Source: Patescibacteria group bacterium
GTDB taxonomy: Bacteria; Patescibacteriota; Patescibacteriia; PEXW01
Assembly: GCA_041671325.1 (NCBI GenBank)
Contig: JBAZBR010000001.1
Location: 221,332 to 285,331, forward strand
Length of the DNA: 64,000 nucleotides
Reading direction: 5' to 3'
The notes beneath the pieces were generated by a model. That model saw only the letters and a list, made by a program, of their open reading frames with translations, was not told the origin of the DNA and made no database searches. Below, in pieces: positions 1 to 64,000 of this stretch. Each line of letters starts with the position of its first letter. The first letter of the stretch is position 1. Both the position numbers and the translations under genes were made by a program.

Positions 1-4
1 CCTT

Positions 5-1777
5 TTGGATTCTTGGCACCTGTATTTATGTTACGTTCGTGATCTTGCAGTCGATCGATTTCTGGAAATACGACAAATGGAAGAAATCGCGGGGGATCAG
101 CGTATGATACCGTTTGCTTACATCGTAAGAATGCTGTTTACGTTAGTCATTTTCGTCTTTACCGTCATCCTCGTTCGCTTCTTTCAGCTCGTGAATCGGT
201 CTCCATGGCTAATGTATCCTGTCTGTTGTATCTTCGTGATTGCCTGCGTCATCTATTATTATTATCGCATTGAGGCAAATTTCAATTACATATCGACGAG
301 GGTTGGCTTTGGCGCGAAGAGACCTTTATCACTATTCCTGCGCTCGTGCGATTTTCTGATCTACGCGTTCCTTAAGCTTGATTGGACGGGGCTAGCCTTT
401 TTCTTCACGGCAACTGTGCTTCCATCCCTTATCGTAGTCATTCAAAAACTGCCAAGGGTGGCTGCAGAAGCTCCAGGTACAATACACGGAAATATTTCCG
501 CAATCGTTTTTGGCATATTGCTTGGGTACCTCGTTCGAAAGACCTTTATCTTAAGCATCACAAAGCAGTACTTACGAGTCGCGACTCGTATGGATTGGTT
601 GCGTTTTTCATTCATCGTGGTTGCTGCCGCTGCTACGTTTACGTATTCCGTGTATACCCACCTTTTAGCTGAATTCGTATTCGGAGTTTCTCTAGGCATC
701 TCGTTCGATCTCTTGTGGTGGCTGAGACAGCGGGCAGCTACGTACCGCATGCGACGGGGGTTACTGGCATTCACCTACATCAAGGGGGCTCATTTCATGC
801 GAGAGGATTTTATATCGAACCTCCTTTTGGGTAGGTCAAGGGAACTACCGCGGATAATCGATAAAGAACGTCGGTCTTTTGGGATGACACGCAATTACTA
901 TTTAATGCGTTGCTGCCAATTGTTTTACAATCGCCGATTCGAGCAACTGCATAAATTCTACAACAATTATCTTCCGAAAGAGTTCAGGACTGATCTTTGG
1001 TTCAAACACATCATTGGAGGCACGTATTTCTCTATCGGTGACTACAAAGGCGGCATCACCGTACTTACGAAATTGATCGAGGAGTTACAACCAGATTCGA
1101 CTGAAGACCAGAAGCTCCGGCCCCACGTTTTGGTCACTTTGGCTTCCTTCTATGATCAGCAGTATTGCGCGACGCTGTCTAATGATAGCCTGGAGCGTGC
1201 GGTCGATTTATGTTGGCAAGCGGTGAAATTGGATCCGACTTGTTCTTTCGCAGCAATATCGCTGGCCTACTACATTGCCAAATCAGTACCCACATTTGAA
1301 TTTGGCGAGAACGCCGAAAGGTTACAGCAGTGCCACGACAGTCTCAAGCAGGCACTCTTTCATTTTTCAAGATCAGACAACTTTCCGTGGCAGGATGCTT
1401 CGAAAACGTATGTAGAGTACTCAACCATCTTTTACATATTGGTAAGGGGTTATATCTACATGAAAATGGGGGTGTTGAAGTTTGCTAGGGACGATTTTTC
1501 CAACTGTCTGCTGATAGATCCTCTATACGCTCGGGGGCATTTGCATATGGCCGAGCTGTTTGAACGTTTGGTTCCGGGAGGCGGTAACGCGGAAGATAGT
1601 GCTTTCGAGTATCTCAAGGTAATGCATGTTATCCCCGGGATAAATCTATCTTCGCCTCTGTTCCAAATGGCTCGCACTTTGTTAAAACAGACAGTTGTGC
1701 GTATCGGCGATAACCTAGTATATAAGGACCCGCGTGTATGTGGTCAAACAATCCGGACACAACCTACCTCTAATTAG
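5..1777 (+). CDS. Hypothetical membrane-anchored protein with TPR-like helical C-terminal region. It is GC-rich and may be 5'-partial, since the ORF begins with TTG at the window edge.
   Basis: Long ORF on the six-frame track. The N-terminus has hydrophobic helices; the C-terminal half is helical and repeat-like. GC content is clearly above the window average. Confidence 0.4.
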   Translation: MDSWHLYLCYVRDLAVDRFLEIRQMEEIAGDQRMIPFAYIVRMLFTLVIFVFTVILVRFFQLVNRSPWLMYPVCCIFVIACVIYYYYRIEANFNYISTRVGFGAKRPLSLFLRSCDFLIYAFLKLDWTGLAFFFTATVLPSLIVVIQKLPRVAAEAPGTIHGNISAIVFGILLGYLVRKTFILSITKQYLRVATRMDWLRFSFIVVAAAATFTYSVYTHLLAEFVFGVSLGISFDLLWWLRQRAATYRMRRGLLAFTYIKGAHFMREDFISNLLLGRSRELPRIIDKERRSFGMTRNYYLMRCCQLFYNRRFEQLHKFYNNYLPKEFRTDLWFKHIIGGTYFSIGDYKGGITVLTKLIEELQPDSTEDQKLRPHVLVTLASFYDQQYCATLSNDSLERAVDLCWQAVKLDPTCSFAAISLAYYIAKSVPTFEFGENAERLQQCHDSLKQALFHFSRSDNFPWQDASKTYVEYSTIFYILVRGYIYMKMGVLKFARDDFSNCLLIDPLYARGHLHMAELFERLVPGGGNAEDSAFEYLKVMHVIPGINLSSPLFQMARTLLKQTVVRIGDNLVYKDPRVCGQTIRTQPTSN

Positions 1778-2219
1778 GACATGGTTTGCCTGGTGGCAAT
1801 GGCCTTTCGATACTCGTTCTTCCTTCGGTTAAGAATCTCTTAAAAATCTTTCGTTTAATCTCCACCTGTTGCTCCAGGATCTCAGCTGCCGGACCGAGGT
1901 ATGCATCTGCTGGAATCACATTGGCGAGTGACTTGTGGTACCGCCGTTGATTGTAGTAATCCATGAATGTTGCGGTCCAAGCGGTCAGATACTGCGGAAT
2001 GTGCGACGTCCAACAATGAAAATAATCATGATCTGGCTCAAGCCAAGGTAGAATATTTGTATACAATATAATATAGACAAACAAAATAAAGATAGGCTTA
2101 TAACAAACCGCCACAGTTACTCTTACCCTAAGCATGTCAGGCAATACCGCCGACGACTCCTTATTCGGGTTTGGGAAATCGCATGGATAGTCAGCCGTAA
2201 GCCACACGCAGTCTTCCAT
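1770..2219 (-). pseudogene. C-terminal remnant of a DDE (rve-type) transposase of an IS481/IS3-like element. The catalytic N-terminal part is missing.
   Basis: The C-terminus reads ...FMDYYNQRRYHKSLANVIPADAY, matching the conserved rve tail motif YN..R.H.SL....PAE.Y. The N-terminal part of the ORF is unrelated, and no upstream transposase ORF exists. Confidence 0.5.
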
Positions 2220-2220
2220 T

Positions 2221-2397
2221 GGGAGAAGTGCCGGTGCAATCCGACGTTGGAAGATGCTCTTGCTATCGCAGCAGCCTTGGATTGCCCAGTGGAGGCGTTA
2301 TTCTTAGATCAATTTCGACAAATCCGCAAGGTGGTGTTGAAACGTAGGGCCAATCTTCAGGCCAAGCGTTACCCTGATTTTCGGTCCTGTTTAACAC
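2221..2397 (+). pseudogene. Truncated XRE-family HTH gene (C-terminal half only). It begins 1 bp after the transposase remnant.
   Basis: The frame translates to WEKCRCNPTLEDALAIAAALDCPVEALF, the second half of a Cro/C1 HTH. There is no start codon or N-terminal half. Confidence 0.4.
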
Positions 2398-2513
2398 ACT
2401 AAATGCCCTGCAATGCCAGGACTGTCATCCAGGTTATCCTCAGTTGAGGGACGAAAGGTTCCCGACTTCGGCAATTGATGGGTTTTTGAGGTCTGTTTAT
2501 ACTGCCTGGTGCT

Positions 2514-2759
2514 ATGGAAATACCAAGTCATCAACCTTTATATCTTTATCGACGACAACACCGCCTCAAGCGGGTCGCTTTGGCTAAATCGATCGGTTGT
2601 TCTACAAAATCTTTGTCCCGCTGGGAGCATGGGATAACCCGGCCCCGTATGTCCTGGGCAGTTCAGGCTAGCCGCGTGACGGGTTTATCGCTTGACCAGT
2701 TGTTTGGCGAGAAGCTATTACCTTCCGTATCTGCTAATTCTGTTTCTGTGCCCGGCTGA
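2514..2759 (+). CDS. XRE-family (Cro/C1-type) helix-turn-helix transcriptional regulator
   Basis: 81-aa ORF with LKRVALAKSIGCSTKSLSRWEHGITRP...LSLDQLF, a canonical HTH_XRE pattern. Confidence 0.55.
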   Translation: MEIPSHQPLYLYRRQHRLKRVALAKSIGCSTKSLSRWEHGITRPRMSWAVQASRVTGLSLDQLFGEKLLPSVSANSVSVPG

Positions 2760-3144
2760 GAATTCGGTGTTGCTGTTTTCGAAAAGAAGAATATTTTTTG
2801 ACCTCCAAAAGGATCTGTTTGAAGATGGGCGCAGAACGGTTTTCAAGGTAGAAGGTTCGAACGTCCTTGATTAGGGCGAGCCACGGGTCATCACGAACTC
2901 CACCCTCCGCACGCTCGCTTTCGCGAGTTTGCTTCGGATTCCGTTCGTGTGCCCCTTTCCCCAAATTTTCATTCTGAAAATTTAGGGGCCCCAAAAGCGT
3001 GCCGCTTTACTTATTCTGCTAAAAAATAGTATGGAATCCTAACTAAAGATCAACTTTTTTATTTTTAAAAATAAGGTATAATTATTATAAAGGTGGGGTC
3101 TCCACCAATAAGATAAAAATTTATCATTAAAAATATCCAAACAT

Positions 3145-5469
3145 ATGGGTAATTTGAGTAAAAGCCTTATTAGAATAATAGGGATTTTTTCAGGTATTTT
3201 AATTATTTTTGGCACCTCGGTCACCCCGATGGCTAGCGCCAAAAAGGTTTCAATGGCCTTGGCAGACAGCCAACAATCGGCCGTGTCCACCGACCTTGGC
3301 ATCTATGGCGGGGATAATTGGGATATTGCGGTTGACGGCGACCACGTCTATACCATTGCCAACGGAGTGCCTAACGGTTTCTTCTATTCGACTGACGCGG
3401 CTGCTACCTGGCAACGCCCTACCGGAACATATGATTTTGGTTCCGGCACCGCGGTTGAAGTGGATCCGACAACCCACGCAGTTTACATAGCACTCGATGG
3501 GCTATTTAAAAGTTCCGATTACGGCGTGACTTTGACGAAAATTGCAGACAGTGTCGGCAATCCATTACTCTTCGCCCAAGGAAGACTATTTGCAACACAT
3601 AATGATACCATCTACGTCAGTAGCGATAATGGAGCAACCTTTGCGACCGTAGCGATATCCGGTGAAAATATCATGAGCTATGCTGCATCAAAAACAGCCG
3701 GTACATTCTACGCCGTAACCCGAAACTCCACAACAAGTGCGGCGCATCTGTATACCAGTACTGATTACGGCGTAACCTGGACAGCTATTACTGTCGACGC
3801 CAGCGTGACTTCGTATACCGATGTTAACGCTGATCCATATGATGCAAGCATCCTGACCTTAAGCGGCGATAATGCCTTGTGGTTATCACTTAATGCCGGT
3901 ACATCCTGGACAAAGATAGGAGTAACACCCGCCCGTTCCTGCGGTAACTTCTCGGTCTGGACCTCCACCCGCTGGTACGCCTGTGCTGGCTACTCCACAG
4001 ACAACGGAACTACTTGGACTAATATGGACACACATACGTATGTCATGCGCGGTCCAGGCAAGATTATTGCCATCAATACCGCTGATGAGGATATCATTTA
4101 CGGCGACTGCATGAGTGGCATTTGTAAGAGTACTGATGGCGGTCTAACCTGGCATAATAGCCTGAAAGGCATTACCGGCGTTAACGTCTTGGCGATAAGT
4201 TATACTACTGACAAAACTACAGCTTGGGTCTCATCAAGCAATGGCTTGGCGAAAACCTCAAATTTCAATTCAACCACGCCGACCTGGACCTGGCCGATCT
4301 TGCCTTGTGACCCCAGCCCGAGTGCTCGTTGCGATTCGAGTGGCATTGGCGAATCAGTCTGGGTAAAACCGAATGATCCGACTATTGTCATGGCCGGATC
4401 AATTGGGGGCTGGGTATATCGGAGTACAGATTCTGGAACCACTTGGACAGCCCAAATCCCTACAGTAGTAAATCAAGCTAAGTTTAAAACCGATACTTGG
4501 AACAATTTGCGACCTAAGCATTTCTTGAGTGACCCAACTGACGCTAATATTCTTTATCTGGCGATGTACGACCCGATTGACAATAACGGCGCCGTTCTGA
4601 AAAGTACCGATGCTGGGATTACTTGGACGGATATGGGCATTGCCGATGACGCACCGGCTACGGTTCTGTCTATGACGAAAACCGGAGTGCTTTATGCCGG
4701 GACTGGTTATGGCAAATCAACAACGACTACTAAGGGTATTTATAAGTTCGACGGGGCGAGCTGGACCAAGCTGGTTGGAATCGAAACTAGCCTGAATATC
4801 ATTAGCATTCTTGTCGATCCGGAGGTTGAGACCACAGTCTACGCCACAGCCGCAAATGATTTAGCCCCGTTACAATTGGATGGGTTCTACAAGTCTATTG
4901 ATAGCGGTGCAACCTGGACAAAGATCGTCCCGACTGGCTATACGGACTTTGGTGCTATTACCGTGCAAAAGAACACTTCACCGAACACCCTTTACATGTC
5001 GGCTAGTGATAGCGCTAACCATGGCATCTTGCTCAAATCAAGTGATCAAGGCGCCACTTGGGGCGTGCTTTATCAAGGTTTAAAATCAGAGTCTTATGGC
5101 GCGGTTGTGTTTGATGGTTTAGTTGTCGGCTCAAAACACGGTTTGTTTGGGCTTAAATCAAAAGGCACATTCCTATCCTTAAATGGCGCAAAAGTTAAAG
5201 CTAAAGTTCCGGTGAAGCTCTCTGCTACCTTGAAGGATAAAGCCACTAAAAAAATCTTAAGCGGAAAATTAGTCAAACTTTACTACAAGGAGGGCAATAA
5301 ATGGAAACTTAAGGCAACCGCAGTTTCGAATAAAAAAGGTAAAGTAACTTTCACGGTTAAGACTCATATCACCAGGCAATACCATATGGCTTGGGCTCCT
5401 GGGAAAATCGATAAGAATGAGTATGCTGGCACGGATTCAAGCAATGTGACGATAACCATAAAAAAATAG
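3145..5469 (+). CDS. Secreted BNR/Asp-box repeat protein (sialidase/sortilin-like beta-propeller) with a C-terminal Ig-like domain
   Basis: N-terminal signal/TM segment. At least 10 S-x-D-x-G-x-T-W motifs, e.g. STDYGVTWT, STDNGTTWT, STDGGLTWH, STDSGTTWT, STDAGITWT, SIDSGATWT. Lys-rich Ig-like tail. Confidence 0.8.
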   Translation: MGNLSKSLIRIIGIFSGILIIFGTSVTPMASAKKVSMALADSQQSAVSTDLGIYGGDNWDIAVDGDHVYTIANGVPNGFFYSTDAAATWQRPTGTYDFGSGTAVEVDPTTHAVYIALDGLFKSSDYGVTLTKIADSVGNPLLFAQGRLFATHNDTIYVSSDNGATFATVAISGENIMSYAASKTAGTFYAVTRNSTTSAAHLYTSTDYGVTWTAITVDASVTSYTDVNADPYDASILTLSGDNALWLSLNAGTSWTKIGVTPARSCGNFSVWTSTRWYACAGYSTDNGTTWTNMDTHTYVMRGPGKIIAINTADEDIIYGDCMSGICKSTDGGLTWHNSLKGITGVNVLAISYTTDKTTAWVSSSNGLAKTSNFNSTTPTWTWPILPCDPSPSARCDSSGIGESVWVKPNDPTIVMAGSIGGWVYRSTDSGTTWTAQIPTVVNQAKFKTDTWNNLRPKHFLSDPTDANILYLAMYDPIDNNGAVLKSTDAGITWTDMGIADDAPATVLSMTKTGVLYAGTGYGKSTTTTKGIYKFDGASWTKLVGIETSLNIISILVDPEVETTVYATAANDLAPLQLDGFYKSIDSGATWTKIVPTGYTDFGAITVQKNTSPNTLYMSASDSANHGILLKSSDQGATWGVLYQGLKSESYGAVVFDGLVVGSKHGLFGLKSKGTFLSLNGAKVKAKVPVKLSATLKDKATKKILSGKLVKLYYKEGNKWKLKATAVSNKKGKVTFTVKTHITRQYHMAWAPGKIDKNEYAGTDSSNVTITIKK

Positions 5470-5552
5470 TTAACAATTCAATAATGATTAAAGCTCCCGC
5501 CAAAGGCGGGAGCTTTTGGTATGGCAATAAAGTTTTCTGCTATAATTATTCC

Positions 5553-6182
5553 ATGCATGAATTATTGGCAAAAGAACTAATTGCTAAAGGCGTGTTGTAT
5601 TCAGATAACATTATTAAGGCCTTTAACAAAGTCAGGCGTGTTGATTTTGTGCATGAAGATTTTCATTCCCAAGCTTATGATGACGCGCCTTTGCCTATTG
5701 GCAAGGGCCAAAGCATATCTCAACCCTCGACTGTGGCGCATATGCTGGAATTACTGGCGGTTGAACCTGGCAGCCGGATTTTGGAGGTTGGTTGTGGCTC
5801 AGGCTGGCTGACCGCGCTTTTAGCAGAGATCACTGGTCCAAGCGGTTTTGTTTATGCCATAGACATCATTCCAGAATTGACCGAATTGACTAAACACCAT
5901 TTGGTTTCATACCACTTTAATAATATTAAAACTAAAATCGGTAATGGCTGGCTTGGCATACCCGAACACGCACCTTTCAACCGGATAATTGTGTCAGCAG
6001 CAGCACCAAAAATTCCCGGAAAATTAATTGAGCAACTGACACATGGTGGGAGATTAGTAATGCCAGTAGGGGAAGATATCCAGGATTTAGTCTTATTGAA
6101 AAAATCAGAAAAAGGTGAAATTACTGAAGAGCATCATCCGGGTTATCAATTTGTCCCCCTAATTTCTTCAGATAAAAAATAA
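5553..6182 (+). CDS. pcm: Protein-L-isoaspartate O-methyltransferase
   Basis: Contains QSISQPSTVA, ILEVGCGSGWLTA and a C-terminal GGRLVMPVG, the canonical PCMT motifs. The track ORF starts at 5484, but the homologous region begins at the Met at 5553. Confidence 0.85.
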   Translation: MHELLAKELIAKGVLYSDNIIKAFNKVRRVDFVHEDFHSQAYDDAPLPIGKGQSISQPSTVAHMLELLAVEPGSRILEVGCGSGWLTALLAEITGPSGFVYAIDIIPELTELTKHHLVSYHFNNIKTKIGNGWLGIPEHAPFNRIIVSAAAPKIPGKLIEQLTHGGRLVMPVGEDIQDLVLLKKSEKGEITEEHHPGYQFVPLISSDKK

Positions 6183-6183
6183 T

Positions 6184-7257
6184 ATGAAAATAGTCATTTT
6201 AGCCGGTGGCGGCGGTACCAGGCTTTGGCCAATTTCCAGGAAAAATTCACCCAAGCAAAGCCAGGCGTTTATTGATAATAAAACCCTGCTTCAAAAAACT
6301 TTTGACCGGGTCAGGCGCGGTTTCAAGTTAACCGATATTTTTGTTTCAACCAACTATCAGCAGTTACCATTATTGCAAAAACAGATACCTAAATTACCGC
6401 GTTTAAACTTCATTGCCGAAAGCGCTAAACGGGATACAGCCGGTGCCATTGGTTTAGCAGTGGCTTATATTGATAAGTTATACCCCCGCGAAACCATGAT
6501 GACCGTGGGTTCTGACCATTTTATTAAGGATGAAAAATCCTTTATAGAATTAGTTAAGTTGGCTGAAAAAATAATTAAGGAAAATCATAAGCAAACCGCC
6601 CTGATTGCCGTGCGTCCGACTTATCCAGAAACCGGCTATGGCTACATCAAGGTCAATAAGATATTCAAGCAATACGGCAATAATGAGGTTTTTTACGGGG
6701 AAAAATTCATTGAAAAGCCCAATCTCGCCAAAGCCAAGCAATACTTAAGAAGCTGGGACTACCTTTGGAATACCAATATGTTTTGCTGGCGCAGCGATTA
6801 TTTATTAGATTTATTCAAACTTTATCTGCCAAAACATTACAAAATTTTGAAACGTATTCAACCAGCATTGGGAACGCCAAAGGCTAGGCCAACAATTTTA
6901 AGGGAATTTAGCAAACTGCCCTCCATTTCCATTGATTATGGGATTATGGAAAAAACAAAAAAGATCGTGGTTATCCCGGCAAGTTTTGGTTGGGCGGATA
7001 TTGGGCATTGGCGCACGGTCAGGGACGTTTTACAAAAGAAACCTGGCATGAATGTGATTCGGGGTAAGCATATTGGTTCAGCCGAAAATTCTTTAATCTA
7101 TAGCTATACTAAAAGGGTCATCACCACAGCAGGCGTAAAAAACTTGATTATTGTGGATACTGAAGATGCGTTGTTAGTTTGTCCTGCGGATGCCGCCCAA
7201 GAAGTGAAAAAAATCGTGGAAGAATTGAAAAATAGAAATTTAAAGTCCTTAATTTGA
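6184..7257 (+). CDS. Mannose-1-phosphate guanylyltransferase-like sugar nucleotidyltransferase
   Basis: N-terminal IVILAGGGGTRLWPISR...PKQ nucleotidyltransferase signature and a ManC-like length. Confidence 0.65.
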   Translation: MKIVILAGGGGTRLWPISRKNSPKQSQAFIDNKTLLQKTFDRVRRGFKLTDIFVSTNYQQLPLLQKQIPKLPRLNFIAESAKRDTAGAIGLAVAYIDKLYPRETMMTVGSDHFIKDEKSFIELVKLAEKIIKENHKQTALIAVRPTYPETGYGYIKVNKIFKQYGNNEVFYGEKFIEKPNLAKAKQYLRSWDYLWNTNMFCWRSDYLLDLFKLYLPKHYKILKRIQPALGTPKARPTILREFSKLPSISIDYGIMEKTKKIVVIPASFGWADIGHWRTVRDVLQKKPGMNVIRGKHIGSAENSLIYSYTKRVITTAGVKNLIIVDTEDALLVCPADAAQEVKKIVEELKNRNLKSLI

Positions 7258-8276
7258 TGAAAAAAATCCTCCTAAGCTTAGCTGGCGCGGTTTTAATTGT
7301 TTTAGTCGTCTTCATAATTTGGTTTTTAAATAGTTCCAACGTCCAAAGCAGTTTTGCGGAAAATAAAGATTTCGAAGTAATTACCGGCCAGGGTGTTAAT
7401 CAAATAGCGGATAATTTAAAAAACCAAGTCTTTATTAACAGTACCTTAGCTTTTAAAATTGAAGTAGTTTTAGAGGGCGTAAAGAGTGATTTTAAGGCGG
7501 GGACGTTTTCAATTCCCGCTCGTTCGAGTATTAGCCAGATAATTGAAATTTTAACCAGCACTCCAAAATCAGATGAGGTAGAAATCAGGATTCCGGAAGA
7601 TGCTACAGCAAAAGAGATTTCAATAATTTTAGAGCAAAAAGGCGTTATGAGTTCTGCAGAATTCATTAGCATTGCCAGCACCACGGATTCAAGGAATGTT
7701 GCTCCGGACAATGCCTACCCCTTTTTGGGCGATAAACCCCAATCCGCAACCATGGAGGGTTTTCTTTTCCCAGATACCTACCGTTTTTTCAAAAAAGCTA
7801 CGCCCGCCCACGTCTTGAAAAAGTTTTTGGATAATTTTGGACTGAAAGTTCCCCAGGAAATTTTGAATAAAATAAACGCTGACGGCCATACAATTTATCA
7901 AGGCATTATTTTGGCAAGCATTGTCGATAAGGAAGTCAGGACAGATACGGATAGGAAAATTGCCGCAGGGATATTCTGGAACAGGCTGAAGTTAGGCATG
8001 GCTATGCAATCTGATGCCACGGTTAACTATGTTACTGGCAAGCAGGCCTTACAGCCGACAAATGAGGATATTTCTATTGAATCGCTTTATAATACTTATA
8101 AACAACAGGGCTTACCTCCGGGTCCCATTGGCAACCCCAGTCTTTCAGCTATTCGGGCAGTAGCTTATCCGCAAGAGTCTGACTATTTATATTTCCTGAC
8201 CAAGCCAGATGGGACTACAGTTTTTAGCAAAACTTATGAAGAGCACTTGGCTAACAAAAGGAAATATCTGCAATGA
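7254..8276 (+). CDS. mltG: Endolytic murein transglycosylase MltG (YceG family)
   Basis: N-terminal TM anchor. YceG motifs EGFLFPDTY, ASIVDKE, NRL.LGM.MQSDATV.Y, YNTY...GLPPGPIGNP and YLYF. Confidence 0.85.
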   Translation: MMKKILLSLAGAVLIVLVVFIIWFLNSSNVQSSFAENKDFEVITGQGVNQIADNLKNQVFINSTLAFKIEVVLEGVKSDFKAGTFSIPARSSISQIIEILTSTPKSDEVEIRIPEDATAKEISIILEQKGVMSSAEFISIASTTDSRNVAPDNAYPFLGDKPQSATMEGFLFPDTYRFFKKATPAHVLKKFLDNFGLKVPQEILNKINADGHTIYQGIILASIVDKEVRTDTDRKIAAGIFWNRLKLGMAMQSDATVNYVTGKQALQPTNEDISIESLYNTYKQQGLPPGPIGNPSLSAIRAVAYPQESDYLYFLTKPDGTTVFSKTYEEHLANKRKYLQ

Positions 8277-8965
8277 GTAATATTAAAGCCCCCATTGTCA
8301 TTTCAGTTGGTGGCTCTTTGGTTATTCCGGGGGAAATCGATATTGATTTTCTTAACAAATTCCGGAATTTAGTTTTAGATGAATTAAAAAAAGGCCGGAA
8401 ATTCATTTTAGTGGTTGGGGGCGGGAAAATCGCCAGAGTTTACCAGCAAGCCGCTAAAAAAGTGATACCCGTAAATAATCAAGACCTGGATTGGATTGGC
8501 ATTCATTCAACCCGGCTTAATGCCCAGTTATTAAGGATTATTTTCCAAAAACAGGCATTTCCAAAAATTATTACTAATAAGCAAAAAATCAATCCCAAAA
8601 TAAAGTCCCCAATTATTATTGCTTCAGGTTTTCGGCCTGGCAATTCAACGGATTATATCGCAGTCTTGCTGGCCAAAGCTTATAAGGCTAAAACCATCAT
8701 AAACCTTTCTAATATTGATTGGGTATATACAAAAGATCCGAGGAAATTCAAAAATGCCAAAATTATTAAGCAAATTAGCTGGCCTGCTTTCCTAAAAATT
8801 ATCGGAACCAAGTGGGAGCCTGGGGAAAACGTGCCTTTTGATCCAATTGCCAGCAAATTCGCCCATAAATGGGGGATGAAGGTGGTAATTTGTAATGGTA
8901 AGGATTTTAGTAATTTACGGCTGCTTTTTAAGGGACAGGAGCATAAAGGTACGGTAATTCAATAA
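8273..8965 (+). CDS. pyrH: Uridylate kinase, archaeal-type (amino-acid kinase family)
   Basis: VGGSLVIPGEIDIDFL, LVVGGGKIARVY and GNSTDYIAVLLA align with archaeal UMP kinases. Length ~230 aa. Confidence 0.65.
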   Translation: MSNIKAPIVISVGGSLVIPGEIDIDFLNKFRNLVLDELKKGRKFILVVGGGKIARVYQQAAKKVIPVNNQDLDWIGIHSTRLNAQLLRIIFQKQAFPKIITNKQKINPKIKSPIIIASGFRPGNSTDYIAVLLAKAYKAKTIINLSNIDWVYTKDPRKFKNAKIIKQISWPAFLKIIGTKWEPGENVPFDPIASKFAHKWGMKVVICNGKDFSNLRLLFKGQEHKGTVIQ

Positions 8966-9027
8966 GGAATAGATATACAAAAAACCCTTCTATGCAAAGA
9001 AGAGTTTTTTGAATGAACGGTTCAAGG

Positions 9028-9333
9028 TCAATCGATAGGTATTTCGGTGACATTCAGGAGGGCAACAACTTCCAAATTTGGTTCAAGTACATAATCATAC
9101 CCCCCCTGATTCACCAACTTGATCAAATAGCCGGGTGTGTGTGTTATTTCTGTGAATCCTTTAAAATCATGTATCACGCATTCCAGGATACCCTTTACCT
9201 GGCCAAAGTCTACCCGAATTCTTTGGCCAGTTTGGAATTTCCGCGTACTTCCCTGTGCTTCACACGCTTGAGCTTCTTTAGAAGTAGGGAATTCCGCATT
9301 GCAGATACTGCATCTAAAGAACGGTTTTGGCAC
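9028..9333 (-). CDS. Hypothetical small protein with a CxxC-containing N-terminus
   Basis: 101-aa ORF with protein-like composition. It is preferred over the overlapping + strand ORF 9013-9444, whose translation is low-complexity. Confidence 0.35.
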   Translation of the reverse strand: MPKPFFRCSICNAEFPTSKEAQACEAQGSTRKFQTGQRIRVDFGQVKGILECVIHDFKGFTEITHTPGYLIKLVNQGGYDYVLEPNLEVVALLNVTEIPID

Positions 9334-9499
9334 CTTAGACTCCTTGGAAAAGGTTATTGTTCAGATATATGTTTGGCTTTATTTCAAATAAAATTAGTCC
9401 AAAACAAATTATATGTCAAGGGGGGAACATTGGGGGTTTTATGAATTAGATATATTAATCGGGAACTTAATTTGACAGTTTTTCGGGAATAAGTTAGTC

Positions 9500-9632
9500 T
9501 ATTTTCAGGGTATCCACAGACCGTAGGTGGCTCACATAAAAAAGGGCGTAATACCTACGCAGGAAACCGCTGAGTTCCCAATATTGGGATAATTACGTCT
9601 GTGGAAACACAGCTTATTTTTTATATAAATAT
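9500..9632 (+). promoter_or_regulatory. Candidate ribosomal protein L10 (rplJ) autoregulatory leader structure
   Basis: Nested stems lie directly upstream of rplJ: CCACAGAC...GTCTGTGG long-range, CGTAGGT...ACCTACG, TCCCAA-tat-TGGGA. A TTGACA -35-like hexamer is at ~9472. Confidence 0.4.
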
Positions 9633-10157
9633 ATGGCAAAAACTAAAGCGGAAAAGCAAGAAACAATTAAAAAATTCAAGGACAATTTAGGCCAAATGAA
9701 AGTGGCAATCTTTGCGGCCATTGATGGCTTGACCGTAAAGGAAATTACAAAGTTACGGAAAGAAATGCGGGAAGCAAAAGTGAATTTTATTGGCTGTAAA
9801 AAAACCCTTTTTAATTTGGCTTTGAAAGAAAATGGTTTTGATACTGAACCACTAAAAGCTTTTCGGGGGAATGTAGGCATTGCCTTTGGCCTGGAAGATG
9901 AAGTCAAACCAGCCAGTATTTTGCAGGGCTTTGTGAAAGTAAATAAGAAATTGCAGTTTGTCGGAGGTTTATTGAACGGCAAATGGTTAAGCGCGGCAGA
10001 AGTGAAAGGCTTGGCTAACTTGCCAACCAAGGAAATCCTTTTGGCAAAATTGGTCGGTTCAATCAAAGCGCCAATCTCTGGTTTAGTAAATGTTTTGGCT
10101 GGTCCCATGCGTGGCTTAGTCCAAGTTTTGAAAGCCAAAGCTGAAAAAACTTCTTAA
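9633..10157 (+). CDS. rplJ: 50S ribosomal protein L10
   Basis: MAKTKAEKQETIKKFKDNL... with the conserved L10 N-terminus and length. Confidence 0.95.
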   Translation: MAKTKAEKQETIKKFKDNLGQMKVAIFAAIDGLTVKEITKLRKEMREAKVNFIGCKKTLFNLALKENGFDTEPLKAFRGNVGIAFGLEDEVKPASILQGFVKVNKKLQFVGGLLNGKWLSAAEVKGLANLPTKEILLAKLVGSIKAPISGLVNVLAGPMRGLVQVLKAKAEKTS

Positions 10158-10192
10158 TTTACTTATTAATTAATAATTAATCCTTTAAACAT

Positions 10193-10603
10193 ATGTCTGA
10201 AGAAAAAAAGAACGTAGAAGTTCCAGAAAAGTTCAAAACTTTAGTGGAACAAATCGAAAAGTTGTCAGTCGTGGACTTGGCTGAATTAGTCAAAGTTCTG
10301 GAAGACAAGTTTGGTGTTTCTGCTGCCGCCCCAGTCATGATGGGCGCTATGCCAGTTGCCGGCGCTGCAGCCGCAGACGCTGGTGAAGAAAAGTCCACTT
10401 TCAATGTGGAATTGACCTCAGCTGGTGGCAGTAAGATTGCCGTTATTAAAGTCTTGCGCGAAATTACCGGCAAAGGCTTGAAAGATGCCAAAGACTTGGC
10501 TGATGCCGCGCCAAAAGTCGTGAAAGAAAATGCCGCCAAGGAAGAAGCAGAGGAATTGAAGAAAAAACTGGAAGAAGCCGGCGCGACTGTGACTTTGAAG
10601 TAA
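10193..10603 (+). CDS. rplL: 50S ribosomal protein L7/L12
   Basis: Ala-rich flexible hinge and a C-terminal domain ending [10 protein letters not shown]; N-terminus [30 protein letters not shown]. Confidence 0.95.
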
Positions 10604-10623
10604 TTAATTTTATTCAAGTTAAA

Positions 10624-10659
10624 TAAGGCTTACCTGAATTAAGGCAGGCCTTATTTTTA
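10624..10659 (+). terminator. Rho-independent terminator after rplL
   Basis: TAAGG..CCTG / CAGGCCTTA stem followed by TTTTTAA. Confidence 0.5.
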
Positions 10660-10660
10660 A

Positions 10661-10862
10661 GGTTGTGGATCCTGTTCCATCTCGCTACCGCTCGATGAAC
10701 AGGGCGAAGGTCAACATGTGAGGTTCCTCGTATGACTCGGGACGAAATACAAGGAAGCCCTTCGTGAGTATACTCAGGGGAAAGTAAAGTCAGTCTTATA
10801 AAAAGGTCCTTCGGCTACGCCTCAGGACGAAAAGTCAAGAAAACTTGACTTTTCGGTTTTTA
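10661..10862 (+). ncRNA. Candidate structured small RNA of unknown class: a GC-rich ~200-nt noncoding island ending in its own intrinsic terminator
   Basis: No ORF in any frame. GC content is far above the flanks. Several local hairpins, e.g. CCTGTTC...GAACAGG. A strong terminator GAAAAGTCAAG-aaaa-CTTGACTTTTC+GGTTTTT lies at 10828-10862. Confidence 0.3.
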
Positions 10863-11300
10863 TTCGGTTATAATAGTAATTACTATGTTGGTATTCCATG
10901 AACAGCCACACCAAAAAATTCGGGTTTTTGCCGACTTTTCCCTTGGTCAAAACAACCTTAAGCGAGTTATCCCCAAGGCCTTTTTTTGGGCTGGCCGGAG
11001 GTATGATATCCAGTCAGTTAACCTGGTTTACCAGCGCAGGCGAGGGGACAAGTTTGACTGGTGTTTTGCAGTTTCTGATTTGGCCAATGCTTTTGTCCTG
11101 GCTTTTAACCCTGAAAGCCTGGAATGGACTTTAGATGAAGTCCAAGGTGGATAAAAAAACAAGGACCCGCTCCCTCACAAAGCAGATCCTCTACCGCCCT
11201 CTTTGATGGCCTTTGGGGTATCCCCCCTCTTCTGTAAGGCCTAAGAAGGCAAGTTCAAAAGATCTCAATTCCATTATAGTTAGAGATTTTTACAAGTCAA

Positions 11301-11408
11301 ACCCCGCACCACTTTCTAAATAAATATTGATTTTAATAAATCTAAGATATTATTTCTGTGAATTTCTTAAAAATTAAAAAGTAATTTTCATAGAAAGTGG
11401 TGCGGGGT
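11301..11408. repeat. Perfect 18-bp inverted repeat (ACCCCGCACCACTTTCTA / TAGAAAGTGGTGCGGGGT) around a 72-bp AT-rich spacer; MITE-like or long hairpin
   Basis: Exact reverse-complement arms read directly at 11301-11318 and 11391-11408. Confidence 0.5.
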
Positions 11409-11439
11409 CAACCCCATAAAGTTATGCTCTTATAAATAA

Positions 11440-11470
11440 AAAATCGGCCTGGTTTAATAAGCCGATTTAG
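11440..11470 (-). terminator. Terminator for the minus-strand gene 11508-11891
   Basis: AAATCGGC...GCCGATTT stem, with a T-run on the minus strand. Confidence 0.5.
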
Positions 11471-11507
11471 ATGGTAGATTGCTTATTTGACGCAATTCAC
11501 TAAGGTC

Positions 11508-11891
11508 TTATTCTGGCAACACTTGTCCCTTCGTGCATAATAATTCGTTTTTCCTTAAGGGAGACATTTGGTAAACGATCAGGCTTAATATGGTTCCCAT
11601 GAACAAGCAGGTGATGCCGACTGGCCAATGATTCCAGATGCCTATTTCGTGGCCTCCGTACAAAAAGCAGTGGACAGCGGCCAAAATCAGACTGGTTATA
11701 AAAACGACTCCGGTTCCAGCCTTGCGGCTTGTCTCACTGTTTCTGATTATGACAGAAGTGATTAGTGCTGTAATCAGGATCAGGCCGGCGAAAAGCCGAA
11801 GTTCCTGCCAATAACCACTCAGCCAGCCGCTGGCCGTAATCACGCTTATGCCAACAATCAAGATCACCAGGAACTTTTGCATTTTGGTCAT
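11508..11891 (-). CDS. Hypothetical small integral membrane protein (4 TM helices)
   Basis: 127-aa ORF consisting largely of hydrophobic helices. Confidence 0.55.
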   Translation of the reverse strand: MTKMQKFLVILIVGISVITASGWLSGYWQELRLFAGLILITALITSVIIRNSETSRKAGTGVVFITSLILAAVHCFLYGGHEIGIWNHWPVGITCLFMGTILSLIVYQMSPLRKNELLCTKGQVLPE

Positions 11892-12036
11892 TATTACCCT
11901 CCAGGGTTAGGCCATGAAAAGTGAACTATTTTGAAATAATCTTAGTAAATTGCCATTGGCTTTGTCAATAAAATTATACAACGCATTGTTCTCCATTTTG
12001 ACCCCGCCAATAGGTTAGAGTCAGGCTATCGGCGGG

Positions 12037-12101
12037 ACGGAGCTCCGCAAAAGCTTTATGATAGGCAAGTGAAATTCCAGCGGAGCTCCGCATGAATTCA
12101 T
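12037..12101. promoter_or_regulatory. Candidate operator upstream of dinB: CGGAGCTCCG at 12038-12047, GCGGAGCTCCGC at 12080-12091, then ATGAATTCAT at 12092-12101
   Basis: Perfect palindromes read directly from the sequence, ending 14 bp before the dinB ATG. Confidence 0.35.
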
Positions 12102-12114
12102 AGATAAATAATAT

Positions 12115-13326
12115 ATGCAAAGAATCGTTTTACACTTTGACATGAATTCGTACTTCGCCTCAGTCGAACAACAGGCGAACCCGTTTTTGCGCGGCCAGCC
12201 AGTGGGCGTCTGTTCAACCATGTCCAGGCGCGGTTGCATAATTGCTTCTTCCAAAGAAGCCAAGGCTTTTGGCGTCAAAACTGGCTGTCGGGTGGCTGAA
12301 GCGCAAATTTTGTGTCCGCAAATAAAATTAGTGGAAGTGGATCCGCCCAAGTACCGGACTACTACCCAGAAAATTTTTGGCTTGTGCAAAGATTATACCA
12401 GCGACATTGAATTATATTCAATTGATGAAGGCTTTTTGGATTTGACTGGACTGGTAAAATCTTTTCCAGAAGCGATTGGCATTGGCCAGCTTATAAAAGC
12501 CAGGATCAAGAATGAAGTCGGGGAGTGGCTGAATAATTCCATGGGTATTGCTTACACCCGCTGGCTGGCAAAATTTGGCAGCGATATTGCGCCCAAAGGC
12601 GGGTTGGTGGTGATTACGCCGGCCAATCGTTTAACATACCTGAAAGGCCGCGAACTGGAAGACGCCTGGGGCATTGCCGGGGCTTTGGCTAGCCGCCTGC
12701 AGGTGCTGGGCATCCAAACTTTAGACGAGTTGGCCAGGTATTCGCCTATTAACCTTTTGGAAATTTTTGGCATAAAAGGTTATGAACTTTGGGCCAATGT
12801 TAATGGCATTGAATTGGCTGGCTTGGCAGAAAAGCAGTTGCCAAAATCCATTGGCCACAGCCACGTTTTGCGCAAAAGGAATCATGATGAAAAGTTCCAT
12901 AAGGCCGTGATCATGCGGCTGGCGGAAAAAACCGGCCGGAGACTGCGGGAAATTGGCTTGGAAGGCCATGGCTTGTATGCCTTTATGAAGCTGGAGGGCT
13001 TAGGGGATTTTGGCGCCAGTAAAAAAGTCTTTAGGCCAATTATCACTACCCAAAGGATTTATAGCCAGACTTTGGAAATCCTGGAGCTGCACCTTAAAAA
13101 GGGCGTACCAACTTTTTTCGCCTTAGGCCTCTTCAATCTCCAACCCAAGTCAAACCAATTAAGCCTTTTTGAAAAGCCTAAATCCGAAGCTTTGGTCAGA
13201 GCATTAGACAGAATCAATAATAAATACGGCGAGGAGGCGATTGTCCAGGGTGATTTGGTGCGTTTAGGTTTTCAACATGTGCCAGACCGGATTGGTTTTC
13301 GGAAGACCGTAGGCTTAGATGACTAA
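12115..13326 (+). CDS. dinB: DNA polymerase IV (Y-family translesion polymerase)
   Basis: N-terminal HFDMNSYFASVEQ, YSIDEGFLD and helix-hairpin-helix and little-finger regions. ~400 aa. Confidence 0.9.
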   Translation: MQRIVLHFDMNSYFASVEQQANPFLRGQPVGVCSTMSRRGCIIASSKEAKAFGVKTGCRVAEAQILCPQIKLVEVDPPKYRTTTQKIFGLCKDYTSDIELYSIDEGFLDLTGLVKSFPEAIGIGQLIKARIKNEVGEWLNNSMGIAYTRWLAKFGSDIAPKGGLVVITPANRLTYLKGRELEDAWGIAGALASRLQVLGIQTLDELARYSPINLLEIFGIKGYELWANVNGIELAGLAEKQLPKSIGHSHVLRKRNHDEKFHKAVIMRLAEKTGRRLREIGLEGHGLYAFMKLEGLGDFGASKKVFRPIITTQRIYSQTLEILELHLKKGVPTFFALGLFNLQPKSNQLSLFEKPKSEALVRALDRINNKYGEEAIVQGDLVRLGFQHVPDRIGFRKTVGLDD

Positions 13327-15582
13327 CTATTTTTGAATCCCAAAAACTTGTAGGTTATTCCCATTCAAGAGATATATTTTTTGTGCACTTTCATCTACGG
13401 TAAAATCTGAGGTCGTGCCTATAGCATCAAGAGCATATTGGTTAATAAATTTCCCGGCTTTAGAAAAGACCGCGATCCGTTTTAAGCCCTTATCTAAAAT
13501 ATAAAGGTTTTGCAGGGTTGTATCAGCCGCGAGCTTGTCTGCAGAAGATAAGGACGGTTCAACGGTTGAAAGCGCTAATTGGACCCTTTGGCCTTGGTTG
13601 AATTTCATAACCTCGCCTTGGTTAGTGAGGACATATAAGGAACCGTCAACGGAAAGATCAGTGGCGTTATTTAAAGTTTGGCTTTGTTTGAGCCAGTTTA
13701 CGGCTTTGTAGCCCGTACCTTGACGAGTAGCTTTCAAGATTAGGTTATTCGCTATATCAATTGAATATAAAGCCGTATTATAGGTTGCAAAGCCGGCCAA
13801 ATTAGCGTTTGCGTTTGGCAAGACTAAACTAAGCCGAGTGCCTTTAGTCGAACTTGGTTTTTGTTCAATAATTTCAAAACCAGAAGTTAAGGCGATTAAA
13901 CTACCGCTGCCAAAGGTTGATAGTTCCGTAATGTCAGTATTGCCAGGCAAGGTGGCTAATTCTTTAACTTCGCCCGTGGCGCTGCTTATGGATATAAGCT
14001 GATTATTATTAGCATTAATAGTGAATAAATTTTTTCCTAAAATTACTAGACCATTTCCATTAACCCCCGTTTTAAATGTGGCTAAAGTTTTGATTTCGGG
14101 CTTAATTTCATGTCTGGTTTTTACCAAGACCGCTTCAATATCAGCAAGTAATGTTGTTTGTTGAGTTTTTTGGGATTTCGATTTATTTGGCAAGTTATTG
14201 GTTAATTTTTTTGCTTCTGTTAAAAGAGTTTTTGCCCGATCTTCGTCACCGTAAAGTAAAGCAGATCTGGCAGATTCAATATTGCTTTGAATAGTCGAAA
14301 TTGAATTTTGGGTTGTCTGGTTGCTGCTTGAGCGTTGGCGCTGTATACCGGCGACGATTAAAACAATTGCTAAAATCAGCGCAATTGTAATCGTGCTTAA
14401 AAAAAGCATCCTAGATTTTTGAGGCAGGCCTTTAACTGAATTTACCTGCCTTTCAATGGCCACTGGAATTTGCTGAGGGGTTTTTCTTAGGTTATTGCCT
14501 AAGGAACGTATTGAGTGGATTAATTTAGGCGTTGCCTGTATAGCTTGACGGCTCCTTTGCCAAACAAATCTTGGAATTTTACTAAGAATTGTCCTTCTAA
14601 TCTCTTTAGCCACTAAACGGGAATGAGAAGGCGACAATACTTGACCTTTTCGAACTTGGTTTTGTTTTTCAAAAATTGTATTTTCATTTTCTAAAGCAGA
14701 AGAAATCCGGGTTGGTTTTCTTAAAACCCAAGCTCTGAATAATATTTTGGCTTCTCGGAAAAACCTTTTTCCACTTTTTTTTACCGTCGGCCAAAGTGAA
14801 GGCGTAAGTAATTCTTGAGTTTGGGCGTTTTGAGCCAGCATATTATCGATAGATTTTTTAGGCGCACCGGCAATATTTTGTATTAGTTGTTGTTCTTGGG
14901 AAGCAGGCGATGAAATTGCGACATTTTCACCGCGCAATATAATCGAAGCAAAAGCCGAACGAGTTGGGTCCTGACGTAAAATTTCTTCAAAAAATTCAGC
15001 AGCTCCGCCTAAAGGTGTTTCGGCAATCGTCCTTCTTAGTTTTTCAATTGAAAAATAATCAAGCACATTTGAGGTGCTAAAAAAGATTGCGTCACTGTTT
15101 TTTATTTCACCAGAAGCAATTGAAGCGAACATTTTTATAGGATTGACCTTTTGAAGTCGATTTTGCTTACCTAACAAATCAATGACTTTTTTTTCATGCA
15201 TTAACAAACCTAAAATTTTGCCGGTATCAGCAAAATGAAGTTTTTCTTCAAGGATTGTAAATATTACCATTGAAAAATTATCAACCCAATCAGAACCAAA
15301 ATCACTTATCAATTCACCTAAGTAACGGTTGCAGGCTTGGATTGTGTGTTCAAAAGCGACCTCGGGATTAACCTCCGGAGAGGTATAATAAGCAGCTTTC
15401 AAGAAGTCTTGCAAACGGCTTAATAATTCTTGGTTAATTCGGTCAGCAGAAGTAATTTCGGCCAAAAAACCCAGTTTTCCCAAGATCCTTTCTTCAGCCG
15501 GGCTTGGTCGGGCTATAAAGACATGAGCCGTCGCCCGGCTGTTGGTAGCGTCGTATATGAGTAATTTTTCGATTTTATTCAT
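13327..15582 (-). CDS. Large membrane-anchored protein: N-terminal cytoplasmic domain, a single TM helix and a C-terminal extracytoplasmic beta-propeller-like repeat region
   Basis: 751 aa. TM segment LFLSTITIALILAIVLIVAGI. The C-terminal half has repeated blade-like segments (NHL/PQQ-like). The N-terminal domain could not be assigned. Confidence 0.55.
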   Translation of the reverse strand: MNKIEKLLIYDATNSRATAHVFIARPSPAEERILGKLGFLAEITSADRINQELLSRLQDFLKAAYYTSPEVNPEVAFEHTIQACNRYLGELISDFGSDWVDNFSMVIFTILEEKLHFADTGKILGLLMHEKKVIDLLGKQNRLQKVNPIKMFASIASGEIKNSDAIFFSTSNVLDYFSIEKLRRTIAETPLGGAAEFFEEILRQDPTRSAFASIILRGENVAISSPASQEQQLIQNIAGAPKKSIDNMLAQNAQTQELLTPSLWPTVKKSGKRFFREAKILFRAWVLRKPTRISSALENENTIFEKQNQVRKGQVLSPSHSRLVAKEIRRTILSKIPRFVWQRSRQAIQATPKLIHSIRSLGNNLRKTPQQIPVAIERQVNSVKGLPQKSRMLFLSTITIALILAIVLIVAGIQRQRSSSNQTTQNSISTIQSNIESARSALLYGDEDRAKTLLTEAKKLTNNLPNKSKSQKTQQTTLLADIEAVLVKTRHEIKPEIKTLATFKTGVNGNGLVILGKNLFTINANNNQLISISSATGEVKELATLPGNTDITELSTFGSGSLIALTSGFEIIEQKPSSTKGTRLSLVLPNANANLAGFATYNTALYSIDIANNLILKATRQGTGYKAVNWLKQSQTLNNATDLSVDGSLYVLTNQGEVMKFNQGQRVQLALSTVEPSLSSADKLAADTTLQNLYILDKGLKRIAVFSKAGKFINQYALDAIGTTSDFTVDESAQKIYLLNGNNLQVFGIQK

Positions 15583-15643
15583 CTTGTTTTAGTCACCTTA
15601 ACTAAAGTATACTACAGCTATCTATGTACCGTGAAATGCATTT

Positions 15644-16204
15644 ATGCTAGAAGAAATTTTTGGCTCAAACACTCGATATGCCCTTTTAAGGCTGCTGATT
15701 TTTAATCCCAGCAAAACCTATCAAACTACCGAGTTAAGTAAAAAAACCGGTTTGAGTCTGGCGTCCATAAGGGCAGAAATTAAACGCCTTGAACAAAGTG
15801 GATTAGTTAGGGTTAGTGAACAGGATAATGTTAATTTAGTCCAGATAGATCCGCAAAACCCATTATTTCCAGAATTGCGCGCTTTATTTTTGAAGGCGCA
15901 AATTTTGACTGAATATAATTTTGGAAAAAAACTTTTAAAAATTGGCAGTTTAGCTTATGCTGCCTTAACAGGATATTTTACTAATATTCCAGAAGCCAAG
16001 ACAGATATTTTCATTGTCGGTACGGTCAACCGTTTAAAATTGAGAAAATTAGTAAGAAGGTTTCAAAAAGACATGGACCATAGCTTGCGTTATACGGTAA
16101 TGTCAAAAAAAGAGTATCAATATCGTAATGATATTACTGATCGGTTTTTATATGATATTATTGAAAACCGAAAAATTGTTTTAGTTGATAAAATGCCTAA
16201 ATGA
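15644..16204 (+). CDS. Winged-helix DNA-binding protein with a C-terminal nucleotidyltransferase-like region (hypothetical regulator)
   Basis: N-terminal LLRLLIFNPSKTYQTTELSKKTGLSLASIRAEIKRLEQSGLV is typical of a winged HTH. Confidence 0.45.
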   Translation: MLEEIFGSNTRYALLRLLIFNPSKTYQTTELSKKTGLSLASIRAEIKRLEQSGLVRVSEQDNVNLVQIDPQNPLFPELRALFLKAQILTEYNFGKKLLKIGSLAYAALTGYFTNIPEAKTDIFIVGTVNRLKLRKLVRRFQKDMDHSLRYTVMSKKEYQYRNDITDRFLYDIIENRKIVLVDKMPK

Positions 16205-17052
16205 AGGAAACAATTTTCCTGTTGATCATTGCCGAATCCACCAAATTGATAATTGTAAAAAAGCAAGGCAATAAACTTTTTAGCAAGACAAAAACTGCAG
16301 ACTTGTTTAAAAATGCAGATTCTTTGACTTTAATCAATCAAGTTTTTAAACTACAGAAAAATCAAAAATTAAACGGAATATTTTTAAGTATAGAAAAGCA
16401 AAGCTTTTCTTCAACTCGTGCCTTGGTGAGCATAGCCAATGCCTTGGCTTACGCATATAATTGTAAAGCCGTGGAGTTAAAAGTTTCTCTACCAAGCTCC
16501 CAAATTTCAAAACTTTTTACTCTTGGCAAAAATGAATTGTCCAAAACCATTACGCAATTTATTAAACCCACATACCTTAATTTGCCTAATATTACTAAAC
16601 CCAAATTAAAAATTAACGAATTTCATATTTGTTCGGGGGCATTAGTTTATGATCAAGTAAATAAAAAGTTTCTATTTATCAGACGAAAAGATACCAAAAA
16701 AATTGGTTTACCTAAAGGCCATCAAGAAAAGAATGAGAATTTAGGCTTTACCGCTAAAAGAGAAGCTGGCGAGGAAACTGGGTATTCTGATTTAAAATTA
16801 ATCGGTAAATTGAAAAGTATAAAATATAAATTTACGGTAAAGGGCGAGTTACATGAAAAAACCGAACACCAATTTTTATTATTATTGAATTCTTCTAAGA
16901 CAAAAAATAGGTTAAGCACCGGTGAAGTAAAAAATTTGGATAACCTGTGGCTTACGCCACAACAAGCTTTATTAGATCCGAATTTGTATCCAAATTTACA
17001 GGATACAATAAAAAAGGCTATTTTTATCTTGAAAAAACGAAATTTATTTTAA
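16201..17052 (+). CDS. Fusion protein: TsaB/YeaZ-like N-terminal domain plus C-terminal Nudix hydrolase domain
   Basis: The N-terminus aligns to TsaB (IFLLIIAEST...; EKQSFSSTRALVSIANALAYAY against GPGSFTGLRIGI..A.GLA). The C-terminus carries the Nudix box GHQEKNENLGFTAKREAGEETGY. Confidence 0.55.
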   Translation: MKETIFLLIIAESTKLIIVKKQGNKLFSKTKTADLFKNADSLTLINQVFKLQKNQKLNGIFLSIEKQSFSSTRALVSIANALAYAYNCKAVELKVSLPSSQISKLFTLGKNELSKTITQFIKPTYLNLPNITKPKLKINEFHICSGALVYDQVNKKFLFIRRKDTKKIGLPKGHQEKNENLGFTAKREAGEETGYSDLKLIGKLKSIKYKFTVKGELHEKTEHQFLLLLNSSKTKNRLSTGEVKNLDNLWLTPQQALLDPNLYPNLQDTIKKAIFILKKRNLF

Positions 17053-17882
17053 GTATTTACTGAAGCAAGATTTTTGTTGAAAAAATTAAAATTGAAGCGT
17101 TTATTTAATTTTAAACCAATAGCTTTAGAACCCACGATTTCTTCAGGTTTTTTTACTCCTATCCAGGAAGATGTAACTTGGTATCGTAAAGCCAAGCCTT
17201 TTTTGCCAAGCCAAGAATAAACATCTTCTGTTTTTGCGTTTAGAAATTCACCAATAAATGCAATCCCAGATTCCTTTAGTCTTAAGGCGCTAGATTGGCC
17301 TAAGCCTGGCAAAAACCTTATGGGTATTCGGTTTAAGGTCTGAGCATCGTTTTTATCATAAAATTGAAAGCCAGGTTGGCGTAAGGTGAGATTAGCAAGT
17401 TTGGCTAAAGTTGGACTGCTGCCAAAACCAATATTAACTTTGCATTCCAGCTCCTGCCAACAAGCATTTTGGATTTTTAAGAAAATTATTGCTCTTTCAA
17501 TAGATGTAGAGTAGGGAATAGTAAGCAGGATTTCATTATTCTTTTCCATAACAAACTCACCCCATTTTTTTGAAATTTTAATAAAAGCCCTGGAAAAACC
17601 TTTTAAAAAACCGGATTGAATGGGTCTAATTACCAATCGTGGAGTAATTTGAAAAGCTTTTTTTAAACTCATCCCTTTTTTTATGCCAAAGCTTGCAGCA
17701 ATAACATTGCAGTCAACAATAGTCAATTCTGAATTTATATTTTCGATAATTGCCAAAGGGACATTTCTAAATTGCGGATTGAGTGCCTCCTCCACGCTCG
17801 CGGCAAAATGGTTTATAGAAATATATAAATAATGCCTTGGGCTAAGATTTTCGAATGGTTGTTTTGAAGTTTTGTTATACAT
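17049..17882 (-). CDS. Y-family DNA polymerase paralog lacking catalytic carboxylates (ImuB-like), downstream of lexA
   Basis: YISINHFAASVEE aligns to DinB DMDxFFAxVE with both Asp replaced. YSTSIERAI replaces the S(I/L)DE motif. GIGSSPTLAKLA is the HhH region. Only 277 aa. Confidence 0.6.
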   Translation of the reverse strand: MYNKTSKQPFENLSPRHYLYISINHFAASVEEALNPQFRNVPLAIIENINSELTIVDCNVIAASFGIKKGMSLKKAFQITPRLVIRPIQSGFLKGFSRAFIKISKKWGEFVMEKNNEILLTIPYSTSIERAIIFLKIQNACWQELECKVNIGFGSSPTLAKLANLTLRQPGFQFYDKNDAQTLNRIPIRFLPGLGQSSALRLKESGIAFIGEFLNAKTEDVYSWLGKKGLALRYQVTSSWIGVKKPEEIVGSKAIGLKLNKRFNFNFFNKNLASVNT

Positions 17883-18104
17883 AGATAAACTAATATATTT
17901 ATATTCTGTCCTACTAGGTTAGCGTTAAATTTGCTAAGGAATGGTTCTACCAAAATAATTCATTAGATTTAGACGCTCCACCCCGCAAAAAAATTGAGAG
18001 AAGGTATGCCTGCGGGGCGTCACTTAACAAAAGAGCTAAAAAATAAGTGGGTATTTTTTGTAAGTTGAGTGCCGAATTAAAACCGAAAATAAAAATTAAA
18101 AAAA

Positions 18105-18722
18105 TTAATACTTGCGAATTAGGCCAATAACCTTTCCTTGGATAGTAACGTTTTTAACGTCAATAGGCTGATAATTTGGATTTGCCGGTTGAAGCCTAAT
18201 AAAATTTTTCTTACGGAAAAACTTTTTTAAAGTAGCATTCCCGTCATCCAAGAGCGCCACAACCATATCGCCATCTTTGGCTAATTGGGTTTTTTCCACC
18301 ACCACCAAATCACCATCATTTACTAAACTTTCAATCATTGAATCGCCTCTGACTTTCAAGATGTAAGCATTTTTCTTGCCGACTAAATTTTGCGGCACTG
18401 GGATCATGTCCTGCTTATCCTCAAAGGCTTCAATTGGCGAGCCAGCGGCAATAGTCCCAACCAGCGGCAATAAACTTGAAGCAAATTCCAAATCCGGTTT
18501 AAGATCTGGCTCGATAATTTCAATACCGCGCGTATTATTCTTATCTCTTTTTATAAACCCGGATTTTTCCAAAAAAGTCAGGTGTTCATGGACCGTGGCT
18601 AAGGAGGATAAGTCAAAAGCCTTGGCAATTTCCGTTAAAGTCGGGGCATAACCATGCTCTTGCATGTATTTTTTTAGAAAATCCAGAATAGCCCTTTTTT
18701 GTTTGTGTAATATTGGCGCCAT
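18105..18722 (-). CDS. lexA: LexA repressor (SOS regulator, S24 peptidase)
   Basis: N-terminal wHTH (LTEIAKAFDLSSLATVHEHLTFLEKSGFIKR), cleavage-site AAG, and catalytic VRGDSM...K of the S24 domain. Confidence 0.9.
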   Translation of the reverse strand: MAPILHKQKRAILDFLKKYMQEHGYAPTLTEIAKAFDLSSLATVHEHLTFLEKSGFIKRDKNNTRGIEIIEPDLKPDLEFASSLLPLVGTIAAGSPIEAFEDKQDMIPVPQNLVGKKNAYILKVRGDSMIESLVNDGDLVVVEKTQLAKDGDMVVALLDDGNATLKKFFRKKNFIRLQPANPNYQPIDVKNVTIQGKVIGLIRKY

Positions 18723-19039
18723 ATTTGCTATGAATTACGAATAAATACGAATTTTGCTAATTAAGGTAGAAATAGTATAACCGAAATAAAACCGAAAATC
18801 AATTAAAAATACAATAATTTTGAATGTTTTATGAGGTTTATTTATGAAACGTGATTTTTTAACAAAAAGTCCTGTGGATAACTTTTGAAGTTAAAATAAG
18901 CTTAAAATCCGCATTTTAGATTAAACGGTATTGGTGATTATCTGGTTTATGTGGATAAACCGCCTTGACAGCAGGTTTTTTGCACCTTATGCTGTAATTC
19001 CTAAAAAGAGAAAACCAAAAGAGTATTGAACTAGCCAGT

Positions 19040-19408
19040 GGCTAGTCAGATTAAAAAGTCGGTCGGAACATGATTCTGGATCTTCTTCAGCCTTCGGGCT
19101 ACCAATACCCAGAGCGCGGTAGCGTCACTTGTCTAATAGGGCTCACTCCTCTTAAATTAGTTGCGGTACGCGTATTCATGTTTTTTCTGCGGTTTGCCCA
19201 GATGGTTAACCCAGAGAAAGCGCATAGCAAGCGTATATGTTTGCCATTCCCATGAATGGCCAGAGTATCAGGTTTTACCTGAATTGCCCTTTAAAAAAGG
19301 CATTTCAACAGAGGTCAAAACCTGACCTTTGAATGACTAACCGCTTCTAGCGTATTCCAGTCCGACTTGTATGGGGGCCTTCCTTTGCGTCGGCCCCCTT
19401 TTTTTATT
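19040..19408 (+). ncRNA. GC-rich noncoding segment ending in a strong intrinsic terminator (GGGGGCC...GGCCCCC+T8 at 19373-19406). Candidate structured RNA or leader of unknown class.
   Basis: No credible ORF. GC content well above the flanks. The terminator lies ~25 nt upstream of the BadF-type kinase start. Contains GAUUCUGGAU, which resembles the tmRNA 5' region, but no T-arm/CCA is found. Confidence 0.3.
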
Positions 19409-19431
19409 ATTTGATTAATACAAGTGCTAAA

Positions 19432-20355
19432 ATGAAGTATATGCAAAAAGCAACTTGGTTTTTAGGAATAGACGGTGGCGGGACTAAAACCGAAGCCCTG
19501 CTTGGTTATGGTAAGCGGGTTGCTTGGGGAAAAGCTGGTCCATCAAACCCGCGCGCGGTTGGTTTCGCAGAAGCTGCGAAGAATGTGAAGGCCGCTATCA
19601 TTTCAGCAGAGAAGCAACTTGGACAAAGACGTTTATATAAAGCCGTGATTGGCTTGGCTGGGATGGATACGCCTCGGGACATTGCGACAATGCACCGCGC
19701 GCTGAGCAAGGCGCTTCGTGGAATGCTGGCGCCAAACTGGAAGCTGGTTAATGATATTATCATCGCGCTTCGATCAGGTACGGACGCAAAGCATGCCGCA
19801 GTTGTAATCGCCGGCACTGGTTCAAACGCTTATGCTTATGGGCCAAGAGGCGTTGCCCGGGCAAGCGGCCGTGGCCATCGTCTGGCAGATGAAGGTTCAG
19901 GCTATGCACAAGGCCTTGCCGCGCTGCATGCCGTGACTAAAGCCGATGATGGGCGGGGGCCAGCCACCAAGCTGACACCTCTGATACTCGAACATTTTAA
20001 AGTGCATAAACCCGTTAATTTGGTTCAGATCGTTTACCAGGCTGGATTTGGCAAACCGCAAATCGCCGCGCTTGCCCCGCTTGTGCAAACTGCCGCCGAA
20101 AAAGGGGATAAGGCGGCAAAAAATATTCTTGCTGATGCCGCTCGTGAGCTGGCGATCCTCGCCTCGACAGTCGTACGGAAAAGTGGTTTGCAGCAAAAAG
20201 CTTTCCCACTTATAACAATTGGCGGGATTTTCAAGTGCCCAATTGTTATTCCAGCAATTTTTAAAAAAGGCGTTAAGCAAATTGCGCCTAAGGTAAGTTT
20301 TATCATGCCAAAACCCCGACCGGCTTACGGCGCCTGGCTAATGGCAGGTAAATAG
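19432..20355 (+). CDS. BadF/BadG/BcrA/BcrD-type ATPase (N-acetylglucosamine kinase-like); GC-rich
   Basis: WFLGIDGGGTKTEALL phosphate-1 motif and IAGTGSNAYAY motif of the ASKHA family. The track start at 19411 is TTG; the ATG at 19432 is more likely. Confidence 0.65.
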   Translation: MKYMQKATWFLGIDGGGTKTEALLGYGKRVAWGKAGPSNPRAVGFAEAAKNVKAAIISAEKQLGQRRLYKAVIGLAGMDTPRDIATMHRALSKALRGMLAPNWKLVNDIIIALRSGTDAKHAAVVIAGTGSNAYAYGPRGVARASGRGHRLADEGSGYAQGLAALHAVTKADDGRGPATKLTPLILEHFKVHKPVNLVQIVYQAGFGKPQIAALAPLVQTAAEKGDKAAKNILADAARELAILASTVVRKSGLQQKAFPLITIGGIFKCPIVIPAIFKKGVKQIAPKVSFIMPKPRPAYGAWLMAGK

Positions 20356-20359
20356 TTCT

Positions 20360-21118
20360 TTGATGGGCAGGAATAAATTTGGAATTATTATTTTATGCAC
20401 TATAGTATTTTTTGGGCTTTGCGTTTATTTAATAAAGTCAAATAAGAAATTAATGCCGGAAAAAATAAACTTTCTAACTGAAGATAAAGTCACCATAATC
20501 GGGGATTATTATAACGCCAAAAGCAGTCGGGTGGCCTTGCTTTTGCATATGATGCCAGCAACCAAAGAAAGCTGGCAGGCTTTCGCTGAAGGTTTGTTGG
20601 AAAAAGAAATTAGTTCCTTAGCCATTGATTTACGCGGTCACGGGCAAAGCCTTGACCAAATTGGCCAGGTTTTAAATTATCAGAATTTTGGAGATCTCCA
20701 GCATCAAGCCAGCGCTAAAGACGTGGAAGCGGCTTTAACTTGGCTAAAAAATCGCGGATTTAAAGAAAATAATATAGCCATTGTCGGTGCTAGTATTGGG
20801 GCAAACTTAGCCCTTCAAGAAATGGGTTATAAGCCGGAATATAAGATTGTGGTTGCAATTTCTGCGGGTTCGGACTATCGTGGAATTCAGCCCGCGCCTT
20901 TTATTTCGTCATATAAATCCAACCAGCGGATATTATTCATAGCCAGCCATGAAGATACTGAATCGGCAATCGCCAGCCAAAGTTTTTTTGACCAGACCCA
21001 AGCCCAGAAAAAATTAATCATGCTGGATAATGCCGGGCATGGCACAAATATTTTTTTAAATTCACCGCAAACGCTTGCAGATGCAATTTCTTGGCTAAAC
21101 CTAAACTTACCAAAATGA
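20360..21118 (+). CDS. Membrane-anchored alpha/beta-hydrolase fold protein
   Basis: N-terminal TM helix. IDLRGHGQS, GASIGANLAL (nucleophile elbow G-x-S-x-G) and C-terminal DNAGHG. Confidence 0.6.
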   Translation: MMGRNKFGIIILCTIVFFGLCVYLIKSNKKLMPEKINFLTEDKVTIIGDYYNAKSSRVALLLHMMPATKESWQAFAEGLLEKEISSLAIDLRGHGQSLDQIGQVLNYQNFGDLQHQASAKDVEAALTWLKNRGFKENNIAIVGASIGANLALQEMGYKPEYKIVVAISAGSDYRGIQPAPFISSYKSNQRILFIASHEDTESAIASQSFFDQTQAQKKLIMLDNAGHGTNIFLNSPQTLADAISWLNLNLPK

Positions 21119-21441
21119 TTTTAAATGATTTAAGTCAAAAAATAATCAACCAAGTGTTTTCTTTTTATGCTAAAGCCATAAATTTGGAATCACCGGCAAT
21201 ACCGACAATTGAAGAAGTAAAGCTTTCGATAGCAGGTGACACCAAGCGTTTTGTCTACTTCCCACCAACGAAAAGTTTAATTTCTGCTGAATTGTGGCTG
21301 ACTGAAGATTCAAACAAAAACATTTTTTTTACTTTTGCCATCCCGAGTGATTTGACTAAAACCAAAACAGAAAAAGCTGAAGAAGCAAAGAAGGTGTTTG
21401 ATAAGGAGCTGCAACAGTTTTTGGTGGATTACTATATTTAA
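21091..21441 (+). CDS. Hypothetical protein; the start may be the ATG at 21118
   Basis: 116-aa ORF with no recognisable motif. Confidence 0.35.
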   Translation: MAKPKLTKMILNDLSQKIINQVFSFYAKAINLESPAIPTIEEVKLSIAGDTKRFVYFPPTKSLISAELWLTEDSNKNIFFTFAIPSDLTKTKTEKAEEAKKVFDKELQQFLVDYYI

Positions 21442-21486
21442 GCCAAATGTGATATTTTATAAGCATCAAGATTAATTGGAAAAAAT

Positions 21487-21891
21487 ATGTCAACCAGAAG
21501 CACTTTGTATTTAAAATCAGCCGTAATCATTTTAATTTCTGGCTTTTTGGTCTTTGGACTTTCTGCTTGCAAAAAGAATTCAGGTAATCAAAATTCTAAC
21601 AGCTCGACAAATTCAGTTAAGGCAACGCCAAAAAGCCCCGGTTTGGTTTTTAGCGCAGAACCCAATAAAGGCCCAGTTAACGGCGGGACAACAGTAAAAT
21701 TTACTGGCGAAGGCATCCAAGGGAATTTAAAGGTTTTATTTGGAGAAAATGAAGCTACAGACGTGGTGGTAAAAAGCGATAAGGAAATAGAGTGCAAAAC
21801 CCCGGCCGGGAAAAAGGGTAAAGTTAACGTAACCCTTAAAGCTGAAGCAGGCACGGTGACAACCCTGGAACAAGCCTTTACCTACGAATAA
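21487..21891 (+). CDS. Lipoprotein with an IPT/TIG-like Ig domain
   Basis: Lipobox LSAC after the signal peptide. GPVNGGTTVKFTGEGI...VLFGENEATDVVVKSDKEIECKTPAGKKGKVNVTLK is IPT/TIG-like. Confidence 0.55.
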   Translation: MSTRSTLYLKSAVIILISGFLVFGLSACKKNSGNQNSNSSTNSVKATPKSPGLVFSAEPNKGPVNGGTTVKFTGEGIQGNLKVLFGENEATDVVVKSDKEIECKTPAGKKGKVNVTLKAEAGTVTTLEQAFTYE

Positions 21892-21957
21892 GACTGCAGT
21901 ATAATCCGAATTCATGCTTTAGGCCAAACCTAGGTGTAAAAATTTTTTATATATCCC

Positions 21958-23454
21958 ATGCTTTCAAAAAAATTTGAATATCGCATCTATCGAATCTTAG
22001 AAATCATCCCTGGCGCTATGGTTTGGGTAACTTTTTTGTTGGCCCTTGGCTTGTCTTTTATAAATCCGCTTTTTGTCATTGCTTTTATAATCGTTTTTGA
22101 CGCGCTTTGGCTTGCCCGGATAAGCTATTTGTTGATTTACCTGTTAGCCGCATATTTTAAGTTTAGGAAAGAAAGCAAAAAAGACTGGCTAAGCTTGGCT
22201 CAGGCCCAAAATGGTTTTGGGGATTTGATGCACTTAATTTTTTTGCCGACATATAAGGAACCCGAAGTGGTGATTGATCAAACTCTGGAAAGCTTGACTA
22301 AAATTCAATATCCAGCCAAAAAACTTTTTGTGGTCTTGTGCGGCGAAGAGAAAGACAAAGAAAATTTTTTGAATATAGCCGGCAAGATGGAAAGTAAGTA
22401 CCAGGATGCCTTTTTTAAATTATTAGTTACTTTGCATCCTCAGGATGTCCCGGGTGAAGTGGCTGGCAAGGGCGCCAATACTGCTTACGCCGGGAAAATT
22501 GCCAAAGGCATAATTGACGAATTGCAGATTGCTTATGAAAAAATCGTGGTTTCTTCTTTTGATGTTGATACCGTGGTTCACCCCCAATATTTTGCCTGTT
22601 TGGCTTACCACTATTTGACTGTGCCTAAACCAACTCGCACCAGCTATCAGCCTCTGGCGCTTTATAACAATAATGTCTGGCAGTCGCCATTTTTAATGCG
22701 CGTGGTTTCCATGTCCACGACTTTTTGGCTCTTGACCGAACAAATGCGGCCAGAAAGGTTATTTACCTTTTCTTCCCACTCTATGTCGTTTAAGGCTTTA
22801 GTAGACGTGGGTTTTTGGCAAAGCGACATTGTCACTGAAGATTCCCGGATCTGCGTGCAGGGCATAATTGAATATGACGGCGATTACCGGGTTCAGCCCA
22901 TGTTCATTCCGCTCTCCATGGATACGGTTATGGGACAGAATTTAAAAAGCAGCTTGTCGAATCAATACAAACAGGTCCGTCGCTGGGCTTATGGCGTCGA
23001 AAATTTTCCCTTTATGGCTTGGAATTTTTGGGGCAATAAAAACATAAAATTTTTAAAAAAATTCAGGTATATTTATAACCAGCTAGAAGGCATTTATTCC
23101 TGGGCTACGGCGCCGATTTTAATTTTTGTTTTGGGCCGATTACCGATTGCCATCGCTAACCATCGGGGCTTAAATTCGGCAATCATCCAAAATACGCCTC
23201 ATATCTTGTCTATTTTAATGACCGTATCCATGATCGGCTTGTTAGCTTCGGCTTTTATCAGTTTAACTTTGCTCCCGCCAAAACCAACAATTGTTCCACG
23301 CTGGCATTGGGTGATCATGTTCGCCCAATGGATATTTTTCCCCATTACCATGATAATATTTGGTTCCATCCCAGCCACTGATGCAGTTACCAGGTTGATG
23401 CTGGGAAAATACTTGGGTTTTCAGGTTACGGAAAAATTCCGGAAAAAAAATTAG
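21958..23454 (+). CDS. Family-2 processive glycosyltransferase (cellulose/chitin synthase-like) integral membrane protein
   Basis: FDVDTVV, TEDSRI and QVRRWAYG (QxxRW) motifs, with multiple TM helices on both sides. Confidence 0.7.
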   Translation: MLSKKFEYRIYRILEIIPGAMVWVTFLLALGLSFINPLFVIAFIIVFDALWLARISYLLIYLLAAYFKFRKESKKDWLSLAQAQNGFGDLMHLIFLPTYKEPEVVIDQTLESLTKIQYPAKKLFVVLCGEEKDKENFLNIAGKMESKYQDAFFKLLVTLHPQDVPGEVAGKGANTAYAGKIAKGIIDELQIAYEKIVVSSFDVDTVVHPQYFACLAYHYLTVPKPTRTSYQPLALYNNNVWQSPFLMRVVSMSTTFWLLTEQMRPERLFTFSSHSMSFKALVDVGFWQSDIVTEDSRICVQGIIEYDGDYRVQPMFIPLSMDTVMGQNLKSSLSNQYKQVRRWAYGVENFPFMAWNFWGNKNIKFLKKFRYIYNQLEGIYSWATAPILIFVLGRLPIAIANHRGLNSAIIQNTPHILSILMTVSMIGLLASAFISLTLLPPKPTIVPRWHWVIMFAQWIFFPITMIIFGSIPATDAVTRLMLGKYLGFQVTEKFRKKN

Positions 23455-23475
23455 AAATATGAAAAAACCCACCAG

Positions 23476-24243
23476 TCATTTGACTGGTGGGTTTTTAAAA
23501 AGGTCTTTGTATTTCTCAAGTTGCTTCTGGGCGTTCTTTGCGGCCAGAGTGCCTTTGTAATTTGTTTTGACATCTGTCCACATATCCTGAGCAAGCTTTA
23601 ATGCCGCTTCGGAATTGCCACCGACTTTTAGTTCAACCTTGCCCATATTGAGCAGAATTGTGCCACGCACTTCAGCATCAAAAAAGCTTTCATAAGGCGA
23701 AGGGTTGAGTATTTCCTCACCATCGCAGTAGAGCATGAGCGCTTGGGAAATTTTCAAGCATCGGTTCCAAAAATACTCAGCGCTATCCAGCCGGTCAGCT
23801 TCGACAAAAAGGTTGGCAGCCAAAAATTGGACCGTGAAATCATCCGGATTGCGCTGGGCTAAAGTGTCAAGCCTATAGAAGGCCTGGGTTACCCTGGATT
23901 TGGTATTGCCAAAGAATTTTTGTACAAAGCCATCTTCTTTTGCCCGGACAGCTTTAGCGATGCAGAGATAAGCTTCGGTTGACGGCAGGCTGTCAAACCG
24001 CAAAGCTTTTTCAAGGTTCGCAATCGCCGAATCAGCGTCAGCTTTTTTGTTGTCGCTATGGTTTAAAAAAGCTTGGTTTATGTACAAAACCCCACGTTCT
24101 CGGAAGTGTTCAGAATCATTTGGCAAGCAAGCAATCAGCGAATCAGCTTGGGTTCCGGCAATGGTGCAGATTTGTTCGCTGGCTGAAAGGTTTGGACAAA
24201 AAAGCCAAAACAGCAAGAATGAAATGAAAACTTTAGTTTTCAT
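23476..24243 (-). CDS. Secreted TPR-like helical repeat protein (hypothetical); moderately GC-rich
   Basis: Signal peptide MKTKVFISFLLFWLFCPNLSA followed by helical repeat content. Confidence 0.5.
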   Translation of the reverse strand: MKTKVFISFLLFWLFCPNLSASEQICTIAGTQADSLIACLPNDSEHFRERGVLYINQAFLNHSDNKKADADSAIANLEKALRFDSLPSTEAYLCIAKAVRAKEDGFVQKFFGNTKSRVTQAFYRLDTLAQRNPDDFTVQFLAANLFVEADRLDSAEYFWNRCLKISQALMLYCDGEEILNPSPYESFFDAEVRGTILLNMGKVELKVGGNSEAALKLAQDMWTDVKTNYKGTLAAKNAQKQLEKYKDLFKNPPVK

Positions 24244-24341
24244 GAAATCCCTTCTTTTTGTAAGATCGATTTTATTTTCTAATGACTTTAGCAGTTTATG
24301 GCAAGCTAGTCAAGACCCTAAAAAACAATTACCATTAAAAC

Positions 24342-25376
24342 ATGCGCAGATTTTCCGGAGTCTTAATCATTATTATCAGCACCATAATTGGCTTTGGCGT
24401 AATTTTGGGTTGGTCATTCAGGTTATCAATATTGAAAAGCGAAACCTGGAAAGAAGCTTTGCAACAAGCCAAGATTTACGACCATTTAGTTTCAGATTTG
24501 ACGGTTTCCATAATTGACAGCAGTGAATCGAAAAATGAGGTTTTAGCCAATGCGCCAGTTACCTCAGCTGAAGCGGCTGATTTGGTTAATGCAGTCATTA
24601 CCCCCGTTTATTTGCAGACCCAAGTTGAAAAAACCCTGGATTTGACTTTTGATATTATTTTCAGCCGGACTGATTTTAATTCCGCGAAATTAGAAATTCC
24701 TCTTCAGGACATCAAAAACCGTCTGCCAGTGGCTGTTCAGGAATTATTGATTAAAAAAATCAACAAACTGCCAATCTGTACTACAGCACAACTGAAGGAA
24801 TTCGAAAAACAAAAAACCCTTGATACGGTTTTGCCTCCCTGTAAGCCAAAAGGCATGGATGCCAGGAGCATTGTCAATGAATCCTTGAAAATTGAAGAAA
24901 TTACCAAACAGATCCCGGAGACAATTGATATCATTGCAGAAATCAAGAAAACCCAGGAAGACTCTGACAGCCAAAATTCATTAAACGAGGTCATTGTCAA
25001 AATCCAAGACATTGCCAAACTTTCCTTAAAATACCATTTATTCGCAACTTGCATTTGGCTTGGCTTGCTGGTTATATTATTCTTGATTTTCTTACCAAGC
25101 TTGCGGCGGTGCTTTCGCTGGTTTTCAATCGGCCTTTTTATACCAAATTTTTTATTAATTATTGGAGCCAGTGTTGGCCGGAACAGAATATCTGAAATTA
25201 CCATTAAAACCGATGCCACTAATGAAATTTTGGTGAGGAATATTACGCCCATTATCCAAAACTTAGCCACCCAAACAGTCTCTCAAGTGCAAAAATTGGC
25301 TTTGATCGGTTTAGTTGCCAGCCTGGTCCTATTTGCGATACAATTTGTTTGGCCGCCTAAAAAATCAATTAAATAA
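24342..25376 (+). CDS. Hypothetical membrane protein (N-terminal TM, internal TM pair, C-terminal TM)
   Basis: 344-aa ORF with hydrophobic segments and no recognisable motifs. Confidence 0.45.
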   Translation: MRRFSGVLIIIISTIIGFGVILGWSFRLSILKSETWKEALQQAKIYDHLVSDLTVSIIDSSESKNEVLANAPVTSAEAADLVNAVITPVYLQTQVEKTLDLTFDIIFSRTDFNSAKLEIPLQDIKNRLPVAVQELLIKKINKLPICTTAQLKEFEKQKTLDTVLPPCKPKGMDARSIVNESLKIEEITKQIPETIDIIAEIKKTQEDSDSQNSLNEVIVKIQDIAKLSLKYHLFATCIWLGLLVILFLIFLPSLRRCFRWFSIGLFIPNFLLIIGASVGRNRISEITIKTDATNEILVRNITPIIQNLATQTVSQVQKLALIGLVASLVLFAIQFVWPPKKSIK

Positions 25377-25382
25377 ATTATT

Positions 25383-25838
25383 ATGACTGATACTAATCCA
25401 TCCGTTCATTCCATAGACCCGACTGAAAAAAAATTAAAACAGGAAACAATGCATCACGCGATTTGGTTCTTGTTAGTAGTTGTAATTGTTGCGGTTTTTG
25501 GGTTTGGCTTGTTAAAAGGCGCTTGGCAGCAAATGACCCGGTCCAAATATTACCAAGCCGTGCACCTGACCAATGGCCAGATATTTTTTGGCAAACTGCA
25601 AGCCTGGAATCACAAAGAAGTCTTATTAACCCAAGTTTATTATTTACAAACCACTGAAGCTGCAACTGATAATAAGAATGCTAATACCAACACTTCTTCC
25701 CAATTCAGCCTAGTTAAGCTTGGCAATGAATTGCACGGACCACTAAACCGGATTTACATCAATAAAAGCCAAATTGTTTACACCGAAGATTTAAAAAATG
25801 ATTCGCAGGTTACCAAGGCGATTTTAGGCAATAAATAA
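25383..25838 (+). CDS. Hypothetical small membrane-anchored protein
   Basis: 151-aa ORF with a single TM helix, AIWFLLVVVIVAVFGFGLL. Confidence 0.45.
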   Translation: MTDTNPSVHSIDPTEKKLKQETMHHAIWFLLVVVIVAVFGFGLLKGAWQQMTRSKYYQAVHLTNGQIFFGKLQAWNHKEVLLTQVYYLQTTEAATDNKNANTNTSSQFSLVKLGNELHGPLNRIYINKSQIVYTEDLKNDSQVTKAILGNK

Positions 25839-25842
25839 ATCA

Positions 25843-26862
25843 ATGAATAAAAAAATTTTATTAACAGGCGATCGGCCTACCGGTAAGCTGCACCTCGGCC
25901 ATTATGTCGGCAGCCTGGCTAACCGCTTGAAGTTTCAAAAAGAATATAACTGTTTTTTTATCATAGCTGATTACCAGGTTTTAACCGACCATTTGCAAGA
26001 TACCAAGCAAGTTCCGCAAAACGTGGAAGAGGTGATTTTAGATTGGCTTTCGATTGGCCTTGATCCTAAGCAAAGCACATTCTTCATCCAATCAGCCGTG
26101 CCGCAATTGGCTGAGCTGACCATGTATTTTTCCATGTTGGTGACTATTGCGCGTCTGCGCCGAAATCCCACCATAAAATCCGAAGCCCAAAATGTCCGGG
26201 TTGATTCAAATAAGGACAATATCACTTATGGTTTTTTGGGCTACCCAGTTTCCCAAGCGGCTGACATCTTGTTATTCCGACCAGATATCGTGCCAGTAGG
26301 CGAAGACCAATTGCCGCATATTGAACAGACCCGGGAGATTGCGGATAAGTTCAATTCGCTTTTTGGCAAGGTTTTTAAATTACCCAAAGCCATAGTCAGT
26401 GAAAATTCCAGGCTGCCGGGCTTGGACGGCAAGAATAAAATGAGCAAGAGTTTGGGCAACGCAATTTATCTTTCGGATTCAGCAGATGAAGTTAAGAAAA
26501 AAGTTATGACTGCTTACACTGACCCGACCCGGATCCGGGCCACTGACCCAGGTCATTTGCAGGGGAATGTAGTTTTTACTTATTTAGACGCATTTCATCC
26601 AAATAAGAAAGAATTGAACTTATTAAAGCAGCGTTACCAAAAAGGCCAAGTAGGGGACGTGGAAGTTAAAAAGATATTAATCGATGTTTTAAATGATTTC
26701 TTGGATCCAATCCACAAGAGAAGACAGGAATTTGAAAAGAATAAGAAATATTTAAAAACTATTTTGACTGAGGGTTGTGAGCAGGCTAGGGCAGTGGGCG
26801 AAAAAACTATGGTCGAGGTGCGTAAAGCCGTACATTACGATTATCCGGAGTTGCTGGGGTAG
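25843..26862 (+). CDS. trpS: Tryptophan--tRNA ligase
   Basis: TGDRPTGKLHLGHYVGS (HIGH) and KMSKSLGNAI (KMSKS), with class I c-subclass length. Confidence 0.95.
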   Translation: MNKKILLTGDRPTGKLHLGHYVGSLANRLKFQKEYNCFFIIADYQVLTDHLQDTKQVPQNVEEVILDWLSIGLDPKQSTFFIQSAVPQLAELTMYFSMLVTIARLRRNPTIKSEAQNVRVDSNKDNITYGFLGYPVSQAADILLFRPDIVPVGEDQLPHIEQTREIADKFNSLFGKVFKLPKAIVSENSRLPGLDGKNKMSKSLGNAIYLSDSADEVKKKVMTAYTDPTRIRATDPGHLQGNVVFTYLDAFHPNKKELNLLKQRYQKGQVGDVEVKKILIDVLNDFLDPIHKRRQEFEKNKKYLKTILTEGCEQARAVGEKTMVEVRKAVHYDYPELLG

Positions 26863-26920
26863 CTGAAATGCTTAGGATCAAAAAGGAGATTGCCACGTCG
26901 TCCCGCAGTCGCGGGACTTC
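26785..26920 (+). repeat. Direct repeat copy A: trpS 3' end (last ~26 codons plus stop) and downstream hairpin GTCCCGCagtcGCGGGAC
   Basis: ~83% identical to copy B at 27800-27927, read by eye. Both include the GATCAAAAG spacer and the hairpin. Confidence 0.7.
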
Positions 26921-26993
26921 TCGCAATGATAGGGGAAGGTTTTTGATAAATATTTTTTTAATCATTTATTGTTTGGGTTTTATGATTTAGTAT

Positions 26994-27812
26994 TTGTATA
27001 TGTTTAATATAGGTTACCGGACAATTTATCAAAAAGATATCCGTTTTGCCATAAAAGAAGCAAAAAAGAACGACTTTAAGGTTATTGAAATACATTTAAC
27101 CTCACCTCAGTTTAGTCCCTTTAAATATTCCTTAAAAGAATTAAAATTAATAAAGTATTTTGCTGCACGAGAAGACATTATTTTGCAAGTTCATGCTCCC
27201 TTAGAGCAGTCATTAATCTTTACTAATAAACAATTAAGAATTGGTGCGAAAAGACAGTTAGAGGAAATGATCAAGTTCGGTAGAAACTTAGGTGTAAAAT
27301 GTCTTACTTTGCATCCAGGTAAGGCGGCAATATATCATTTTGCTGATGGCAAGAAGGTGAAAGATGATGATGTCTACCCAAAATTTTATGGGGGACTTTT
27401 TGAGGATAGTATTAAGCATATTGTATCTATTGTCCCGAAAGATTTTTTTGTCTGTATTGAAAACACCGATAATTTCACTTCTCAATACCAAAAAGTCTTA
27501 AATAAATACTTGCCAAGCGGTAAATTATTTTTGACTTGGGATATAAGAAAAAATTATTCTTATAAAACTAATAAGTTGATTAAGGAACAATGGGGATTTA
27601 TCCAGAGGAATAAAGACTATGTAAAAAATTTGCATGTTAGCGGTTTCAGTATAACTCATGGGGAAATTAAGGGCTGGGAAAAAAGATTAGATAGGTTTAT
27701 TGGTCTGTTTGGAAATAGGAGATTATCGTTAATTATCGAAATTATGCCTCTCAAATATGCTCTTGAGGCAAAAAAAATAATAATTAAGACTGTAAACAGA
27801 CTAGGGCAGTAG
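26994..27812 (+). CDS. Xylose isomerase-like TIM-barrel protein (sugar phosphate isomerase/epimerase, AP endonuclease 2 fold); inserted accessory gene
   Basis: IEIHLTS..., ILQVHAP and GVKCLTLHPG strand motifs typical of the XylA/Endo IV-like TIM barrel. Confidence 0.55.
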   Translation: MYMFNIGYRTIYQKDIRFAIKEAKKNDFKVIEIHLTSPQFSPFKYSLKELKLIKYFAAREDIILQVHAPLEQSLIFTNKQLRIGAKRQLEEMIKFGRNLGVKCLTLHPGKAAIYHFADGKKVKDDDVYPKFYGGLFEDSIKHIVSIVPKDFFVCIENTDNFTSQYQKVLNKYLPSGKLFLTWDIRKNYSYKTNKLIKEQWGFIQRNKDYVKNLHVSGFSITHGEIKGWEKRLDRFIGLFGNRRLSLIIEIMPLKYALEAKKIIIKTVNRLGQ

Positions 27813-27927
27813 GGAAAGAAACCATGCAAGAGGTGCGTAAAGCCGTGCATTATGACTATCCCGAGTTGTTGAAGTAGATCAAAAGCAAAAAATATTTAGA
27901 AGTCCCGGTCAGAGCCGGGACTTTTTA
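27800..27927 (+). repeat. Direct repeat copy B: out-of-frame relic of the trpS 3' end (...RAVGKETMQEVRKAVHYDYPELLK*) plus the terminator GTCCCGGtcagaGCCGGGAC+T5
   Basis: Aligns codon-by-codon to 26785-26862 with ~14 substitutions. The terminator hairpin is also homologous. Confidence 0.7.
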
Positions 27928-28095
27928 GTTATCCACAGATTTTTTAGGAAATTACTAAGACTTGTCAAAATCGTCTAATTTTGTCGTGGTTGACGAGAAC
28001 ACTTTAGTGGTGTAAAATGGAATAGCAGGGTGAAAAGTGGATAAAAGTGGGGATAAGTCATTTCACTTGTGCATAACTATTTCAAAACCCTTTAA

Positions 28096-28537
28096 GTTAA
28101 AGCAAATGTTTATAGGCGAGTATCATCATGGCATAGACGAAAAGGGCCGGTTAGCCATACCGGTTAAGTTTCGTGAACGCCTTTTGCATGGCGCCGTGGT
28201 CACTCGGGGAATTGATAAGTGCCTTTTTGTTTACCCCCAGCGGGACTGGCTGCAGCTGGCAGATAAGCTGGCAAAACTACCTATTTCCCAAGCGAACACT
28301 CGGGCTTTTTCCCGTCTCATGCTGGCTGGAGCCATGCAATTGGAAGTTGATAAGCAGGGCCGGGTGGTTTTGCCGGATTATCTAAGGAAATATGGTTCGA
28401 TAAAGAAAAAAGTGGTGGTGGCAGGGCTGTATAATCGTTTGGAAATTTGGGATGAAAATGCCTGGGAAAAATATAAGACTAGCACAGAAAAAACCTCCGG
28501 TACTATCGCTGAAAACCTTGGCGCTTTAGGCGTTTAA
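28096..28537 (+). CDS. mraZ: Transcriptional regulator MraZ
   Basis: MFIGEYHHGIDEKGRLAIP.KFR and a second repeat GRVVLPDYLRKY; first gene of the dcw cluster. The track ORF starts at 28037. Confidence 0.9.
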
Positions 28538-28552
28538 TTAATTAGGGGATCC

Positions 28553-29548
28553 ATGCTTGCCCCGAACCAATTGCTGGATTCAAATTCCAGCACAAACCCT
28601 AAACATATACCTGTTCTTTTAGAAGAAGTAATTGAGCTTAGCCAACCCAAAAACGGTGAAAATGTCATTGATTGCACATTAGGCTTAGGCGGTTATGCCG
28701 AGAAGTTTTTGGAAGCCATAAAACCTAACGGCAGGCTGTTGGGCTTGGATAGGGATGGCAAAGCCATAGGATTGGTAAAAACTAAATTTGAAAAATTCAA
28801 CGACAGGTTGATATTAAGGCAAGGTAATTTTGGTAACTTGAAAAATTTAATCAAAGATTTCCCCCAACCGGAAATTATTGTTGCTGACCTGGGCTTATCC
28901 AGCTTTGAACTGGATGACAAGAATAGGGGATTTGCTTTTCAAAAGCTTGGCCCGTTAGACATGCGAATGGACCAGACTTCTGGAAAGACGGCAGCTGATC
29001 TTTTAAATACGCTTCCAACCAAGGAGCTGGAAAAAATCTTGAGAGAATACGGCGAAGAGCCTAAAGCCGAATTGATTGCCAGGGGTATTTGCGAAAAAAG
29101 GAAAGTCAAACCGTTTGTAACTACTAAAGACTTAACTGAACTGATTGACGAAGTTTACAGAAAGCTATTGCATGCTCCGCCAAATCGGAAGTTGTGGTTT
29201 AAGCGGCAGTTGCATCCAGCCACCCAAACCTTTCAAGCCTTAAGAATTGCTGTCAATGATGAAATATCAGAATTGGAAAAATTCTTGCCCCAAGCTTTTG
29301 AAATTTTAAGACCAAAGGGCAGGCTGGCAGTGGTTTCGTTCCATTCCTTGGAAGACCGGCTGGTCAAAAGATTTTTCCAGGAGAAAGCCAAAAAATGCTC
29401 CTGTCCGCCAGAACAATTGCAATGCACTTGTGACCGAATTCCAGAAGGTTTACTCATTAGCAAAAAGCCAATCCAGCCAAGTTTACAAGAAATTAATTTC
29501 AATCCCAGAGCCCGCAGCGCGAAATTGCGGGCCATAAAAAAGAATTAA
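28553..29548 (+). CDS. rsmH: 16S rRNA (cytosine1402-N4)-methyltransferase RsmH
   Basis: HIPVLLEEVIE...DCTLGLGGYA...LGLDRD and C-terminal SFHSLEDR.VK motifs. Confidence 0.9.
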   Translation: MLAPNQLLDSNSSTNPKHIPVLLEEVIELSQPKNGENVIDCTLGLGGYAEKFLEAIKPNGRLLGLDRDGKAIGLVKTKFEKFNDRLILRQGNFGNLKNLIKDFPQPEIIVADLGLSSFELDDKNRGFAFQKLGPLDMRMDQTSGKTAADLLNTLPTKELEKILREYGEEPKAELIARGICEKRKVKPFVTTKDLTELIDEVYRKLLHAPPNRKLWFKRQLHPATQTFQALRIAVNDEISELEKFLPQAFEILRPKGRLAVVSFHSLEDRLVKRFFQEKAKKCSCPPEQLQCTCDRIPEGLLISKKPIQPSLQEINFNPRARSAKLRAIKKN

Positions 29549-29908
29549 ATGTCCAAGTTCACCCAATTTTTTAGAAGCCATTTAAGAAAGACCCGTACGG
29601 AGGAATCCATAAAATGCCAAAGCCTTTGGCATGCTCAAAACCTGCCGATTGTTTTGGGTGTGCTAATTGCCGTTTTAGCGGTTGGTTATTTAATTCAAAT
29701 CAACCGAAGCTCGACAAAAAGTTTTATGGTTCATGCCCTAACCCAAAAGCAGCAAGCCTTGATTGAACAAAGGAGAAATTTGGAGTTGCAGCAAGCCGAG
29801 CTCTCGGCTTTAACTAATTTGGAAAATTCCCCAATCATTTCCGAAATGGTAGCCAGTCGGAATCCAGAATACCTGTTGCCACCTGCAGCTGATGTGGCCA
29901 GAAAATAA
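29549..29908 (+). CDS. ftsL: FtsL-like cell division protein
   Basis: Small bitopic protein with a TM helix and coiled-coil, positioned between rsmH and ftsI. Confidence 0.5.
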   Translation: MSKFTQFFRSHLRKTRTEESIKCQSLWHAQNLPIVLGVLIAVLAVGYLIQINRSSTKSFMVHALTQKQQALIEQRRNLELQQAELSALTNLENSPIISEMVASRNPEYLLPPAADVARK

Positions 29909-29920
29909 CCTAAACTTGCC

Positions 29921-31669
29921 ATGGTGAAAAGGCTCCGGCCAAGGACCTCACCAAACAATCGCGATCGCCTCTGGGTTATACAGGTGGTCGTGGTTGCGTT
30001 TACCGCCATAATTGGCCTGCGATTATTTACTTTGCAGGTTATCAGGCACAGCGCTTATGCGGCGATTGCGGAAAATGAGAGTAATTTAGCGGCTAAATTA
30101 ATACCAAACCGGGGCGATATATTCGTTAAAGACCGGGCAAACCCAGAAGAGCTTTTCCCTTTGGCCACCAGCCGGAACGAACCCTTGGTTTACGCCATCC
30201 CGAATTCGATAATAGAAAAAGAAGCTACCGCCGCTGTTCTGGCGCCAATTTTGAGCATGGATAAAGAAGAAATTTTATACAAGGTTTCCAAACCAAAGGA
30301 CATTTACGAAGTCCTAAAAAGAAGACTGACTGTACCTGAAGTTGCGGCTATTGAAGAATTGAGACTAAAAGGCATTAAATTTGAAGATGAGAGATGGCGC
30401 TATTATCCGGAAAATTATTTCGCTAGCCACGTCGTGGGTTTTGTGGGCTATAAGGGTGATGAAAGAAAAGGATTGTATGGGGTGGAAGCGGCCATGGATT
30501 TAGTCTTAGCTGGCAAGGAAGGCAAGCTTCAAGATCAATCCGCAGCCAGGGAGTTTTTACCGGTAGCAGGAGGATTTTTTAAAGAAGCAGTGAATGGCGC
30601 AAATATTACTTTAACCTTGGATCATACTGTCCAATACCAGGCTTGTTCAAAATTAAAAACTGCAGTTGCCAAGCATGGGGCTGATGGCGGTGCCTTGGCA
30701 ATCATGGAAGTGGCGACTGGCCGGATGCTGGCAATTTGCGGCCAGCCGGATTATGACCCGAATAATTATTCAAAGACTGAAAACCCTTCGGCTTTTAATA
30801 ATCCAGTAGTTTTTGGCGCTTATGAACCAGGGTCGGTTTTCAAGGCCATAACCATGGCTGCGGCTTTGGATTTGGGCAAGGTTACGCCGCAAAGCACTTA
30901 TGTAGACACTGGCGCAGTTAAAATTGGGTCGTTCACCATCCGCAACTCTGATGAAAAAGCTTATGGCACGCAAACCATGACCCAGGTTTTGGAAAAATCT
31001 TTGAACACTGGGGCTATCCATGCCGCAGAACTAGTCGGGCTCCAGCCCCTTGCCAAGTATGTAAAAAACTTTGGCTTTGGCGAAAAAACTAATATTGAAA
31101 TGAGCGGTGAGATTGGGGGAAACTTGGCCGCCTTAACTAAGAAGGGGGATATCTTTTTAGCCACTTCTTCTTTTGGCCAGGGGATTACCGTGACGCCACT
31201 TCAATTATTGGCGGCTTTTGGGGCAATTGCCAATGGCGGAAAATTAATGAAGCCTTTTGTGGTGTCAGAAATCCGTTACCCAGACGGTCGGACTGAAAAA
31301 ACTGAATCCCAAGTCGTTCGCCAGGTCATTCGCGCTGACACTGCTTCAACCCTTTCGGCCATGCTGGTAAACGTGGTTGAGCATGGGCATGGCAAGAAAG
31401 CCGGGGTACCGGGTTATTATATTGCCGGCAAAACTGGCACTGCCCAAGTCAGGGCAACCACTGGGAGTGGTTATGATCCTCACAAAACCAACGGGACTTT
31501 TGCAGGCTTTGCGCCAGTGGAAAATCCGCGCTTTGCCATGGTCGCGGTTATTAATGTGCCAAAAGACGTACAGTTTGCCGAAAGTTCAGCCGCCCCCCTA
31601 TTTGGGGAAATTATGGATTTTTTGCTTAAGTATTATGACATTCAACCCAATAGGGAAGTTTCTCAATGA
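29921..31669 (+). CDS. ftsI: Penicillin-binding protein (FtsI/PBP2-type transpeptidase)
   Basis: N-terminal TM, dimerization domain, and transpeptidase motifs SVFK, SLN(T) and KTGTA. Confidence 0.85.
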   Translation: MVKRLRPRTSPNNRDRLWVIQVVVVAFTAIIGLRLFTLQVIRHSAYAAIAENESNLAAKLIPNRGDIFVKDRANPEELFPLATSRNEPLVYAIPNSIIEKEATAAVLAPILSMDKEEILYKVSKPKDIYEVLKRRLTVPEVAAIEELRLKGIKFEDERWRYYPENYFASHVVGFVGYKGDERKGLYGVEAAMDLVLAGKEGKLQDQSAAREFLPVAGGFFKEAVNGANITLTLDHTVQYQACSKLKTAVAKHGADGGALAIMEVATGRMLAICGQPDYDPNNYSKTENPSAFNNPVVFGAYEPGSVFKAITMAAALDLGKVTPQSTYVDTGAVKIGSFTIRNSDEKAYGTQTMTQVLEKSLNTGAIHAAELVGLQPLAKYVKNFGFGEKTNIEMSGEIGGNLAALTKKGDIFLATSSFGQGITVTPLQLLAAFGAIANGGKLMKPFVVSEIRYPDGRTEKTESQVVRQVIRADTASTLSAMLVNVVEHGHGKKAGVPGYYIAGKTGTAQVRATTGSGYDPHKTNGTFAGFAPVENPRFAMVAVINVPKDVQFAESSAAPLFGEIMDFLLKYYDIQPNREVSQ

Positions 31670-31701
31670 CAAATTTAATCTTTCCATGTTAGGGTAAGTT
31701 T

Positions 31702-32988
31702 ATGAAGAAAATGATCTTAAAAATATTGGAATGGAAGCTGACTTTTTTAGCCAAGAGGGTATTGGCTAAATATCAGCCGAAAATTGTGGCAGTGGCTGGT
31801 TCAGTTGGCAAGACTTCAACAGTCAAAGCCATTGCTTTAGCCCTGGCTAAGGATTTTAAAGTTGGCCAGACATTGCGAAGTTACAACCACGAATTAGGTT
31901 TACCTTTATCCATTTTGAGATTGGAAACCGGCTATCGGTCACTTTGGCGCTGGATAAAAATATTTTATTTAGGTAGTAAATTGGCGTTTGGGAGAAAGTC
32001 AGAACATTATCCAAATTTATTGGTATTAGAAATTGGGGCAGAAAAAGTTGGGGATTTGGATAAATTTTTAAAGTGGGTTCATCCCGAAATCGGCGTGCTT
32101 ACCGCCGTCACCACCGAACATGTTGAATTTTTTGGCACGGTGAATGCGGCGATTAATGAAGAATTTAAAATTATTAAAAATTTACCCAAGACCGCTACTG
32201 CCGTAATTAATGATGATGACTCGAATATTGTAGGGATGGCAAAAGACATTAAAAACCCTATTATCCGTTTTAGCCAGACCCACCAGGTTGAAGTCACCGT
32301 GACCAATGCCGCAATCCTGGGAGAAAGCATTACTGATGTCCAGGGGGTGAGTGCAAAAATTTCCGTGGCAGGCAGCAGCATTCCAGTAGTAATTAAGGAT
32401 ACTCTGGGTAGCCATTCATTATATGCCGTAGCTGCGGCTTTTGCCGCTGCCCAGGCTTTAAAAGTAAACCTATCAAATGTTTCTGAACAAATGCGGAATT
32501 ACCAGCCCCCAGCTGGCCGGATGCATTTAATCAAAGGGATAAAGAATACTTTGATTATTGATGACACTTATAATTCTTCACCTGCAGCCGCAAAAGCCGC
32601 CATTGAAACCTTGCAGGAATTAAAAACCTCAAGTAAAAAATATGCAATCCTGGGTGACATGTTAGAACTTGGTTCAGTCAGCGAAGAAGAACATAAAAAG
32701 TTGGGGGAGTTTGTAGCTGGCAAGACTGATTATTTAATTACGGTTGGCGAACAGGCTAAGCATATCGCCCAAGCCGCAGAAAAAGCTGAGATGAATGAGG
32801 ATAAGATTTTAAGTTTTGATAAACCTGAAGGCGTGGGAAACTTTTTGCAGGACCGTTTGCATCCTGGAGATTTGATATTAATAAAAGCCTCCCAAGGTAC
32901 GCGCTGTGAAAAAATCGTTAAGGAAATTATGGCTGAGCCAGAAAAGGCCAAGGAATTATTAACTCGGCAATATTGGCCCTGGATTTAA
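31702..32988 (+). CDS. murF: UDP-N-acetylmuramoyl-tripeptide--D-alanyl-D-alanine ligase
   Basis: VAGSVGKTSTVK P-loop, DDTYNSSP and GDMLELG motifs of the Mur ligase family. Confidence 0.8.
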   Translation: MKKMILKILEWKLTFLAKRVLAKYQPKIVAVAGSVGKTSTVKAIALALAKDFKVGQTLRSYNHELGLPLSILRLETGYRSLWRWIKIFYLGSKLAFGRKSEHYPNLLVLEIGAEKVGDLDKFLKWVHPEIGVLTAVTTEHVEFFGTVNAAINEEFKIIKNLPKTATAVINDDDSNIVGMAKDIKNPIIRFSQTHQVEVTVTNAAILGESITDVQGVSAKISVAGSSIPVVIKDTLGSHSLYAVAAAFAAAQALKVNLSNVSEQMRNYQPPAGRMHLIKGIKNTLIIDDTYNSSPAAAKAAIETLQELKTSSKKYAILGDMLELGSVSEEEHKKLGEFVAGKTDYLITVGEQAKHIAQAAEKAEMNEDKILSFDKPEGVGNFLQDRLHPGDLILIKASQGTRCEKIVKEIMAEPEKAKELLTRQYWPWI

Positions 32989-33113
32989 GAACTAATTTGG
33001 GATTATGGTTTTCACCCTGTTTTTTGCTATACAAATTATTTTAACTTGACAAAGCCCGTATAAGGAGTAAATTTGTTTGAACAAAAAGAATAAAGAAAAG
33101 GAGTTCTTATAAA

Positions 33114-33332
33114 ATGTCCTTGGAACACTTGATGGAAAATCTTGGTTCAAGCGATCTGCATACGGTTATCAGGTTGCATGACCAAGACGCACGTTGCCAA
33201 TGTCAAAGTGAAAACAAGCAAGTTTTCGCATGCACCATATGCTCAGTGGTTTTTTGCAATCATTGTCCTAACGTGAAAATTTCCCAGACTACTATCACAT
33301 GTCCGGATGGGCATAAGATGTTGCTTAAGTAG
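33114..33332 (+). CDS. Small Cys-rich (zinc-binding?) hypothetical protein
   Basis: 72 aa with CQCQ...CTIC...CNHC...CPDGH, followed by the terminator CCGAG...CTCGG+T5 at 33347-33373. Confidence 0.4.
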   Translation: MSLEHLMENLGSSDLHTVIRLHDQDARCQCQSENKQVFACTICSVVFCNHCPNVKISQTTITCPDGHKMLLK

Positions 33333-33405
33333 GTTGTTTGAAAAAAGGCCGAGGTTAACGCTCGGTCTTTTTCTTTTGGGGTTTTTAGCCTTATAATGAC
33401 CATAT

Positions 33406-35109
33406 ATGTGGAAAAAAATAATAATAATCTCAAGTTTCTTATTCATCTTCCCTTTAGTAGCCCATCAGCAAGTTACATCAGAGCAAGTGGATGTATTTAA
33501 GGCCAAGATCGAAATTCAGTCCGACACCACCGTTAAGGTCCAGGAAACCATCCTTTATAATTTTGGGAGTTCAGAAAGGCATGGCATATACCGCAATATC
33601 CCTTATGTTTACAACCGCAAAGGCGCTAAATATACGCTTAGGGTAATGATCCAGAGCGTCAAAGACGAAAACGGCCGGGATTACAAATTTACCCAAAGCC
33701 GGAGCGGGGGCATGTTTGAAATCAAAATCGGTGACAGCAAAACTTATGTGAGCGGCGAAAAAACTTATGTCATCGAGTATACAGTAAACCGTGCGATAAA
33801 TTATTTCGAGCAACAAGATGAATTCTATTGGAATGTGACTGGCAATGGTTGGGAAGTGCCAATTCAGTCTGCTAGCGCTGAAGTGACATTACCAAATAAT
33901 GCGGCGCCTAAGGAAATAATTTGTTATACAGGGCAGACAGGTTCGACTTTAACCAATTGCACCAAGAACATTAAAGCCGATAAGTCTGCGGAATTCATTG
34001 CTCAGTCCCTTTTGGCTTTCCAGGGTTTGACCATTGATGTGGCAATCAAGAAAGGGGTTTTGGCAAAACCCACGGGTTTTGAAAGCGCAAAATTTTTTTT
34101 AATTGACAACTGGTATTTTGTCATCCCGATTTTGGTTTGGCTGTGCCTGCATTGGCTTTGGCTGAAAAAAGGCAAGGATCCCAAAGGCCGGGGAACAATC
34201 GTGCCGCAATATGAACCGCCCTTGAATTTAATGCCTGGGGAATTAGGGACTTTGTGGGATGAAAAAGCAGATAGTAAAGAAGTCTCGGCAACCATTATTA
34301 ACCTGGCAGTCAAGGGATATTTGAAAATAAAAGATTTGGGCAATAAGAATTATGAATTTATCAGACTGAAGGAAGATACGAACCAGTCAAACCCAATCGA
34401 AAAGCAAGTTATGGATGCCTTGTTCAAGGAAGCGGGTAGTGCAAAAAGCGTGGAATTAAAATCTTTAAAAAACAAATTTTATTTAGACTTGACGCTTATT
34501 ACCAAGGCTTTGTATGAAAGCATGGCCAGCGAAGGATTTTTTAGTGCCAATCCCCAGACCGTGAAAGGTAAATACATCGGCATCGGTTTTGGCGTCTGCA
34601 TGTTTGGCTTTATGATTGTTCAAATCCAAAGCAGTTTTTTTGTAGTTTCTGCGTTTTTGGCTTTTATTTTGAGCGGGATTTTATTTATCATTTATGGAAG
34701 CTTCATGCCGCAAAAAACCATTAAGGGCGCAGAGACACAAGAAGAGATTAAGGGCTTCAGATGGTTTTTGTCCGTAACCGAAACCGAACGATTAAAATTC
34801 CATAATGCACCGGCCAAAAAGCCAGAACAATTTGAAAAGTTCTTGCCTTACGCCATGGTTTTGGAGGTAGAAAAAGAATGGGCTAAACAATTTGAAGGCA
34901 TGATGCTTTCGCAACCCGGTTGGTATGAAGGCCAACCAGGTGCGGTCTTCAATGCTGTTTATTTCGGTTCAATAATGTCAGGCATGAACCATGATATGAA
35001 TTCATCGCTTGCTTCCAGGCCATCTAGTGCTGGCAGCGGTACCTCTGGTTTTGGCGGCGGCGGATTTTCTGGCGGCGGTTTTGGAGGGGGTGGGGGCGGG
35101 TCTTGGTAA
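33406..35109 (+). CDS. DUF2207-family membrane protein with a Gly-rich C-terminal tail
   Basis: N-terminal signal/TM, large extracytoplasmic domain, TM helices, and a C-terminal ...GSGTSGFGGGGFSGGGFGGGGGGSW tail typical of this family. Confidence 0.65.
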   Translation: MWKKIIIISSFLFIFPLVAHQQVTSEQVDVFKAKIEIQSDTTVKVQETILYNFGSSERHGIYRNIPYVYNRKGAKYTLRVMIQSVKDENGRDYKFTQSRSGGMFEIKIGDSKTYVSGEKTYVIEYTVNRAINYFEQQDEFYWNVTGNGWEVPIQSASAEVTLPNNAAPKEIICYTGQTGSTLTNCTKNIKADKSAEFIAQSLLAFQGLTIDVAIKKGVLAKPTGFESAKFFLIDNWYFVIPILVWLCLHWLWLKKGKDPKGRGTIVPQYEPPLNLMPGELGTLWDEKADSKEVSATIINLAVKGYLKIKDLGNKNYEFIRLKEDTNQSNPIEKQVMDALFKEAGSAKSVELKSLKNKFYLDLTLITKALYESMASEGFFSANPQTVKGKYIGIGFGVCMFGFMIVQIQSSFFVVSAFLAFILSGILFIIYGSFMPQKTIKGAETQEEIKGFRWFLSVTETERLKFHNAPAKKPEQFEKFLPYAMVLEVEKEWAKQFEGMMLSQPGWYEGQPGAVFNAVYFGSIMSGMNHDMNSSLASRPSSAGSGTSGFGGGGFSGGGFGGGGGGSW

Positions 35110-35316
35110 AGTCAGGGTGGGAAACCTACGGTTTCCCCGTCTCCCGCACCTTTTAATCAAAAATTAAGAACGGAATCCCGCCGAACGGCGGGACGGTGCT
35201 ACCCCTTTCCCTTGTGGAGTCGCTGTCTCAGTCGTCGCACAAAACAAGTTTGATGCTCCTTCTTCGTTGCGACGGTTTTCCGACAGTCATCGGTCCGCAA
35301 AAGGAGATCTACCACT

Positions 35317-36084
35317 ATGAACAACCATTCAACCAATGAGAACGCAGTAACCTATCGGGCTTTGGCGCATTTTTACGACACGATGATGGGGGGGAATAAA
35401 TATCCGGGATGGAAAAACCTCATCGCTTCGGTTGTGAAACAGTATCATGTCGCAACTGGAACGTGTCTTGATGTGGCCTGCGGAACAGGAAACATTTCAA
35501 AACTCGCTCTTGAGCTTGGTTTTCGGGTTGTCGGCGTCGACATGTCGAAGGAAATGGTTTCTGTCGCTCAAACGAAATTTCCCAACGAAACGTTTATCGC
35601 TTCGGACATTCGGGATTTTACGTTAGGTCAAGAAGCCACATCCGGCATTACGCTCGCAGTATCGTTTTACGATTCCCTGAACTATCTTCTTTCGGATGAG
35701 GACATGCTCAAGGCGCTTGAGGCGGTTTATCGAAATGTTGCTTCTGGGACAATCTTTCTTTTCGACATGAATACGCTCGATCATGTTCAGGCTGCCCAGA
35801 AGTATGCGCCTCGAGTGCAGGTTGAACCCGACTTCTATTCTGTTTATCGCTTTAGCGGTGAAGGAAGATTCTGGGTTCTTGATATGGATATCTTCGTCAA
35901 AGAAGGTGCCATGTATCGTCTAGCGCAAGAGCGCCACGTAGAACGATCCTATGATCGGGACGATATCGTTCCGCTTGTCAAAAAAGCAGGATTCGAACTT
36001 TTGGAAGTAAAAGAGGAATACAAAGTCTATCCAGACGGTGTAAACCGTTTGAGTAGACTGTATTTCATTGTTCGTAAACCCTAA
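35317..36084 (+). CDS. Class I SAM-dependent methyltransferase; GC-rich inserted gene
   Basis: CLDVACGTGNIS (motif I) and VVGVDMS (motif II). GC content is markedly above the flanks. Confidence 0.7.
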   Translation: MNNHSTNENAVTYRALAHFYDTMMGGNKYPGWKNLIASVVKQYHVATGTCLDVACGTGNISKLALELGFRVVGVDMSKEMVSVAQTKFPNETFIASDIRDFTLGQEATSGITLAVSFYDSLNYLLSDEDMLKALEAVYRNVASGTIFLFDMNTLDHVQAAQKYAPRVQVEPDFYSVYRFSGEGRFWVLDMDIFVKEGAMYRLAQERHVERSYDRDDIVPLVKKAGFELLEVKEEYKVYPDGVNRLSRLYFIVRKP

Positions 36085-36211
36085 CCCCCTACTTTCGAAG
36101 GAGGGGATATTTTCGTAATTCAATTACCAAAGGGGAGAATAAAAAGTGGGGGTTCTTGTCATTGCGAGGAACGAGTTTCCGAGTAACGCGGCAATCTAAT
36201 GAATTTTTCTC

Positions 36212-36242
36212 ATCCCGAATTAATTTCGGGATCTTTTTTTTA
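36212..36242 (+). terminator. Rho-independent terminator (ATCCCGAA-ttaat-TTCGGGAT + T9)
   Basis: Perfect 8-bp stem and long T tract, read directly. Confidence 0.6.
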
Positions 36243-36374
36243 ATATGTATCTTTGTGACCCAGACGTACGTCGACGGTAATCGCCAGCATTTGACAGTTT
36301 TAAGTTTGACTTTATGCTTGACAAGAGCATACTTTAAGCGTAATCTAAGCCGTTACAATTAATTTTTTATAAAT

Positions 36375-39356
36375 ATGGGAAATAGCAAAAAAGTCGGTAA
36401 AACAATAGGCATTATTGTTTTAGGAGCGGTTTTATTTATTATGCCGATAATAGCAAGGAGTTCAGCGGTTGACATAAAAAGTCAGAGGCAGGCCGACTTT
36501 AACCAGACTTTAATTTCAAATGATAAACGGTACGAAATCACATCTGAAGATATAAAAAGGGGGTACGTGGAAGGCGAAGTACTGGTTAAATTTCAAGAGA
36601 ATAAAATTGATTTAAATAGTTCTCTTGACGATAAAAAAATTCAAGTATTCTATCAGGATAAAGCCGTAAGAGGCGAGAGCATAATTAAAGAGGAAAATTT
36701 AGCTTTATTAAAATCTGACAATAAGACAACGGAAAATCTTATAAACGAACTAAGAAAGGATACGGCAGTGGAATACGTTGAACCAAATTATATTCGTCAT
36801 TACGAGGGCGTACCAAATGATACAGATTTTAATAAATTATGGGGTCTGCATAATTCCGGACAAAATGTTAATGGAGTCACGGGGACAAACGATGCTGATA
36901 TTGATGCTCCGGAAGCATGGGATATTCAAACAGATAGCAATTCACTAACTGTTGCTGTTATTGACTCTGGGATAGCGCCCAATCATCCTGATTTATCATC
37001 AAATTTAGTTGCCGGTTGGGATTTTGTAGATAATGATTCAACCACCGACGACATGGTTGGACATGGCACTCATGTAGCTGGAATTATTGGGGCAGTGGGG
37101 AACAATAGCCAGGGTATAACGGGATTAAATTGGAATGTAAAAATAATGCCGTTAAAAGTCGGTGATCTTGAAGGCGTAACAACTGCCAGGTTTATATCAG
37201 CGTTAGATTTTGCAGTTGATAACGGGATTAAAATTGTTAATTATAGTGTCGGTGGATATAGTTATAGTAGTTTAGAATATTGGGCGATAGAATCTGCTAG
37301 AAACAACGGAGTATTATTGATAGCTGCTGCCGGTAACGAGGCAAATAATAATGATGGAACTCATCACTATCCATCTGATTATGATTTAGATAACATCATA
37401 TCAGTAGCCGCGACGGATCAAGATGATAATTTAGCCGAATTTTCAAATTACGGAACCACTTCGGTCGATGTAACCGCACCTGGAAAGAATATTTATAGTA
37501 CAGTACCATATAATGCCTTTTTTGAAACTTTTGAAAACGCAACTAAGCCTGGATTTACTGGAACAAATTTTACATCAAGCGGATCAAATAATTATTGGGA
37601 AACGTGGGGAACATCTAATATTAATGCTTGGGGCAATCATAATTTATACCCTTACGAAGCTAATTCAAATGGAATTCTTACCTCAAGCGCCGTTGATAGC
37701 TCTGCACAAAGTATAGTTATACTGCAATATGATTATCAAATAGAAGCGGAAAATTCCTTTTTATGTTTAAATGATTATTTATCCACCGAAGTCTATGACG
37801 GCAGTATCTGGCATGAAGTCGCTTATTATTGCGGCAAGCGGGGAGATATAGAGAGTATTAATATTAGTGTTTATAAAAACGCTGATTTGAAAGTAAGGTT
37901 TAAATGGGTGACTAACAGTTCGGATAATAATTATAGCGGTACTTATATTGATAATATAAAGATACTTTATCCAAATTCAACAAGCGGTGGGTATGAGTAT
38001 ATGGACGGTACCTCAATGGCCACTCCTTATGTAACAGGTCTAGCCGCACTAATTAAATCTTACAAGCCAAGTTATTCCTATAAAGCAATAAAGGAAAACA
38101 TTATCAACAATGTTGATAAAAAGGATTCATTAAGTGGTAAAGTTTTATCTGGTGGCAGGATTAACGCTTATAATAGTTTACTAAATGTAGATATCACACC
38201 TCCTACGGCAATCTTCACTTATTCGAAAACAGACCAAACGAACGGGAACGTAATAGCAACTTTAGTTCCTAGTGAACCAGTTAACATAACAAATAACAGC
38301 GGTTTAAACACCCGAACTTTTACGGAGAATGGCAGTTTTACCTTTGAATTCGAGGACGCGGCGGGAAATGTTGGTTCGGCGACAGCTACTGTAAGTAACA
38401 TTGATAAAGTAAGGCCAATTATTACTTTTTCTGGAAGCACTCCGGTGAATATTACCCAAGGCGAAGCCTATGCTGATGCTGGAGCGACCGCGTCGGATAA
38501 TTTTGATGGAGATATTACATCCAGGATCGTAGTCGTGAATCCGGTTAATACTTCAGTTGCTGGATCGTACACTATCACTTATAACGTGACGGACTCCGCT
38601 GGGAACACCGCGGAACAAGTTGTTCGAATAGTGAATGTGAATGCTCCACCAGCACCACCTCCTCCACCTCCGCCCGCGCCAACCGCACCCGCGCCGGTAG
38701 TTTCAACGCCACCCATAAGCACGCCTACGTCTCCAGTACTTATACCCAAGGTATTAGGCGAGGAAGTTATTGTGCCCGTGATTACAAGTTTAAAATTGAG
38801 CAAAGGCGAGTATAAATATAAATTAAATGGAAAAATTATTTCGATTAAGCCATTTGGTACTTCTTACAAAGGTAAAGTATGGGCGAAAAAAGTAAATTTT
38901 GGCACAGAACTTGGCGTAGTTTATTTGTTTATAAATTCTGAAAAGCTGAAAACCGGGGCAGTAAAAATGTATAGTACCCAGGGCAAATTAATTGGTACAT
39001 TCAAGCCATACGGCGGTTTTGCGACAAATGGTTTAAACGCCGATATAACTATTATTAACAATGAAGTTTACTTAGCAGTTGGCACGACTAAGGCTGGAAC
39101 TACTGCCAGGATATACAAGGTTACGAATAAAACCCTTAAAAGTATTAATACGGTAAAAGCCTCTAAATCCAACGGAAACGTCATTGTGGCATATTTAAAA
39201 CTTTATAGTGGCCAATATGGCTTGGTAACCATGCTGAAAAACCAAAAGTCAACTATAAAAGTTTGGAAGTATGATTCAATAAAGAACAAATTTATTGAGG
39301 ATACGAAATTCAATAAGAAAAAGATCAAAGTTGTTAATGGTATCCCGAAATTATAA
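36375..39356 (+). CDS. Secreted subtilisin-like serine protease (S8 family) with a Pro-rich linker and C-terminal Ig-like domains
   Basis: Catalytic triad motifs VAVIDSGI (Asp), HGTHVAGIIG (His) and GTSMATPYVTG (Ser). PPAPPPPPPPAPTAPAP linker. DUF5011-like Ig repeat. Confidence 0.9.
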   Translation: MGNSKKVGKTIGIIVLGAVLFIMPIIARSSAVDIKSQRQADFNQTLISNDKRYEITSEDIKRGYVEGEVLVKFQENKIDLNSSLDDKKIQVFYQDKAVRGESIIKEENLALLKSDNKTTENLINELRKDTAVEYVEPNYIRHYEGVPNDTDFNKLWGLHNSGQNVNGVTGTNDADIDAPEAWDIQTDSNSLTVAVIDSGIAPNHPDLSSNLVAGWDFVDNDSTTDDMVGHGTHVAGIIGAVGNNSQGITGLNWNVKIMPLKVGDLEGVTTARFISALDFAVDNGIKIVNYSVGGYSYSSLEYWAIESARNNGVLLIAAAGNEANNNDGTHHYPSDYDLDNIISVAATDQDDNLAEFSNYGTTSVDVTAPGKNIYSTVPYNAFFETFENATKPGFTGTNFTSSGSNNYWETWGTSNINAWGNHNLYPYEANSNGILTSSAVDSSAQSIVILQYDYQIEAENSFLCLNDYLSTEVYDGSIWHEVAYYCGKRGDIESINISVYKNADLKVRFKWVTNSSDNNYSGTYIDNIKILYPNSTSGGYEYMDGTSMATPYVTGLAALIKSYKPSYSYKAIKENIINNVDKKDSLSGKVLSGGRINAYNSLLNVDITPPTAIFTYSKTDQTNGNVIATLVPSEPVNITNNSGLNTRTFTENGSFTFEFEDAAGNVGSATATVSNIDKVRPIITFSGSTPVNITQGEAYADAGATASDNFDGDITSRIVVVNPVNTSVAGSYTITYNVTDSAGNTAEQVVRIVNVNAPPAPPPPPPPAPTAPAPVVSTPPISTPTSPVLIPKVLGEEVIVPVITSLKLSKGEYKYKLNGKIISIKPFGTSYKGKVWAKKVNFGTELGVVYLFINSEKLKTGAVKMYSTQGKLIGTFKPYGGFATNGLNADITIINNEVYLAVGTTKAGTTARIYKVTNKTLKSINTVKASKSNGNVIVAYLKLYSGQYGLVTMLKNQKSTIKVWKYDSIKNKFIEDTKFNKKKIKVVNGIPKL

Positions 39357-39432
39357 ACTACGATTAGTTACAAAATAGGTGGTGTTGAAACGTAGAAAGA
39401 AAGGAAGTAGACAATCGTCAACCTCACCCCTA

Positions 39433-39462
39433 CCCTCTCCTATATAGGAGAGGGGGTTTCGT
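39433..39462 (+). terminator. Hairpin terminator after the protease gene (CCCTCTCC-tatata-GGAGAGGG + GGTTTCG)
   Basis: Perfect 8-bp palindrome followed by a weak U tract. Confidence 0.45.
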
Positions 39463-39548
39463 ATACGATCTAACCCAGCTGGTAAAATACCTTGTTCGTA
39501 ATAACCTTAAGGGTTGACAAAACTTAATAACCTGCTAGCTTAAAGTAA

Positions 39549-39576
39549 AGCGCCGTCGCGAAATCAGCGCCGTCGC
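39549..39576. promoter_or_regulatory. Direct repeat AGCGCCGTCGC x2 (17-bp register), 24 bp upstream of the asparaginase gene; candidate regulator binding site
   Basis: Two identical GC-rich 11-mers in an AT-rich intergenic region, read directly. Confidence 0.3.
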
Positions 39577-39599
39577 TAATCCAATAAAATATCGGTTTT

Positions 39600-40622
39600 A
39601 TGGCCAAAAGCCTGCCTAAGATCATCTTGCTGTTTGCCGGCGGATCAACTCTTCAAATCGAAGGGGGCGGGGTGATGACTGTAAATTCACCCAAAGATAT
39701 CCAAGCCTGGATGGACCAAGTCCCAGAGCTGGCCCTGATCGCCAAAGTCGAACCGGTTTTTGTCATGCCTGACGGCAAGCATATTGAAATCCCGGACTGG
39801 AATATTTTGGCGCAAAAAGTTTTGCAGTATACCGACGATTATGACGGCTTTGTGATTTTGCAGGGCGTGGACACTATGCTCTACACCAGCGCCTTCTTGT
39901 CGTATGTTTTGAAAGATTTGGCCAAGCCCGTGGTTATCACTGGTTCGCCTTTGACCCCAACTTTGCAAGCGGCCAAGGAAGCGGAAAAAGCCACCATCAA
40001 TTATCGCAATCTGGGAGTGCGCGCCAACCTCATTAATGCTATTCAAGTTTCCACTTTCAAAGTTCCGGAAGTAACCATTGCTTTTGGCAACCAGGTTATC
40101 CGCGCCAACCGGGCCAGGAAATCGCCGAATATTTCTTTTAACATGTTTGACGCGGACGAGCGCGATGTCATGGGCCGTGTGGATTTTGGCATTAAGTTAA
40201 AAAGTGAAAGCGAAAAAACCGTGGAGCCGAAAAAAATCCATCTCACCGAAGTTAAGCCCGCTAACCTGAAAATCCTGACCATCCACCCGACTTTTGAACC
40301 CGAAGAATTGAATGAAGCCATAAAGAATTTGCCTGACGGCATCCTTATCCAAACTTTCATGCAAGAAGGCTGGCCCGAAAGTTTGCAATACCTATTGAAA
40401 GTTGCCAACGACAAGGAAATTCCAGTCGTAGTTTTAAATCCGTATTTTGCCCTGGCTACCAAACTGCCGAACGTGCAAATGGTCTCGGGTATTTCATTGG
40501 AAGCTTTGTACGCTAAATTCCTCTGGGCTCTGTCGAAAGCTCGGAATCCCCAAATTGTCTTGCAATTAATCAGCCAAAATCGCGCTGGGGAGTTTGGGCT
40601 GGAAGAAAAGAAAGCCAAATAG
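39600..40622 (+). CDS. L-asparaginase family protein (type I / GatD-like)
   Basis: ILLFAGGST (the TGGT-like motif region), VILQGVDTMLYTSAFLSY and VVITGS. Confidence 0.65.
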   Translation: MAKSLPKIILLFAGGSTLQIEGGGVMTVNSPKDIQAWMDQVPELALIAKVEPVFVMPDGKHIEIPDWNILAQKVLQYTDDYDGFVILQGVDTMLYTSAFLSYVLKDLAKPVVITGSPLTPTLQAAKEAEKATINYRNLGVRANLINAIQVSTFKVPEVTIAFGNQVIRANRARKSPNISFNMFDADERDVMGRVDFGIKLKSESEKTVEPKKIHLTEVKPANLKILTIHPTFEPEELNEAIKNLPDGILIQTFMQEGWPESLQYLLKVANDKEIPVVVLNPYFALATKLPNVQMVSGISLEALYAKFLWALSKARNPQIVLQLISQNRAGEFGLEEKKAK

Positions 40623-41226
40623 TATGCGCGTCTATTTCTTCCAAGCCCCCAGCGACAAGCCCCGGTTTGAAAATATCCGAATGGAGATTTTGGAAGTTTT
40701 AGACATGAAAAAAGTTTTTTATGTTACTTCTGACGGCAAAAACAGTTTGGATATTCCCGCCGAAGAATTGGAAGCCTTGAACGAAAGCGGGGGATCCATG
40801 CTAGATAAGATGGATGCTTTAGTCATTGAAGGCTCCACGCCAGATGCGGACATTGGCTATTTATTGGCTTATGCCATGAGTTTGCGACGACCAACCTTGT
40901 ATTTGTATGATAAGGATATTTCCAATAAAGGCGTTTTGAAGTTTTTAGGCAATCGCCAAATCCCCGGGCACATCCATGTCAAATCATATTCCGGTGAACA
41001 GGTTAAGGATTTCGTGGACAAATTCATAACGGATTTGCAAGGCGATGAAGCCGAGGAATTGCCTAGCATTAAATTCACCTTACGCATTACCCCGCAAATG
41101 GAGAGGTACTTGCAATGGAAAGCCAAGAAATTCAAGATGACCAAGGCAGATTTCCTGCGGGAAAAAATTTCCGTAGAGCTGATTGAAAAGGATGAGGAAT
41201 ATCAAAAATATTTAAAGAAGAAATGA
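40594..41226 (+). CDS. Hypothetical protein with a nucleoside 2-deoxyribosyltransferase-like core and a C-terminal ribbon-helix-helix-like tail. The likely start is the ATG at 40624 (MRVYFF).
   Basis: ALVIEGSTPDADIGYLLAYAMSLRRPTLYLYD resembles the NDT/YtoQ-fold active region. The C-terminus is TLRITPQMERYLQWKAKKFKMTKADFLREKI. Confidence 0.4.
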   Translation: MGWKKRKPNSMRVYFFQAPSDKPRFENIRMEILEVLDMKKVFYVTSDGKNSLDIPAEELEALNESGGSMLDKMDALVIEGSTPDADIGYLLAYAMSLRRPTLYLYDKDISNKGVLKFLGNRQIPGHIHVKSYSGEQVKDFVDKFITDLQGDEAEELPSIKFTLRITPQMERYLQWKAKKFKMTKADFLREKISVELIEKDEEYQKYLKKK

Positions 41227-41227
41227 T

Positions 41228-42640
41228 ATGATTGAACTATTAAAAATAATTTATTGGTTAGTTGCAATTACGAACTTTATTGTAGCAGTTTTCGTTTTGT
41301 TAAAGGGGATAAAGAAAAAGCCTAACTGGTTATTTTTTCTTTTGGTAATGGCATGTAATGGCTGGTTAATCTCAAATTATTTTTCATATTTCGTCAGAGA
41401 TCTAAATGTTGCTTTAATTGCAGCACGGGTATCTTACTTTTTTGCCTCATTAATAATGCCATTTTTAATTCTTTTTGTTTATAACTTCCCATTCAAGACA
41501 AGTTTTAAGAATAAAAATTATTTCATTATAATTATTCCTGCAATACTTTCTGTGTTTTTATCTTTTGGTCCATGGTTTGTTAAAAGTATTGAGATTAAAG
41601 AAAAAATTAATTTCTATGTTAATGGGAATTTGCATTTATTTTATACTTTATCGATTGGATTATATCTAATCATTTATTGTTACATTTATTTTAAGAAGTT
41701 TAAACAAGCGAATCCGATTGAAAAATCAAAATTAAAATATATTGTAATAGGGTTAATAATTACCGCACTTTTTAGTATTTATTTTGATTTATTATATCCA
41801 TATATTCATAAAATTGAAGCTTGGTCTGGCGGAGTTTATGGTTCACCAACAACAATAATTTTTACTCTATCTGTTGCTTATGCGATTTTACGTTACAGGC
41901 TTTTAGACATACGGATCGTCATTCAAAAAAGCTTTGTGCAATTGATGACTTTTGTGATTTTGTTTGCGATTTATGCTTATGCTCTGATTTTAATTCAGAA
42001 TGTTTCCAGCAAATCCGTGGCTTTAAATAATAATACTGGTTTATTAATTACTATTTTTGTCATTGCTTTAACTATTGAACCTCTCCGCAAATGGATCTAC
42101 AAACTTATTGACGGGATTTTTGAGAATAAGGAAAAACAAAGGCAAGAGGCCTTGCAAAGGGTGCAATTAGTCACTAATTCCACATTGCAATTCCAAACTT
42201 TACTAACCAAGACCCAAGTTGAATTGGAATCTGTTTTCGGGTCAGGAATTGACTTTTACTTGGCAGAAAGAAAGACTGGGAATTTTATCCAATATCCAAA
42301 AGGTGATAAAAAATTGGCTATGGAAAATTCTGTAGGTATGAAAATTTTACCGGGTAATATTCTCATTGCTGATGAATTACCCTATAGGATTGAAAACGGT
42401 GAGACTGCATTAATCCACACCTCGGATTGGTTAAAACAAAACCATTACTCAGCAGTTGTGCCCATTGGCTCAGAAGAGGAAATGGTAGGCATCTTTTGCC
42501 TTCCAATTAGTACCGGCCATCAAAAACCCATTACCGCAGACATGGTTAGGTTTTTGAAGGAATTCCAAACCTCGGTCTTTTTCCCTTTTGCCAGCGCTTA
42601 TGCCTACAAGTTGGCGATTGAGAGAATTGCGCTGAAGTAA
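41228..42640 (+). CDS. 7TM receptor-type sensor domain protein (HisKA_7TM-like) with a cytoplasmic GAF-like C-terminal domain; no output domain
   Basis: Seven predicted TM helices including ILRYRLLDIRIVIQ, then a ~190-aa soluble domain. Confidence 0.45.
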   Translation: MIELLKIIYWLVAITNFIVAVFVLLKGIKKKPNWLFFLLVMACNGWLISNYFSYFVRDLNVALIAARVSYFFASLIMPFLILFVYNFPFKTSFKNKNYFIIIIPAILSVFLSFGPWFVKSIEIKEKINFYVNGNLHLFYTLSIGLYLIIYCYIYFKKFKQANPIEKSKLKYIVIGLIITALFSIYFDLLYPYIHKIEAWSGGVYGSPTTIIFTLSVAYAILRYRLLDIRIVIQKSFVQLMTFVILFAIYAYALILIQNVSSKSVALNNNTGLLITIFVIALTIEPLRKWIYKLIDGIFENKEKQRQEALQRVQLVTNSTLQFQTLLTKTQVELESVFGSGIDFYLAERKTGNFIQYPKGDKKLAMENSVGMKILPGNILIADELPYRIENGETALIHTSDWLKQNHYSAVVPIGSEEEMVGIFCLPISTGHQKPITADMVRFLKEFQTSVFFPFASAYAYKLAIERIALK

Positions 42641-42725
42641 TCTAATGACGTATAAAAATAAACTTGCCAGACTGTTTTAAGCATATTAAGCTGAGAATAA
42701 CTTAGAATATTAACCCCCTAAATAT

Positions 42726-43457
42726 ATGAAAGGAGTAATTTTAGCCGGTGGCACTGGTTCCAGGTTATTCCCTTTAACCAAAGTCACCAATAAGCACTTA
42801 TTACCGGTTTACAACAAACCCATGATTTTTTATCCTTTGCAAACCTTGAAGGACGCAGGAGTAAAAGATATTATGATAATTTCCGGCAAGGGCCATGCTG
42901 GCGGTTTTTTGGAACTTCTGGGTGATGGTCATGATTTTGGCGTACGTTTGTCATATGGCGTGCAAGAGCAACCAGGCGGTATTGCTCAAGCTTTGGGTTT
43001 GGCCGAAGATTTTGCCGATAACCAAAAAATCGTAGTAATTTTGGGTGATAATATTTTAGAAGATAATATTGCCAAAGCCACCAGTGATTTTGAAAATCAG
43101 GAAAAAGGCGGTAAAATATTTTTAAAAGAAGTGGAGAATCCAAAATCTTTTGGCGTAGCAGAAGTCCAGGGTGATAAAATTATCGGCATTGTGGAAAAGC
43201 CTGCCGAACCCAAAAGCAATTTAGCCGTGATCGGGGTGTATATGTATGACGCTGATGTTTTTCAAGTGATTAAAACCTTAAAGCCTTCAGCCAGGGGCGA
43301 ATTGGAAGTTACGGATTTAAATAATTATTATGTCGGAGAGGGAACCATGACTTATGAAATCTTGAAAGGTTCTTGGGGTGATGGCGGAGAGTCATTTGAT
43401 TCATTACTCAAAGCCTCGATTCAGGCTGCAGAGTGGGAAAAACGTAAGCAATTTTAG
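42726..43457 (+). CDS. rmlA: Glucose-1-phosphate thymidylyltransferase-like sugar nucleotidyltransferase (short form)
   Basis: MKGVILAGGTGSRLFPLTKVTNKHLLPVYNKPMIFYPL aligns to the RmlA N-terminus. Confidence 0.7.
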   Translation: MKGVILAGGTGSRLFPLTKVTNKHLLPVYNKPMIFYPLQTLKDAGVKDIMIISGKGHAGGFLELLGDGHDFGVRLSYGVQEQPGGIAQALGLAEDFADNQKIVVILGDNILEDNIAKATSDFENQEKGGKIFLKEVENPKSFGVAEVQGDKIIGIVEKPAEPKSNLAVIGVYMYDADVFQVIKTLKPSARGELEVTDLNNYYVGEGTMTYEILKGSWGDGGESFDSLLKASIQAAEWEKRKQF

Positions 43458-43618
43458 GCAGACAGTTCAAGGCCATTGTTTAATTGACTAAGCCGATTTT
43501 TGGTACGCTAGATTCATAGGCAAAAATAAATTACTAAGTTGACGCGTACTAATATGGTTCTTATACTGTTGATAGAAAAATAACGAATCGTTCTTCTCAT
43601 TTAGGAAGGGGTTGACTA

Positions 43619-43828
43619 ATGGCTTTATTAACACCTGAGCAAGAAGCTGTTTTACGGGCTAAAGTTGCTGAAAGGTTTCCTGGCGATGCGTTGCAAAAAC
43701 TTGCGGCCGATCAATCATTAGCTCCTTGGTGGAATGGAGTTGTAGATCGACTTGATAGCGCTATGCGCACTATTGATATTGACCAACTTGCTTCGTTGGC
43801 CGCAGCTCAAAACAAAATGGTTGATTGA
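43619..43828 (+). CDS. Hypothetical small protein (GC-rich), followed by terminator 43853-43881
   Basis: 69-aa ORF preceded by an AGGAAGGGG SD and followed by ACAGGCGT...ACGCCTGT+T6. Confidence 0.35.
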   Translation: MALLTPEQEAVLRAKVAERFPGDALQKLAADQSLAPWWNGVVDRLDSAMRTIDIDQLASLAAAQNKMVD

Positions 43829-43977
43829 TATCAGTGCATAAGTTCTTACGATACAGGCGTTTTCTTACGCCTGTATTTTTTGTAATAGTTTTGGATCTCT
43901 AAATGAAAATAGGTAAAAGAGTGTTTGCAAAAAACGAATTTTTCTGTTATAATAATACTATAAACAAATTTTTTATT

Positions 43978-45147
43978 ATGAATCTACGCTCTCTTAAGGA
44001 ATTAGCGCTTCAAGGCCAGCAAGTGGTTGTCCGGGTGGATTTTAATGTGCCCATTAAAAACGGTAAGGTCAATGATCCTTCCAGAATAAAAGCAGCTTTG
44101 CCTACTATTAATTACCTTCGGGAACAGCAGTGCCGGATTGTCTTGATTACCCACCTTGGCAAACCCAAAGGCACGCATGACCCGGCTTGCAGTCTGCAGC
44201 CAGTTTTTGATTACTTAGCTGGGATTATGCCCAGCGTAAAGTTTTCTACTTATGTTCCAGGGAGCGACGAGGCTATTAAAAGAAGCCAGGAAGTCAGGCC
44301 GGGAGATGTTTTGTTATTTGATAATTTAAGATTTCATGCCGGTGAAGAAGCCAATGATTTGGAATTTTCAAAAAAACTTGCGGCTCTGGGTGACATTTTT
44401 ATAAACGAAGCTTTTTCAGTTTGTCATCGCAAAGCCGCGTCAGTTTCCACCTTACCCAAGCTTTTGCCCTCGGCTGCGGGTTTTGAACTGCAAAAAGAAG
44501 TTGAGTATTTAAGTAATTTAATGGAAGAGCCTGAACGTCCTTTTATTGGCATTATTGGCGGGGCAAAAATTTCCACCAAGTTACCAGTGATCAGGAATTT
44601 ATTGGAAAAAGTTGATTATCTGTTATTAGGCGGAGCTTTAGCCAACACTATTTTAAAAGCCCAAGGTGTGGCAGTTGGTAAATCCTTGATTGAAGAAAGC
44701 ATGGTGGATGAGGTGAAAGATTTAAGCTTGGTAAATAATAAGCTTCGCGTGCCGATTGACGTGGTTATGGCGCCCAGCATTGAAGCGAATGCCCAATCCC
44801 AGACCGTGGCCGTGGCTAATGTACCGGATGACCAGAGAATTTTGGATATTGGGCCAGAGACTATTGAGCTTTACGACATGATTTTAAAGACGGCCAAGAC
44901 CGTGGTTTGGAACGGACCCATGGGCTATTTTGAATTGCCGCAATTTGAAGTTGGCACAAAACAAATTGCGGAAATCATGTCTAATTTAAATGCCCAGACT
45001 ATTGCCGGGGGCGGTGAAACCTTGGAAGCCATCACGGGCTTGAAATTAAGCGAAAAATTCACTTTTCTTTCCACTGGCGGGGGAGCCATGCTTTCTTATT
45101 TAGAAGGCAAAACTTTACCAGGCATAGAACCGCTAATTAAAATTTAA
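43978..45147 (+). CDS. pgk: Phosphoglycerate kinase
   Basis: VVVRVDFNVP and hinge/ATP-site motifs. The track ORF starts at 43903; the conserved N-terminus begins at the Met at 43978. Confidence 0.9.
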   Translation: MNLRSLKELALQGQQVVVRVDFNVPIKNGKVNDPSRIKAALPTINYLREQQCRIVLITHLGKPKGTHDPACSLQPVFDYLAGIMPSVKFSTYVPGSDEAIKRSQEVRPGDVLLFDNLRFHAGEEANDLEFSKKLAALGDIFINEAFSVCHRKAASVSTLPKLLPSAAGFELQKEVEYLSNLMEEPERPFIGIIGGAKISTKLPVIRNLLEKVDYLLLGGALANTILKAQGVAVGKSLIEESMVDEVKDLSLVNNKLRVPIDVVMAPSIEANAQSQTVAVANVPDDQRILDIGPETIELYDMILKTAKTVVWNGPMGYFELPQFEVGTKQIAEIMSNLNAQTIAGGGETLEAITGLKLSEKFTFLSTGGGAMLSYLEGKTLPGIEPLIKI

Positions 45148-45150
45148 ACC

Positions 45151-46407
45151 ATGCCAAAACTAATTAGTTTAAAAGCGATTGAAATTTTAGATTCACGCGG
45201 TAACCCAACTTTGCAGGTCAAAGCAGATTTTGATGATGGCAGCACTGGTACAGCTGGTGTGCCTTCAGGTGCTTCTACTGGTAGCCATGAAGCTTTGGAA
45301 TTGCGGGACAATGACCAGCGTTTTCATGGTAAAGGCGTCAGGAAAGCTGTTAGTAATGTCAACCAAGAAATCGCCAAAGTTTTAGTGGGTAAGGAAATTA
45401 AAGATTTGAAAAAAATTGATAAAAAACTTTGTACCTTGGATGGTACAAAAAATAAAGCCAGGCTGGGAGCCAACGCCATCTTGGGCGTTTCTTTGGCTAT
45501 GGCCAAAGCTTTGGCCAAAAGCCAAAAACAGCCTTTATATAAATTTTTAATTCAAGAGTATGGATTTAAGCTTGGACAAGTGAAATTTCCCAGGCCAATG
45601 TTCAATGTCATAAATGGCGGCTTGCATGCGGATTCGGGCTTGTCATTTCAGGAATACATGGTCATCCCTAAAACTGGAAATTTTCCAGAAGATGTCAGGT
45701 GCGGAGCAGAAGTTTTTCAAAGTTTAAAAAAATTATTGACAAACAAAAGCCTTTCTACTTTAGTCGGGGACGAAGGCGGTTTCGCGCCGAATTTAAGGTC
45801 TAATGAGGAGCCTTTGCAATTATTAGCTCAAGCCGTGGAACAAGCGGGTTATGAATTAGGCAAGGATGTGGAATTAGGTTTAGATGCGGCGGCAACCCAA
45901 TTACTCAAACCTGAAGGTGCGTACTCCCTGGCTTTGGAAGGCAAGGGCTTAACACCTGAGCAAATGATTGCCTTGTATTTGGAATGGCATAAAAAATACC
46001 ATTTATTTTCAGTTGAAGATGGCTTAGCAGAAGATGATTGGGAAAATTGGCAAGCCCTGACCTCGGGATTAACCAAAGCCAGCATGATGGTAGTCGGTGA
46101 CGATCTTTTTGTGACTAATACAGAAAGATTAAAAATTGGCATTCAAAAGGGCGTTGCTAATTCAATTTTAATTAAAGTTAACCAAATTGGAACTTTGACT
46201 GAAACCATTGAAGCCATAAAATTAGCGCAAAAAAATAATTATCAAGTGGTAGTTTCGCATCGTTCAGGTGAAACCTGTGATAGCACGATTGCGGATTTAG
46301 CCTTGGCAGTAGGCGCAGGCTTTATCAAGTCTGGCTCTTTATCCAGAAGCGAAAGATCCGCAAAATATAACCGTCTGCTGACTATTTGGGAGGAAACCAA
46401 TGGCTAA
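45151..46407 (+). CDS. eno: Enolase
   Basis: AIEILDSRGNPTLQV, SHRSGETCD and other canonical enolase motifs. Confidence 0.95.
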   Translation: MPKLISLKAIEILDSRGNPTLQVKADFDDGSTGTAGVPSGASTGSHEALELRDNDQRFHGKGVRKAVSNVNQEIAKVLVGKEIKDLKKIDKKLCTLDGTKNKARLGANAILGVSLAMAKALAKSQKQPLYKFLIQEYGFKLGQVKFPRPMFNVINGGLHADSGLSFQEYMVIPKTGNFPEDVRCGAEVFQSLKKLLTNKSLSTLVGDEGGFAPNLRSNEEPLQLLAQAVEQAGYELGKDVELGLDAAATQLLKPEGAYSLALEGKGLTPEQMIALYLEWHKKYHLFSVEDGLAEDDWENWQALTSGLTKASMMVVGDDLFVTNTERLKIGIQKGVANSILIKVNQIGTLTETIEAIKLAQKNNYQVVVSHRSGETCDSTIADLALAVGAGFIKSGSLSRSERSAKYNRLLTIWEETNG

Positions 46408-47974
46408 AATAGTTTCGCAAATCAAACCATATTTGCCGGTTGTTTTAGTCGTAATTGACGGTTGGGGAATTGGCAAGCCCGGACCTTGGAACGCCATAAC
46501 CCAAGCAAAGACCCCGAATTATACCTATCTCTTGAAACGCTACCCTAACACAAGCCTTGAAGCTGGCGGGAGGGCGGTTGGTCTTTCTAAAGGCCAAGAT
46601 GGCAATAGCGAAGCCGGGCACATGAACATCGGGGCGGGCCGCGTGGTCTTGCAGGACGAAGTGGAAATTTCACGGGCTATCACGACTGGCGCATTTTTCC
46701 GAAACCCGGCATTCATCCGGGCTATCCGTCATGTCCAGAAGCATAACTCCACTCTTCATCTGATTGGGATGATGGGCAATAACCAAAGTGCCCATGCCAG
46801 TCCCGACCACCTCCTCGCCCTGCTGACCTTTGTCCGACTGATGAGGCTGAAGCATGTAAAATTGCATATTTTTACAGATGGTCGGGACAGCCCGCGTTTT
46901 GCGGCCATCAAGATTTTAAAAATGCTGGAGATGGAGCTAGGGAATACGCGCATTGCTTCGGTTACCGGCCGGTATTATGCCATGGATCGCGCATTGCACT
47001 GGGGGCGCATTAAACAGACATATGACCTACTCACCCTTGGGAGCGGGTTGCGGGCAACCAGCCCAGAAAGCGCAATCCTGGAGGCTTATAACCGGAATGG
47101 AAGTGACGAATTCATTATGCCAACAGCAGTGGTGCCTGAAGGACATCGCCCGAGCGTCGTGAAGGATAATGATTCAATTATCTTCTTTAACTTGCGCAGT
47201 GACCGGGCCCGACAGCTCACCAAGGCTTTCGTACAGCTGGATTTTTCTGGCTTCCGCCGGAAAAAAATTATTAAGAATTTAGTTTTTGTTGCCATGACGG
47301 ACTTTGGGCCAGATTTGCCAGGAGTCCTTTCAGCTTTTCCCAGCCGGGATATTGATGATACATTACCCATGGTTTTAAAAGGCTATAGGCAGTTGTACGT
47401 ATCCGAAAGTGAAAAATATGCGCATATGACCTATTTTTTTAACGGTGGATATGATCACCCCGTGGCAGGTGAAGATCGCGTCTCTATACCTTCACCAAAA
47501 GTGCTGACTTACGATAAACGGCCAGCCATGTCCACGGCAAAAGTCACGCAGTACGTCATTCGCGACCTAAAAAAACAAGCCCACGATTTTATTGCCCTAA
47601 ACTATGCGGCGCCAGATATGGTGGCGCACACCGGGCACATGCACGCGTCGATTAAGGCAGTTGAAGCCGTGGATAAAGGTCTTGGCATATTGGAACGAGC
47701 AGTTCGTAAGGCACATGGTACTCTGATTATCACCGCTGACCATGGTAACATTGAAGAATTGAAAAATATTAGGACTGGCGAAGTTGATACAGAACATTCT
47801 AATACCCCCGTACCTTTTATTTTAGTGAATAAAAATTATAAAAAGTGCAAATTAAGGAAATTTGGGTGTCTGGCCAATATCGCTCCGACCATCCTGGATT
47901 TAATGCAAGTCAGTAAGCCGAAACTGATGATAGGAAAAAGCTTATTAATTAAAAAGCAAAAACATGAATGCTGA
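46400..47974 (+). CDS. gpmI: 2,3-bisphosphoglycerate-independent phosphoglycerate mutase (iPGM), copy 1, GC-rich core
   Basis: VIDGWGIG, GNSEAGHMNIGAGRVV, TADHGN and the phosphatase/transferase domains. GC content of 46480-47750 is clearly elevated. Confidence 0.9.
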   Translation: MAKIVSQIKPYLPVVLVVIDGWGIGKPGPWNAITQAKTPNYTYLLKRYPNTSLEAGGRAVGLSKGQDGNSEAGHMNIGAGRVVLQDEVEISRAITTGAFFRNPAFIRAIRHVQKHNSTLHLIGMMGNNQSAHASPDHLLALLTFVRLMRLKHVKLHIFTDGRDSPRFAAIKILKMLEMELGNTRIASVTGRYYAMDRALHWGRIKQTYDLLTLGSGLRATSPESAILEAYNRNGSDEFIMPTAVVPEGHRPSVVKDNDSIIFFNLRSDRARQLTKAFVQLDFSGFRRKKIIKNLVFVAMTDFGPDLPGVLSAFPSRDIDDTLPMVLKGYRQLYVSESEKYAHMTYFFNGGYDHPVAGEDRVSIPSPKVLTYDKRPAMSTAKVTQYVIRDLKKQAHDFIALNYAAPDMVAHTGHMHASIKAVEAVDKGLGILERAVRKAHGTLIITADHGNIEELKNIRTGEVDTEHSNTPVPFILVNKNYKKCKLRKFGCLANIAPTILDLMQVSKPKLMIGKSLLIKKQKHEC

Positions 47975-49567
47975 ATCATTTGTACCTCGAGTCAGGCCAC
48001 TGGTATTATTAATTTTAGACGGCTGGGGAATTGGCAAGCCTTCCAGAAGCAATCCCTACAGCATTGCTAAATTGCCTAATTATGAAGATTTGATTTTGCA
48101 TTATCCAGCCATAGCCTTGCAGGCTTCCGGTGAGTCCGTAGGTTTACCTTGGGGTGAGATGGGCAATTCTGAAGTCGGCCACGTGAATTGGGTTCGGGAA
48201 AAATCATATACCAAAATCTTCCCAGGATTAACCGGGCAATATCTGACGGCAGTTTTTTCAAAAACCCAGCCTTGTTATCAGCTATCGAAAATACCAAGAA
48301 ACGGAATACCGCCCTGCACCTTATGGGCCTGGTAAGTTCTGGCGGAGTCCACAGTTTTAATGAACATGCTTATGCCTTGATTGAAATGGCCAAGCAACAA
48401 GGCGTGAAAGAACTCTATTTCCATGCTTTTTTGGATGGCCGAGATACGCCGCCAAAAAGCGCGGAAAATTTTATCGGCAAGCTGATAAGCCACATGAAAG
48501 AAGTTGGCTTAGGCAAGATCGCCACCTTAAGCGGCAGATTTTACGCCATGGACCGTGATAATCGCTGGGATAGGGAAGAAAAAGCCTTTAAAGCCTTGGT
48601 CAAGGGTGAAGCGGATAAAAAAGGCCCAGACCCAATTGCTTTAATCCAGCAAAGTTATGCGGTTGGAGTGTATGATGAAGAATTCATCCCAACTGTCATC
48701 ACCAATGAAAAAGGCGAGCCTGTTGGCACTATAAAAGACGGTGATAGTATTATAACTTTTAATTTTCGGCCAGACCGCATGCGGCAAATTACTAAGGTTT
48801 TTACCCTACCAGGTTTTGAAAAATTTGACCGGGGAACGTATTTTAAAGATTTGTTTTTTGTGACCATGACTGAATACGACAAGGACTTGCCGGTTATCGT
48901 GGCTTTTCCGCCAGAAGAAATAAATTACCCGATTGCTAGGGTTATTTCTGATGCGGGTTTAAAGCAAATGCATATAGCCGAAACTGAAAAATACGCGCAT
49001 GTCACTTATTTTTTCAATGGCGGACATGAACAAGCTTATCCCAATGAAGACCATGTGCTCATTCCCAGTCCGCATGTTTCCAGTTATGACCGCAAACCAG
49101 CCATGTCTGTTCGGGAAATCACCGAGAGGTTGGTTAAAGAACTGGCTAAAGGTACCTATGATTTTTATGTCGTTAATTTTGCCAATGCGGATATGGTTGC
49201 CCATACTGGTAATATGCAAGCTACTATTGAGTCTTTAGAAATTTTGGATGAATGTTTAAAACAAGTAGTGGAAGCAGTTTTAGCCATAAATGGCGCTTTA
49301 TATATCACGGCTGACCATGGCAATGCTGAAGAATTAGTAAACATGCAAACCGGCTCGATTGACAAGGAACATTCAACCAGCCCAGTTCCGTTAATCGCCG
49401 TAGCGAATTTTTGGAAAGACACTTCCCCATATATAATCCCAGGCGGCATGTCAGCCCTGAATTCAGCCCAGCCTGTGGGCATTTTGGCAGATGTGACCGT
49501 AACAATCCTGGAAACTTTGGGTTTGCCAGTGCCGGAAGAAATGACGGGCCGAAATTTATTAAATTAA
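47964..49567 (+). pseudogene. gpmI: Second iPGM paralog (native AT-rich composition) interrupted by a +/-1 frameshift near 48186
   Basis: The two overlapping track ORFs 47964-48335 and 48188-49567 together cover a full-length iPGM. The frame changes between GNSEVGHVN and (I/L)GSGKIIYQ. Confidence 0.6.
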
Positions 49568-49573
49568 TTAATT

Positions 49574-51484
49574 ATGCCCGAAGCTGAAAATGCTGCCAGT
49601 ATCCCGCAAACTAAAAGTCATTTAAGGAGGCACTATGGTTTTTTACGCATTTTAATTGCCCTGCCAATTTTTTTTATTGGTGCCTTTTTATTGATTTCAC
49701 AATCTCCAAAACCAAGAATAACTTCACCTTTAGTCAATAATGCCTTGCCTTTGGATGCGTCTTTGGCTATAGATTTTTCATGGCCGGTTTCCCGGAATCT
49801 GGACTTTAAAATTAGCCCGAACGTTGAAGGTGAACTTAGCTTTGAATCAGCTTGGTTTAAAGACCGCATGGTAACTCAGGCAGTTTTTACACCGGATTTT
49901 ACTTGGGATCCCAATGTCAAATATGAAATTACCTTAACAAACGTAAAAAACGCCATTCCCGGCAGGCAAGTCGGCCAAACCCACACTTTAAATTTTTCTA
50001 CCCTGCCAAATCTTAAAATCACTAGCGTACAACCCGCTCAAACCGAAATAATTTCAGCCGATACCAATTGGCAAATAAATTTTGACCGCGCCCAGTCAAA
50101 ATTTGAAGAATATACTTTTCAATTATCGCCGAGCCTAGATTTTTCTGCGGAAAAATTACCAAATAATTCAGGATATGTGATTAGACCTTCGCAATTATTA
50201 GCCCAAGGCCAAAAGTATGCCCTAAAAGCTTTTCAAACTGAAAAAAAGTATGTCTTTAATACCCAAGAAGTGGCCAGCATGTCTGAACAAAATTTGGTAG
50301 TCAATGATGTTTGGCAAGTCAGGCAACCGCCAGGAGTTACAAAAGTTTATCCAACCGGCACTAATATCCCTTTGAATGCTAATTTGGAGATAGATTTTTC
50401 AGAAAGTTTTGCCAAAGAAATTTTATTAGCTAATTTGACTATTGAGCCAGCTTTGGCAGGGAATTGGAGCAGTCAGGATGGTAAAGCTTATATTTTTATT
50501 CCCGAAGAATTAAAATCAGCCACGACTTACACGGTTAAAGTCAAAGCTGGCACTAAGACTTTGGCTGGAGGTTTTTTAGCTGAAGATGTGGTTTACCAAT
50601 TTTCCACCATTGAACCGGTAAAAATTATTTCCAGCACGCCCAAAAATGGTGATAAGGGCATTGCCGTAGGCAGTACTTTGAAATTTACCTTTAACCAGCC
50701 AGTTGACCACAAAAACGCCGAATCGAAATTTAAAATTACCCCGGCTATTTCCGGAGATTTTTCCTGGACAGAAAATACTTTAAATTTCAAACCCAAATCG
50801 CCATTAAATTTTAGTTTAAATTATAGTATTATTTTTGCTTCTGGAATTTTAGCGCCGGCAGGTTTAAATTCAGTAATCCAAGAGGTTATTAATTTTACGA
50901 CCGAAGTTTCGGTTACCCGTTTAGCCGTGCCTTTCCACAGGCAAGAACACAAATTGAGTTGTGAAATTGCCACTTTAGTCATGGCCTTGCGTTATCGGGG
51001 AATTGATATTAGCGAGCAACCCATAATCGACGCGATCGGTTTTGACCCGACCCCGAAAAAGAATGGGGTTTGGGGAAATCCGAATATAGCTTTTGTCGGT
51101 GATATAGACGGCCAACAGCCCGAAACTGGTTATGGGGTTTATTGGGAGCCGATTGCTAAAGCGTCCTTAAAATACCGTAATGCCCGGGCATTTACTAATG
51201 GCAAGTTGACAGACATTACTTCTGAAGTTAAAAAGGGCAATCCCGTGATTGTTTGGGGCACGGCTGGTACTGGCCGGAGGATTGATTGGAAAACCAAAAC
51301 CGGGGAAAACATAATTGCCATAACCGGTGAACATACTCGTATAGTCATTGGCTTTGTTGGGTCAGTGGAAAATCCATCCAAGATAATTACCCTGGACCCG
51401 CTTTATGGTGAAAAGAATTTTACCCAGTCAGCATTTTTATATAACTGGAGTTTGTTAGGTAATAGCGGGGTAGTGGTAGAGTAA
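49574..51484 (+). CDS. Membrane-anchored protein with Ig-like repeats and a C-terminal C39-like (papain-fold) peptidase domain
   Basis: N-terminal TM. Repeated beta-sandwich segments. The C-terminal domain has candidate catalytic Cys in HKLSCEIATLVMAL and His in ITGEHTRIVIGF. Confidence 0.55.
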   Translation: MPEAENAASIPQTKSHLRRHYGFLRILIALPIFFIGAFLLISQSPKPRITSPLVNNALPLDASLAIDFSWPVSRNLDFKISPNVEGELSFESAWFKDRMVTQAVFTPDFTWDPNVKYEITLTNVKNAIPGRQVGQTHTLNFSTLPNLKITSVQPAQTEIISADTNWQINFDRAQSKFEEYTFQLSPSLDFSAEKLPNNSGYVIRPSQLLAQGQKYALKAFQTEKKYVFNTQEVASMSEQNLVVNDVWQVRQPPGVTKVYPTGTNIPLNANLEIDFSESFAKEILLANLTIEPALAGNWSSQDGKAYIFIPEELKSATTYTVKVKAGTKTLAGGFLAEDVVYQFSTIEPVKIISSTPKNGDKGIAVGSTLKFTFNQPVDHKNAESKFKITPAISGDFSWTENTLNFKPKSPLNFSLNYSIIFASGILAPAGLNSVIQEVINFTTEVSVTRLAVPFHRQEHKLSCEIATLVMALRYRGIDISEQPIIDAIGFDPTPKKNGVWGNPNIAFVGDIDGQQPETGYGVYWEPIAKASLKYRNARAFTNGKLTDITSEVKKGNPVIVWGTAGTGRRIDWKTKTGENIIAITGEHTRIVIGFVGSVENPSKIITLDPLYGEKNFTQSAFLYNWSLLGNSGVVVE

Positions 51485-51611
51485 TTCATAAACAATAAAT
51501 TCACTATATAGGAATTTCTTTCTATAGATTTGTCTTTTTCAAATTTAAGCAGTAGGCTATTAAAAAAGCTTTTTTAACAAATAAAAGGGGACAGATTAGG
51601 AGGATTTTAGC

Positions 51612-52478
51612 ATGGTTAACGAAGATATTAAGAAAATTATCGTGGTTTCAGACAGTACTGGGAGTACGGCCAACCGGGTGCTTGGAGCTGTACTGGCTCA
51701 ATATAAAAAGTTGGATATAAGTTTTTGTGTTGAGCATATTTACCGTGAAGTAAGGACACGGAAACAGGTTGACCAAATTTTAGCGACAATCGATGATGAC
51801 TATATGGTGGTCTTCACCATTGTCATTGAAGATTTGCGACATTACTTCCACGACAAGCTTGAAGAAAGGGGGATATTGCACCTGAATGTTTTGGGACCAA
51901 TGCTGCGGACCTGTAAACGTTTTTTAGGCGTCGTTGACCACTATCAACCTGGTTTGACCGTTAAACTTGATGAAGCCTACGACCATCGGGTTAAGGCCGT
52001 GCATTTTGCCCTGGAGCATGATGATGGCAATGGTTTACGCTTGAAAGACGCCGAATTGGTTTTAGTCGGCCCGTCGCGTTGCGGTAAGACCCCGCTTTCC
52101 ATGTACATTGCCAGCGTAGCTGGTTTATGGGTCGGGAATATCCCCATAGTCCCTTTGGAAACCATGAAAGCAGATTTACTGCGCCGCTTAAAGGAAGTGG
52201 ACCCATCGAAAATTGTGGGATTGTTCATTTCTGCGGATGAGTTGTTGAAGCACCGCCAAGAGCGATCTGAAAAATTAGGAATAAACAGTAGTCAAGTTGG
52301 CTTAGGTGTTTATCATGATTTCAGCGCTATTCGGCAGGAAATCATTTTTTGCCGAAGATTGTATAAAAAGCAAGACTGGCCAGTAATCGAAACTACTCGC
52401 CGGGCTTATGAAGAGGTGGCTGTAGAAATCTTGGCTGCCGTGGGCTTTCCTGATATTCGGGCAATCCATCGCACCTAG
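51612..52478 (+). CDS. PpsR-like PEP synthetase / PPDK regulatory protein (bifunctional kinase-pyrophosphorylase, DUF299)
   Basis: IIVVSDSTGSTA near the N-terminus and LVGPSRCGKTPLSMYIA P-loop, the hallmark motifs of PSRP/PDRP. Confidence 0.7.
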   Translation: MVNEDIKKIIVVSDSTGSTANRVLGAVLAQYKKLDISFCVEHIYREVRTRKQVDQILATIDDDYMVVFTIVIEDLRHYFHDKLEERGILHLNVLGPMLRTCKRFLGVVDHYQPGLTVKLDEAYDHRVKAVHFALEHDDGNGLRLKDAELVLVGPSRCGKTPLSMYIASVAGLWVGNIPIVPLETMKADLLRRLKEVDPSKIVGLFISADELLKHRQERSEKLGINSSQVGLGVYHDFSAIRQEIIFCRRLYKKQDWPVIETTRRAYEEVAVEILAAVGFPDIRAIHRT

Positions 52479-52509
52479 CTGTAATCAACTTGTTTTTTTA
52501 TAAGCCTAG

Positions 52510-52545
52510 CTTTCAATTTTGGAGGCTGGGCTTTTTTATTTAATA
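52510..52545. terminator. Bidirectional hairpin terminator between ppsR-like and the convergent 390-aa gene
   Basis: AGCCTAGC...GCTGGGCT stem with T-runs on both sides. Confidence 0.45.
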
Positions 52546-52592
52546 AAAACCCCCACCCTAGAGATGAGAGTTTTTGAAAAGAAAAATTAGCT

Positions 52593-53765
52593 TTATATGC
52601 TAATTTCACGATACTGATGTTGCCGCATGATATGGATGATGCTGTCGTTATCAGAAGGCGTTACCACTAGCATTGAACGGAACTTGCTGGGTATGACAAA
52701 ATTCTTGAGACGGCTGATGTCAAGATAAACGTAGTCATCAGTCGAAGAAAAAATACTGTACGGTTTTGCGGTTGACATTAGTACGCCTTCTTTTACCCAT
52801 GGCCGGTCTGTGGAAACTTCGAAAATCTTCATCACGGGTTCACCTTGGGCATTGCGGGCAAACCGTACAAAAGCCAGCCAATGAATCCATTCACCGATTT
52901 TTTCCCCATTAGCCATGATAAAACCAATTGGGCCATGGTTTTTTTGGAGTTCGGAAAGATACAGGATCCTGGCTGGGCCGCCGGGTTGGGTATGGTGGAC
53001 AAAAGCATCTTTCTGGTCTTTAGCCACAAAGATCATGCAATCGTCAAAATTTTCCCTGTACCCAGCTTTATTGGGCGAGCCAAGGAAAGTGACGAACCGC
53101 TTGCGATCGTCTGCGGTAGCACAGAGTTCACTAGCGGTTAAGAATTCCAACCGCTTGCCGTGCTTGCAAATATGCTCCAAATCAATCGTGTCTAAATGCT
53201 TATCCGTAAAGCGCGGAAGCTTCAAGTTGAAAACACCCGCAGGAGAAGCAACAAAAATTGTTTGGGTTATGTAGTTTAAAATAACCGAAAAAATTATCTC
53301 TCCCTTCCGTACGCAGGTGATTGAAGTCGTCGCCCCGGTAATTGAAGCGGGCGCTTCAAACATTTGATTCCAGATACTAATACTTTTCTCACGACCCATC
53401 AGGATGCCAAGCTTCTGCAGTTCCTGACCCTTAGAGATTTCTTGGATAAATCTTTTTAGAAAACTGGAACGGTCAGTTGGATCGCAAAAGAACATTAATG
53501 GCTGTCTAACTGGATCTGAATCACTCGGCCAACGCCGTTTTGCCGCTTCATCCAATTCTTCGGTTACAAAAATTGCATGATCATCAAAATCGCGAATTCT
53601 TCTGGCTATGCAGATTTCCGGAATTGCGTCTAGGCCAAGAGTGTCGCCTTTGCCATACCGAACCTGTGCCAAGGTTTCTGCGGCAGAGCTTTCAAATAGC
53701 TCACGCCATGCCGTTATCTCGGCGTTAATCGCCACGTCGCAATATTGTTTTTCAATGCCTTGCAT
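52593..53765 (-). CDS. Hypothetical 390-aa protein (GC-rich) with weak IMPase/FBPase-superfamily-like motifs
   Basis: FVTEELDE and FFCDPTDRSSFL loosely resemble the EE and DP(I/L)DG(S/T) metal-binding motifs. Confidence 0.4.
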   Translation of the reverse strand: MQGIEKQYCDVAINAEITAWRELFESSAAETLAQVRYGKGDTLGLDAIPEICIARRIRDFDDHAIFVTEELDEAAKRRWPSDSDPVRQPLMFFCDPTDRSSFLKRFIQEISKGQELQKLGILMGREKSISIWNQMFEAPASITGATTSITCVRKGEIIFSVILNYITQTIFVASPAGVFNLKLPRFTDKHLDTIDLEHICKHGKRLEFLTASELCATADDRKRFVTFLGSPNKAGYRENFDDCMIFVAKDQKDAFVHHTQPGGPARILYLSELQKNHGPIGFIMANGEKIGEWIHWLAFVRFARNAQGEPVMKIFEVSTDRPWVKEGVLMSTAKPYSIFSSTDDYVYLDISRLKNFVIPSKFRSMLVVTPSDNDSIIHIMRQHQYREISI

Positions 53766-53903
53766 ACTTTTCCTCCATTCAAGTTAAGCGTATTTAGTTG
53801 TTAAATTACCTTGTTTATTAACAACATCTTAAGCAAGGTTTTGATTGTAGTCAAGCCATTAAATTACTTTTGAAACGATTATTTATTCAGTCAAATTTTT
53901 TTA

Positions 53904-54959
53904 GTGTATACTTTAAATATGAAGAAAATCACATTTCCAAAAGACGAACTGGTCCATAACACTTTTTTGGAATGGTGGTATTGGAATGGCCAGCTTTGGG
54001 ACGAACAAGGCCGACATTACAGTTACATGAATTGCCTTTTCCGGATCAAGCCAAAAAAGGTGCAATTACCGCTTTTCAAGAGGGTGCCTTTTGAAAATAT
54101 GTATTTTTCCCACTCCTTGCTTTCAGATATTACCCGTAAAAAATTTACAACCCAAATTGACTATTTGGACTTGGTTGCCAAAGACAGTTTTTCCAAACCC
54201 AATTTATTCGTAAACTACGCCAGTCCCATTACCAAAACCGGGTACTTCAATAAAGTTATGGAATTTAAGGATGACCATTATTTTTTAAAGAATGAAAATA
54301 TCGAATTGAATTTAGGTTTAGTTAAAAAACCTTTGTTGGAGAACGGCAATGGTTTTGTTAAATTAAGCACCAAGAAGTCCTATTATTATTCTTTAACTAA
54401 TCTTTCCACCCAAGGCGTAATTAAAATCAATAATCAACTAATTCAAGTTAAGGGTAAATCTTGGATGGATCACCAATGGGCTAATGTAAAATTTACCCGG
54501 GATAAGTGGGATTGGTTTTCCATACAACTTGAAAATAATTCTGAATTAGTCTGTTACCAATATGGCAAGGGTAAAAACAAATCAACTTTAGCCACTATTA
54601 TCCATCCAAATTCCAAGCAGGAATCTACGAAAATAGCCTTTATTAAACCTTGTGGAAAATCTTGGCATAGCTCAAAAACGCACGCAGATTATCCTTTAGA
54701 ATGGCAGATTGAAATTCCTAAATTTAAATTAAAAATTCAAGCTAGGGCATTAAATAACAATCAAGAGGTTATTTTCGGCGTATTGAATTATTGGGAAGGA
54801 CCAATGGAAATAAAAGCCCAAATAGCCGATCGCTCGGTTACGGGTTGGGGATTTACTGAACTGGTTGGTTATGATTCAGTTTTTAATGACCGGACAATGT
54901 TAAAAAATAATCTTAAGGATAGGTTAGTAAACCGTTATAAAAAATTTTTTACATTTTAA
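53904..54959 (+). CDS. AttH/CrtC-like lipocalin-fold protein (hydroxyneurosporene synthase-like family)
   Basis: N-terminal FPKDELVHNTFLEWWYWNGQL resembles the conserved HP..EWWY.TG motif of the AttH/CrtC family. Confidence 0.5.
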   Translation: MYTLNMKKITFPKDELVHNTFLEWWYWNGQLWDEQGRHYSYMNCLFRIKPKKVQLPLFKRVPFENMYFSHSLLSDITRKKFTTQIDYLDLVAKDSFSKPNLFVNYASPITKTGYFNKVMEFKDDHYFLKNENIELNLGLVKKPLLENGNGFVKLSTKKSYYYSLTNLSTQGVIKINNQLIQVKGKSWMDHQWANVKFTRDKWDWFSIQLENNSELVCYQYGKGKNKSTLATIIHPNSKQESTKIAFIKPCGKSWHSSKTHADYPLEWQIEIPKFKLKIQARALNNNQEVIFGVLNYWEGPMEIKAQIADRSVTGWGFTELVGYDSVFNDRTMLKNNLKDRLVNRYKKFFTF

Positions 54960-54970
54960 TTAATAAATAT

Positions 54971-55210
54971 ATGGCGGAAAAACAAGAAGAATTCAAAATT
55001 GATGGTGATAAAATTGTCGCCAAGGTAAAAGAACTTATAAAGGAAGGCAATGCGCGGAAGATTATCATCAAGAATGAAAAAGGGGAGTCAATCATGGAAA
55101 TTCCCGTGACTATTGGTGCGGTTGGCGCTTTGTTAGCCCCCTATTTGTCGGCAGTTGGCGCCCTGGCTGCAATTTTAACAAAGTGTACGATTATTGTCGT
55201 TAAAAAATAA
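54971..55210 (+). CDS. Small DUF4342-like protein
   Basis: 79-aa ORF with a soluble N-terminal half and a hydrophobic C-terminal segment. Confidence 0.4.
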   Translation: MAEKQEEFKIDGDKIVAKVKELIKEGNARKIIIKNEKGESIMEIPVTIGAVGALLAPYLSAVGALAAILTKCTIIVVKK

Positions 55211-55241
55211 TTAAATAGCGAACGATCATTTTGATGGTCCG

Positions 55242-55589
55242 CTATTTTGGAATTCCAGTAAAGAAAGCAATCAGCCATGCACACCAGGCATAAATCGAGT
55301 ATTTATGGAAAAGGTGCGCAGGTTTTCCGCCTTTAAAATATGCCCGCAATGCCCAAATCAAATGCAGGAGCATGATAATTAAAGCGGCATAACCACAGCA
55401 TTTATGAAAGTCAAGCTGATGAGTACGAGCTGACAAACGCATTATAGTTGTCCCGATCAAATCATCAGCAAAGCCCAAGCAAAAAATAATTATCATCCAG
55501 CGCTCAAGGTGGTGCTTGATTTTCTCTGACCAGATTGCCGTGGTATAGAACATTAAGGCCAAAATCATGAAAAGAACTGCCCAAAACAT
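55242..55589 (-). CDS. Hypothetical integral membrane protein (4 TM)
   Basis: 115-aa hydrophobic ORF. Confidence 0.45.
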   Translation of the reverse strand: MFWAVLFMILALMFYTTAIWSEKIKHHLERWMIIIFCLGFADDLIGTTIMRLSARTHQLDFHKCCGYAALIIMLLHLIWALRAYFKGGKPAHLFHKYSIYAWCAWLIAFFTGIPK

Positions 55590-55666
55590 TTTGTCCTCCT
55601 TGGTTTTGAATTAATTTACACCCCAGCAATAGAATGTCAAATATTTAATAGAGCATACTTCAATTT

Positions 55667-56371
55667 ATGGGCACTTACCAAGAATTTATTTTAGACTATA
55701 AAAAATTAGACAATCCAAAACAAGCCAATATTTTGCGAGGGTTTTTCAAAACGGGTAAAGGCGAATATGGAGAAGGTGATGTATTTTTGGGCATAAAAGT
55801 CCCGGTACAAAGATCGGCAGTCAAAAAATATTACGATTTGCCAATTAATGATGTCATTAGAATTTTAACAAACAAGATTCATGAGTATCGTTTATCGGCA
55901 TTGTTTATATTGGTGCATAAGTTTCAAAAAGGGGATGATGCTTTAAAAAATCAAATCTTCAATTTATACCTTAAAAATACCAAGTTCATTAATAACTGGG
56001 ATTTGGTGGATTTATCTGCGCCAAATATAGTCGGTAATTATTTATTGGATAAACCCCGAACAATTTTATATGAGCTGGCTAAATCCAAGAATCTCTGGGA
56101 AAGACGGATTTCAGTGTTAAGCACATTTACTTTTATACGCCAAAATGATTTTAAAGATACCTTACGAATCAGCGGAATATTATTAAATGATAAACACGAT
56201 TTAATCCATAAAGCCGTGGGATGGATGTTAAGGGAAATCGGCAAAAGAAACAAAAAAATAGAAGAAAATTTTTTAAAGAAATATTATCGCCAAATGCCCA
56301 GAACAATGTTAAGATACGCAATAGAAAGGTTTCCTAAAGCTAAGCAACAAAAATATTTAAAGAAAGATTAG
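55667..56371 (+). CDS. DNA alkylation repair enzyme (AlkC/AlkD HEAT-like repeat DNA glycosylase family)
   Basis: NNWDLVD, LWERRISV and KAVGWMLREIGK motifs characteristic of AlkD. Confidence 0.75.
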   Translation: MGTYQEFILDYKKLDNPKQANILRGFFKTGKGEYGEGDVFLGIKVPVQRSAVKKYYDLPINDVIRILTNKIHEYRLSALFILVHKFQKGDDALKNQIFNLYLKNTKFINNWDLVDLSAPNIVGNYLLDKPRTILYELAKSKNLWERRISVLSTFTFIRQNDFKDTLRISGILLNDKHDLIHKAVGWMLREIGKRNKKIEENFLKKYYRQMPRTMLRYAIERFPKAKQQKYLKKD

Positions 56372-56375
56372 ATGT

Positions 56376-56621
56376 ATGGCAAAATCTTGGTTCAGGAAAA
56401 GAAAAGGCTTGAAAAGTCCAGATAAAGGCTGGGGCTTTGTACCTATAAGTTTTGAAGGCGTGACCATGTATTTGATTCTGCTGGCTTTAGCTATATTTTT
56501 GGTCATTCATTTTCAAATATGGCAGGCAACGGTTACCCAGGGTTTGAGTTTTGGGTTATTATTTATTTTTATTCTGATTATTTTTGCTTTTCTGGCCAGA
56601 ATGCGGACATTAAAAGATTGA
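56376..56621 (+). CDS. Small membrane protein (hypothetical)
   Basis: 81 aa with two hydrophobic helices. Confidence 0.35.
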   Translation: MAKSWFRKRKGLKSPDKGWGFVPISFEGVTMYLILLALAIFLVIHFQIWQATVTQGLSFGLLFIFILIIFAFLARMRTLKD

Positions 56622-56689
56622 ATTTGATAACAGTGAATTTTATCGGTACAAAAGAAAAACGACCCCAAAATACAGGGGTCGTTCAGGCA

Positions 56690-56950
56690 TCAGGCGGGTG
56701 TGTTAGCGTCTTGTGTTTTGAGTCGAGGGTCGCCTGGTTGTATAAAGGTCCATGAGCAATGCCTACAGAAAGTGTCATTTTTGCATACTTGACCCTGGCA
56801 ATGATTGCACCTCGGGCCCCATAACTGCGATCCGCATTCTTTACAGACCAGTTTGGCGCCATCAACAATTTTGGCAATTTGTCGGGGTCTAGCTCGGTAC
56901 TTTTCAAGGATTTTCTTGACAACATCCGGAGAAAAAGTTGAGCTTTCCAT
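56690..56950 (-). CDS. Small zinc-ribbon protein (hypothetical)
   Basis: Strong SD AAGGAGAGG before the ATG. CKECGSQLWGPRCNHCQGQVC...CRHC Cys clusters. Minus-strand terminator hairpin at 56648-56680. Confidence 0.5.
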   Translation of the reverse strand: MESSTFSPDVVKKILEKYRARPRQIAKIVDGAKLVCKECGSQLWGPRCNHCQGQVCKNDTFCRHCSWTFIQPGDPRLKTQDANTPA

Positions 56951-57097
56951 TAACCTCTCCTTACTTAAGATTTAACTTCATTCTAATCGTAAGACCTTAT
57001 AATAAATCAGTTTTAGTGTCAAGAATAATTTAACATTGACTTTTTCCCAACAAAGATCTAAAATAATTAGACTCAATTTAAATCACCATAAATTTTT

Positions 57098-58384
57098 ATG
57101 ATGGAAATTTTTCGAAATATGTTCCGCAGGAAATTACGGACTTTACTGACTATAACCGGCATAACCGTGGGTATTTTTGCTTTTACAGTCATGGGTTCCA
57201 TGGCCTTGAGGTTTAATAAAATGATTTCTGGCGGGAAAAGCTATATCACCGGCCAAATCACCATTATGCCCAAAGGTGCTTCGTACATGAGCGGAGGCGG
57301 TTCTTTTTTACCCCTAGATACCTTGGAAAAGATTTCTAAAGTTGAAGGCGTGGAAGCTGTGGCTGGCGGGATTTCTTTAATGGTAAAAGAACCTGACCCT
57401 GATAATCCAACTGGTGGCGGTTTTGGCCAGCCTGCAACTATTGAAGGCATGGATTTAAAATCAGCTTATAAAAATCGGAATTGGCAGACCATAGCCATGA
57501 AATCCGGCCGCATGCTGGATAAAAATGATGCTTCGACAAATAATGTTGCAATTGGCTATACCATTGCTTCTGATGAAAAAATTGAAGTTGGGGATAAGAT
57601 GAAGATCCGTGGGAAAGATTTTAATGTAGTCGGTATTGCTGACCAAACTTTGACTGGTCCAGATATGTACGTTTTTATGCCCATTGAATCAGCCAGGGAT
57701 TTACTGATTGCATCTACACCTTTTCTAAAATCCTTGAAAGCAAGTTCGGAAGAGGCAGCTAAAATTTCTGATGCCGCGTTAGCCAAGTTGCCCCAAGCCA
57801 CGCGCGACCAATTAATCCAAGCCAAAGCCTTTAAGGTAGAAGATTTGAACCAAATGGCCGCAGCTTCTTGGAAAGACGGGCAAGATCCTGATGTTGTTGC
57901 AAATCGAATCAAAGACCAATTCAAGGATGAGGCATTGGTACTTTCGCCGACTAAACTTGGCGAAACTATTGATAAGGCTTCTGCAGTTTTTAATGCCATA
58001 ATTTTGGGTAGTGCGGTTATTGCGCTTATAGTTGGCGGCTTTTCCATCATTAATACCATGATCATGTCCATTTCCGAAAGAAAAAGGGAAATCGGCATCA
58101 AAAAAGCCATTGGCGCTTCTAATCGTTCCATTGCTTGGGACTATACAATTGAAGCCGGGTTTATAGGTATTGTCGGTGGAATTATTGGCATGTTGCTTGG
58201 TATTTTAGTAGCTACAATTATCAATACCAAAACTAAAGCCAGTGGCGCGGAAATTTTCCTGATTAAAGCCTGGTTCATGGCCATAGTCGTGGGTTTTTCA
58301 TTTGTTTTGGGTATCTTGGCAGGAGTACTTCCGGCCATCAGGGCATCCAAAATGAAAGTGGTTGATGCTATTCGCGAATTATAA
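57098..58384 (+). CDS. ABC transporter permease, FtsX/MacB-like
   Basis: N-terminal TM, large periplasmic domain, and C-terminal FtsX 3-TM bundle. Confidence 0.8.
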   Translation: MMEIFRNMFRRKLRTLLTITGITVGIFAFTVMGSMALRFNKMISGGKSYITGQITIMPKGASYMSGGGSFLPLDTLEKISKVEGVEAVAGGISLMVKEPDPDNPTGGGFGQPATIEGMDLKSAYKNRNWQTIAMKSGRMLDKNDASTNNVAIGYTIASDEKIEVGDKMKIRGKDFNVVGIADQTLTGPDMYVFMPIESARDLLIASTPFLKSLKASSEEAAKISDAALAKLPQATRDQLIQAKAFKVEDLNQMAAASWKDGQDPDVVANRIKDQFKDEALVLSPTKLGETIDKASAVFNAIILGSAVIALIVGGFSIINTMIMSISERKREIGIKKAIGASNRSIAWDYTIEAGFIGIVGGIIGMLLGILVATIINTKTKASGAEIFLIKAWFMAIVVGFSFVLGILAGVLPAIRASKMKVVDAIREL

Positions 58385-58394
58385 ATTAAAAAAT

Positions 58395-59072
58395 ATGTCA
58401 AAAATATTAATTCAAGCTAAAAATCTTCATAAAAAGTACCAGATGACCAAAAGCAACATTATCCATGCTTTAAATGGCGTGGATATTGAAGTTCAAGAAG
58501 GTGACTTTTCCGCTATTGTCGGACCGTCAGGCTGCGGAAAATCAACCCTGCTGCATATTTTAGGTTTGTTGGATACCCTAGATGAGGGCGAATACAATTT
58601 GGATGGCATCGACGCCAGGAAGATCAAGGGAAAAGACGCCAACCAAGTCCGGGCCAAGAAAATCGGTTTTATCTTCCAAGGCTTTAATTTGATTCCCACT
58701 TTAACGGCCTTGGAAAATGTCATGCAAGCCGGCAGGTATGGCGGCATGAACTTTAAACAAAGAAAAACTAGGGCAGAAGAACTTTTAGACATGATGGGCT
58801 TGAAAGAAAGGATGAATCATAAGCCTAATGAGCTTTCCGGCGGGCAACAGCAACGGGTGGCAATTGCCAGGGCTTTAGTCAACAAACCCGCTATAATTTT
58901 GGCGGACGAGCCTACTGGGGAATTGGACAGCAAGACTTCTTTGGAAATAATCGAGCTTTTGAAGAAATTAAATAAAGAGAATAACCAGACTTTCTTAATG
59001 GTCACGCATAATTTGGAAGTTGCCCAAGCCTGCAAAAAAATTATCCAGCTCAAAGACGGCAAGAACGCTTAA
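58395..59072 (+). CDS. ABC transporter ATP-binding protein (MacB/LolD-type)
   Basis: Walker A GPSGCGKST, Q-loop, signature LSGGQQQRVAIARAL and Walker B ILADEPTG. The track ORF starts at 58362. Confidence 0.9.
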   Translation: MSKILIQAKNLHKKYQMTKSNIIHALNGVDIEVQEGDFSAIVGPSGCGKSTLLHILGLLDTLDEGEYNLDGIDARKIKGKDANQVRAKKIGFIFQGFNLIPTLTALENVMQAGRYGGMNFKQRKTRAEELLDMMGLKERMNHKPNELSGGQQQRVAIARALVNKPAIILADEPTGELDSKTSLEIIELLKKLNKENNQTFLMVTHNLEVAQACKKIIQLKDGKNA

Positions 59073-59129
59073 ATAAAAAATGAAAAAGTCCCTAAAGTCA
59101 AAAAGGGGCTTTTTTGTTATACTAAATTC

Positions 59130-59579
59130 ATGAAAGCTAAAAATAAATTTCCTAGAGGCGTTGAGGTTGTTGGGGCACCAATAATAGAAAATAATAAAGG
59201 CCAGTTACTCTTTATCAAATCTCCAAAATGGGGCAATAAGTGGGTGTTTCCCGGTGGACATATTAAGGCTGGAGAGACTATTGAACAAGGGCTAATCCGC
59301 GAAGGTTATGAAGAAACAGGTCTAAAACTCAAACCCATAAAAGTTTTTAATTGGGGCGAACTTATTGAATCAAAAGAATTTTCCCGACCAGCGCACCTAA
59401 TTTATTTTGATCTTTATTGTAAAATGGCTGGAGGAAGTTTAGCCTTTGATAAGCGGGAAGTGACTGATTATAAATGGCTGTATCCTAAAACGGCTCTAAA
59501 GTTAAATTTAGAAAAAACTAATATTAGTTCACTAAAGGCCTTTTTGAAATATAAGAAGGTTTCAAGGCATAAGAAATAA
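59130..59579 (+). CDS. Nudix hydrolase
   Basis: Nudix box GGHIKAGETIEQGLIREGYEETGL. Confidence 0.75.
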   Translation: MKAKNKFPRGVEVVGAPIIENNKGQLLFIKSPKWGNKWVFPGGHIKAGETIEQGLIREGYEETGLKLKPIKVFNWGELIESKEFSRPAHLIYFDLYCKMAGGSLAFDKREVTDYKWLYPKTALKLNLEKTNISSLKAFLKYKKVSRHKK

Positions 59580-59583
59580 AATC

Positions 59584-61632
59584 ATGAATTTAAAGCCTTT
59601 ATTTAATCCTAAAAGCATTGCCGTAATAGGTGCTTCACATGACCGGAAAAAGCTTGGTAATGTAATTTTTCGGAATTGCCTGGCTTTTGGGTTCAAGGGT
59701 AAAGTCTATCCAATCAACCCTAAGTTAAAGAAAGTGGAAGGCCGTCAGGCATTTCCCAATTTAATCAGTTTATCAAAAGCAGTTGATTTGGTAATAATTG
59801 TTACTCCTGCACCCACAGTCCCTCAAATTTTGAAAGATGCAGTTAAGGCAAAGGCAAAGTCAGTAGTAATTATCAGCGCCGGGTTCGGGGAAACTGGACT
59901 GCGCGGTAAAAATTTAGAATCGCAAATTAAAAAAATCATTAAAAATAAGATTCCAGTTATTGGCCCAAATTGTTTGGGGGTTGTTTTGCCATATTTGAAA
60001 TTGAATGCTTCTTTTGGCGTGGGTTTGCCTAAAAATGGCGGGGTCAGTATTTTATCCCAATCCGGCGCCATAGCCGTAGCCGAAATGGAGTGGGCCGCCA
60101 GCCAAAACATTGGTTTTAGATCAATCATAAGTTTGGGCAATAAAACCATTTTGAATGAAACGGATTTATTAAAAACTTTAGGTGAAGACAAGGGCACCAA
60201 AGTAATTTTGATGTATTTGGAAGATATTCGTGAAGGCCGAAAGTTTTTACAAATTGCCCAGCAAGTTACCAAGCGTAAACCCGTGGTCATTTTACGAGCA
60301 GGCCGCAGCCAAGCCGCAGCCAAGGCAGCGAAGTCCCATACTGGCGCTTTAGCTGGTTCCAGCCAAGTCACTGATGCGGTCTTGAAACAAGCTGGCTGCT
60401 TAGTAGTCAATAATACGGATGAGTGGTTCACCTTGGCTGAAGTTTTTGACCAACCAAAAAAGCCAGCCGGTAACCAGGTCGCGATTATCACTAATGCTGG
60501 CGGCCCAGGAATTTTAGCCACTGATGCGGTTGATAAAGCAGCTTTGCAGCTCTCGCAATTTTCCAAGAAATCTGACAGTTCATTAAAAAAAGTTTTGCCT
60601 CCAACTGCTGCCCTACACAATCCCATTGACGTGGTAGGGGATGCGCCGCCAGAAAGATACCAAAAAGCTTTAAATATAGTTTTAGCAGATAAAGCCGTGG
60701 ATATGGTTTTGGTCATTTTGACCCACCAATTAGTCACCGATTCCTTAAAGGTCGCTAAAATAATCATTGCCGCCCAAGCCAAAACTTCAAAACCAATCTT
60801 GCCGGTATTTATTGGCGGCGCTAAAGTCGCCAAAGGCATTGAGGTAATGGAAAAAGCTGGTTTGCCGGTTTTTGCTTATCCAGAGCAAGCCGTGTTTGCG
60901 GCTGAAGCGCTTTATAATTCCAAATTTGAAAAAAGGATTCCAGTTTTGCCGCTTTTGAAATCAAAAAAAATAGTTACTATGTCAGGGGTAGCAATTTCCG
61001 GCGAAGCAGCGGCCAAGGTTTTGAGTAAAGCCAAATTAAAAGTTTTACCGACATTTAAGCTCAAGAATTCAGTTCAAGCCATCAACATTGCAAAACGTTT
61101 GCATCTGCCAGTGGTCATGAAAATTGATTCACCAAAAATTTTGCATAAGACTGAAAGCGGGGGAGTTCTGGTAGACTTACACACTCCCAGCATGGTGAAA
61201 TCCGCTTTTAAGAAAATGCAAAATAAATTCAAAACCGTCTTAAAAAATCCGGATTCTAATATCGTTCTGCAAGACCAAAGGTTTGGCGGTTTGGAGCTGA
61301 TTATTGGCGCCATCCAAGACCCGCAATTCGGGCCGGTGGTAATTTTGGGCTTGGGCGGCATTTACGTGGAAGCTATCCGAAAAGTCAATTACCTTTGTGC
61401 GCCTATGGATAAAATTTCCGCACAAAGATTTTTGGAAAATTCAAATGTTTGGCCAATTTTAAAAGGCGTGCGGGGCCAAACTTTTGCAGTGAATAAAGTC
61501 GCCGAAATTTTAGTCAAAGTCAGTAATTTCATTGCCAAGCATCCGGAAATCAAGTCTTTGGACTTAAATCCAGTTTTAGTCGGCTGTGACCAGGCATTTA
61601 TTTTGGATGCCCGGATTGAATTCCTAAAATGA
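59584..61632 (+). CDS. Acetyl-CoA synthetase (ADP-forming), fused alpha/beta (NDP-forming acyl-CoA synthetase)
   Basis: CoA-binding N-terminus SIAVIGAS..., succinyl-CoA-synthetase-like flavodoxin and ligase domains, and C-terminal ATP-grasp. Confidence 0.85.
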   Translation: MNLKPLFNPKSIAVIGASHDRKKLGNVIFRNCLAFGFKGKVYPINPKLKKVEGRQAFPNLISLSKAVDLVIIVTPAPTVPQILKDAVKAKAKSVVIISAGFGETGLRGKNLESQIKKIIKNKIPVIGPNCLGVVLPYLKLNASFGVGLPKNGGVSILSQSGAIAVAEMEWAASQNIGFRSIISLGNKTILNETDLLKTLGEDKGTKVILMYLEDIREGRKFLQIAQQVTKRKPVVILRAGRSQAAAKAAKSHTGALAGSSQVTDAVLKQAGCLVVNNTDEWFTLAEVFDQPKKPAGNQVAIITNAGGPGILATDAVDKAALQLSQFSKKSDSSLKKVLPPTAALHNPIDVVGDAPPERYQKALNIVLADKAVDMVLVILTHQLVTDSLKVAKIIIAAQAKTSKPILPVFIGGAKVAKGIEVMEKAGLPVFAYPEQAVFAAEALYNSKFEKRIPVLPLLKSKKIVTMSGVAISGEAAAKVLSKAKLKVLPTFKLKNSVQAINIAKRLHLPVVMKIDSPKILHKTESGGVLVDLHTPSMVKSAFKKMQNKFKTVLKNPDSNIVLQDQRFGGLELIIGAIQDPQFGPVVILGLGGIYVEAIRKVNYLCAPMDKISAQRFLENSNVWPILKGVRGQTFAVNKVAEILVKVSNFIAKHPEIKSLDLNPVLVGCDQAFILDARIEFLK

Positions 61633-61913
61633 CTTTAGATATTCCCATAAGCCAAATAGGCAACCCAACTGTATTTTTTTCCCGTTTGGGTTATCATCAT
61701 GAGCCCAATGGCAGTTTTGCCAAAAGGGTCAGCGGCATGCCTTTTCCTCGTTACCATTTATATTTTGAGGTTGGCACAGACATGGTACGCGTAAATTTGC
61801 ATTTGGACGCCAAAAAACCCAGTTACCAAGGTACCAGCGCCCATGCCGGGGAATATGACGGGGAAGTGGTGGAAATGGAGCTTACAAGGATTAAACAGTA
61901 CGCGGGAGTTTAG
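61629..61913 (+). CDS. Hypothetical 94-aa protein; its 3' end is duplicated at 62713-62742
   Basis: ORF overlapping the acs stop by 4 nt; ends ...TRIKQYAGV*. Confidence 0.4.
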   Translation: MTLDIPISQIGNPTVFFSRLGYHHEPNGSFAKRVSGMPFPRYHLYFEVGTDMVRVNLHLDAKKPSYQGTSAHAGEYDGEVVEMELTRIKQYAGV

Positions 61914-61951
61914 CGGGAAATATCTTGAAATTTTTTGTGAAATAAGTATTT

Positions 61952-62704
61952 ATGGTTAAAATCAATCGACAAACCTCAATTATAATTGCGCTAATATCAT
62001 TTATTATATTAATTTTATCTTTTAGTCTACCAGAGGAAAATGGCGCAATTCTCATGATGATTGGTATTTTAGGTTTAATAGTTGGTCTGGCAGTCGGTAT
62101 TAATTCTTCATGGAAAAGAACAATTATTAATAAAAATGAATTTGATCTGGTTTACACATTCCATAAGACTAATTTTATTTCGCCCATAAGCGTTATTTTC
62201 AATATCTTGAGCCTGCTTTGGCTGCTTATTGCCAAAATTCAATCCGGCCAAACTTTAGAAATAGCATTAATATTTTTTATAGGTTTTTGGCTTTTGTCTG
62301 CAATTGAACTTATTGTCAAGATTGCCAAACAGTCAAATTTTGATGGTTTTACATTTGGTTTTAATAAAGAGGGTATCACGTTGCTCAAGGGTGATTGGGT
62401 GAAAAAATATGCTTGGGAAAATTATAGAGGATTTAATACAGCGTACTCAACTCGCTACGGTGAATTTCTTTCGTACCTCCCTTATATCTCAATATTTTTT
62501 CACGAAACGGATAAGTACACCATAAATTTATTTTATTCGGAAAAGGGCAGGCAGCAGTCCATGGAACAGACCGCTCCGGGGTATAAAGTAAAAAAGTATC
62601 ATCAAATTGAAACTCAGAAAAATAACTTGTCTCAAGTAATTTCATATCTTAAAAAATATTTACCCCAAATTCAAAAAGATATTTCTTTGAAGGAACGCTT
62701 ATAA
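61952..62704 (+). CDS. Hypothetical membrane protein (inserted accessory gene)
   Basis: 250 aa with 4 TM helices in the N-terminal half and a soluble C-terminal half. Confidence 0.45.
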   Translation: MVKINRQTSIIIALISFIILILSFSLPEENGAILMMIGILGLIVGLAVGINSSWKRTIINKNEFDLVYTFHKTNFISPISVIFNILSLLWLLIAKIQSGQTLEIALIFFIGFWLLSAIELIVKIAKQSNFDGFTFGFNKEGITLLKGDWVKKYAWENYRGFNTAYSTRYGEFLSYLPYISIFFHETDKYTINLFYSEKGRQQSMEQTAPGYKVKKYHQIETQKNNLSQVISYLKKYLPQIQKDISLKERL

Positions 62705-62806
62705 ATATTATCACAAGGATTAAACAGTACGCTGGGGTTTGAAGCTAAGAAAAACCGCCTCCGAATTGGGGGCGGTTGTCGTTCTTGTTTTACTCGTTTT
62801 GGTTCA

Positions 62807-63070
62807 TTAGGCTTGCTGGAGACTGGCTTTGTCAGCCTCGGCGAGTATTTGCAGAACGTAGCCGGCACCAGCCAAAATGAGCGCTATTACGCCGACCATT
62901 ACGACCGCATGCCGGAATATCACGAGAATGAATTCCGGAAGCTTGCCATCCAAAAGCAGTGAAAGAGTCAGGACAGCGATGGTTGCCAAAAAGGCAAGGG
63001 TGCCGATGATATTGAGTTTCTTTGCCTCCGCCAAGCGGACAGGGATCGGCTTTAAGGTACTCAATGACAT
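62807..63070 (-). CDS. Small membrane protein (hypothetical); GC-rich
   Basis: 87 aa with two TM helices. GGAGG SD immediately upstream on the minus strand. Confidence 0.4.
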   Translation of the reverse strand: MSLSTLKPIPVRLAEAKKLNIIGTLAFLATIAVLTLSLLLDGKLPEFILVIFRHAVVMVGVIALILAGAGYVLQILAEADKASLQQA

Positions 63071-63207
63071 ACGTTCCTCCCCATATTAGTGTATTGGTGA
63101 TTTTTGGTTTTCTAAAAAAAATAGCACTTAATTCGTGCTCTGTCAAGCTCGTGCTAATAAAACTTTTAAGGATATTTAGCAAATATAATTTATGCTATAA
63201 TTTAACA

Positions 63208-64000
63208 ATGAAGCAAGTTACTAATCGTTTCACTTGGAAAATTGGCGGCGCGGCCGGGGACGGCATCATGGTCACTGGCGCCATGCTGGGCAAGATTTTC
63301 ACCCGGGCCGGGCTTTGGGTTGTGGATTATTCCGAATATCCATCGCTTATTCGCGGCGGGCACAATACCCAGGTGGTGCAGGTTGATGAAGAGCAGATTT
63401 TTTCCCATGACCAAGGCAATGAAATTTTAGTGGCTTTGAACGAAGAGACGGTCAGACTCCATGCCAAAGAAATCAGCCCGAATGGCGTGATTATTTATGA
63501 TGAGGAAAGATTGAAAATTTTGCCAGCCATGATTGGCAATCGGAACGATATTTCTTTAATGGCCGTACCATTTAAAAAAATTGCCGCAGATTTAGGCGGT
63601 AAGGATATTATGCAGAATACGGTGGCCTTAGGCGCTTCTTTAGGATTTTTAACAGCGCCGTTTGAACTAGTGGAAGACGTCATGCATGATACTTTTGATG
63701 ATAAAGGTGAGGCGATAGTCAAGATGAACATTGATATTGCCAAGGCGGGTTATGAATATGTTTTGAAAAATTTTAAAAAGGAATTCCCTTGGCGCATCAA
63801 ACCAAAAAAATCAGAAAAACGGATTATCATTGGCGGCAATGATGCCATATCTTTGGGCCTGATCCAAGGCGGTTTGAAATTTTATTCAGCATATCCCATG
63901 ACCCCAGCCTCATCCATCCTTTCCACCTTGGCCGAATTAGCCCCGACTTATGGGCACATTACCAAACACTCGGAAGATGAAATTTCGGCAATCAATCTGG
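63208..64000 (+). CDS. 2-oxoacid:ferredoxin oxidoreductase, fused gamma-alpha subunit (5' partial; runs off the window end)
   Basis: Gamma domain WKIGGAAGDGI...YPSLIRGG, then alpha N-terminus IIGGNDAISLGLIQGGLKFYSAYPMTPAS. Confidence 0.8.
   Translation, partial: MKQVTNRFTWKIGGAAGDGIMVTGAMLGKIFTRAGLWVVDYSEYPSLIRGGHNTQVVQVDEEQIFSHDQGNEILVALNEETVRLHAKEISPNGVIIYDEERLKILPAMIGNRNDISLMAVPFKKIAADLGGKDIMQNTVALGASLGFLTAPFELVEDVMHDTFDDKGEAIVKMNIDIAKAGYEYVLKNFKKEFPWRIKPKKSEKRIIIGGNDAISLGLIQGGLKFYSAYPMTPASSILSTLAELAPTYGHITKHSEDEISAINL

Follow-up and report, generated by a model that had tools for sequence, protein, structure and literature searches.

Mosaic genes formed by homologous recombination between lineages are known, for example, among the penicillin-binding-protein (PBP) genes of Streptococcus pneumoniae and Neisseria. 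In CPR glycolysis, the steps from glycerate-3P to pyruvate show signs of loss and transfer according to the accessible part of one study (PMC7304191), which contains no mention of tandem paralogs of iPGM, the cofactor-independent (2,3-bisphosphoglycerate-independent) phosphoglycerate mutase GpmI/GpmM exemplified by the TIGR01307 family and by the Geobacillus stearothermophilus enzyme (PDB 1EJJ). Unlike the single gpmI/gpmM gene, the locus described here carries a tandem pair, C1 and C2, within a pgk-eno-gpmI(C1)-gpmI(C2) block at positions 43903-51484 of the window (the whole 64,000-nucleotide stretch that was analysed) from a Patescibacteria MAG. This lower-glycolysis block, whose genome has a GC content of ~41%, is compactly organized, with stop and start codons overlapping between genes, and the adjoining pgk and eno agree with a glycolytic role of the two mutases. 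The longest pgk open reading frame encodes 414 aa, against only 384-390 aa in its orthologs, which makes the ATG at 43978 the probable true start; on the other side of the pair, the synteny of the Big_5 / Peptidase_C39_2 neighbour is kept in both of the clades, A and B, that are compared below. Considered as a whole, the probable explanation of the block combines an old tandem duplication, replacement of the core of C1 and an unlinked C2 frameshift private to this assembly, three events that would stand in no causal relation to one another.

Table. Features of the lower-glycolysis block, in window coordinates.
Feature	Position	Strand	Basis or remark
pgk (phosphoglycerate kinase), first gene of the block	43903..45147	+	ORF; Pfam PGK on identical Logan gene
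eno (enolase)	45151..46407	+	ORF and identical Logan gene; 8-nt overlap with C1 start
gpmI paralog C1, 524 aa, intact, mosaic	46400..47974	+	divergent Patescibacteria-specific iPGM family
C1 5' segment, ~19-25 codons, clade-A-like	46400..46457	+	informative sites, GC 0.375
C1 tract of clade-B-like ancestry, putatively replaced, ~1.3 kb, residues ~26 to ~463	46475..47790	+	clade-B-like sites, tree, GC
C1 3' tail, ~55 codons, clade-A-like	47800..47974	+	informative sites, C-terminal length, GC 0.339
gpmI paralog C2, canonical-type iPGM, 534 aa if intact	47964..49567	+	11-nt overlap with C1 end
C2 frameshift, T-run of 2 (AATTGGG)	48188..48189	+	other same-strain assemblies have 3 (AATTTGGG)
Big_5 / Peptidase_C39_2 protein, 636 aa, conserved downstream neighbour	49574..51484	+	ORF, domains

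As the first-pass annotation had recognized, the pair consists of two adjacent full-length iPGM homologs. Both match TIGR01307 end to end, with scores of 557 bits for C1 and 615 bits for the intact C2 allele (P0241) relative to a curated cutoff of 330.65 bits, and both carry Metalloenzyme and iPGM_N domains. They align with 1EJJ over ~505-520 residues, C2 being nearer to it (523 bits) than the lineage-specific, divergent C1 (415 bits). The 1EJJ residues D12, S62, H66, H123, R153, D154, R185, R191, R261, R264, K336, D403, H407, D444, H445 and H462, which we take to comprise the phosphoserine, the Mn ligands and the substrate-binding residues of that structure, are identical in C1 and C2, and their C1 equivalents D20, S70, H74, H132, R162, D163, R191, R197, R266, R269, K339, D406, H410, D447, H448 and H466 are invariant among 24 members of the C1 family. 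The latter is further marked by three signatures, namely GNSEAGH, QSAH.SPDH (replacing GGVHSH) and RSDR (replacing RPDR). As C1 keeps every catalytic and metal-binding residue, both copies are predicted from sequence to be probably active in the interconversion of 3-phosphoglycerate and 2-phosphoglycerate; a literature search found no enzymology of either Patescibacteria family.

The two copies share 41% protein identity and belong to cleanly separated families, sequences that match C1 being 54-100% identical to it and 39-46% identical to C2, a relation that is inverted for matches of C2. In the iPGM tree, the tandem-C1 genes form one clade (98% bootstrap) whose split excludes every tandem-C2 and every non-Patescibacteria gene; C1 and C2 fall into two deep families. 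A same-strand C1-then-C2 tandem is present in 43 of the 48 evaluable GTDB-species loci (median gap 29 nt), spanning Kerfeld-, Falkow-, Magasanik-, Uhr-, Doudna-, Buchanan- and Parcubacteria; C1 lacks an adjacent C2 in the remaining 5 lineages, and C2 is truncated in one (L018), which indicates that its loss is tolerated in some lineages. C1 is thus a divergent, monophyletic, Patescibacteria-specific family and C2 a canonical-type iPGM; the pair derives from an ancient duplication retained in tandem over much of Patescibacteria, and both genes are old residents of the genome, neither being a recent foreign arrival.

The GC-rich core and AT-rich ends previously described for C1 are present, the difference from the genome background being smaller than the "far above" of that description. 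GC is 0.498 and GC3 0.523 for residues 25-462, compared with a GC of 0.411 for the whole window and a GC3 of 0.409 +/- 0.071 for the 49 analysed ORFs (C1 included); relative to the 48 other ORFs, 2 of which equal or exceed it, the core has a GC3 z-score of 1.6. The GC-richest 1.3-kb stretch of the window starts at 46451 (0.502), and stretches near 3200 and 19050 reach 0.497. GC drops to 0.375 in the first 24 codons of C1 and to 0.339 in its 3' tail (residues 466-524). C2 has the host-like composition that had been ascribed to it (GC 0.43-0.46), with a GC3 of 0.42 as opposed to the 0.523 of the C1 core. Composition alone is weak and non-decisive evidence on the C1 core, whose significance comes from its phylogenetic signal.

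Eight flanking genes assign the window to the low-GC clade A, whereas C1 sides with clade B, whose sampled loci are all GC-rich (0.56-0.61). Identities to clades A and B are, respectively, 87-94% and 79% for ntp, 81-82% and 62-67% for pgk, 72-78% and 64-66% for eno, 82-84% and 77-78% for C2, 64% and 45-47% for the Big_5 gene, 85% and 72-75% for FtsX and 87% and 80-81% for ABC; those of C1 are 70-71% and 80-83%. Amino-acid informative sites divide 9 A : 31 B in C1, against 126 A : 7 B for the flanking genes taken together, a contrast with a Fisher p of 1.3e-19; gene by gene, the counts are 39 A : 1 B in pgk, 17 A : 2 B in eno and 25 A : 1 B in the Big_5 gene. At the DNA level, the C1 core has best identities of 72-76% to clade B and 68-69% to clade A, and codon positions 1+2 of residues 26-450 give 9 A : 62 B. 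In neighbour-joining trees based on simply corrected distances, as opposed to maximum-likelihood trees, C1 residues 25-460 group the window with clade B in 91% of bootstrap replicates and clade A without the window in 100%; the C1 of the window stands beside clade B, with several further clades (P0010-12, P0015-16 and P0017-18) between it and clade A. Support for the grouping with clade B is just 50% with full-length C1, rising to 91% only once the alignment is trimmed to residues 25-460. In the case of C2, window and clade A join with 100% support.

The signal switches within the gene. In the short 5' segment, the sole amino-acid informative site, I19, is A-type and the nucleotide sites of residues 1-25 divide 3 A : 0 B; the clade-A-like assignment of this segment is tentative because of its length; the 5' junction, which lies within 46457-46495, likewise depends on very few informative sites. 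In the 3' tail, beyond a junction within 47776-47803, A-type residues occupy amino-acid informative sites 468, 475 and 519, codon positions 1+2 of residues 451-525 give 5 A : 2 B, and the C-terminal length agrees with clade A, clade B having a 3-residue gap. The A-like ends differ from the core by Fisher's test on codon positions 1+2 (p = 1e-4), and the value observed in a two-breakpoint max-chi-square analysis of C1 was reached in 28 of 3000 permutations. Both junctions are located in the most conserved coding stretches of the gene, DGWGIGKPGPW and ADHGNIEELKN...EVDTEHSN.PVPFI. Around residues 276-350, GC3 is host-like (0.38-0.40) and third codon positions lean to clade A; the mosaic may comprise more than one patch, or these residues may be too conserved to discriminate.

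The option of recombinational patching raised by the first-pass annotation is therefore supported, the C1 core having the ancestry of a clade-B-like, GC-rich relative and being best read as an intragenic orthologous replacement: the ancestry of the central ~1.3 kb differs from that of the gene's own ends and of every neighbour gene tested. About 1.3 kb of the resident C1 would have been exchanged for the orthologous C1 of the GC-rich sister clade B (56-61% GC), by a route that may have begun with the uptake of DNA and ended in homology-facilitated recombination. Tree position is the only guide to when, and in which direction, the transfer took place, since a close donor is not among the sampled sequences, none of which exceeds 83% amino-acid or 76% nucleotide identity to the tract. 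Together with a tract GC3 of 0.52, intermediate between host (0.41) and clade B (0.69-0.78), this implies either that the event is old and partly ameliorated or that the donor lineage is unsampled.

Other accounts of C1 fare poorly in comparison with partial replacement. The first-pass annotation had also raised a model in which C1 is a recently acquired foreign iPGM that rendered the native C2 redundant, leaving it to decay as a pseudogene; although C1 does hold the highest 1.3-kb GC of the window, C2 is frameshifted there and, in some lineages, the C2 next to C1 is absent or truncated, this model is very unlikely, as the tandem is ancestral in many Patescibacteria lineages, a conserved synteny that already contradicts it, and clade A relatives with host-like GC carry both genes in unchanged order. 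Moreover, same-strain assemblies lack the frameshift, C2 has no further lesions, and what was replaced is only the core of a pre-existing C1, by a copy-1 ortholog, so that C2 was not superseded by a newcomer. It is similarly improbable that no transfer took place and that the core GC reflects gene-intrinsic constraint (amino-acid content, expression-linked codon use) while the tree conflict stems from faster evolution of C1 in clade A. The modest compositional deviation, the somewhat raised GC1 and GC2 of C1 and a Lys-rich C-terminus that accounts for part of the AT-rich tail would fit such a scenario; against it, the C1 of the window lies several clades apart from clade A and changes affinity internally, the clade A gene of L085 has no excess GC over its neighbours, and acceleration fails to explain why the window C1 is 79-81% identical to clade B when two clade A members, L083 and L085, are only 74% identical to each other. 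An assembly chimera, made of clade-B-like reads from the same sample joined at conserved motifs, the places at which an assembler may pass from one related genome to another, could account for the position of both junctions; it is nevertheless extremely improbable, since the identical mosaic recurs in two MAG contigs and in contigs that another assembler built from two separate SRA runs (SRR6484324 and SRR18595301), the between-clade nucleotide identity of just ~68-76% leaves no long shared k-mers for chimeric joining, and a core GC of 0.50 fits no sampled clade-B genome.

C2 is split, as had been noted, at GNSEVGHVN / LGSGKIIYQ, right behind the catalytic-serine motif GNSEVGH, with frame 0 covering 47964-48335 and the next frame 48188-49567. 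The SRR6484324 Logan contig aligns with window positions 40400-64000 (23.6 kb) with one gap and zero mismatches, and the same gap is the sole difference between the SRR18595301 contig and positions 42394-51319 and 57811-64000. Both Logan assemblies encode an intact 534-aa C2, which recurs, as a protein-level match, on a 618,411-bp MAG contig; accordingly, the loss of one T is private to this assembly. Truncated products of 442 and 414 aa, found on a 494,396-bp contig, appear in NCBI and JGI records, and the intact 534-aa protein is recorded by NCBI, JGI, ENA and Logan. The somewhat favoured, though unproven, reading is that the frameshift stems from an error of consensus or assembly, a possibility that the first-pass annotation had allowed for, or from the calling of a minor allele. 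A genuine loss-of-function allele of very recent origin, present in the population of the 494-kb MAG and tolerated through an equal activity of C1, is a lesser yet sizeable possibility: the window is otherwise error-free over 23.6 kb against an independent assembly, which argues that the assembly is not generally noisy, truncated products stand in two databases, and the few lineages mentioned above have no C2 beside C1, or a truncated one. Set against this are the nature of the only difference, a homopolymer indel and not a substitution, the intact C2 of the other assemblies (at the DNA level in the Logan contigs) and the strong conservation of C2 across the phylum. Expression of C2 by programmed ribosomal frameshifting at 48188, for which the two overlapping frames jointly encoding a complete iPGM might be taken to speak, is scarcely credible, considering that GTG AAT TGG GTT contains no slippery heptamer and that C2 is in frame in all relatives and elsewhere in the same strain. 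Whether error or young allele, the frameshift does not make C2 a decaying pseudogene, and it would be unconnected with the replacement of the C1 core.

In comparison with known systems, the C2 lesion resembles frameshift pseudogenes and the single-base assembly indels of MAGs in that a 1-nt homopolymer change splits an otherwise perfect ORF; unlike an established pseudogene, whose marks it thus lacks, C2 keeps all catalytic residues without secondary lesions, and its intact allele is present in other samples whose DNA is the same in every other respect. Like the orthologous or xenologous displacements in CPR glycolysis reported in the accessible part of PMC7304191, C1 is a glycolytic gene whose history differs from that of the organism, the replacement being, unlike those, partial (intragenic) and within Patescibacteria. 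The C1 gene itself is reminiscent of mosaic PBP genes, for an internal block of the resident gene appears to have been swapped for the orthologous block of a related lineage, native ends and neighbours being kept, and the evidence consists, as for PBPs, of phylogenetic conflict and a compositional step. It differs from them in that a much greater divergence separates donor from recipient (~68-76% nucleotide identity today), the event is not recent or its donor is unsampled, the replacement has no known selective agent, and the host is an uncultivated member of Patescibacteria.

Two adjacent gpmI genes, C1 and C2, form part of a run of five consecutive genes (table below) and, as the first-pass annotation had it, encode full-length iPGM homologs in tandem. 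The two proteins are 41% identical and match TIGR01307 over its full length with 557.2 bits (C1) and 615.3 bits (intact C2 allele), both above the curated cutoff of 330.65. Their architecture, a Metalloenzyme domain (PF01676) with an inserted iPGM_N domain (PF06415), was assigned by Pfam at the identical loci of Logan contigs (assemblies of SRA runs) and is that of all homologs; named homologs of both proteins are Patescibacteria throughout. The Geobacillus enzyme 1EJJ aligns end to end with C1 and with C2. In this enzyme we take Ser62 to be the catalytic phosphoserine, D12, D403, H407, D444, H445 and H462 to be Mn ligands, and H123, R153, D154, R185, R191, R261, R264 and K336 to bind substrate. 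The C1 equivalents of these active-site residues (D20, S70, H132, R162, D163, R191, R197, R266, R269, K339, D406, H410, D447, H448 and H466) are all identical; the same positions are also identical in C2 and invariant across 24 members of the C1 family.

Genes of the block containing the two gpmI copies
Gene	Coordinates	Strand	Remarks
pgk	43903–45147	+	first of five consecutive genes within 43903–51484
eno	45151–46407	+	shares 8 nt with C1
gpmI C1 (iPGM)	46400–47974	+	524 aa, intact
gpmI C2 (iPGM)	47964–49567	+	shares 11 nt with C1; frame broken in the window
Big_5/Peptidase_C39_2 gene	49574–51484	+	636 aa; directly 3' of C2

The longest pgk ORF (414 aa, which is also the Logan call) extends about 24 residues beyond orthologs of 384–390 aa; translation probably begins with the ATG at 43978 (MNLRSLKEL...), which would leave 43903–43977 outside the gene. 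At the other end of the block, the Big_5/Peptidase_C39_2 gene is syntenic in four related loci (L083, L085, L086 and L003), and its product diverges much faster than those of the glycolytic genes (64% identity to clade A and 45–47% to clade B, as defined below).

The decisive evidence for the origin of the C1 core is ancestry, which conflicts phylogenetically with that of its flanks. The comparison used five close relatives with the common synteny ntp-pgk-eno-C1-C2-Big5, divided into a low-GC clade A (L083 and L085; GC 0.42–0.43) and a GC-rich clade B (L003, L004 and L086; GC 0.56–0.58); clade B also takes L171 (GC 0.61), a short contig with partial eno, C1 and C2 only. Sites were counted as informative when they agree within clade A and within clade B and differ between the clades. 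Among the eight genes compared, the order of identity, with clade A closer than clade B, is reversed in C1 only (table below).

Protein identity to the window, and informative sites matching each clade
Gene	Identity to clade A	Identity to clade B	Informative sites (A : B)
ntp	87–94%	79%	27 : 1
pgk	81–82%	62–67%	39 : 1
eno	72–78%	64–66%	17 : 2
C1	70–71%	80–83%	9 : 31
C2	82–84%	77–78%	18 : 2
Big5	64%	45–47%	25 : 1
FtsX	85%	72–75%	
ABC	87%	80–81%	

The informative sites of C1 differ from those of the remaining genes with p = 1.3e-19 (Fisher's exact test), and the earlier suggestion of recombinational patching is borne out by a C1 core that sides with clade B between flanks that side with clade A. 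A tree was built from the window C1, 19 further C1-clade sequences and four outgroups. In it, residues 25–460 of the window C1 join clade B in 91% of bootstraps, clade A stays apart from the window in 100%, and several additional clades separate the two. For C2, the window falls in with clade A in 100% of bootstraps.

The switch of affinity takes place inside the gene. Residue 19 is A-type, 19 of the 20 informative sites in residues 54–252 and all eight in residues 334–390 are B-type, and the three sites of the 3' tail (468, 475 and 519) are again A-type; the C-terminus has the length found in clade A, clade B having a three-residue gap there. Among informative nucleotides at codon positions 1 and 2, residues 26–450 show 9 A : 62 B and the two ends together 7 A : 2 B (p = 1e-4, with boundaries picked post hoc), and in a two-breakpoint maximum chi-square permutation of the amino-acid sites the observed value was reached in 28 of 3000 shuffles. 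Both breakpoints thus lie within C1, leaving native-type ends, with the 5' end, where sites are few, the less firmly placed. The junctions, at about 46457–46495 and 47776–47803, both fall in the most conserved coding parts of C1 (DGWGIGKPGPW and ADHGNIEELKN...EVDTEHSN.PVPFI), where short runs of identity may have anchored recombination between otherwise divergent sequences. These observations lend good support to the view that the core is an orthologous replacement inside a long-resident C1, and that the gene is a mosaic produced by recombination between lineages.

Composition by itself proves nothing about this origin. Residues 25–462 of C1 have a GC of 0.498 and a GC3 of 0.523, and the ends are AT-rich (GC 0.375 in the first 24 codons and 0.339 in the last 59), in a window of 41.1% GC whose richest 1.3-kb stretch (GC 0.502) starts at 46451. 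The first-pass annotation, which had placed the GC of the core far above background, had the direction right and overstated the size: in GC3 the core stands out from the 48 remaining ORFs by only 1.6 SD, two of them match or surpass it, and stretches near 3200 and 19050 reach a GC of 0.497. Compared with a host GC3 of 0.41 and values of 0.69–0.78 in all sampled clade-B genomes, the 0.52 of the replaced tract is a modest shift towards the donor. The replacement may date far back and have been ameliorated in part, or else it came from a lineage that has yet to be sampled; the closest C1 found shares 83% of its amino acids and 76% of its nucleotides with that of the window, and no near-identical donor was found. 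Residues ~276–350 have a host-like GC3 of 0.38–0.40 and third codon positions that lean to clade A, so that the replaced tract may be patchy or this segment too conserved to call. A scan of viral contigs with C1 found no relative, leaving carriage by phage unsupported.

Values of GC3 or GC that match or surpass those of the C1 core are also found elsewhere in the window, in an asparaginase-like ORF (39600–40622, GC3 0.56) and in ORFs at 40594–41226 (GC3 0.51), 12115–13326 (GC3 0.525), 19411–20355 (GC 0.51) and 5–1777. In the clade-A locus L083 (JGI 3300007354, contig Ga0104761_1000285), the ntp-pgk-eno-C1-C2-Big5 block at 6769–15086 has a GC of 0.49–0.52 and a GC3 of 0.53–0.63; the whole 21.6-kb locus averages 0.424 GC, so its flanks must be far richer in AT than the block. 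This contrast could reflect regional heterogeneity or another transfer.

Other explanations of the mosaic fare worse than replacement by recombination. A chimeric assembly is very unlikely, as the same mosaic comes from two unrelated SRA runs and two MAG contigs and the GC of the core is unlike that of any sampled clade-B genome. Accelerated evolution in clade A was rejected: the window C1 is 79–81% identical to clade B, yet the clade-A pair is only 74% identical to each other, and acceleration leaves the switch of signal within the gene unexplained. Hidden paralogy, by which two ancestral C1 types would have been differentially lost, was rejected in view of that switch and of the presence of one C1 per locus.

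The first-pass annotation had cast the two copies as native and foreign; placed in an iPGM phylogeny, they belong instead to two old families. Homolog lists separate likewise, with C1 matches being 54–100% identical to C1 and 39–46% to C2, and C2 matches the reverse. One genome per GTDB species was scanned and then searched by tblastn, which yielded 48 loci with enough downstream sequence; in 43 of these, from Kerfeld-, Falkow-, Magasanik-, Uhr-, Doudna-, Buchanan- and Parcubacteria, C1 is directly followed by C2 on the same strand, at a median spacing of 29 nt. By neighbour-joining, a single group unites the tandem C1 genes without any C2 or non-Patescibacteria iPGM in 98% of bootstraps. Single-copy Patescibacteria genes and non-Patescibacteria iPGMs fall on the side of C2, which makes C2 the canonical type. 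C1 is thus an old lineage-specific paralog, and the C1-C2 pair goes back to the ancestor of much of the phylum. Searches of the literature found no account of such a pair in CPR/Patescibacteria.

At five species loci (L005, L036, L048, L049 and L051), a C1-type gene followed by 5 kb or more of sequence stands without an adjacent C2. The gene following C1 in L018 (6243–7214, CAYVIA010000050.1) is a truncated C2 spanning only iPGM residues ~211–533, and in the Falkowbacteria locus L045 (8154–9707, JAGXOH010000006.1) a full-length second copy is just 30–35% identical to either window copy; the C2 partner has therefore been lost or has strongly diverged in some lineages. Among the species-representative records with a Patescibacteria-type tandem or C1-type gene, many bear titles from other groups: 'uncultured Gammaproteobacteria' (L007–L009, L012, L013 and others), 'Pacearchaeota' (L005) and 'Woesearchaeota' (L065). 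Such Gammaproteobacteria and DPANN titles look like taxonomic labelling problems in public records.

The split of C2 is present in the window exactly where the first-pass annotation had put it: frame 0 reads ...GNSEVGHVN and nonsense afterwards, and LGSGKIIYQ... continues in the next frame. Relatives encode GH(V/I)NLGSGK in frame. The window has AATTGGG (TT at 48188–48189), one T fewer than the AATTTGGG of the Logan contigs. Against window 40400–53973 the SRR6484324 contig has 0 mismatches and 1 gap; the SRR18595301 contig has 0 mismatches and the identical gap against 42394–51319; and the SRR6484324 contig is 100% identical to 49584–64000. Over the combined 40400–64000 comparison, the missing T is thus the sole difference in 23.6 kb. 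Exact look-ups with the 123-aa N-terminal fragment of C2 and with the 442-aa and 414-aa products named below gave no match, and neither did those with two ORFs at 36375–39353 and 13327–15579, probably owing to different start codons in the gene calls, so that the comparison covers the window from 40400 onwards. Both Logan contigs, retrieved by the exact C1 protein, call the second gene as an intact 534-aa protein, which corresponds to NCBI MFA6587643.1 on a 618,411-bp contig; truncated products of 442 aa (MFA6953207.1) and 414 aa (JGI) derive from a 494,396-bp contig, presumably the one from which the window was taken. The disabling mutation is therefore not common to conspecific genomes but private to one assembly: it is seen on the 494-kb contig alone, and neither Logan contig carries it, nor does the 618-kb contig.

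The earlier proposal that a native copy is being inactivated is not supported, nor can C2 be taken for an established pseudogene, as there is no conspecific-wide lesion and no second one: the window sequence departs from the intact allele by a single base, and none of the catalytic residues is lost. Programmed frameshifting was rejected, with the slippery site absent and every relative in frame. The missing T is somewhat more likely to be an assembly artefact or a minor-allele call, because the one change seen alters the length of a homopolymer, not the identity of a base, and strikes a strongly conserved gene. A very young real allele is less likely; it would fit an assembly that is clean elsewhere, and 5 of the 48 lineages lack C2 at its place in the tandem and one has it truncated, so that real loss of C2 is tolerated in places. 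The nearest C2 relative is 83–84% identical in protein, which leaves synonymous sites saturated. Among the matches listed in a metagenome scan with intact C2, the best locus is only 61% identical, and none represents another copy of the strain, a closer relative in clade A or a donor.

The same strain occurs in SRR6484324 and SRR18595301, runs with distant accession numbers (L001/L088 and L002/L089), with 0 substitutions relative to the window over 23.6 kb in the first and 15 kb in the second. Either the strain population is remarkably clonal or one site was sampled repeatedly.

Because C2 is one base away from an intact gene present in the same strain, the apparent pseudogene is unfit for inferring metabolic loss in this MAG. 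The tandem raises the question of why two iPGM copies exist in such reduced genomes across much of the phylum. It is conceivable, albeit improbable, that the C1 family is a Patescibacteria-specific iPGM with a role distinct from that of canonical C2, kept translationally coupled for most of the history of the phylum; such a role may lie in different metal or regulatory behaviour, or in a flux direction tied to nucleotide salvage or RuBisCO-fed lower glycolysis. If so, the import of the clade-B core would be an adaptive allele replacement, and ultra-small, putatively competent bacteria would swap pieces of core metabolic genes across ~70% nucleotide identity.

In the available text of PMC7304191, central glycolysis in CPR is regarded as mostly vertically inherited, and PGM is treated there only in terms of patchiness and an archaeal-type PGM. 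C1 offers a well-delimited case in which part of a core glycolytic gene was exchanged for its ortholog from a lineage of very different GC, and bears on the extent to which recombination shapes Patescibacteria genomes. There is no demonstrated connection between the replacement of the C1 core and the frameshift in C2, and the events combined at this locus are each of a familiar type: a mosaic gene formed between lineages, ancient tandem paralogs and a probable MAG indel.

Follow-up and report, generated by a model that had tools for sequence, protein, structure and literature searches.

The end of a conserved 94-aa gene occurs twice in this Patescibacteria genome, once as the working 3′ end of that gene and once as a displaced copy lying behind a 250-aa membrane-protein gene. 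This arrangement is best read as a fairly ordinary footprint of gene gain, closest to the published "insertions with long target duplication," and is probably the scar of a horizontal acquisition by recombination at the gene end after DNA uptake. The observations that carry this reading are (i) the repeat itself, (ii) the uninterrupted state of the site in relatives, (iii) the foreign composition of the cargo, (iv) the absence of mobile-element features from the window, and (v) the recurrence of the same layout at other loci. From these we infer a recombination route for which an element-encoded enzyme would not be required.

Organization of the locus

Positions refer to the window, i.e., the whole 64,000-nt stretch of DNA that was analyzed. 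The features of the locus are:

59584-61632, plus strand: ADP-forming acetyl-CoA synthetase (ACD) gene (Pfam ATP-grasp_5, Succ_CoA_lig, CoA_binding_2)
61629-61913, plus strand: 94-aa gene, the target, left intact; conserved in Patescibacteria, function not assigned
61884-61913, plus strand: repeat copy 1, ACAAGGATTAAACAGTACGCGGGAGTTTAG; working last nine codons and TAG of the 94-aa gene
61914-61951: left-hand spacer of the insert; 38 nt, AT-rich, 24% GC
61952-62704, plus strand: cargo, 250-aa membrane-protein gene (ORF); 32% GC
62713-62742, plus strand: repeat copy 2, ACAAGGATTAAACAGTACGCTGGGGTTTGA; displaced non-coding gene end (pseudo-tail), reads TRIKQYAGV-TGA
62753-62777: G+C-rich hairpin, AACCGCCTCCGAATTGGGGGCGGTT; predicted two-way intrinsic terminator, 10 nt after copy 2
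62807-63070, minus strand: second lineage-specific gene, 87 aa, hydrophobic; 51.5% GC, GGAGG ahead of ATG
63118-63146, minus strand: promoter-like site for the 87-aa gene, TTGACA-17-TGnTATTTT
63193-63201, plus strand: extended −10 box, TGCTATAAT; 6 nt 5′ of the POR start codon
63208-64000, plus strand: 2-oxoacid:ferredoxin oxidoreductase (POR) gene, the conserved downstream neighbor; cut by the window end

The ACD gene is the conserved upstream neighbor of the 94-aa gene, which it overlaps through ATGA and also precedes in relatives, and it may have served as a homology anchor for the recombination. The 94-aa protein has 82 homologs and an AlphaFold model with a pLDDT of 84. Between the repeat copies lies the gene that the preliminary description rightly recognized as encoding a membrane protein, with four predicted TM helices and a β-rich C-terminal domain that is weakly PH-like (weak PH-domain matches; model pLDDT 79). 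It is a genuine member of a gene family, with 11 distant homologs of equal length at 25-40% identity, and its GC content lies 2 SD below the 41% of the window. The spacer ahead of it offers the 250-aa gene neither a convincing promoter nor a convincing Shine-Dalgarno sequence; its transcription probably depends on read-through out of the ACD/94-aa unit and would stop at the shared hairpin.

This hairpin has a clean U-tract on the minus strand and is therefore predicted to serve mainly the 87-aa gene, although plus-strand read-through would be stopped as well. The terminator first described behind copy 2 is itself lineage-specific and is mainly that of the convergent 87-aa gene. No homolog was found for the 87-aa protein, and a search of ~5.8 billion proteins returned no close relative of either inserted gene product; neither matches Pfam, NCBIfam, PHROGs, or PADLOC. 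A phage or plasmid source of the cargo was considered and rejected, since tblastn yielded no matches in 50,697 phage and 72,556 plasmid records, IMG/VR yielded none, and neither PHROGs nor PADLOC gave a match. Scanning the region with Rfam and for tRNAs gave nothing relevant, and the window contains no tRNA gene.

The duplicated gene end

Copies 1 and 2 match at 26 of 30 positions, stop codon included, rather than at the 27 initially counted, since the stop codons TAG and TGA account for two mismatches. Both translate to TRIKQYAGV followed by a stop, as had been noted from the start, and it is copy 1 that genuinely ends the 94-aa ORF. The ungapped core comprises 28 nt (26/28 matching) with a start-to-start spacing of 829 nt. 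When the window is searched for this 28-mer with up to two mismatches, exactly two sites are returned, copies 1 and 2, a count reached by none of 100 dinucleotide-preserving shuffles. On direct reading, the 28-mer has no dyad symmetry. Similarity sets in abruptly at ACA and ends at, or ~3 nt beyond, the stop codon; the duplication spans 28-30 bp, or ~33 at most if the common AGC 3′ of the stop is included.

The sense-codon differences between the copies are all silent (GCG/GCT and GGA/GGG), and the stop codon is changed yet retained. Copy 2 starts 8 nt 3′ of the stop of the 250-aa ORF, in a different frame from that ORF, and sits in a 30-codon open stretch. As this stretch has no start codon, the repeat does not belong to a second genuine gene; had it done so, this would have spoken against an insertion. 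Copy 2 is a relic, and only copy 1 belongs to a gene. Fusion of TRIKQYAGV to the 250-aa protein by frameshift or read-through was likewise rejected, as copy 2 is out of frame and a canonical slippery heptamer is missing.

Both copies contain the lineage-specific ACA codon, which the nearest relatives lack, and each matches the L086 gene end at 26/30 positions, differing at two sites plus this codon. An assembly made independently from a different run (L085, SRR18595301) matches the entire region at 100% identity over 5,372 nt, so the locus is not an assembly artefact. A protein-level scan of the window for older, decayed gene ends revealed none beyond the two. One candidate upstream of POR (~63170-63190, AAGGAT...TTTAGC...AAATAT) gave a gapped local alignment score of 19 and is unsupported because that score is also reached by 16% of shuffled sequences and by 19% of the other segments of the window. 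The exact repeat pattern has 0 matches in JGI metagenomes.

The uninterrupted site in relatives

In L001/L005, L086, L007, L011, and L012, the 94-aa gene is followed by POR after 17-37 nt, and no gene lies between the two in L001, L086, L007, L011, or L012. L009, with a gap of 380 nt, is counted with them among six related lineages that keep the adjacency. In the window, ~1.29 kb separates the same two genes and holds the 250-aa gene, copy 2, the two-way terminator, and the minus-strand 87-aa gene. The −10 box TGCTATAAT is kept in relatives, where it stands directly 3′ of the 94-aa gene; in the window, the lineage-specific DNA ends on its right at this box. Both window copies align to the single gene end at the uninterrupted site of L086, L001/L005, L007, L011, and L012, with the caveat that the right flank there is POR, rather than the terminator and 87-aa gene. 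These relatives support the original proposal of a gene insertion bounded by a duplicated gene end.

As the extra DNA holds two lineage-specific genes, the terminator itself is lineage-specific. The comparison suggested at the outset, a relative in which the 94-aa gene directly precedes the terminator at 62750-62790, turned up no such genome: no strain was found with the order 94-aa gene, terminator, 87-aa gene, none lacking just the 829-bp unit, and no donor. L004 and L087 carry other genes at the same spot (a Macro-domain protein, AF_1845, and heliorhodopsin); four genes separate the 94-aa gene from POR in L004, and two do so in the window. The presence of different genes here in L004 and L087 marks the 94-aa/POR site as a hot spot of gene gain.

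Search for mobile-element features

Recombinases and reverse transcriptases (RTs) were sought among the 203 ORFs of the window by single-sequence phmmer and motif searches, and the results hold at the sensitivity of these methods. No tyrosine recombinase was detected (phmmer E > 2; no HxLRH; a lone LLGH in a 76-aa ORF) and no RT (phmmer queried with the L039 RT; Y[AVI]DD motif absent). Terminal inverted repeats are likewise absent from the unit, with only scattered AT-rich inverted matches of 10-15 nt. There is no transposase, and the 28-30-nt duplication varies in length between events, unlike the fixed target duplication of an IS. With respect to an integron cassette, neither an integrase nor an attC-like site is present; the sole strong hairpin is the terminator, which follows copy 2, and just 8 nt between the cargo stop and copy 2 leave no attC-like hairpin. 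An integrative element is likewise not indicated, as no recombinase was detected in the 64 kb and the compared events have no common core. The absence of an integrase, RT, tRNA, terminal inverted repeats, and attC-like site therefore indicates that the locus is not a diversity-generating retroelement (DGR), an integron cassette, or an IS. The term "cassette" used at first is apt in a loose sense only, as no integron-type site or recombinase is present.

Recurrence of the layout at other loci

The parallel drawn early on with the trpS gene of the same window is confirmed, with the same arrangement found there:

26776-26871, plus strand: trpS working 3′ end, first copy of a 96-nt repeat
26994-27812, plus strand: cargo, 272-aa xylose-isomerase-like TIM-barrel gene; 31.5% GC
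27791-27886, plus strand: displaced trpS end, 78% identical; open 28-codon frame plus stop, then a terminator hairpin

The trpS insert and the 250-aa insert share nothing beyond AT-rich 12-mers and have no common terminal motif. Which of the two trpS ends is ancestral cannot be read from the nearest full-length relatives, which are ≤63% identical, and a contig 92% identical (L092) ends within trpS, ~100 nt short of the repeat.

Nor does the 250-aa gene stand alone; its small family is found again between duplicated gene ends in other genomes. In total, six such events occur in ~1.5 Mb, and three carry this membrane-protein family. L088 has a 31-nt repeat at 87% identity, with no chance match in shuffles, around a 254-aa homolog of the family and a 144-aa gene; its two gene ends differ by an in-frame 6-nt indel and by five silent versus two replacement changes. 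L089 has a 68-nt repeat at 90% identity. In L172, three copies of the end of an Xer-like recombinase gene bound two inserts, one of them with a 251-aa family member. The working and displaced ends of L172 differ at 23 of 111 nt, with 17 silent codon differences and only two replacements, both at the 5′ edge; within the 35 shared codons, all 17 differences are silent. This silent-only divergence implies that the ends diverged in working genes, i.e., that they derive from different working alleles. The two displaced ends of the array are unequal in length (66 and 105 nt), which indicates variable joins and no fixed site.

Between events, the repeats range from 28 to 108 nt and are unrelated in sequence, and the displaced end begins within ~10 nt of the cargo stop codon in five of the six events. 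An Xer-like recombinase gene stands at the head of both the L088 and L172 arrays, so that an enzyme-driven process is conceivable. In L172, it is the 3′ end of the recombinase gene itself that is repeated.

Origin of the displaced gene end

In the preferred reading, the promoter-less, AT-rich 250-aa gene would have been added right behind the stop of the 94-aa gene by recombination within its last ~30 bases. One gene-end copy would now terminate the 94-aa gene, which is thereby intact, and the other would be an untranslated relic 829 bp downstream, ahead of the terminator that formerly adjoined it; the 87-aa gene would have arrived earlier, together with this terminator. The DNA most likely came in by uptake from a related strain in which the 94-aa gene end was already followed by the 250-aa gene. 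The left side would then have been resolved by homologous recombination in the ACD/94-aa region and the right side by a join inside the resident gene end, either through homology-facilitated illegitimate recombination (HFIR) or through pairing with a pre-existing displaced end. Patescibacteria carry genes for DNA uptake (comEC, pili) and homologous recombination (PMC12455944), and HFIR is documented in naturally transformable bacteria (PMC6382021). Against this route stand the missing donor and intermediate strains, the lack of close relatives of both inserted genes, and the Xer-like genes of L088 and L172; in addition, random illegitimate joins do not predict a displaced end so close to the cargo stop in five of six events, and RecA-type pairing on ~30 nt, or on ends 79% identical, is inefficient.

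An in-place long target duplication, in which the 28-33 resident bases were doubled during insertion and the copies then drifted, is a less likely origin. Such doubling could arise from widely staggered breaks that were filled in or from a template switch to foreign DNA and back ~30 nt upstream. It accounts for the lineage-specific ACA codon in both copies, for their equal distance from the L086 gene end, for a repeat length as variable as in the published class, and for the missing mobility genes. The four differences in 30 nt within the window fit two alleles and in-place duplication with drift alike. In-place duplication fails, however, for L172, where all differences in the shared codons are silent; the indel and substitution pattern of L088 points the same way, and in the window, silent-only change together with a kept stop codon would require luck in a drifting relic (rough estimate, p 0.01-0.1).

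A circular precursor is harder still to sustain, and we consider it improbable. Here, a small circle comprising the cargo and a copy of the gene end would have integrated in a site-specific or Campbell-type manner, leaving the repeats as attL and attR; the catalyst would be either a tyrosine recombinase acting in trans (integron- or IMEX-like) or RecA working on the short end that both share. In its favor, integration by an integrase typically leaves direct repeats of 30-100 bp at a gene 3′ end (discussed in PMC2853133); the joins are ORF-precise, Xer-like genes head two of the arrays, and silent divergence between copies is allowed as well. Against it stand the lack of a detectable tyrosine recombinase among the window ORFs, the unrelated repeats of different events and the missing common terminal motif of the two window inserts, the lack of dyad symmetry in the 28-mer, and the differing extent of displaced ends within one array.

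Two further explanations have very little in their favor. If the 94-aa gene had been duplicated in tandem and its second copy mostly replaced or overwritten by the 250-aa gene, this would agree with the kept frame and stop codon of copy 2, but the similarity starts abruptly at ACA with nothing like the 94-aa gene upstream of copy 2 at the DNA or peptide level, the relatives are single-copy, and the cargo is compositionally foreign. Equally doubtful is a working role for copy 2, as part of a 3′ UTR or terminator or as a decoy for a reader of the 94-aa message end; its sequence is well preserved and the minimum-energy fold pairs it with the flank of the terminator hairpin (z = −2.5), but the terminator itself dominates that fold, Rfam gives no match, equivalent relics elsewhere are unrelated in sequence, and relatives have nothing comparable. 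Finally, DGRs are the best-known cause of a gene 3′ end recurring just downstream and are common in this phylum, and our scan did pick up a true DGR in L039, but a variable/template repeat pair is refuted for this window by the mismatch pattern (one of four mismatches at a copy 2 adenine, or two of four with roles swapped, and all other adenines unchanged) and the missing RT, besides the ordinary protein gene between the copies and the absence of the whole unit from relatives.

Comparison with known systems

The class of insertions with long target duplication (Nobusato et al. 2000, Gene 259:99; Furuta, Abe & Kobayashi 2010, PMC2853133) has no known mechanism and often shows low-GC inserts. 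It was defined on restriction-modification (RM) genes in Proteobacteria, Thermus, and similar bacteria (PMC2853133); restriction and modification genes were a search criterion of Furuta et al. 2010, who required duplications >30 bp as a cut-off against site-specific recombination. The repeats frequently span a stop or start codon, which keeps the target gene intact, and most cases come from naturally transformable bacteria (PMC2853133). The window locus resembles them in (i) genes placed between direct repeats that each align to the single copy at the relative's uninterrupted site, (ii) variable repeat length, (iii) lack of a transposase or integrase, (iv) a repeat that spans the stop, (v) an intact target, and (vi) a low-GC insert. 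It differs in its 28-30-bp repeat, which is below the cut-off that the 96-bp trpS repeat meets, in its 4-TM membrane-protein cargo without a defense or RM match, in its Patescibacteria host, and in that related loci show that the displaced end can stem from a different allele.

HFIR has been described in laboratory transformation experiments (de Vries & Wackernagel 2002; Prudhomme et al. 2002; Meier & Wackernagel 2003; summarized in PMC6382021). As in HFIR during natural transformation, the proposed route combines one homologous anchor with one illegitimate join and involves no mobile-element enzyme, and an HFIR join inside the resident gene end would produce exactly the order of gene with incoming end, cargo, and resident end. 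The silent-only divergence of the gene ends in L172 lends HFIR indirect support, but tight, ORF-precise right ends are not what it predicts.

Other systems are more remote. The minimal mobile elements of Neisseria, reportedly described by Saunders and Snyder in 2002, are said to be exchanged by homologous recombination in both flanking genes; like the present locus, they occupy a fixed spot between two conserved genes with different whole-gene inserts per lineage, but they leave no duplicated gene end. The term itself is used in PMC3787668. In rhs and cdiA orphan C-terminal/immunity modules, new 3′ portions displace older ones downstream and arrays form. The three-end array of L172, in which main-gene fragments alternate with small genes, is similar, whereas the piece repeated in rhs/cdiA is an internal conserved segment ahead of a variable toxin domain and that of the window is an invariant gene end with nothing variable after it. 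Integron cassettes, and genomic islands integrated at tRNA or protein-gene 3′ ends, are comparable as small, often promoter-less units that are added at one defined point and expressed from upstream, and whose direct repeats restore the 3′ end of the target; the window differs in having no integrase or structured attC and the events in having no common core. DGRs share the recurrence of a gene 3′ end a few hundred bases downstream, in contrast to the window, which has no RT or adenine-specific differences and carries a foreign gene between the copies.

Implications for gene gain in Patescibacteria

Patescibacteria have tiny genomes, are mostly not yet genetically tractable, and are thought to gain genes mainly via DNA uptake; among them, Saccharibacteria have been transformed. 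We know of no base-resolution account of how foreign genes are stitched into their genomes. For this locus alone, the consequence is modest, namely one accessory membrane protein under the ACD/94-aa transcription unit.

A broader, rather speculative view is that Patescibacteria systematically gain promoter-less, nearly ORF-trimmed units behind the stops of conserved genes in a cassette-like style. The 250-aa family would then be a recurrent unit behind three unrelated targets, and the displaced ends would act as portable recombination arms, a functional analog of attC, with arrays building up as in the three ends of L172, possibly with Xer-like help.

Displaced gene ends form a simple, searchable footprint of single gain events, from which the precise join and the order in which the DNA arrived can be read. 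Where the two ends differ only silently, they also reveal the source of the DNA, a diverged relative. Given the six events in ~1.5 Mb, a phylum-wide scan could measure the frequency, sites, and donors of gene gain, and could also illuminate the unexplained insertions with long target duplication of competent pathogens.

Architecture of the 94-aa locus

The 250-aa membrane-protein gene of this Patescibacteria MAG lies between two copies of a gene end, as the preliminary description held, and the second copy is not a genuine gene, having no start codon and lying in another frame. The source names at the locus are WCT08_01165, WCT08_01170, and WCT08_01175, and its features are as follows.

61629-61913, + strand: 94-aa ORF, overlapping the stop of the ADP-forming acetyl-CoA synthetase gene; its genuine end is copy 1
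61884-61913, + strand: repeat copy 1 (working end), ACAAGGATTAAACAGTACGCGGGAGTTTAG
After copy 1: spacer of 38 nt, 24% GC
61952-62704, + strand: 250-aa ORF (cargo)
62713-62742, + strand: repeat copy 2 (displaced end, or relic), ACAAGGATTAAACAGTACGCTGGGGTTTGA
62753-62777: G+C-rich hairpin, 10 nt past copy 2
62807-63070, - strand: 87-aa gene with its own GGAGG and promoter-like site
Start at 63208, + strand: 2-oxoacid:ferredoxin oxidoreductase (POR), with TGCTATAAT ahead

Both repeat positions stand as first reported, while the identity, put at 27/30, is 26/30 because TAG versus TGA counts as two mismatches. The ungapped core is 28 nt (26 identical), and the copies are spaced 829 nt start to start. 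Similarity sets in abruptly at ACA and stops at the stop codon, or ~3 nt beyond if a common AGC is counted. With up to two mismatches the 28-mer occurs in the window at exactly two sites, copy 1 and copy 2, a count reached in 0/100 dinucleotide-preserving shuffles. The arrangement is no assembly artefact, since contig L085, derived from another sequencing run, matches it at 100% across 5,372 nt.

Copy 2 begins 8 nt past the stop of the 250-aa ORF, in a different frame from it and within a 30-codon stretch without a start codon, and is therefore untranslated. Inspection of the upstream sequence revealed no convincing promoter or Shine-Dalgarno of the 250-aa ORF's own. The terminator described behind copy 2 belongs primarily to the convergent, minus-strand 87-aa gene, because the clean U-tract of the hairpin is on the minus strand. 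With its promoter-like site, GGAGG, and terminator, the 87-aa gene is a complete unit and probably a separate foreign acquisition; it has 51.5% GC (GC3 60%) versus 41% for the genome, and its hydrophobic product has no homologue among ~5.8 billion proteins.

The 94-aa/POR junction in relatives

Conserved among Patescibacteria, the small 94-aa protein has 82 homologues and varies in its last ~eight residues. In the alignment of these homologues (A1), H23, H43, H58, D60, H72, E75, and a GEYDG motif are invariant. The structural model is confident (pLDDT 84) and has no significant PDB match; the protein may be a small metal-binding partner of the acetyl-CoA/2-oxoacid module.

In closer relatives, the gene is flanked by the same two genes, ADP-forming acetyl-CoA synthetase upstream and POR downstream. 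The uninterrupted configuration exists: in comparison loci L086, L001/L005, L007, L011, and L012, only 17-37 nt, containing a TGnTATAMT box, separate the 94-aa stop from the POR start (identity 81% for L086 and 76% for L001/L005). The gap is 380 nt in L009. L004 and L087 hold a different insert at the same position. In L004 (5310-7792) it encodes four proteins (Macro-domain, 67-aa, AF_1845-like lipoprotein, and heliorhodopsin) and is not flanked by any detectable repeat; the short contig L087 reaches just into the beginning of this Macro-domain gene, from ~1128. Adjacency of the 94-aa gene and POR is therefore ancestral, and the site is a hot spot of gene gain. The window lineage alone has the intervening ~1.29 kb and the two genes on it. 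The predicted precursor, a 94-aa gene followed directly by the 62750-62790 terminator, occurs in none of the relatives compared. The 87-aa gene and terminator would have arrived first, and the 250-aa gene later, between the 94-aa gene and the terminator.

An extended -10 box lies 6-9 nt ahead of the POR start codon in the window (63193-63210) and all close relatives (L001, ~5296-5310; L086, ~708-724; also L007, L011, L012, and L004), in the form TGCTATAAT, TGCTATACT, or TGGTATACT. POR mRNA is probably leaderless, since the box leaves no room for a Shine-Dalgarno before the start. In L004 and L087, a TGGTATATACT box still lies right behind the 94-aa gene, before the inserted Macro-domain gene.

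The cargo family

A word-indexed search with the 250-aa protein matches only itself. When 1.84 billion representatives were searched exhaustively with HMMER, 11 homologues emerged, of equal length and 25-40% identical; the gene family is therefore real. AlphaFold predicts (pLDDT 79) four long helices and, at the C-terminus, a domain rich in beta structure; in the PDB the model resembles only PH-like domains, and these weakly (E ~0.5). Pfam, NCBIfam, PHROG, and PADLOC give no match to the protein, and phage, plasmid, and viral-contig records contain no relatives.

Recurrence of displaced gene ends

Displaced ends were sought in ~1.5 Mb, mostly Patescibacteria (the window and fetched loci, ~1,500 crude genes), as a gene's last 60 nt or last 24 residues found again within 3-4 kb downstream, with the upstream side as control. 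Once tandem paralogues (L064, L106, L114, L119, L124) and a diversity-generating retroelement (DGR) in L039 are set aside, the hits are two events in the window and those in L088, L089, and L172 (with L173 and L174).

Window, trpS: working end 26776-26871; cargo 26994-27812; displaced end 27791-27886
L088: 3941-3987 and 5217-5258, NAD_binding_10 gene end and displaced copy in an accessory-gene array
L089: 6586-6654 and 7124-7192, CMAS-type methyltransferase gene end and displaced copy, likewise in an accessory-gene array
L172 (also L173, L174): 637-747, 1148-1214, and 2361-2465, three 3' ends of a Xer-like tyrosine recombinase gene

The trpS locus, likened to the 94-aa locus from the outset, does share its layout. 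The last 28 codons of trpS, together with the stop, are found again 1,015 nt downstream (78% across 96 nt), and the displaced end is still an open frame, CKQTRAVGKETMQEVRKAVHYDYPELLK followed by a stop. In the conserved block EVRKAVHYDYPELL, 5/5 differences are silent. The cargo is a xylose-isomerase-like TIM-barrel gene whose ORF runs 22 nt into the second copy, and a similar GTCCCG...CGGGAC hairpin stands behind each copy. The only close relative of this trpS found (92% identical; L092 5001-5834, JGI contig Ga0066637_10007231) breaks off at residue 278, ~100 nt short of the repeated segment, which may be an assembly break from strain variation at the locus.

In L088, the gene end recurs 1,276 nt downstream (27/31, no chance match in shuffles) and reads ...LENKDVRKAS..K and stop; the copies differ by five silent and two replacement changes and by an in-frame gap of 6 nt, and between them are a 254-aa cargo-family homologue and a 144-aa gene. 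The L089 repeat (68 nt, 90%) surrounds a 134-aa gene, and a cargo-family member is present in the same array; the contig terminates exactly at the second copy, which suggests that the repeat broke the assembly. In L172, the repeated end includes the catalytic-Tyr region LLGHESLDTTTRY, and the copies delimit two inserts, one a 134-aa gene, the other a DUF4190 gene with a 251-aa cargo-family membrane protein. The peptides of copies A and C are identical although nucleotide identity is 79%, and copy C is in frame directly behind the stop of the 251-aa gene.

The cargo family thus sits inside such an insert at 3/7 informative loci, behind three unrelated target genes; ~1,200 other genes yield about one event. 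The family gene is 9-13 GC points under its surroundings in these three loci and not so in L090, L175, and L176. GC content is 32% for the 250-aa gene, 31.5% for the trpS-associated gene, and 41% for the window.

Other stretches of the window under 34% GC (15551-17500, 40851-41700, 53751-54350, 55451-55900; lowest 26% at ~41200) include ORF 40594-41226 and, from 41228, the first part of a multi-pass membrane protein of 470 aa; DNA and peptide scans found no duplicated gene ends flanking them. Direct repeats of 45 nt (46435-46479, 47996-48040) and 22 nt (46045-46066, 46468-46489), 76-91% identical and containing GACGGTTGGGGAATTGGCAAGCC, look more like motifs conserved among tandem paralogues than like displaced ends.

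Known repeat-making systems

The window pair lacks the marks of four known systems: (i) for an RNA element, there is no Rfam match; (ii) for an IS or transposon, neither terminal inverted repeats nor a transposase; (iii) for an integron or integrative element, the 203 window ORFs include no tyrosine recombinase, the window has no tRNA gene, and the stretch from the 250-aa ORF to copy 2 contains no structured site; and (iv) for a DGR, only 1/4 differences on adenine (2/4 if roles are swapped) and no reverse transcriptase in the window. The test is able to detect a DGR, since the scan recovered a textbook one, with adenine-specific differences between template repeat and VR, in L039 (Magasanikbacteria MAG).

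1732-4238: L039 DGR
~2222-2337: VR, at the 3' end of the target gene
~2716-2830: template repeat
Minus strand: Avd-like ORF
3174-4238: reverse transcriptase

Mechanism

The working and displaced L172 ends differ at 23/111 nt, 18 of them third codon positions. Codon differences number 17 silent ones and two replacements, the latter confined to the outermost 5' edge, and the shared 35-codon peptide, catalytic-tyrosine region included, is identical. In-place drift of a relic is unable to yield this pattern: the ends diverged while each was in a working gene, and one of them therefore came with incoming DNA. The two relics of the array measure 66 and 105 nt; hence no single fixed site defines the joins.

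The window pair carries the same signature on a small scale. Its four differences comprise two silent changes and a stop altered yet kept, and a lineage-specific ACA codon is present in both copies. This signature points to a closely related donor, but so few differences are also compatible with duplication in place, the less likely origin.

The favoured mechanism, the simplest process giving the observed order, would begin with uptake of DNA from a relative carrying [gene][cargo], followed by homologous exchange within the conserved gene and a second join inside the resident gene end. The product would be [gene with intact end][cargo][second end][old downstream DNA], with repeat length marking where the second join fell and similarity ending at the stop codon because donor/recipient likeness ceases there. 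This route equals homology-facilitated illegitimate recombination as described for transformable bacteria (PMC6382021), and uptake and recombination genes are present in Patescibacteria (PMC12455944).

In 5/6 events, the relic begins within ~10 nt of the cargo stop codon, a proximity that random joins do not predict. It would follow if [cargo][relic] units travel together, the relic pairing with the recipient gene end, through tail-to-tail recombination or a circular intermediate, or, alternatively, if a dedicated enzyme acts.

Relation to published classes

The three-end array of L172 resembles the orphan modules behind rhs/cdiA genes. In the closest published class, insertion with long target duplication (Nobusato et al. 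2000; Furuta et al. 2010), the direct repeats flanking the inserted genes correspond to one copy at the uninterrupted site of a relative, mobility genes are absent, the insert is often low in GC, repeats often span the stop or start codon so that the target gene survives, and most cases are in naturally competent species (PMC2853133). The 94-aa locus matches these features except for the >30-bp cut-off (its repeat is 28-30 bp; that at trpS, 96 bp) and the RM cargo. As with Neisseria minimal mobile elements, the hot spot lies between two conserved genes, here the 94-aa gene and POR.

The original reading of a cassette-like insertion with a duplicated gene end is essentially right, and the 94-aa locus is an ordinary, if clean, footprint left by horizontal gene gain. 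What goes beyond routine is that the footprint recurs in the phylum, repeatedly carrying the same small membrane-protein family, and that one array, L172, shows displaced ends from different alleles. The recurrence, the common cargo family, and the allele evidence are worth a systematic scan.
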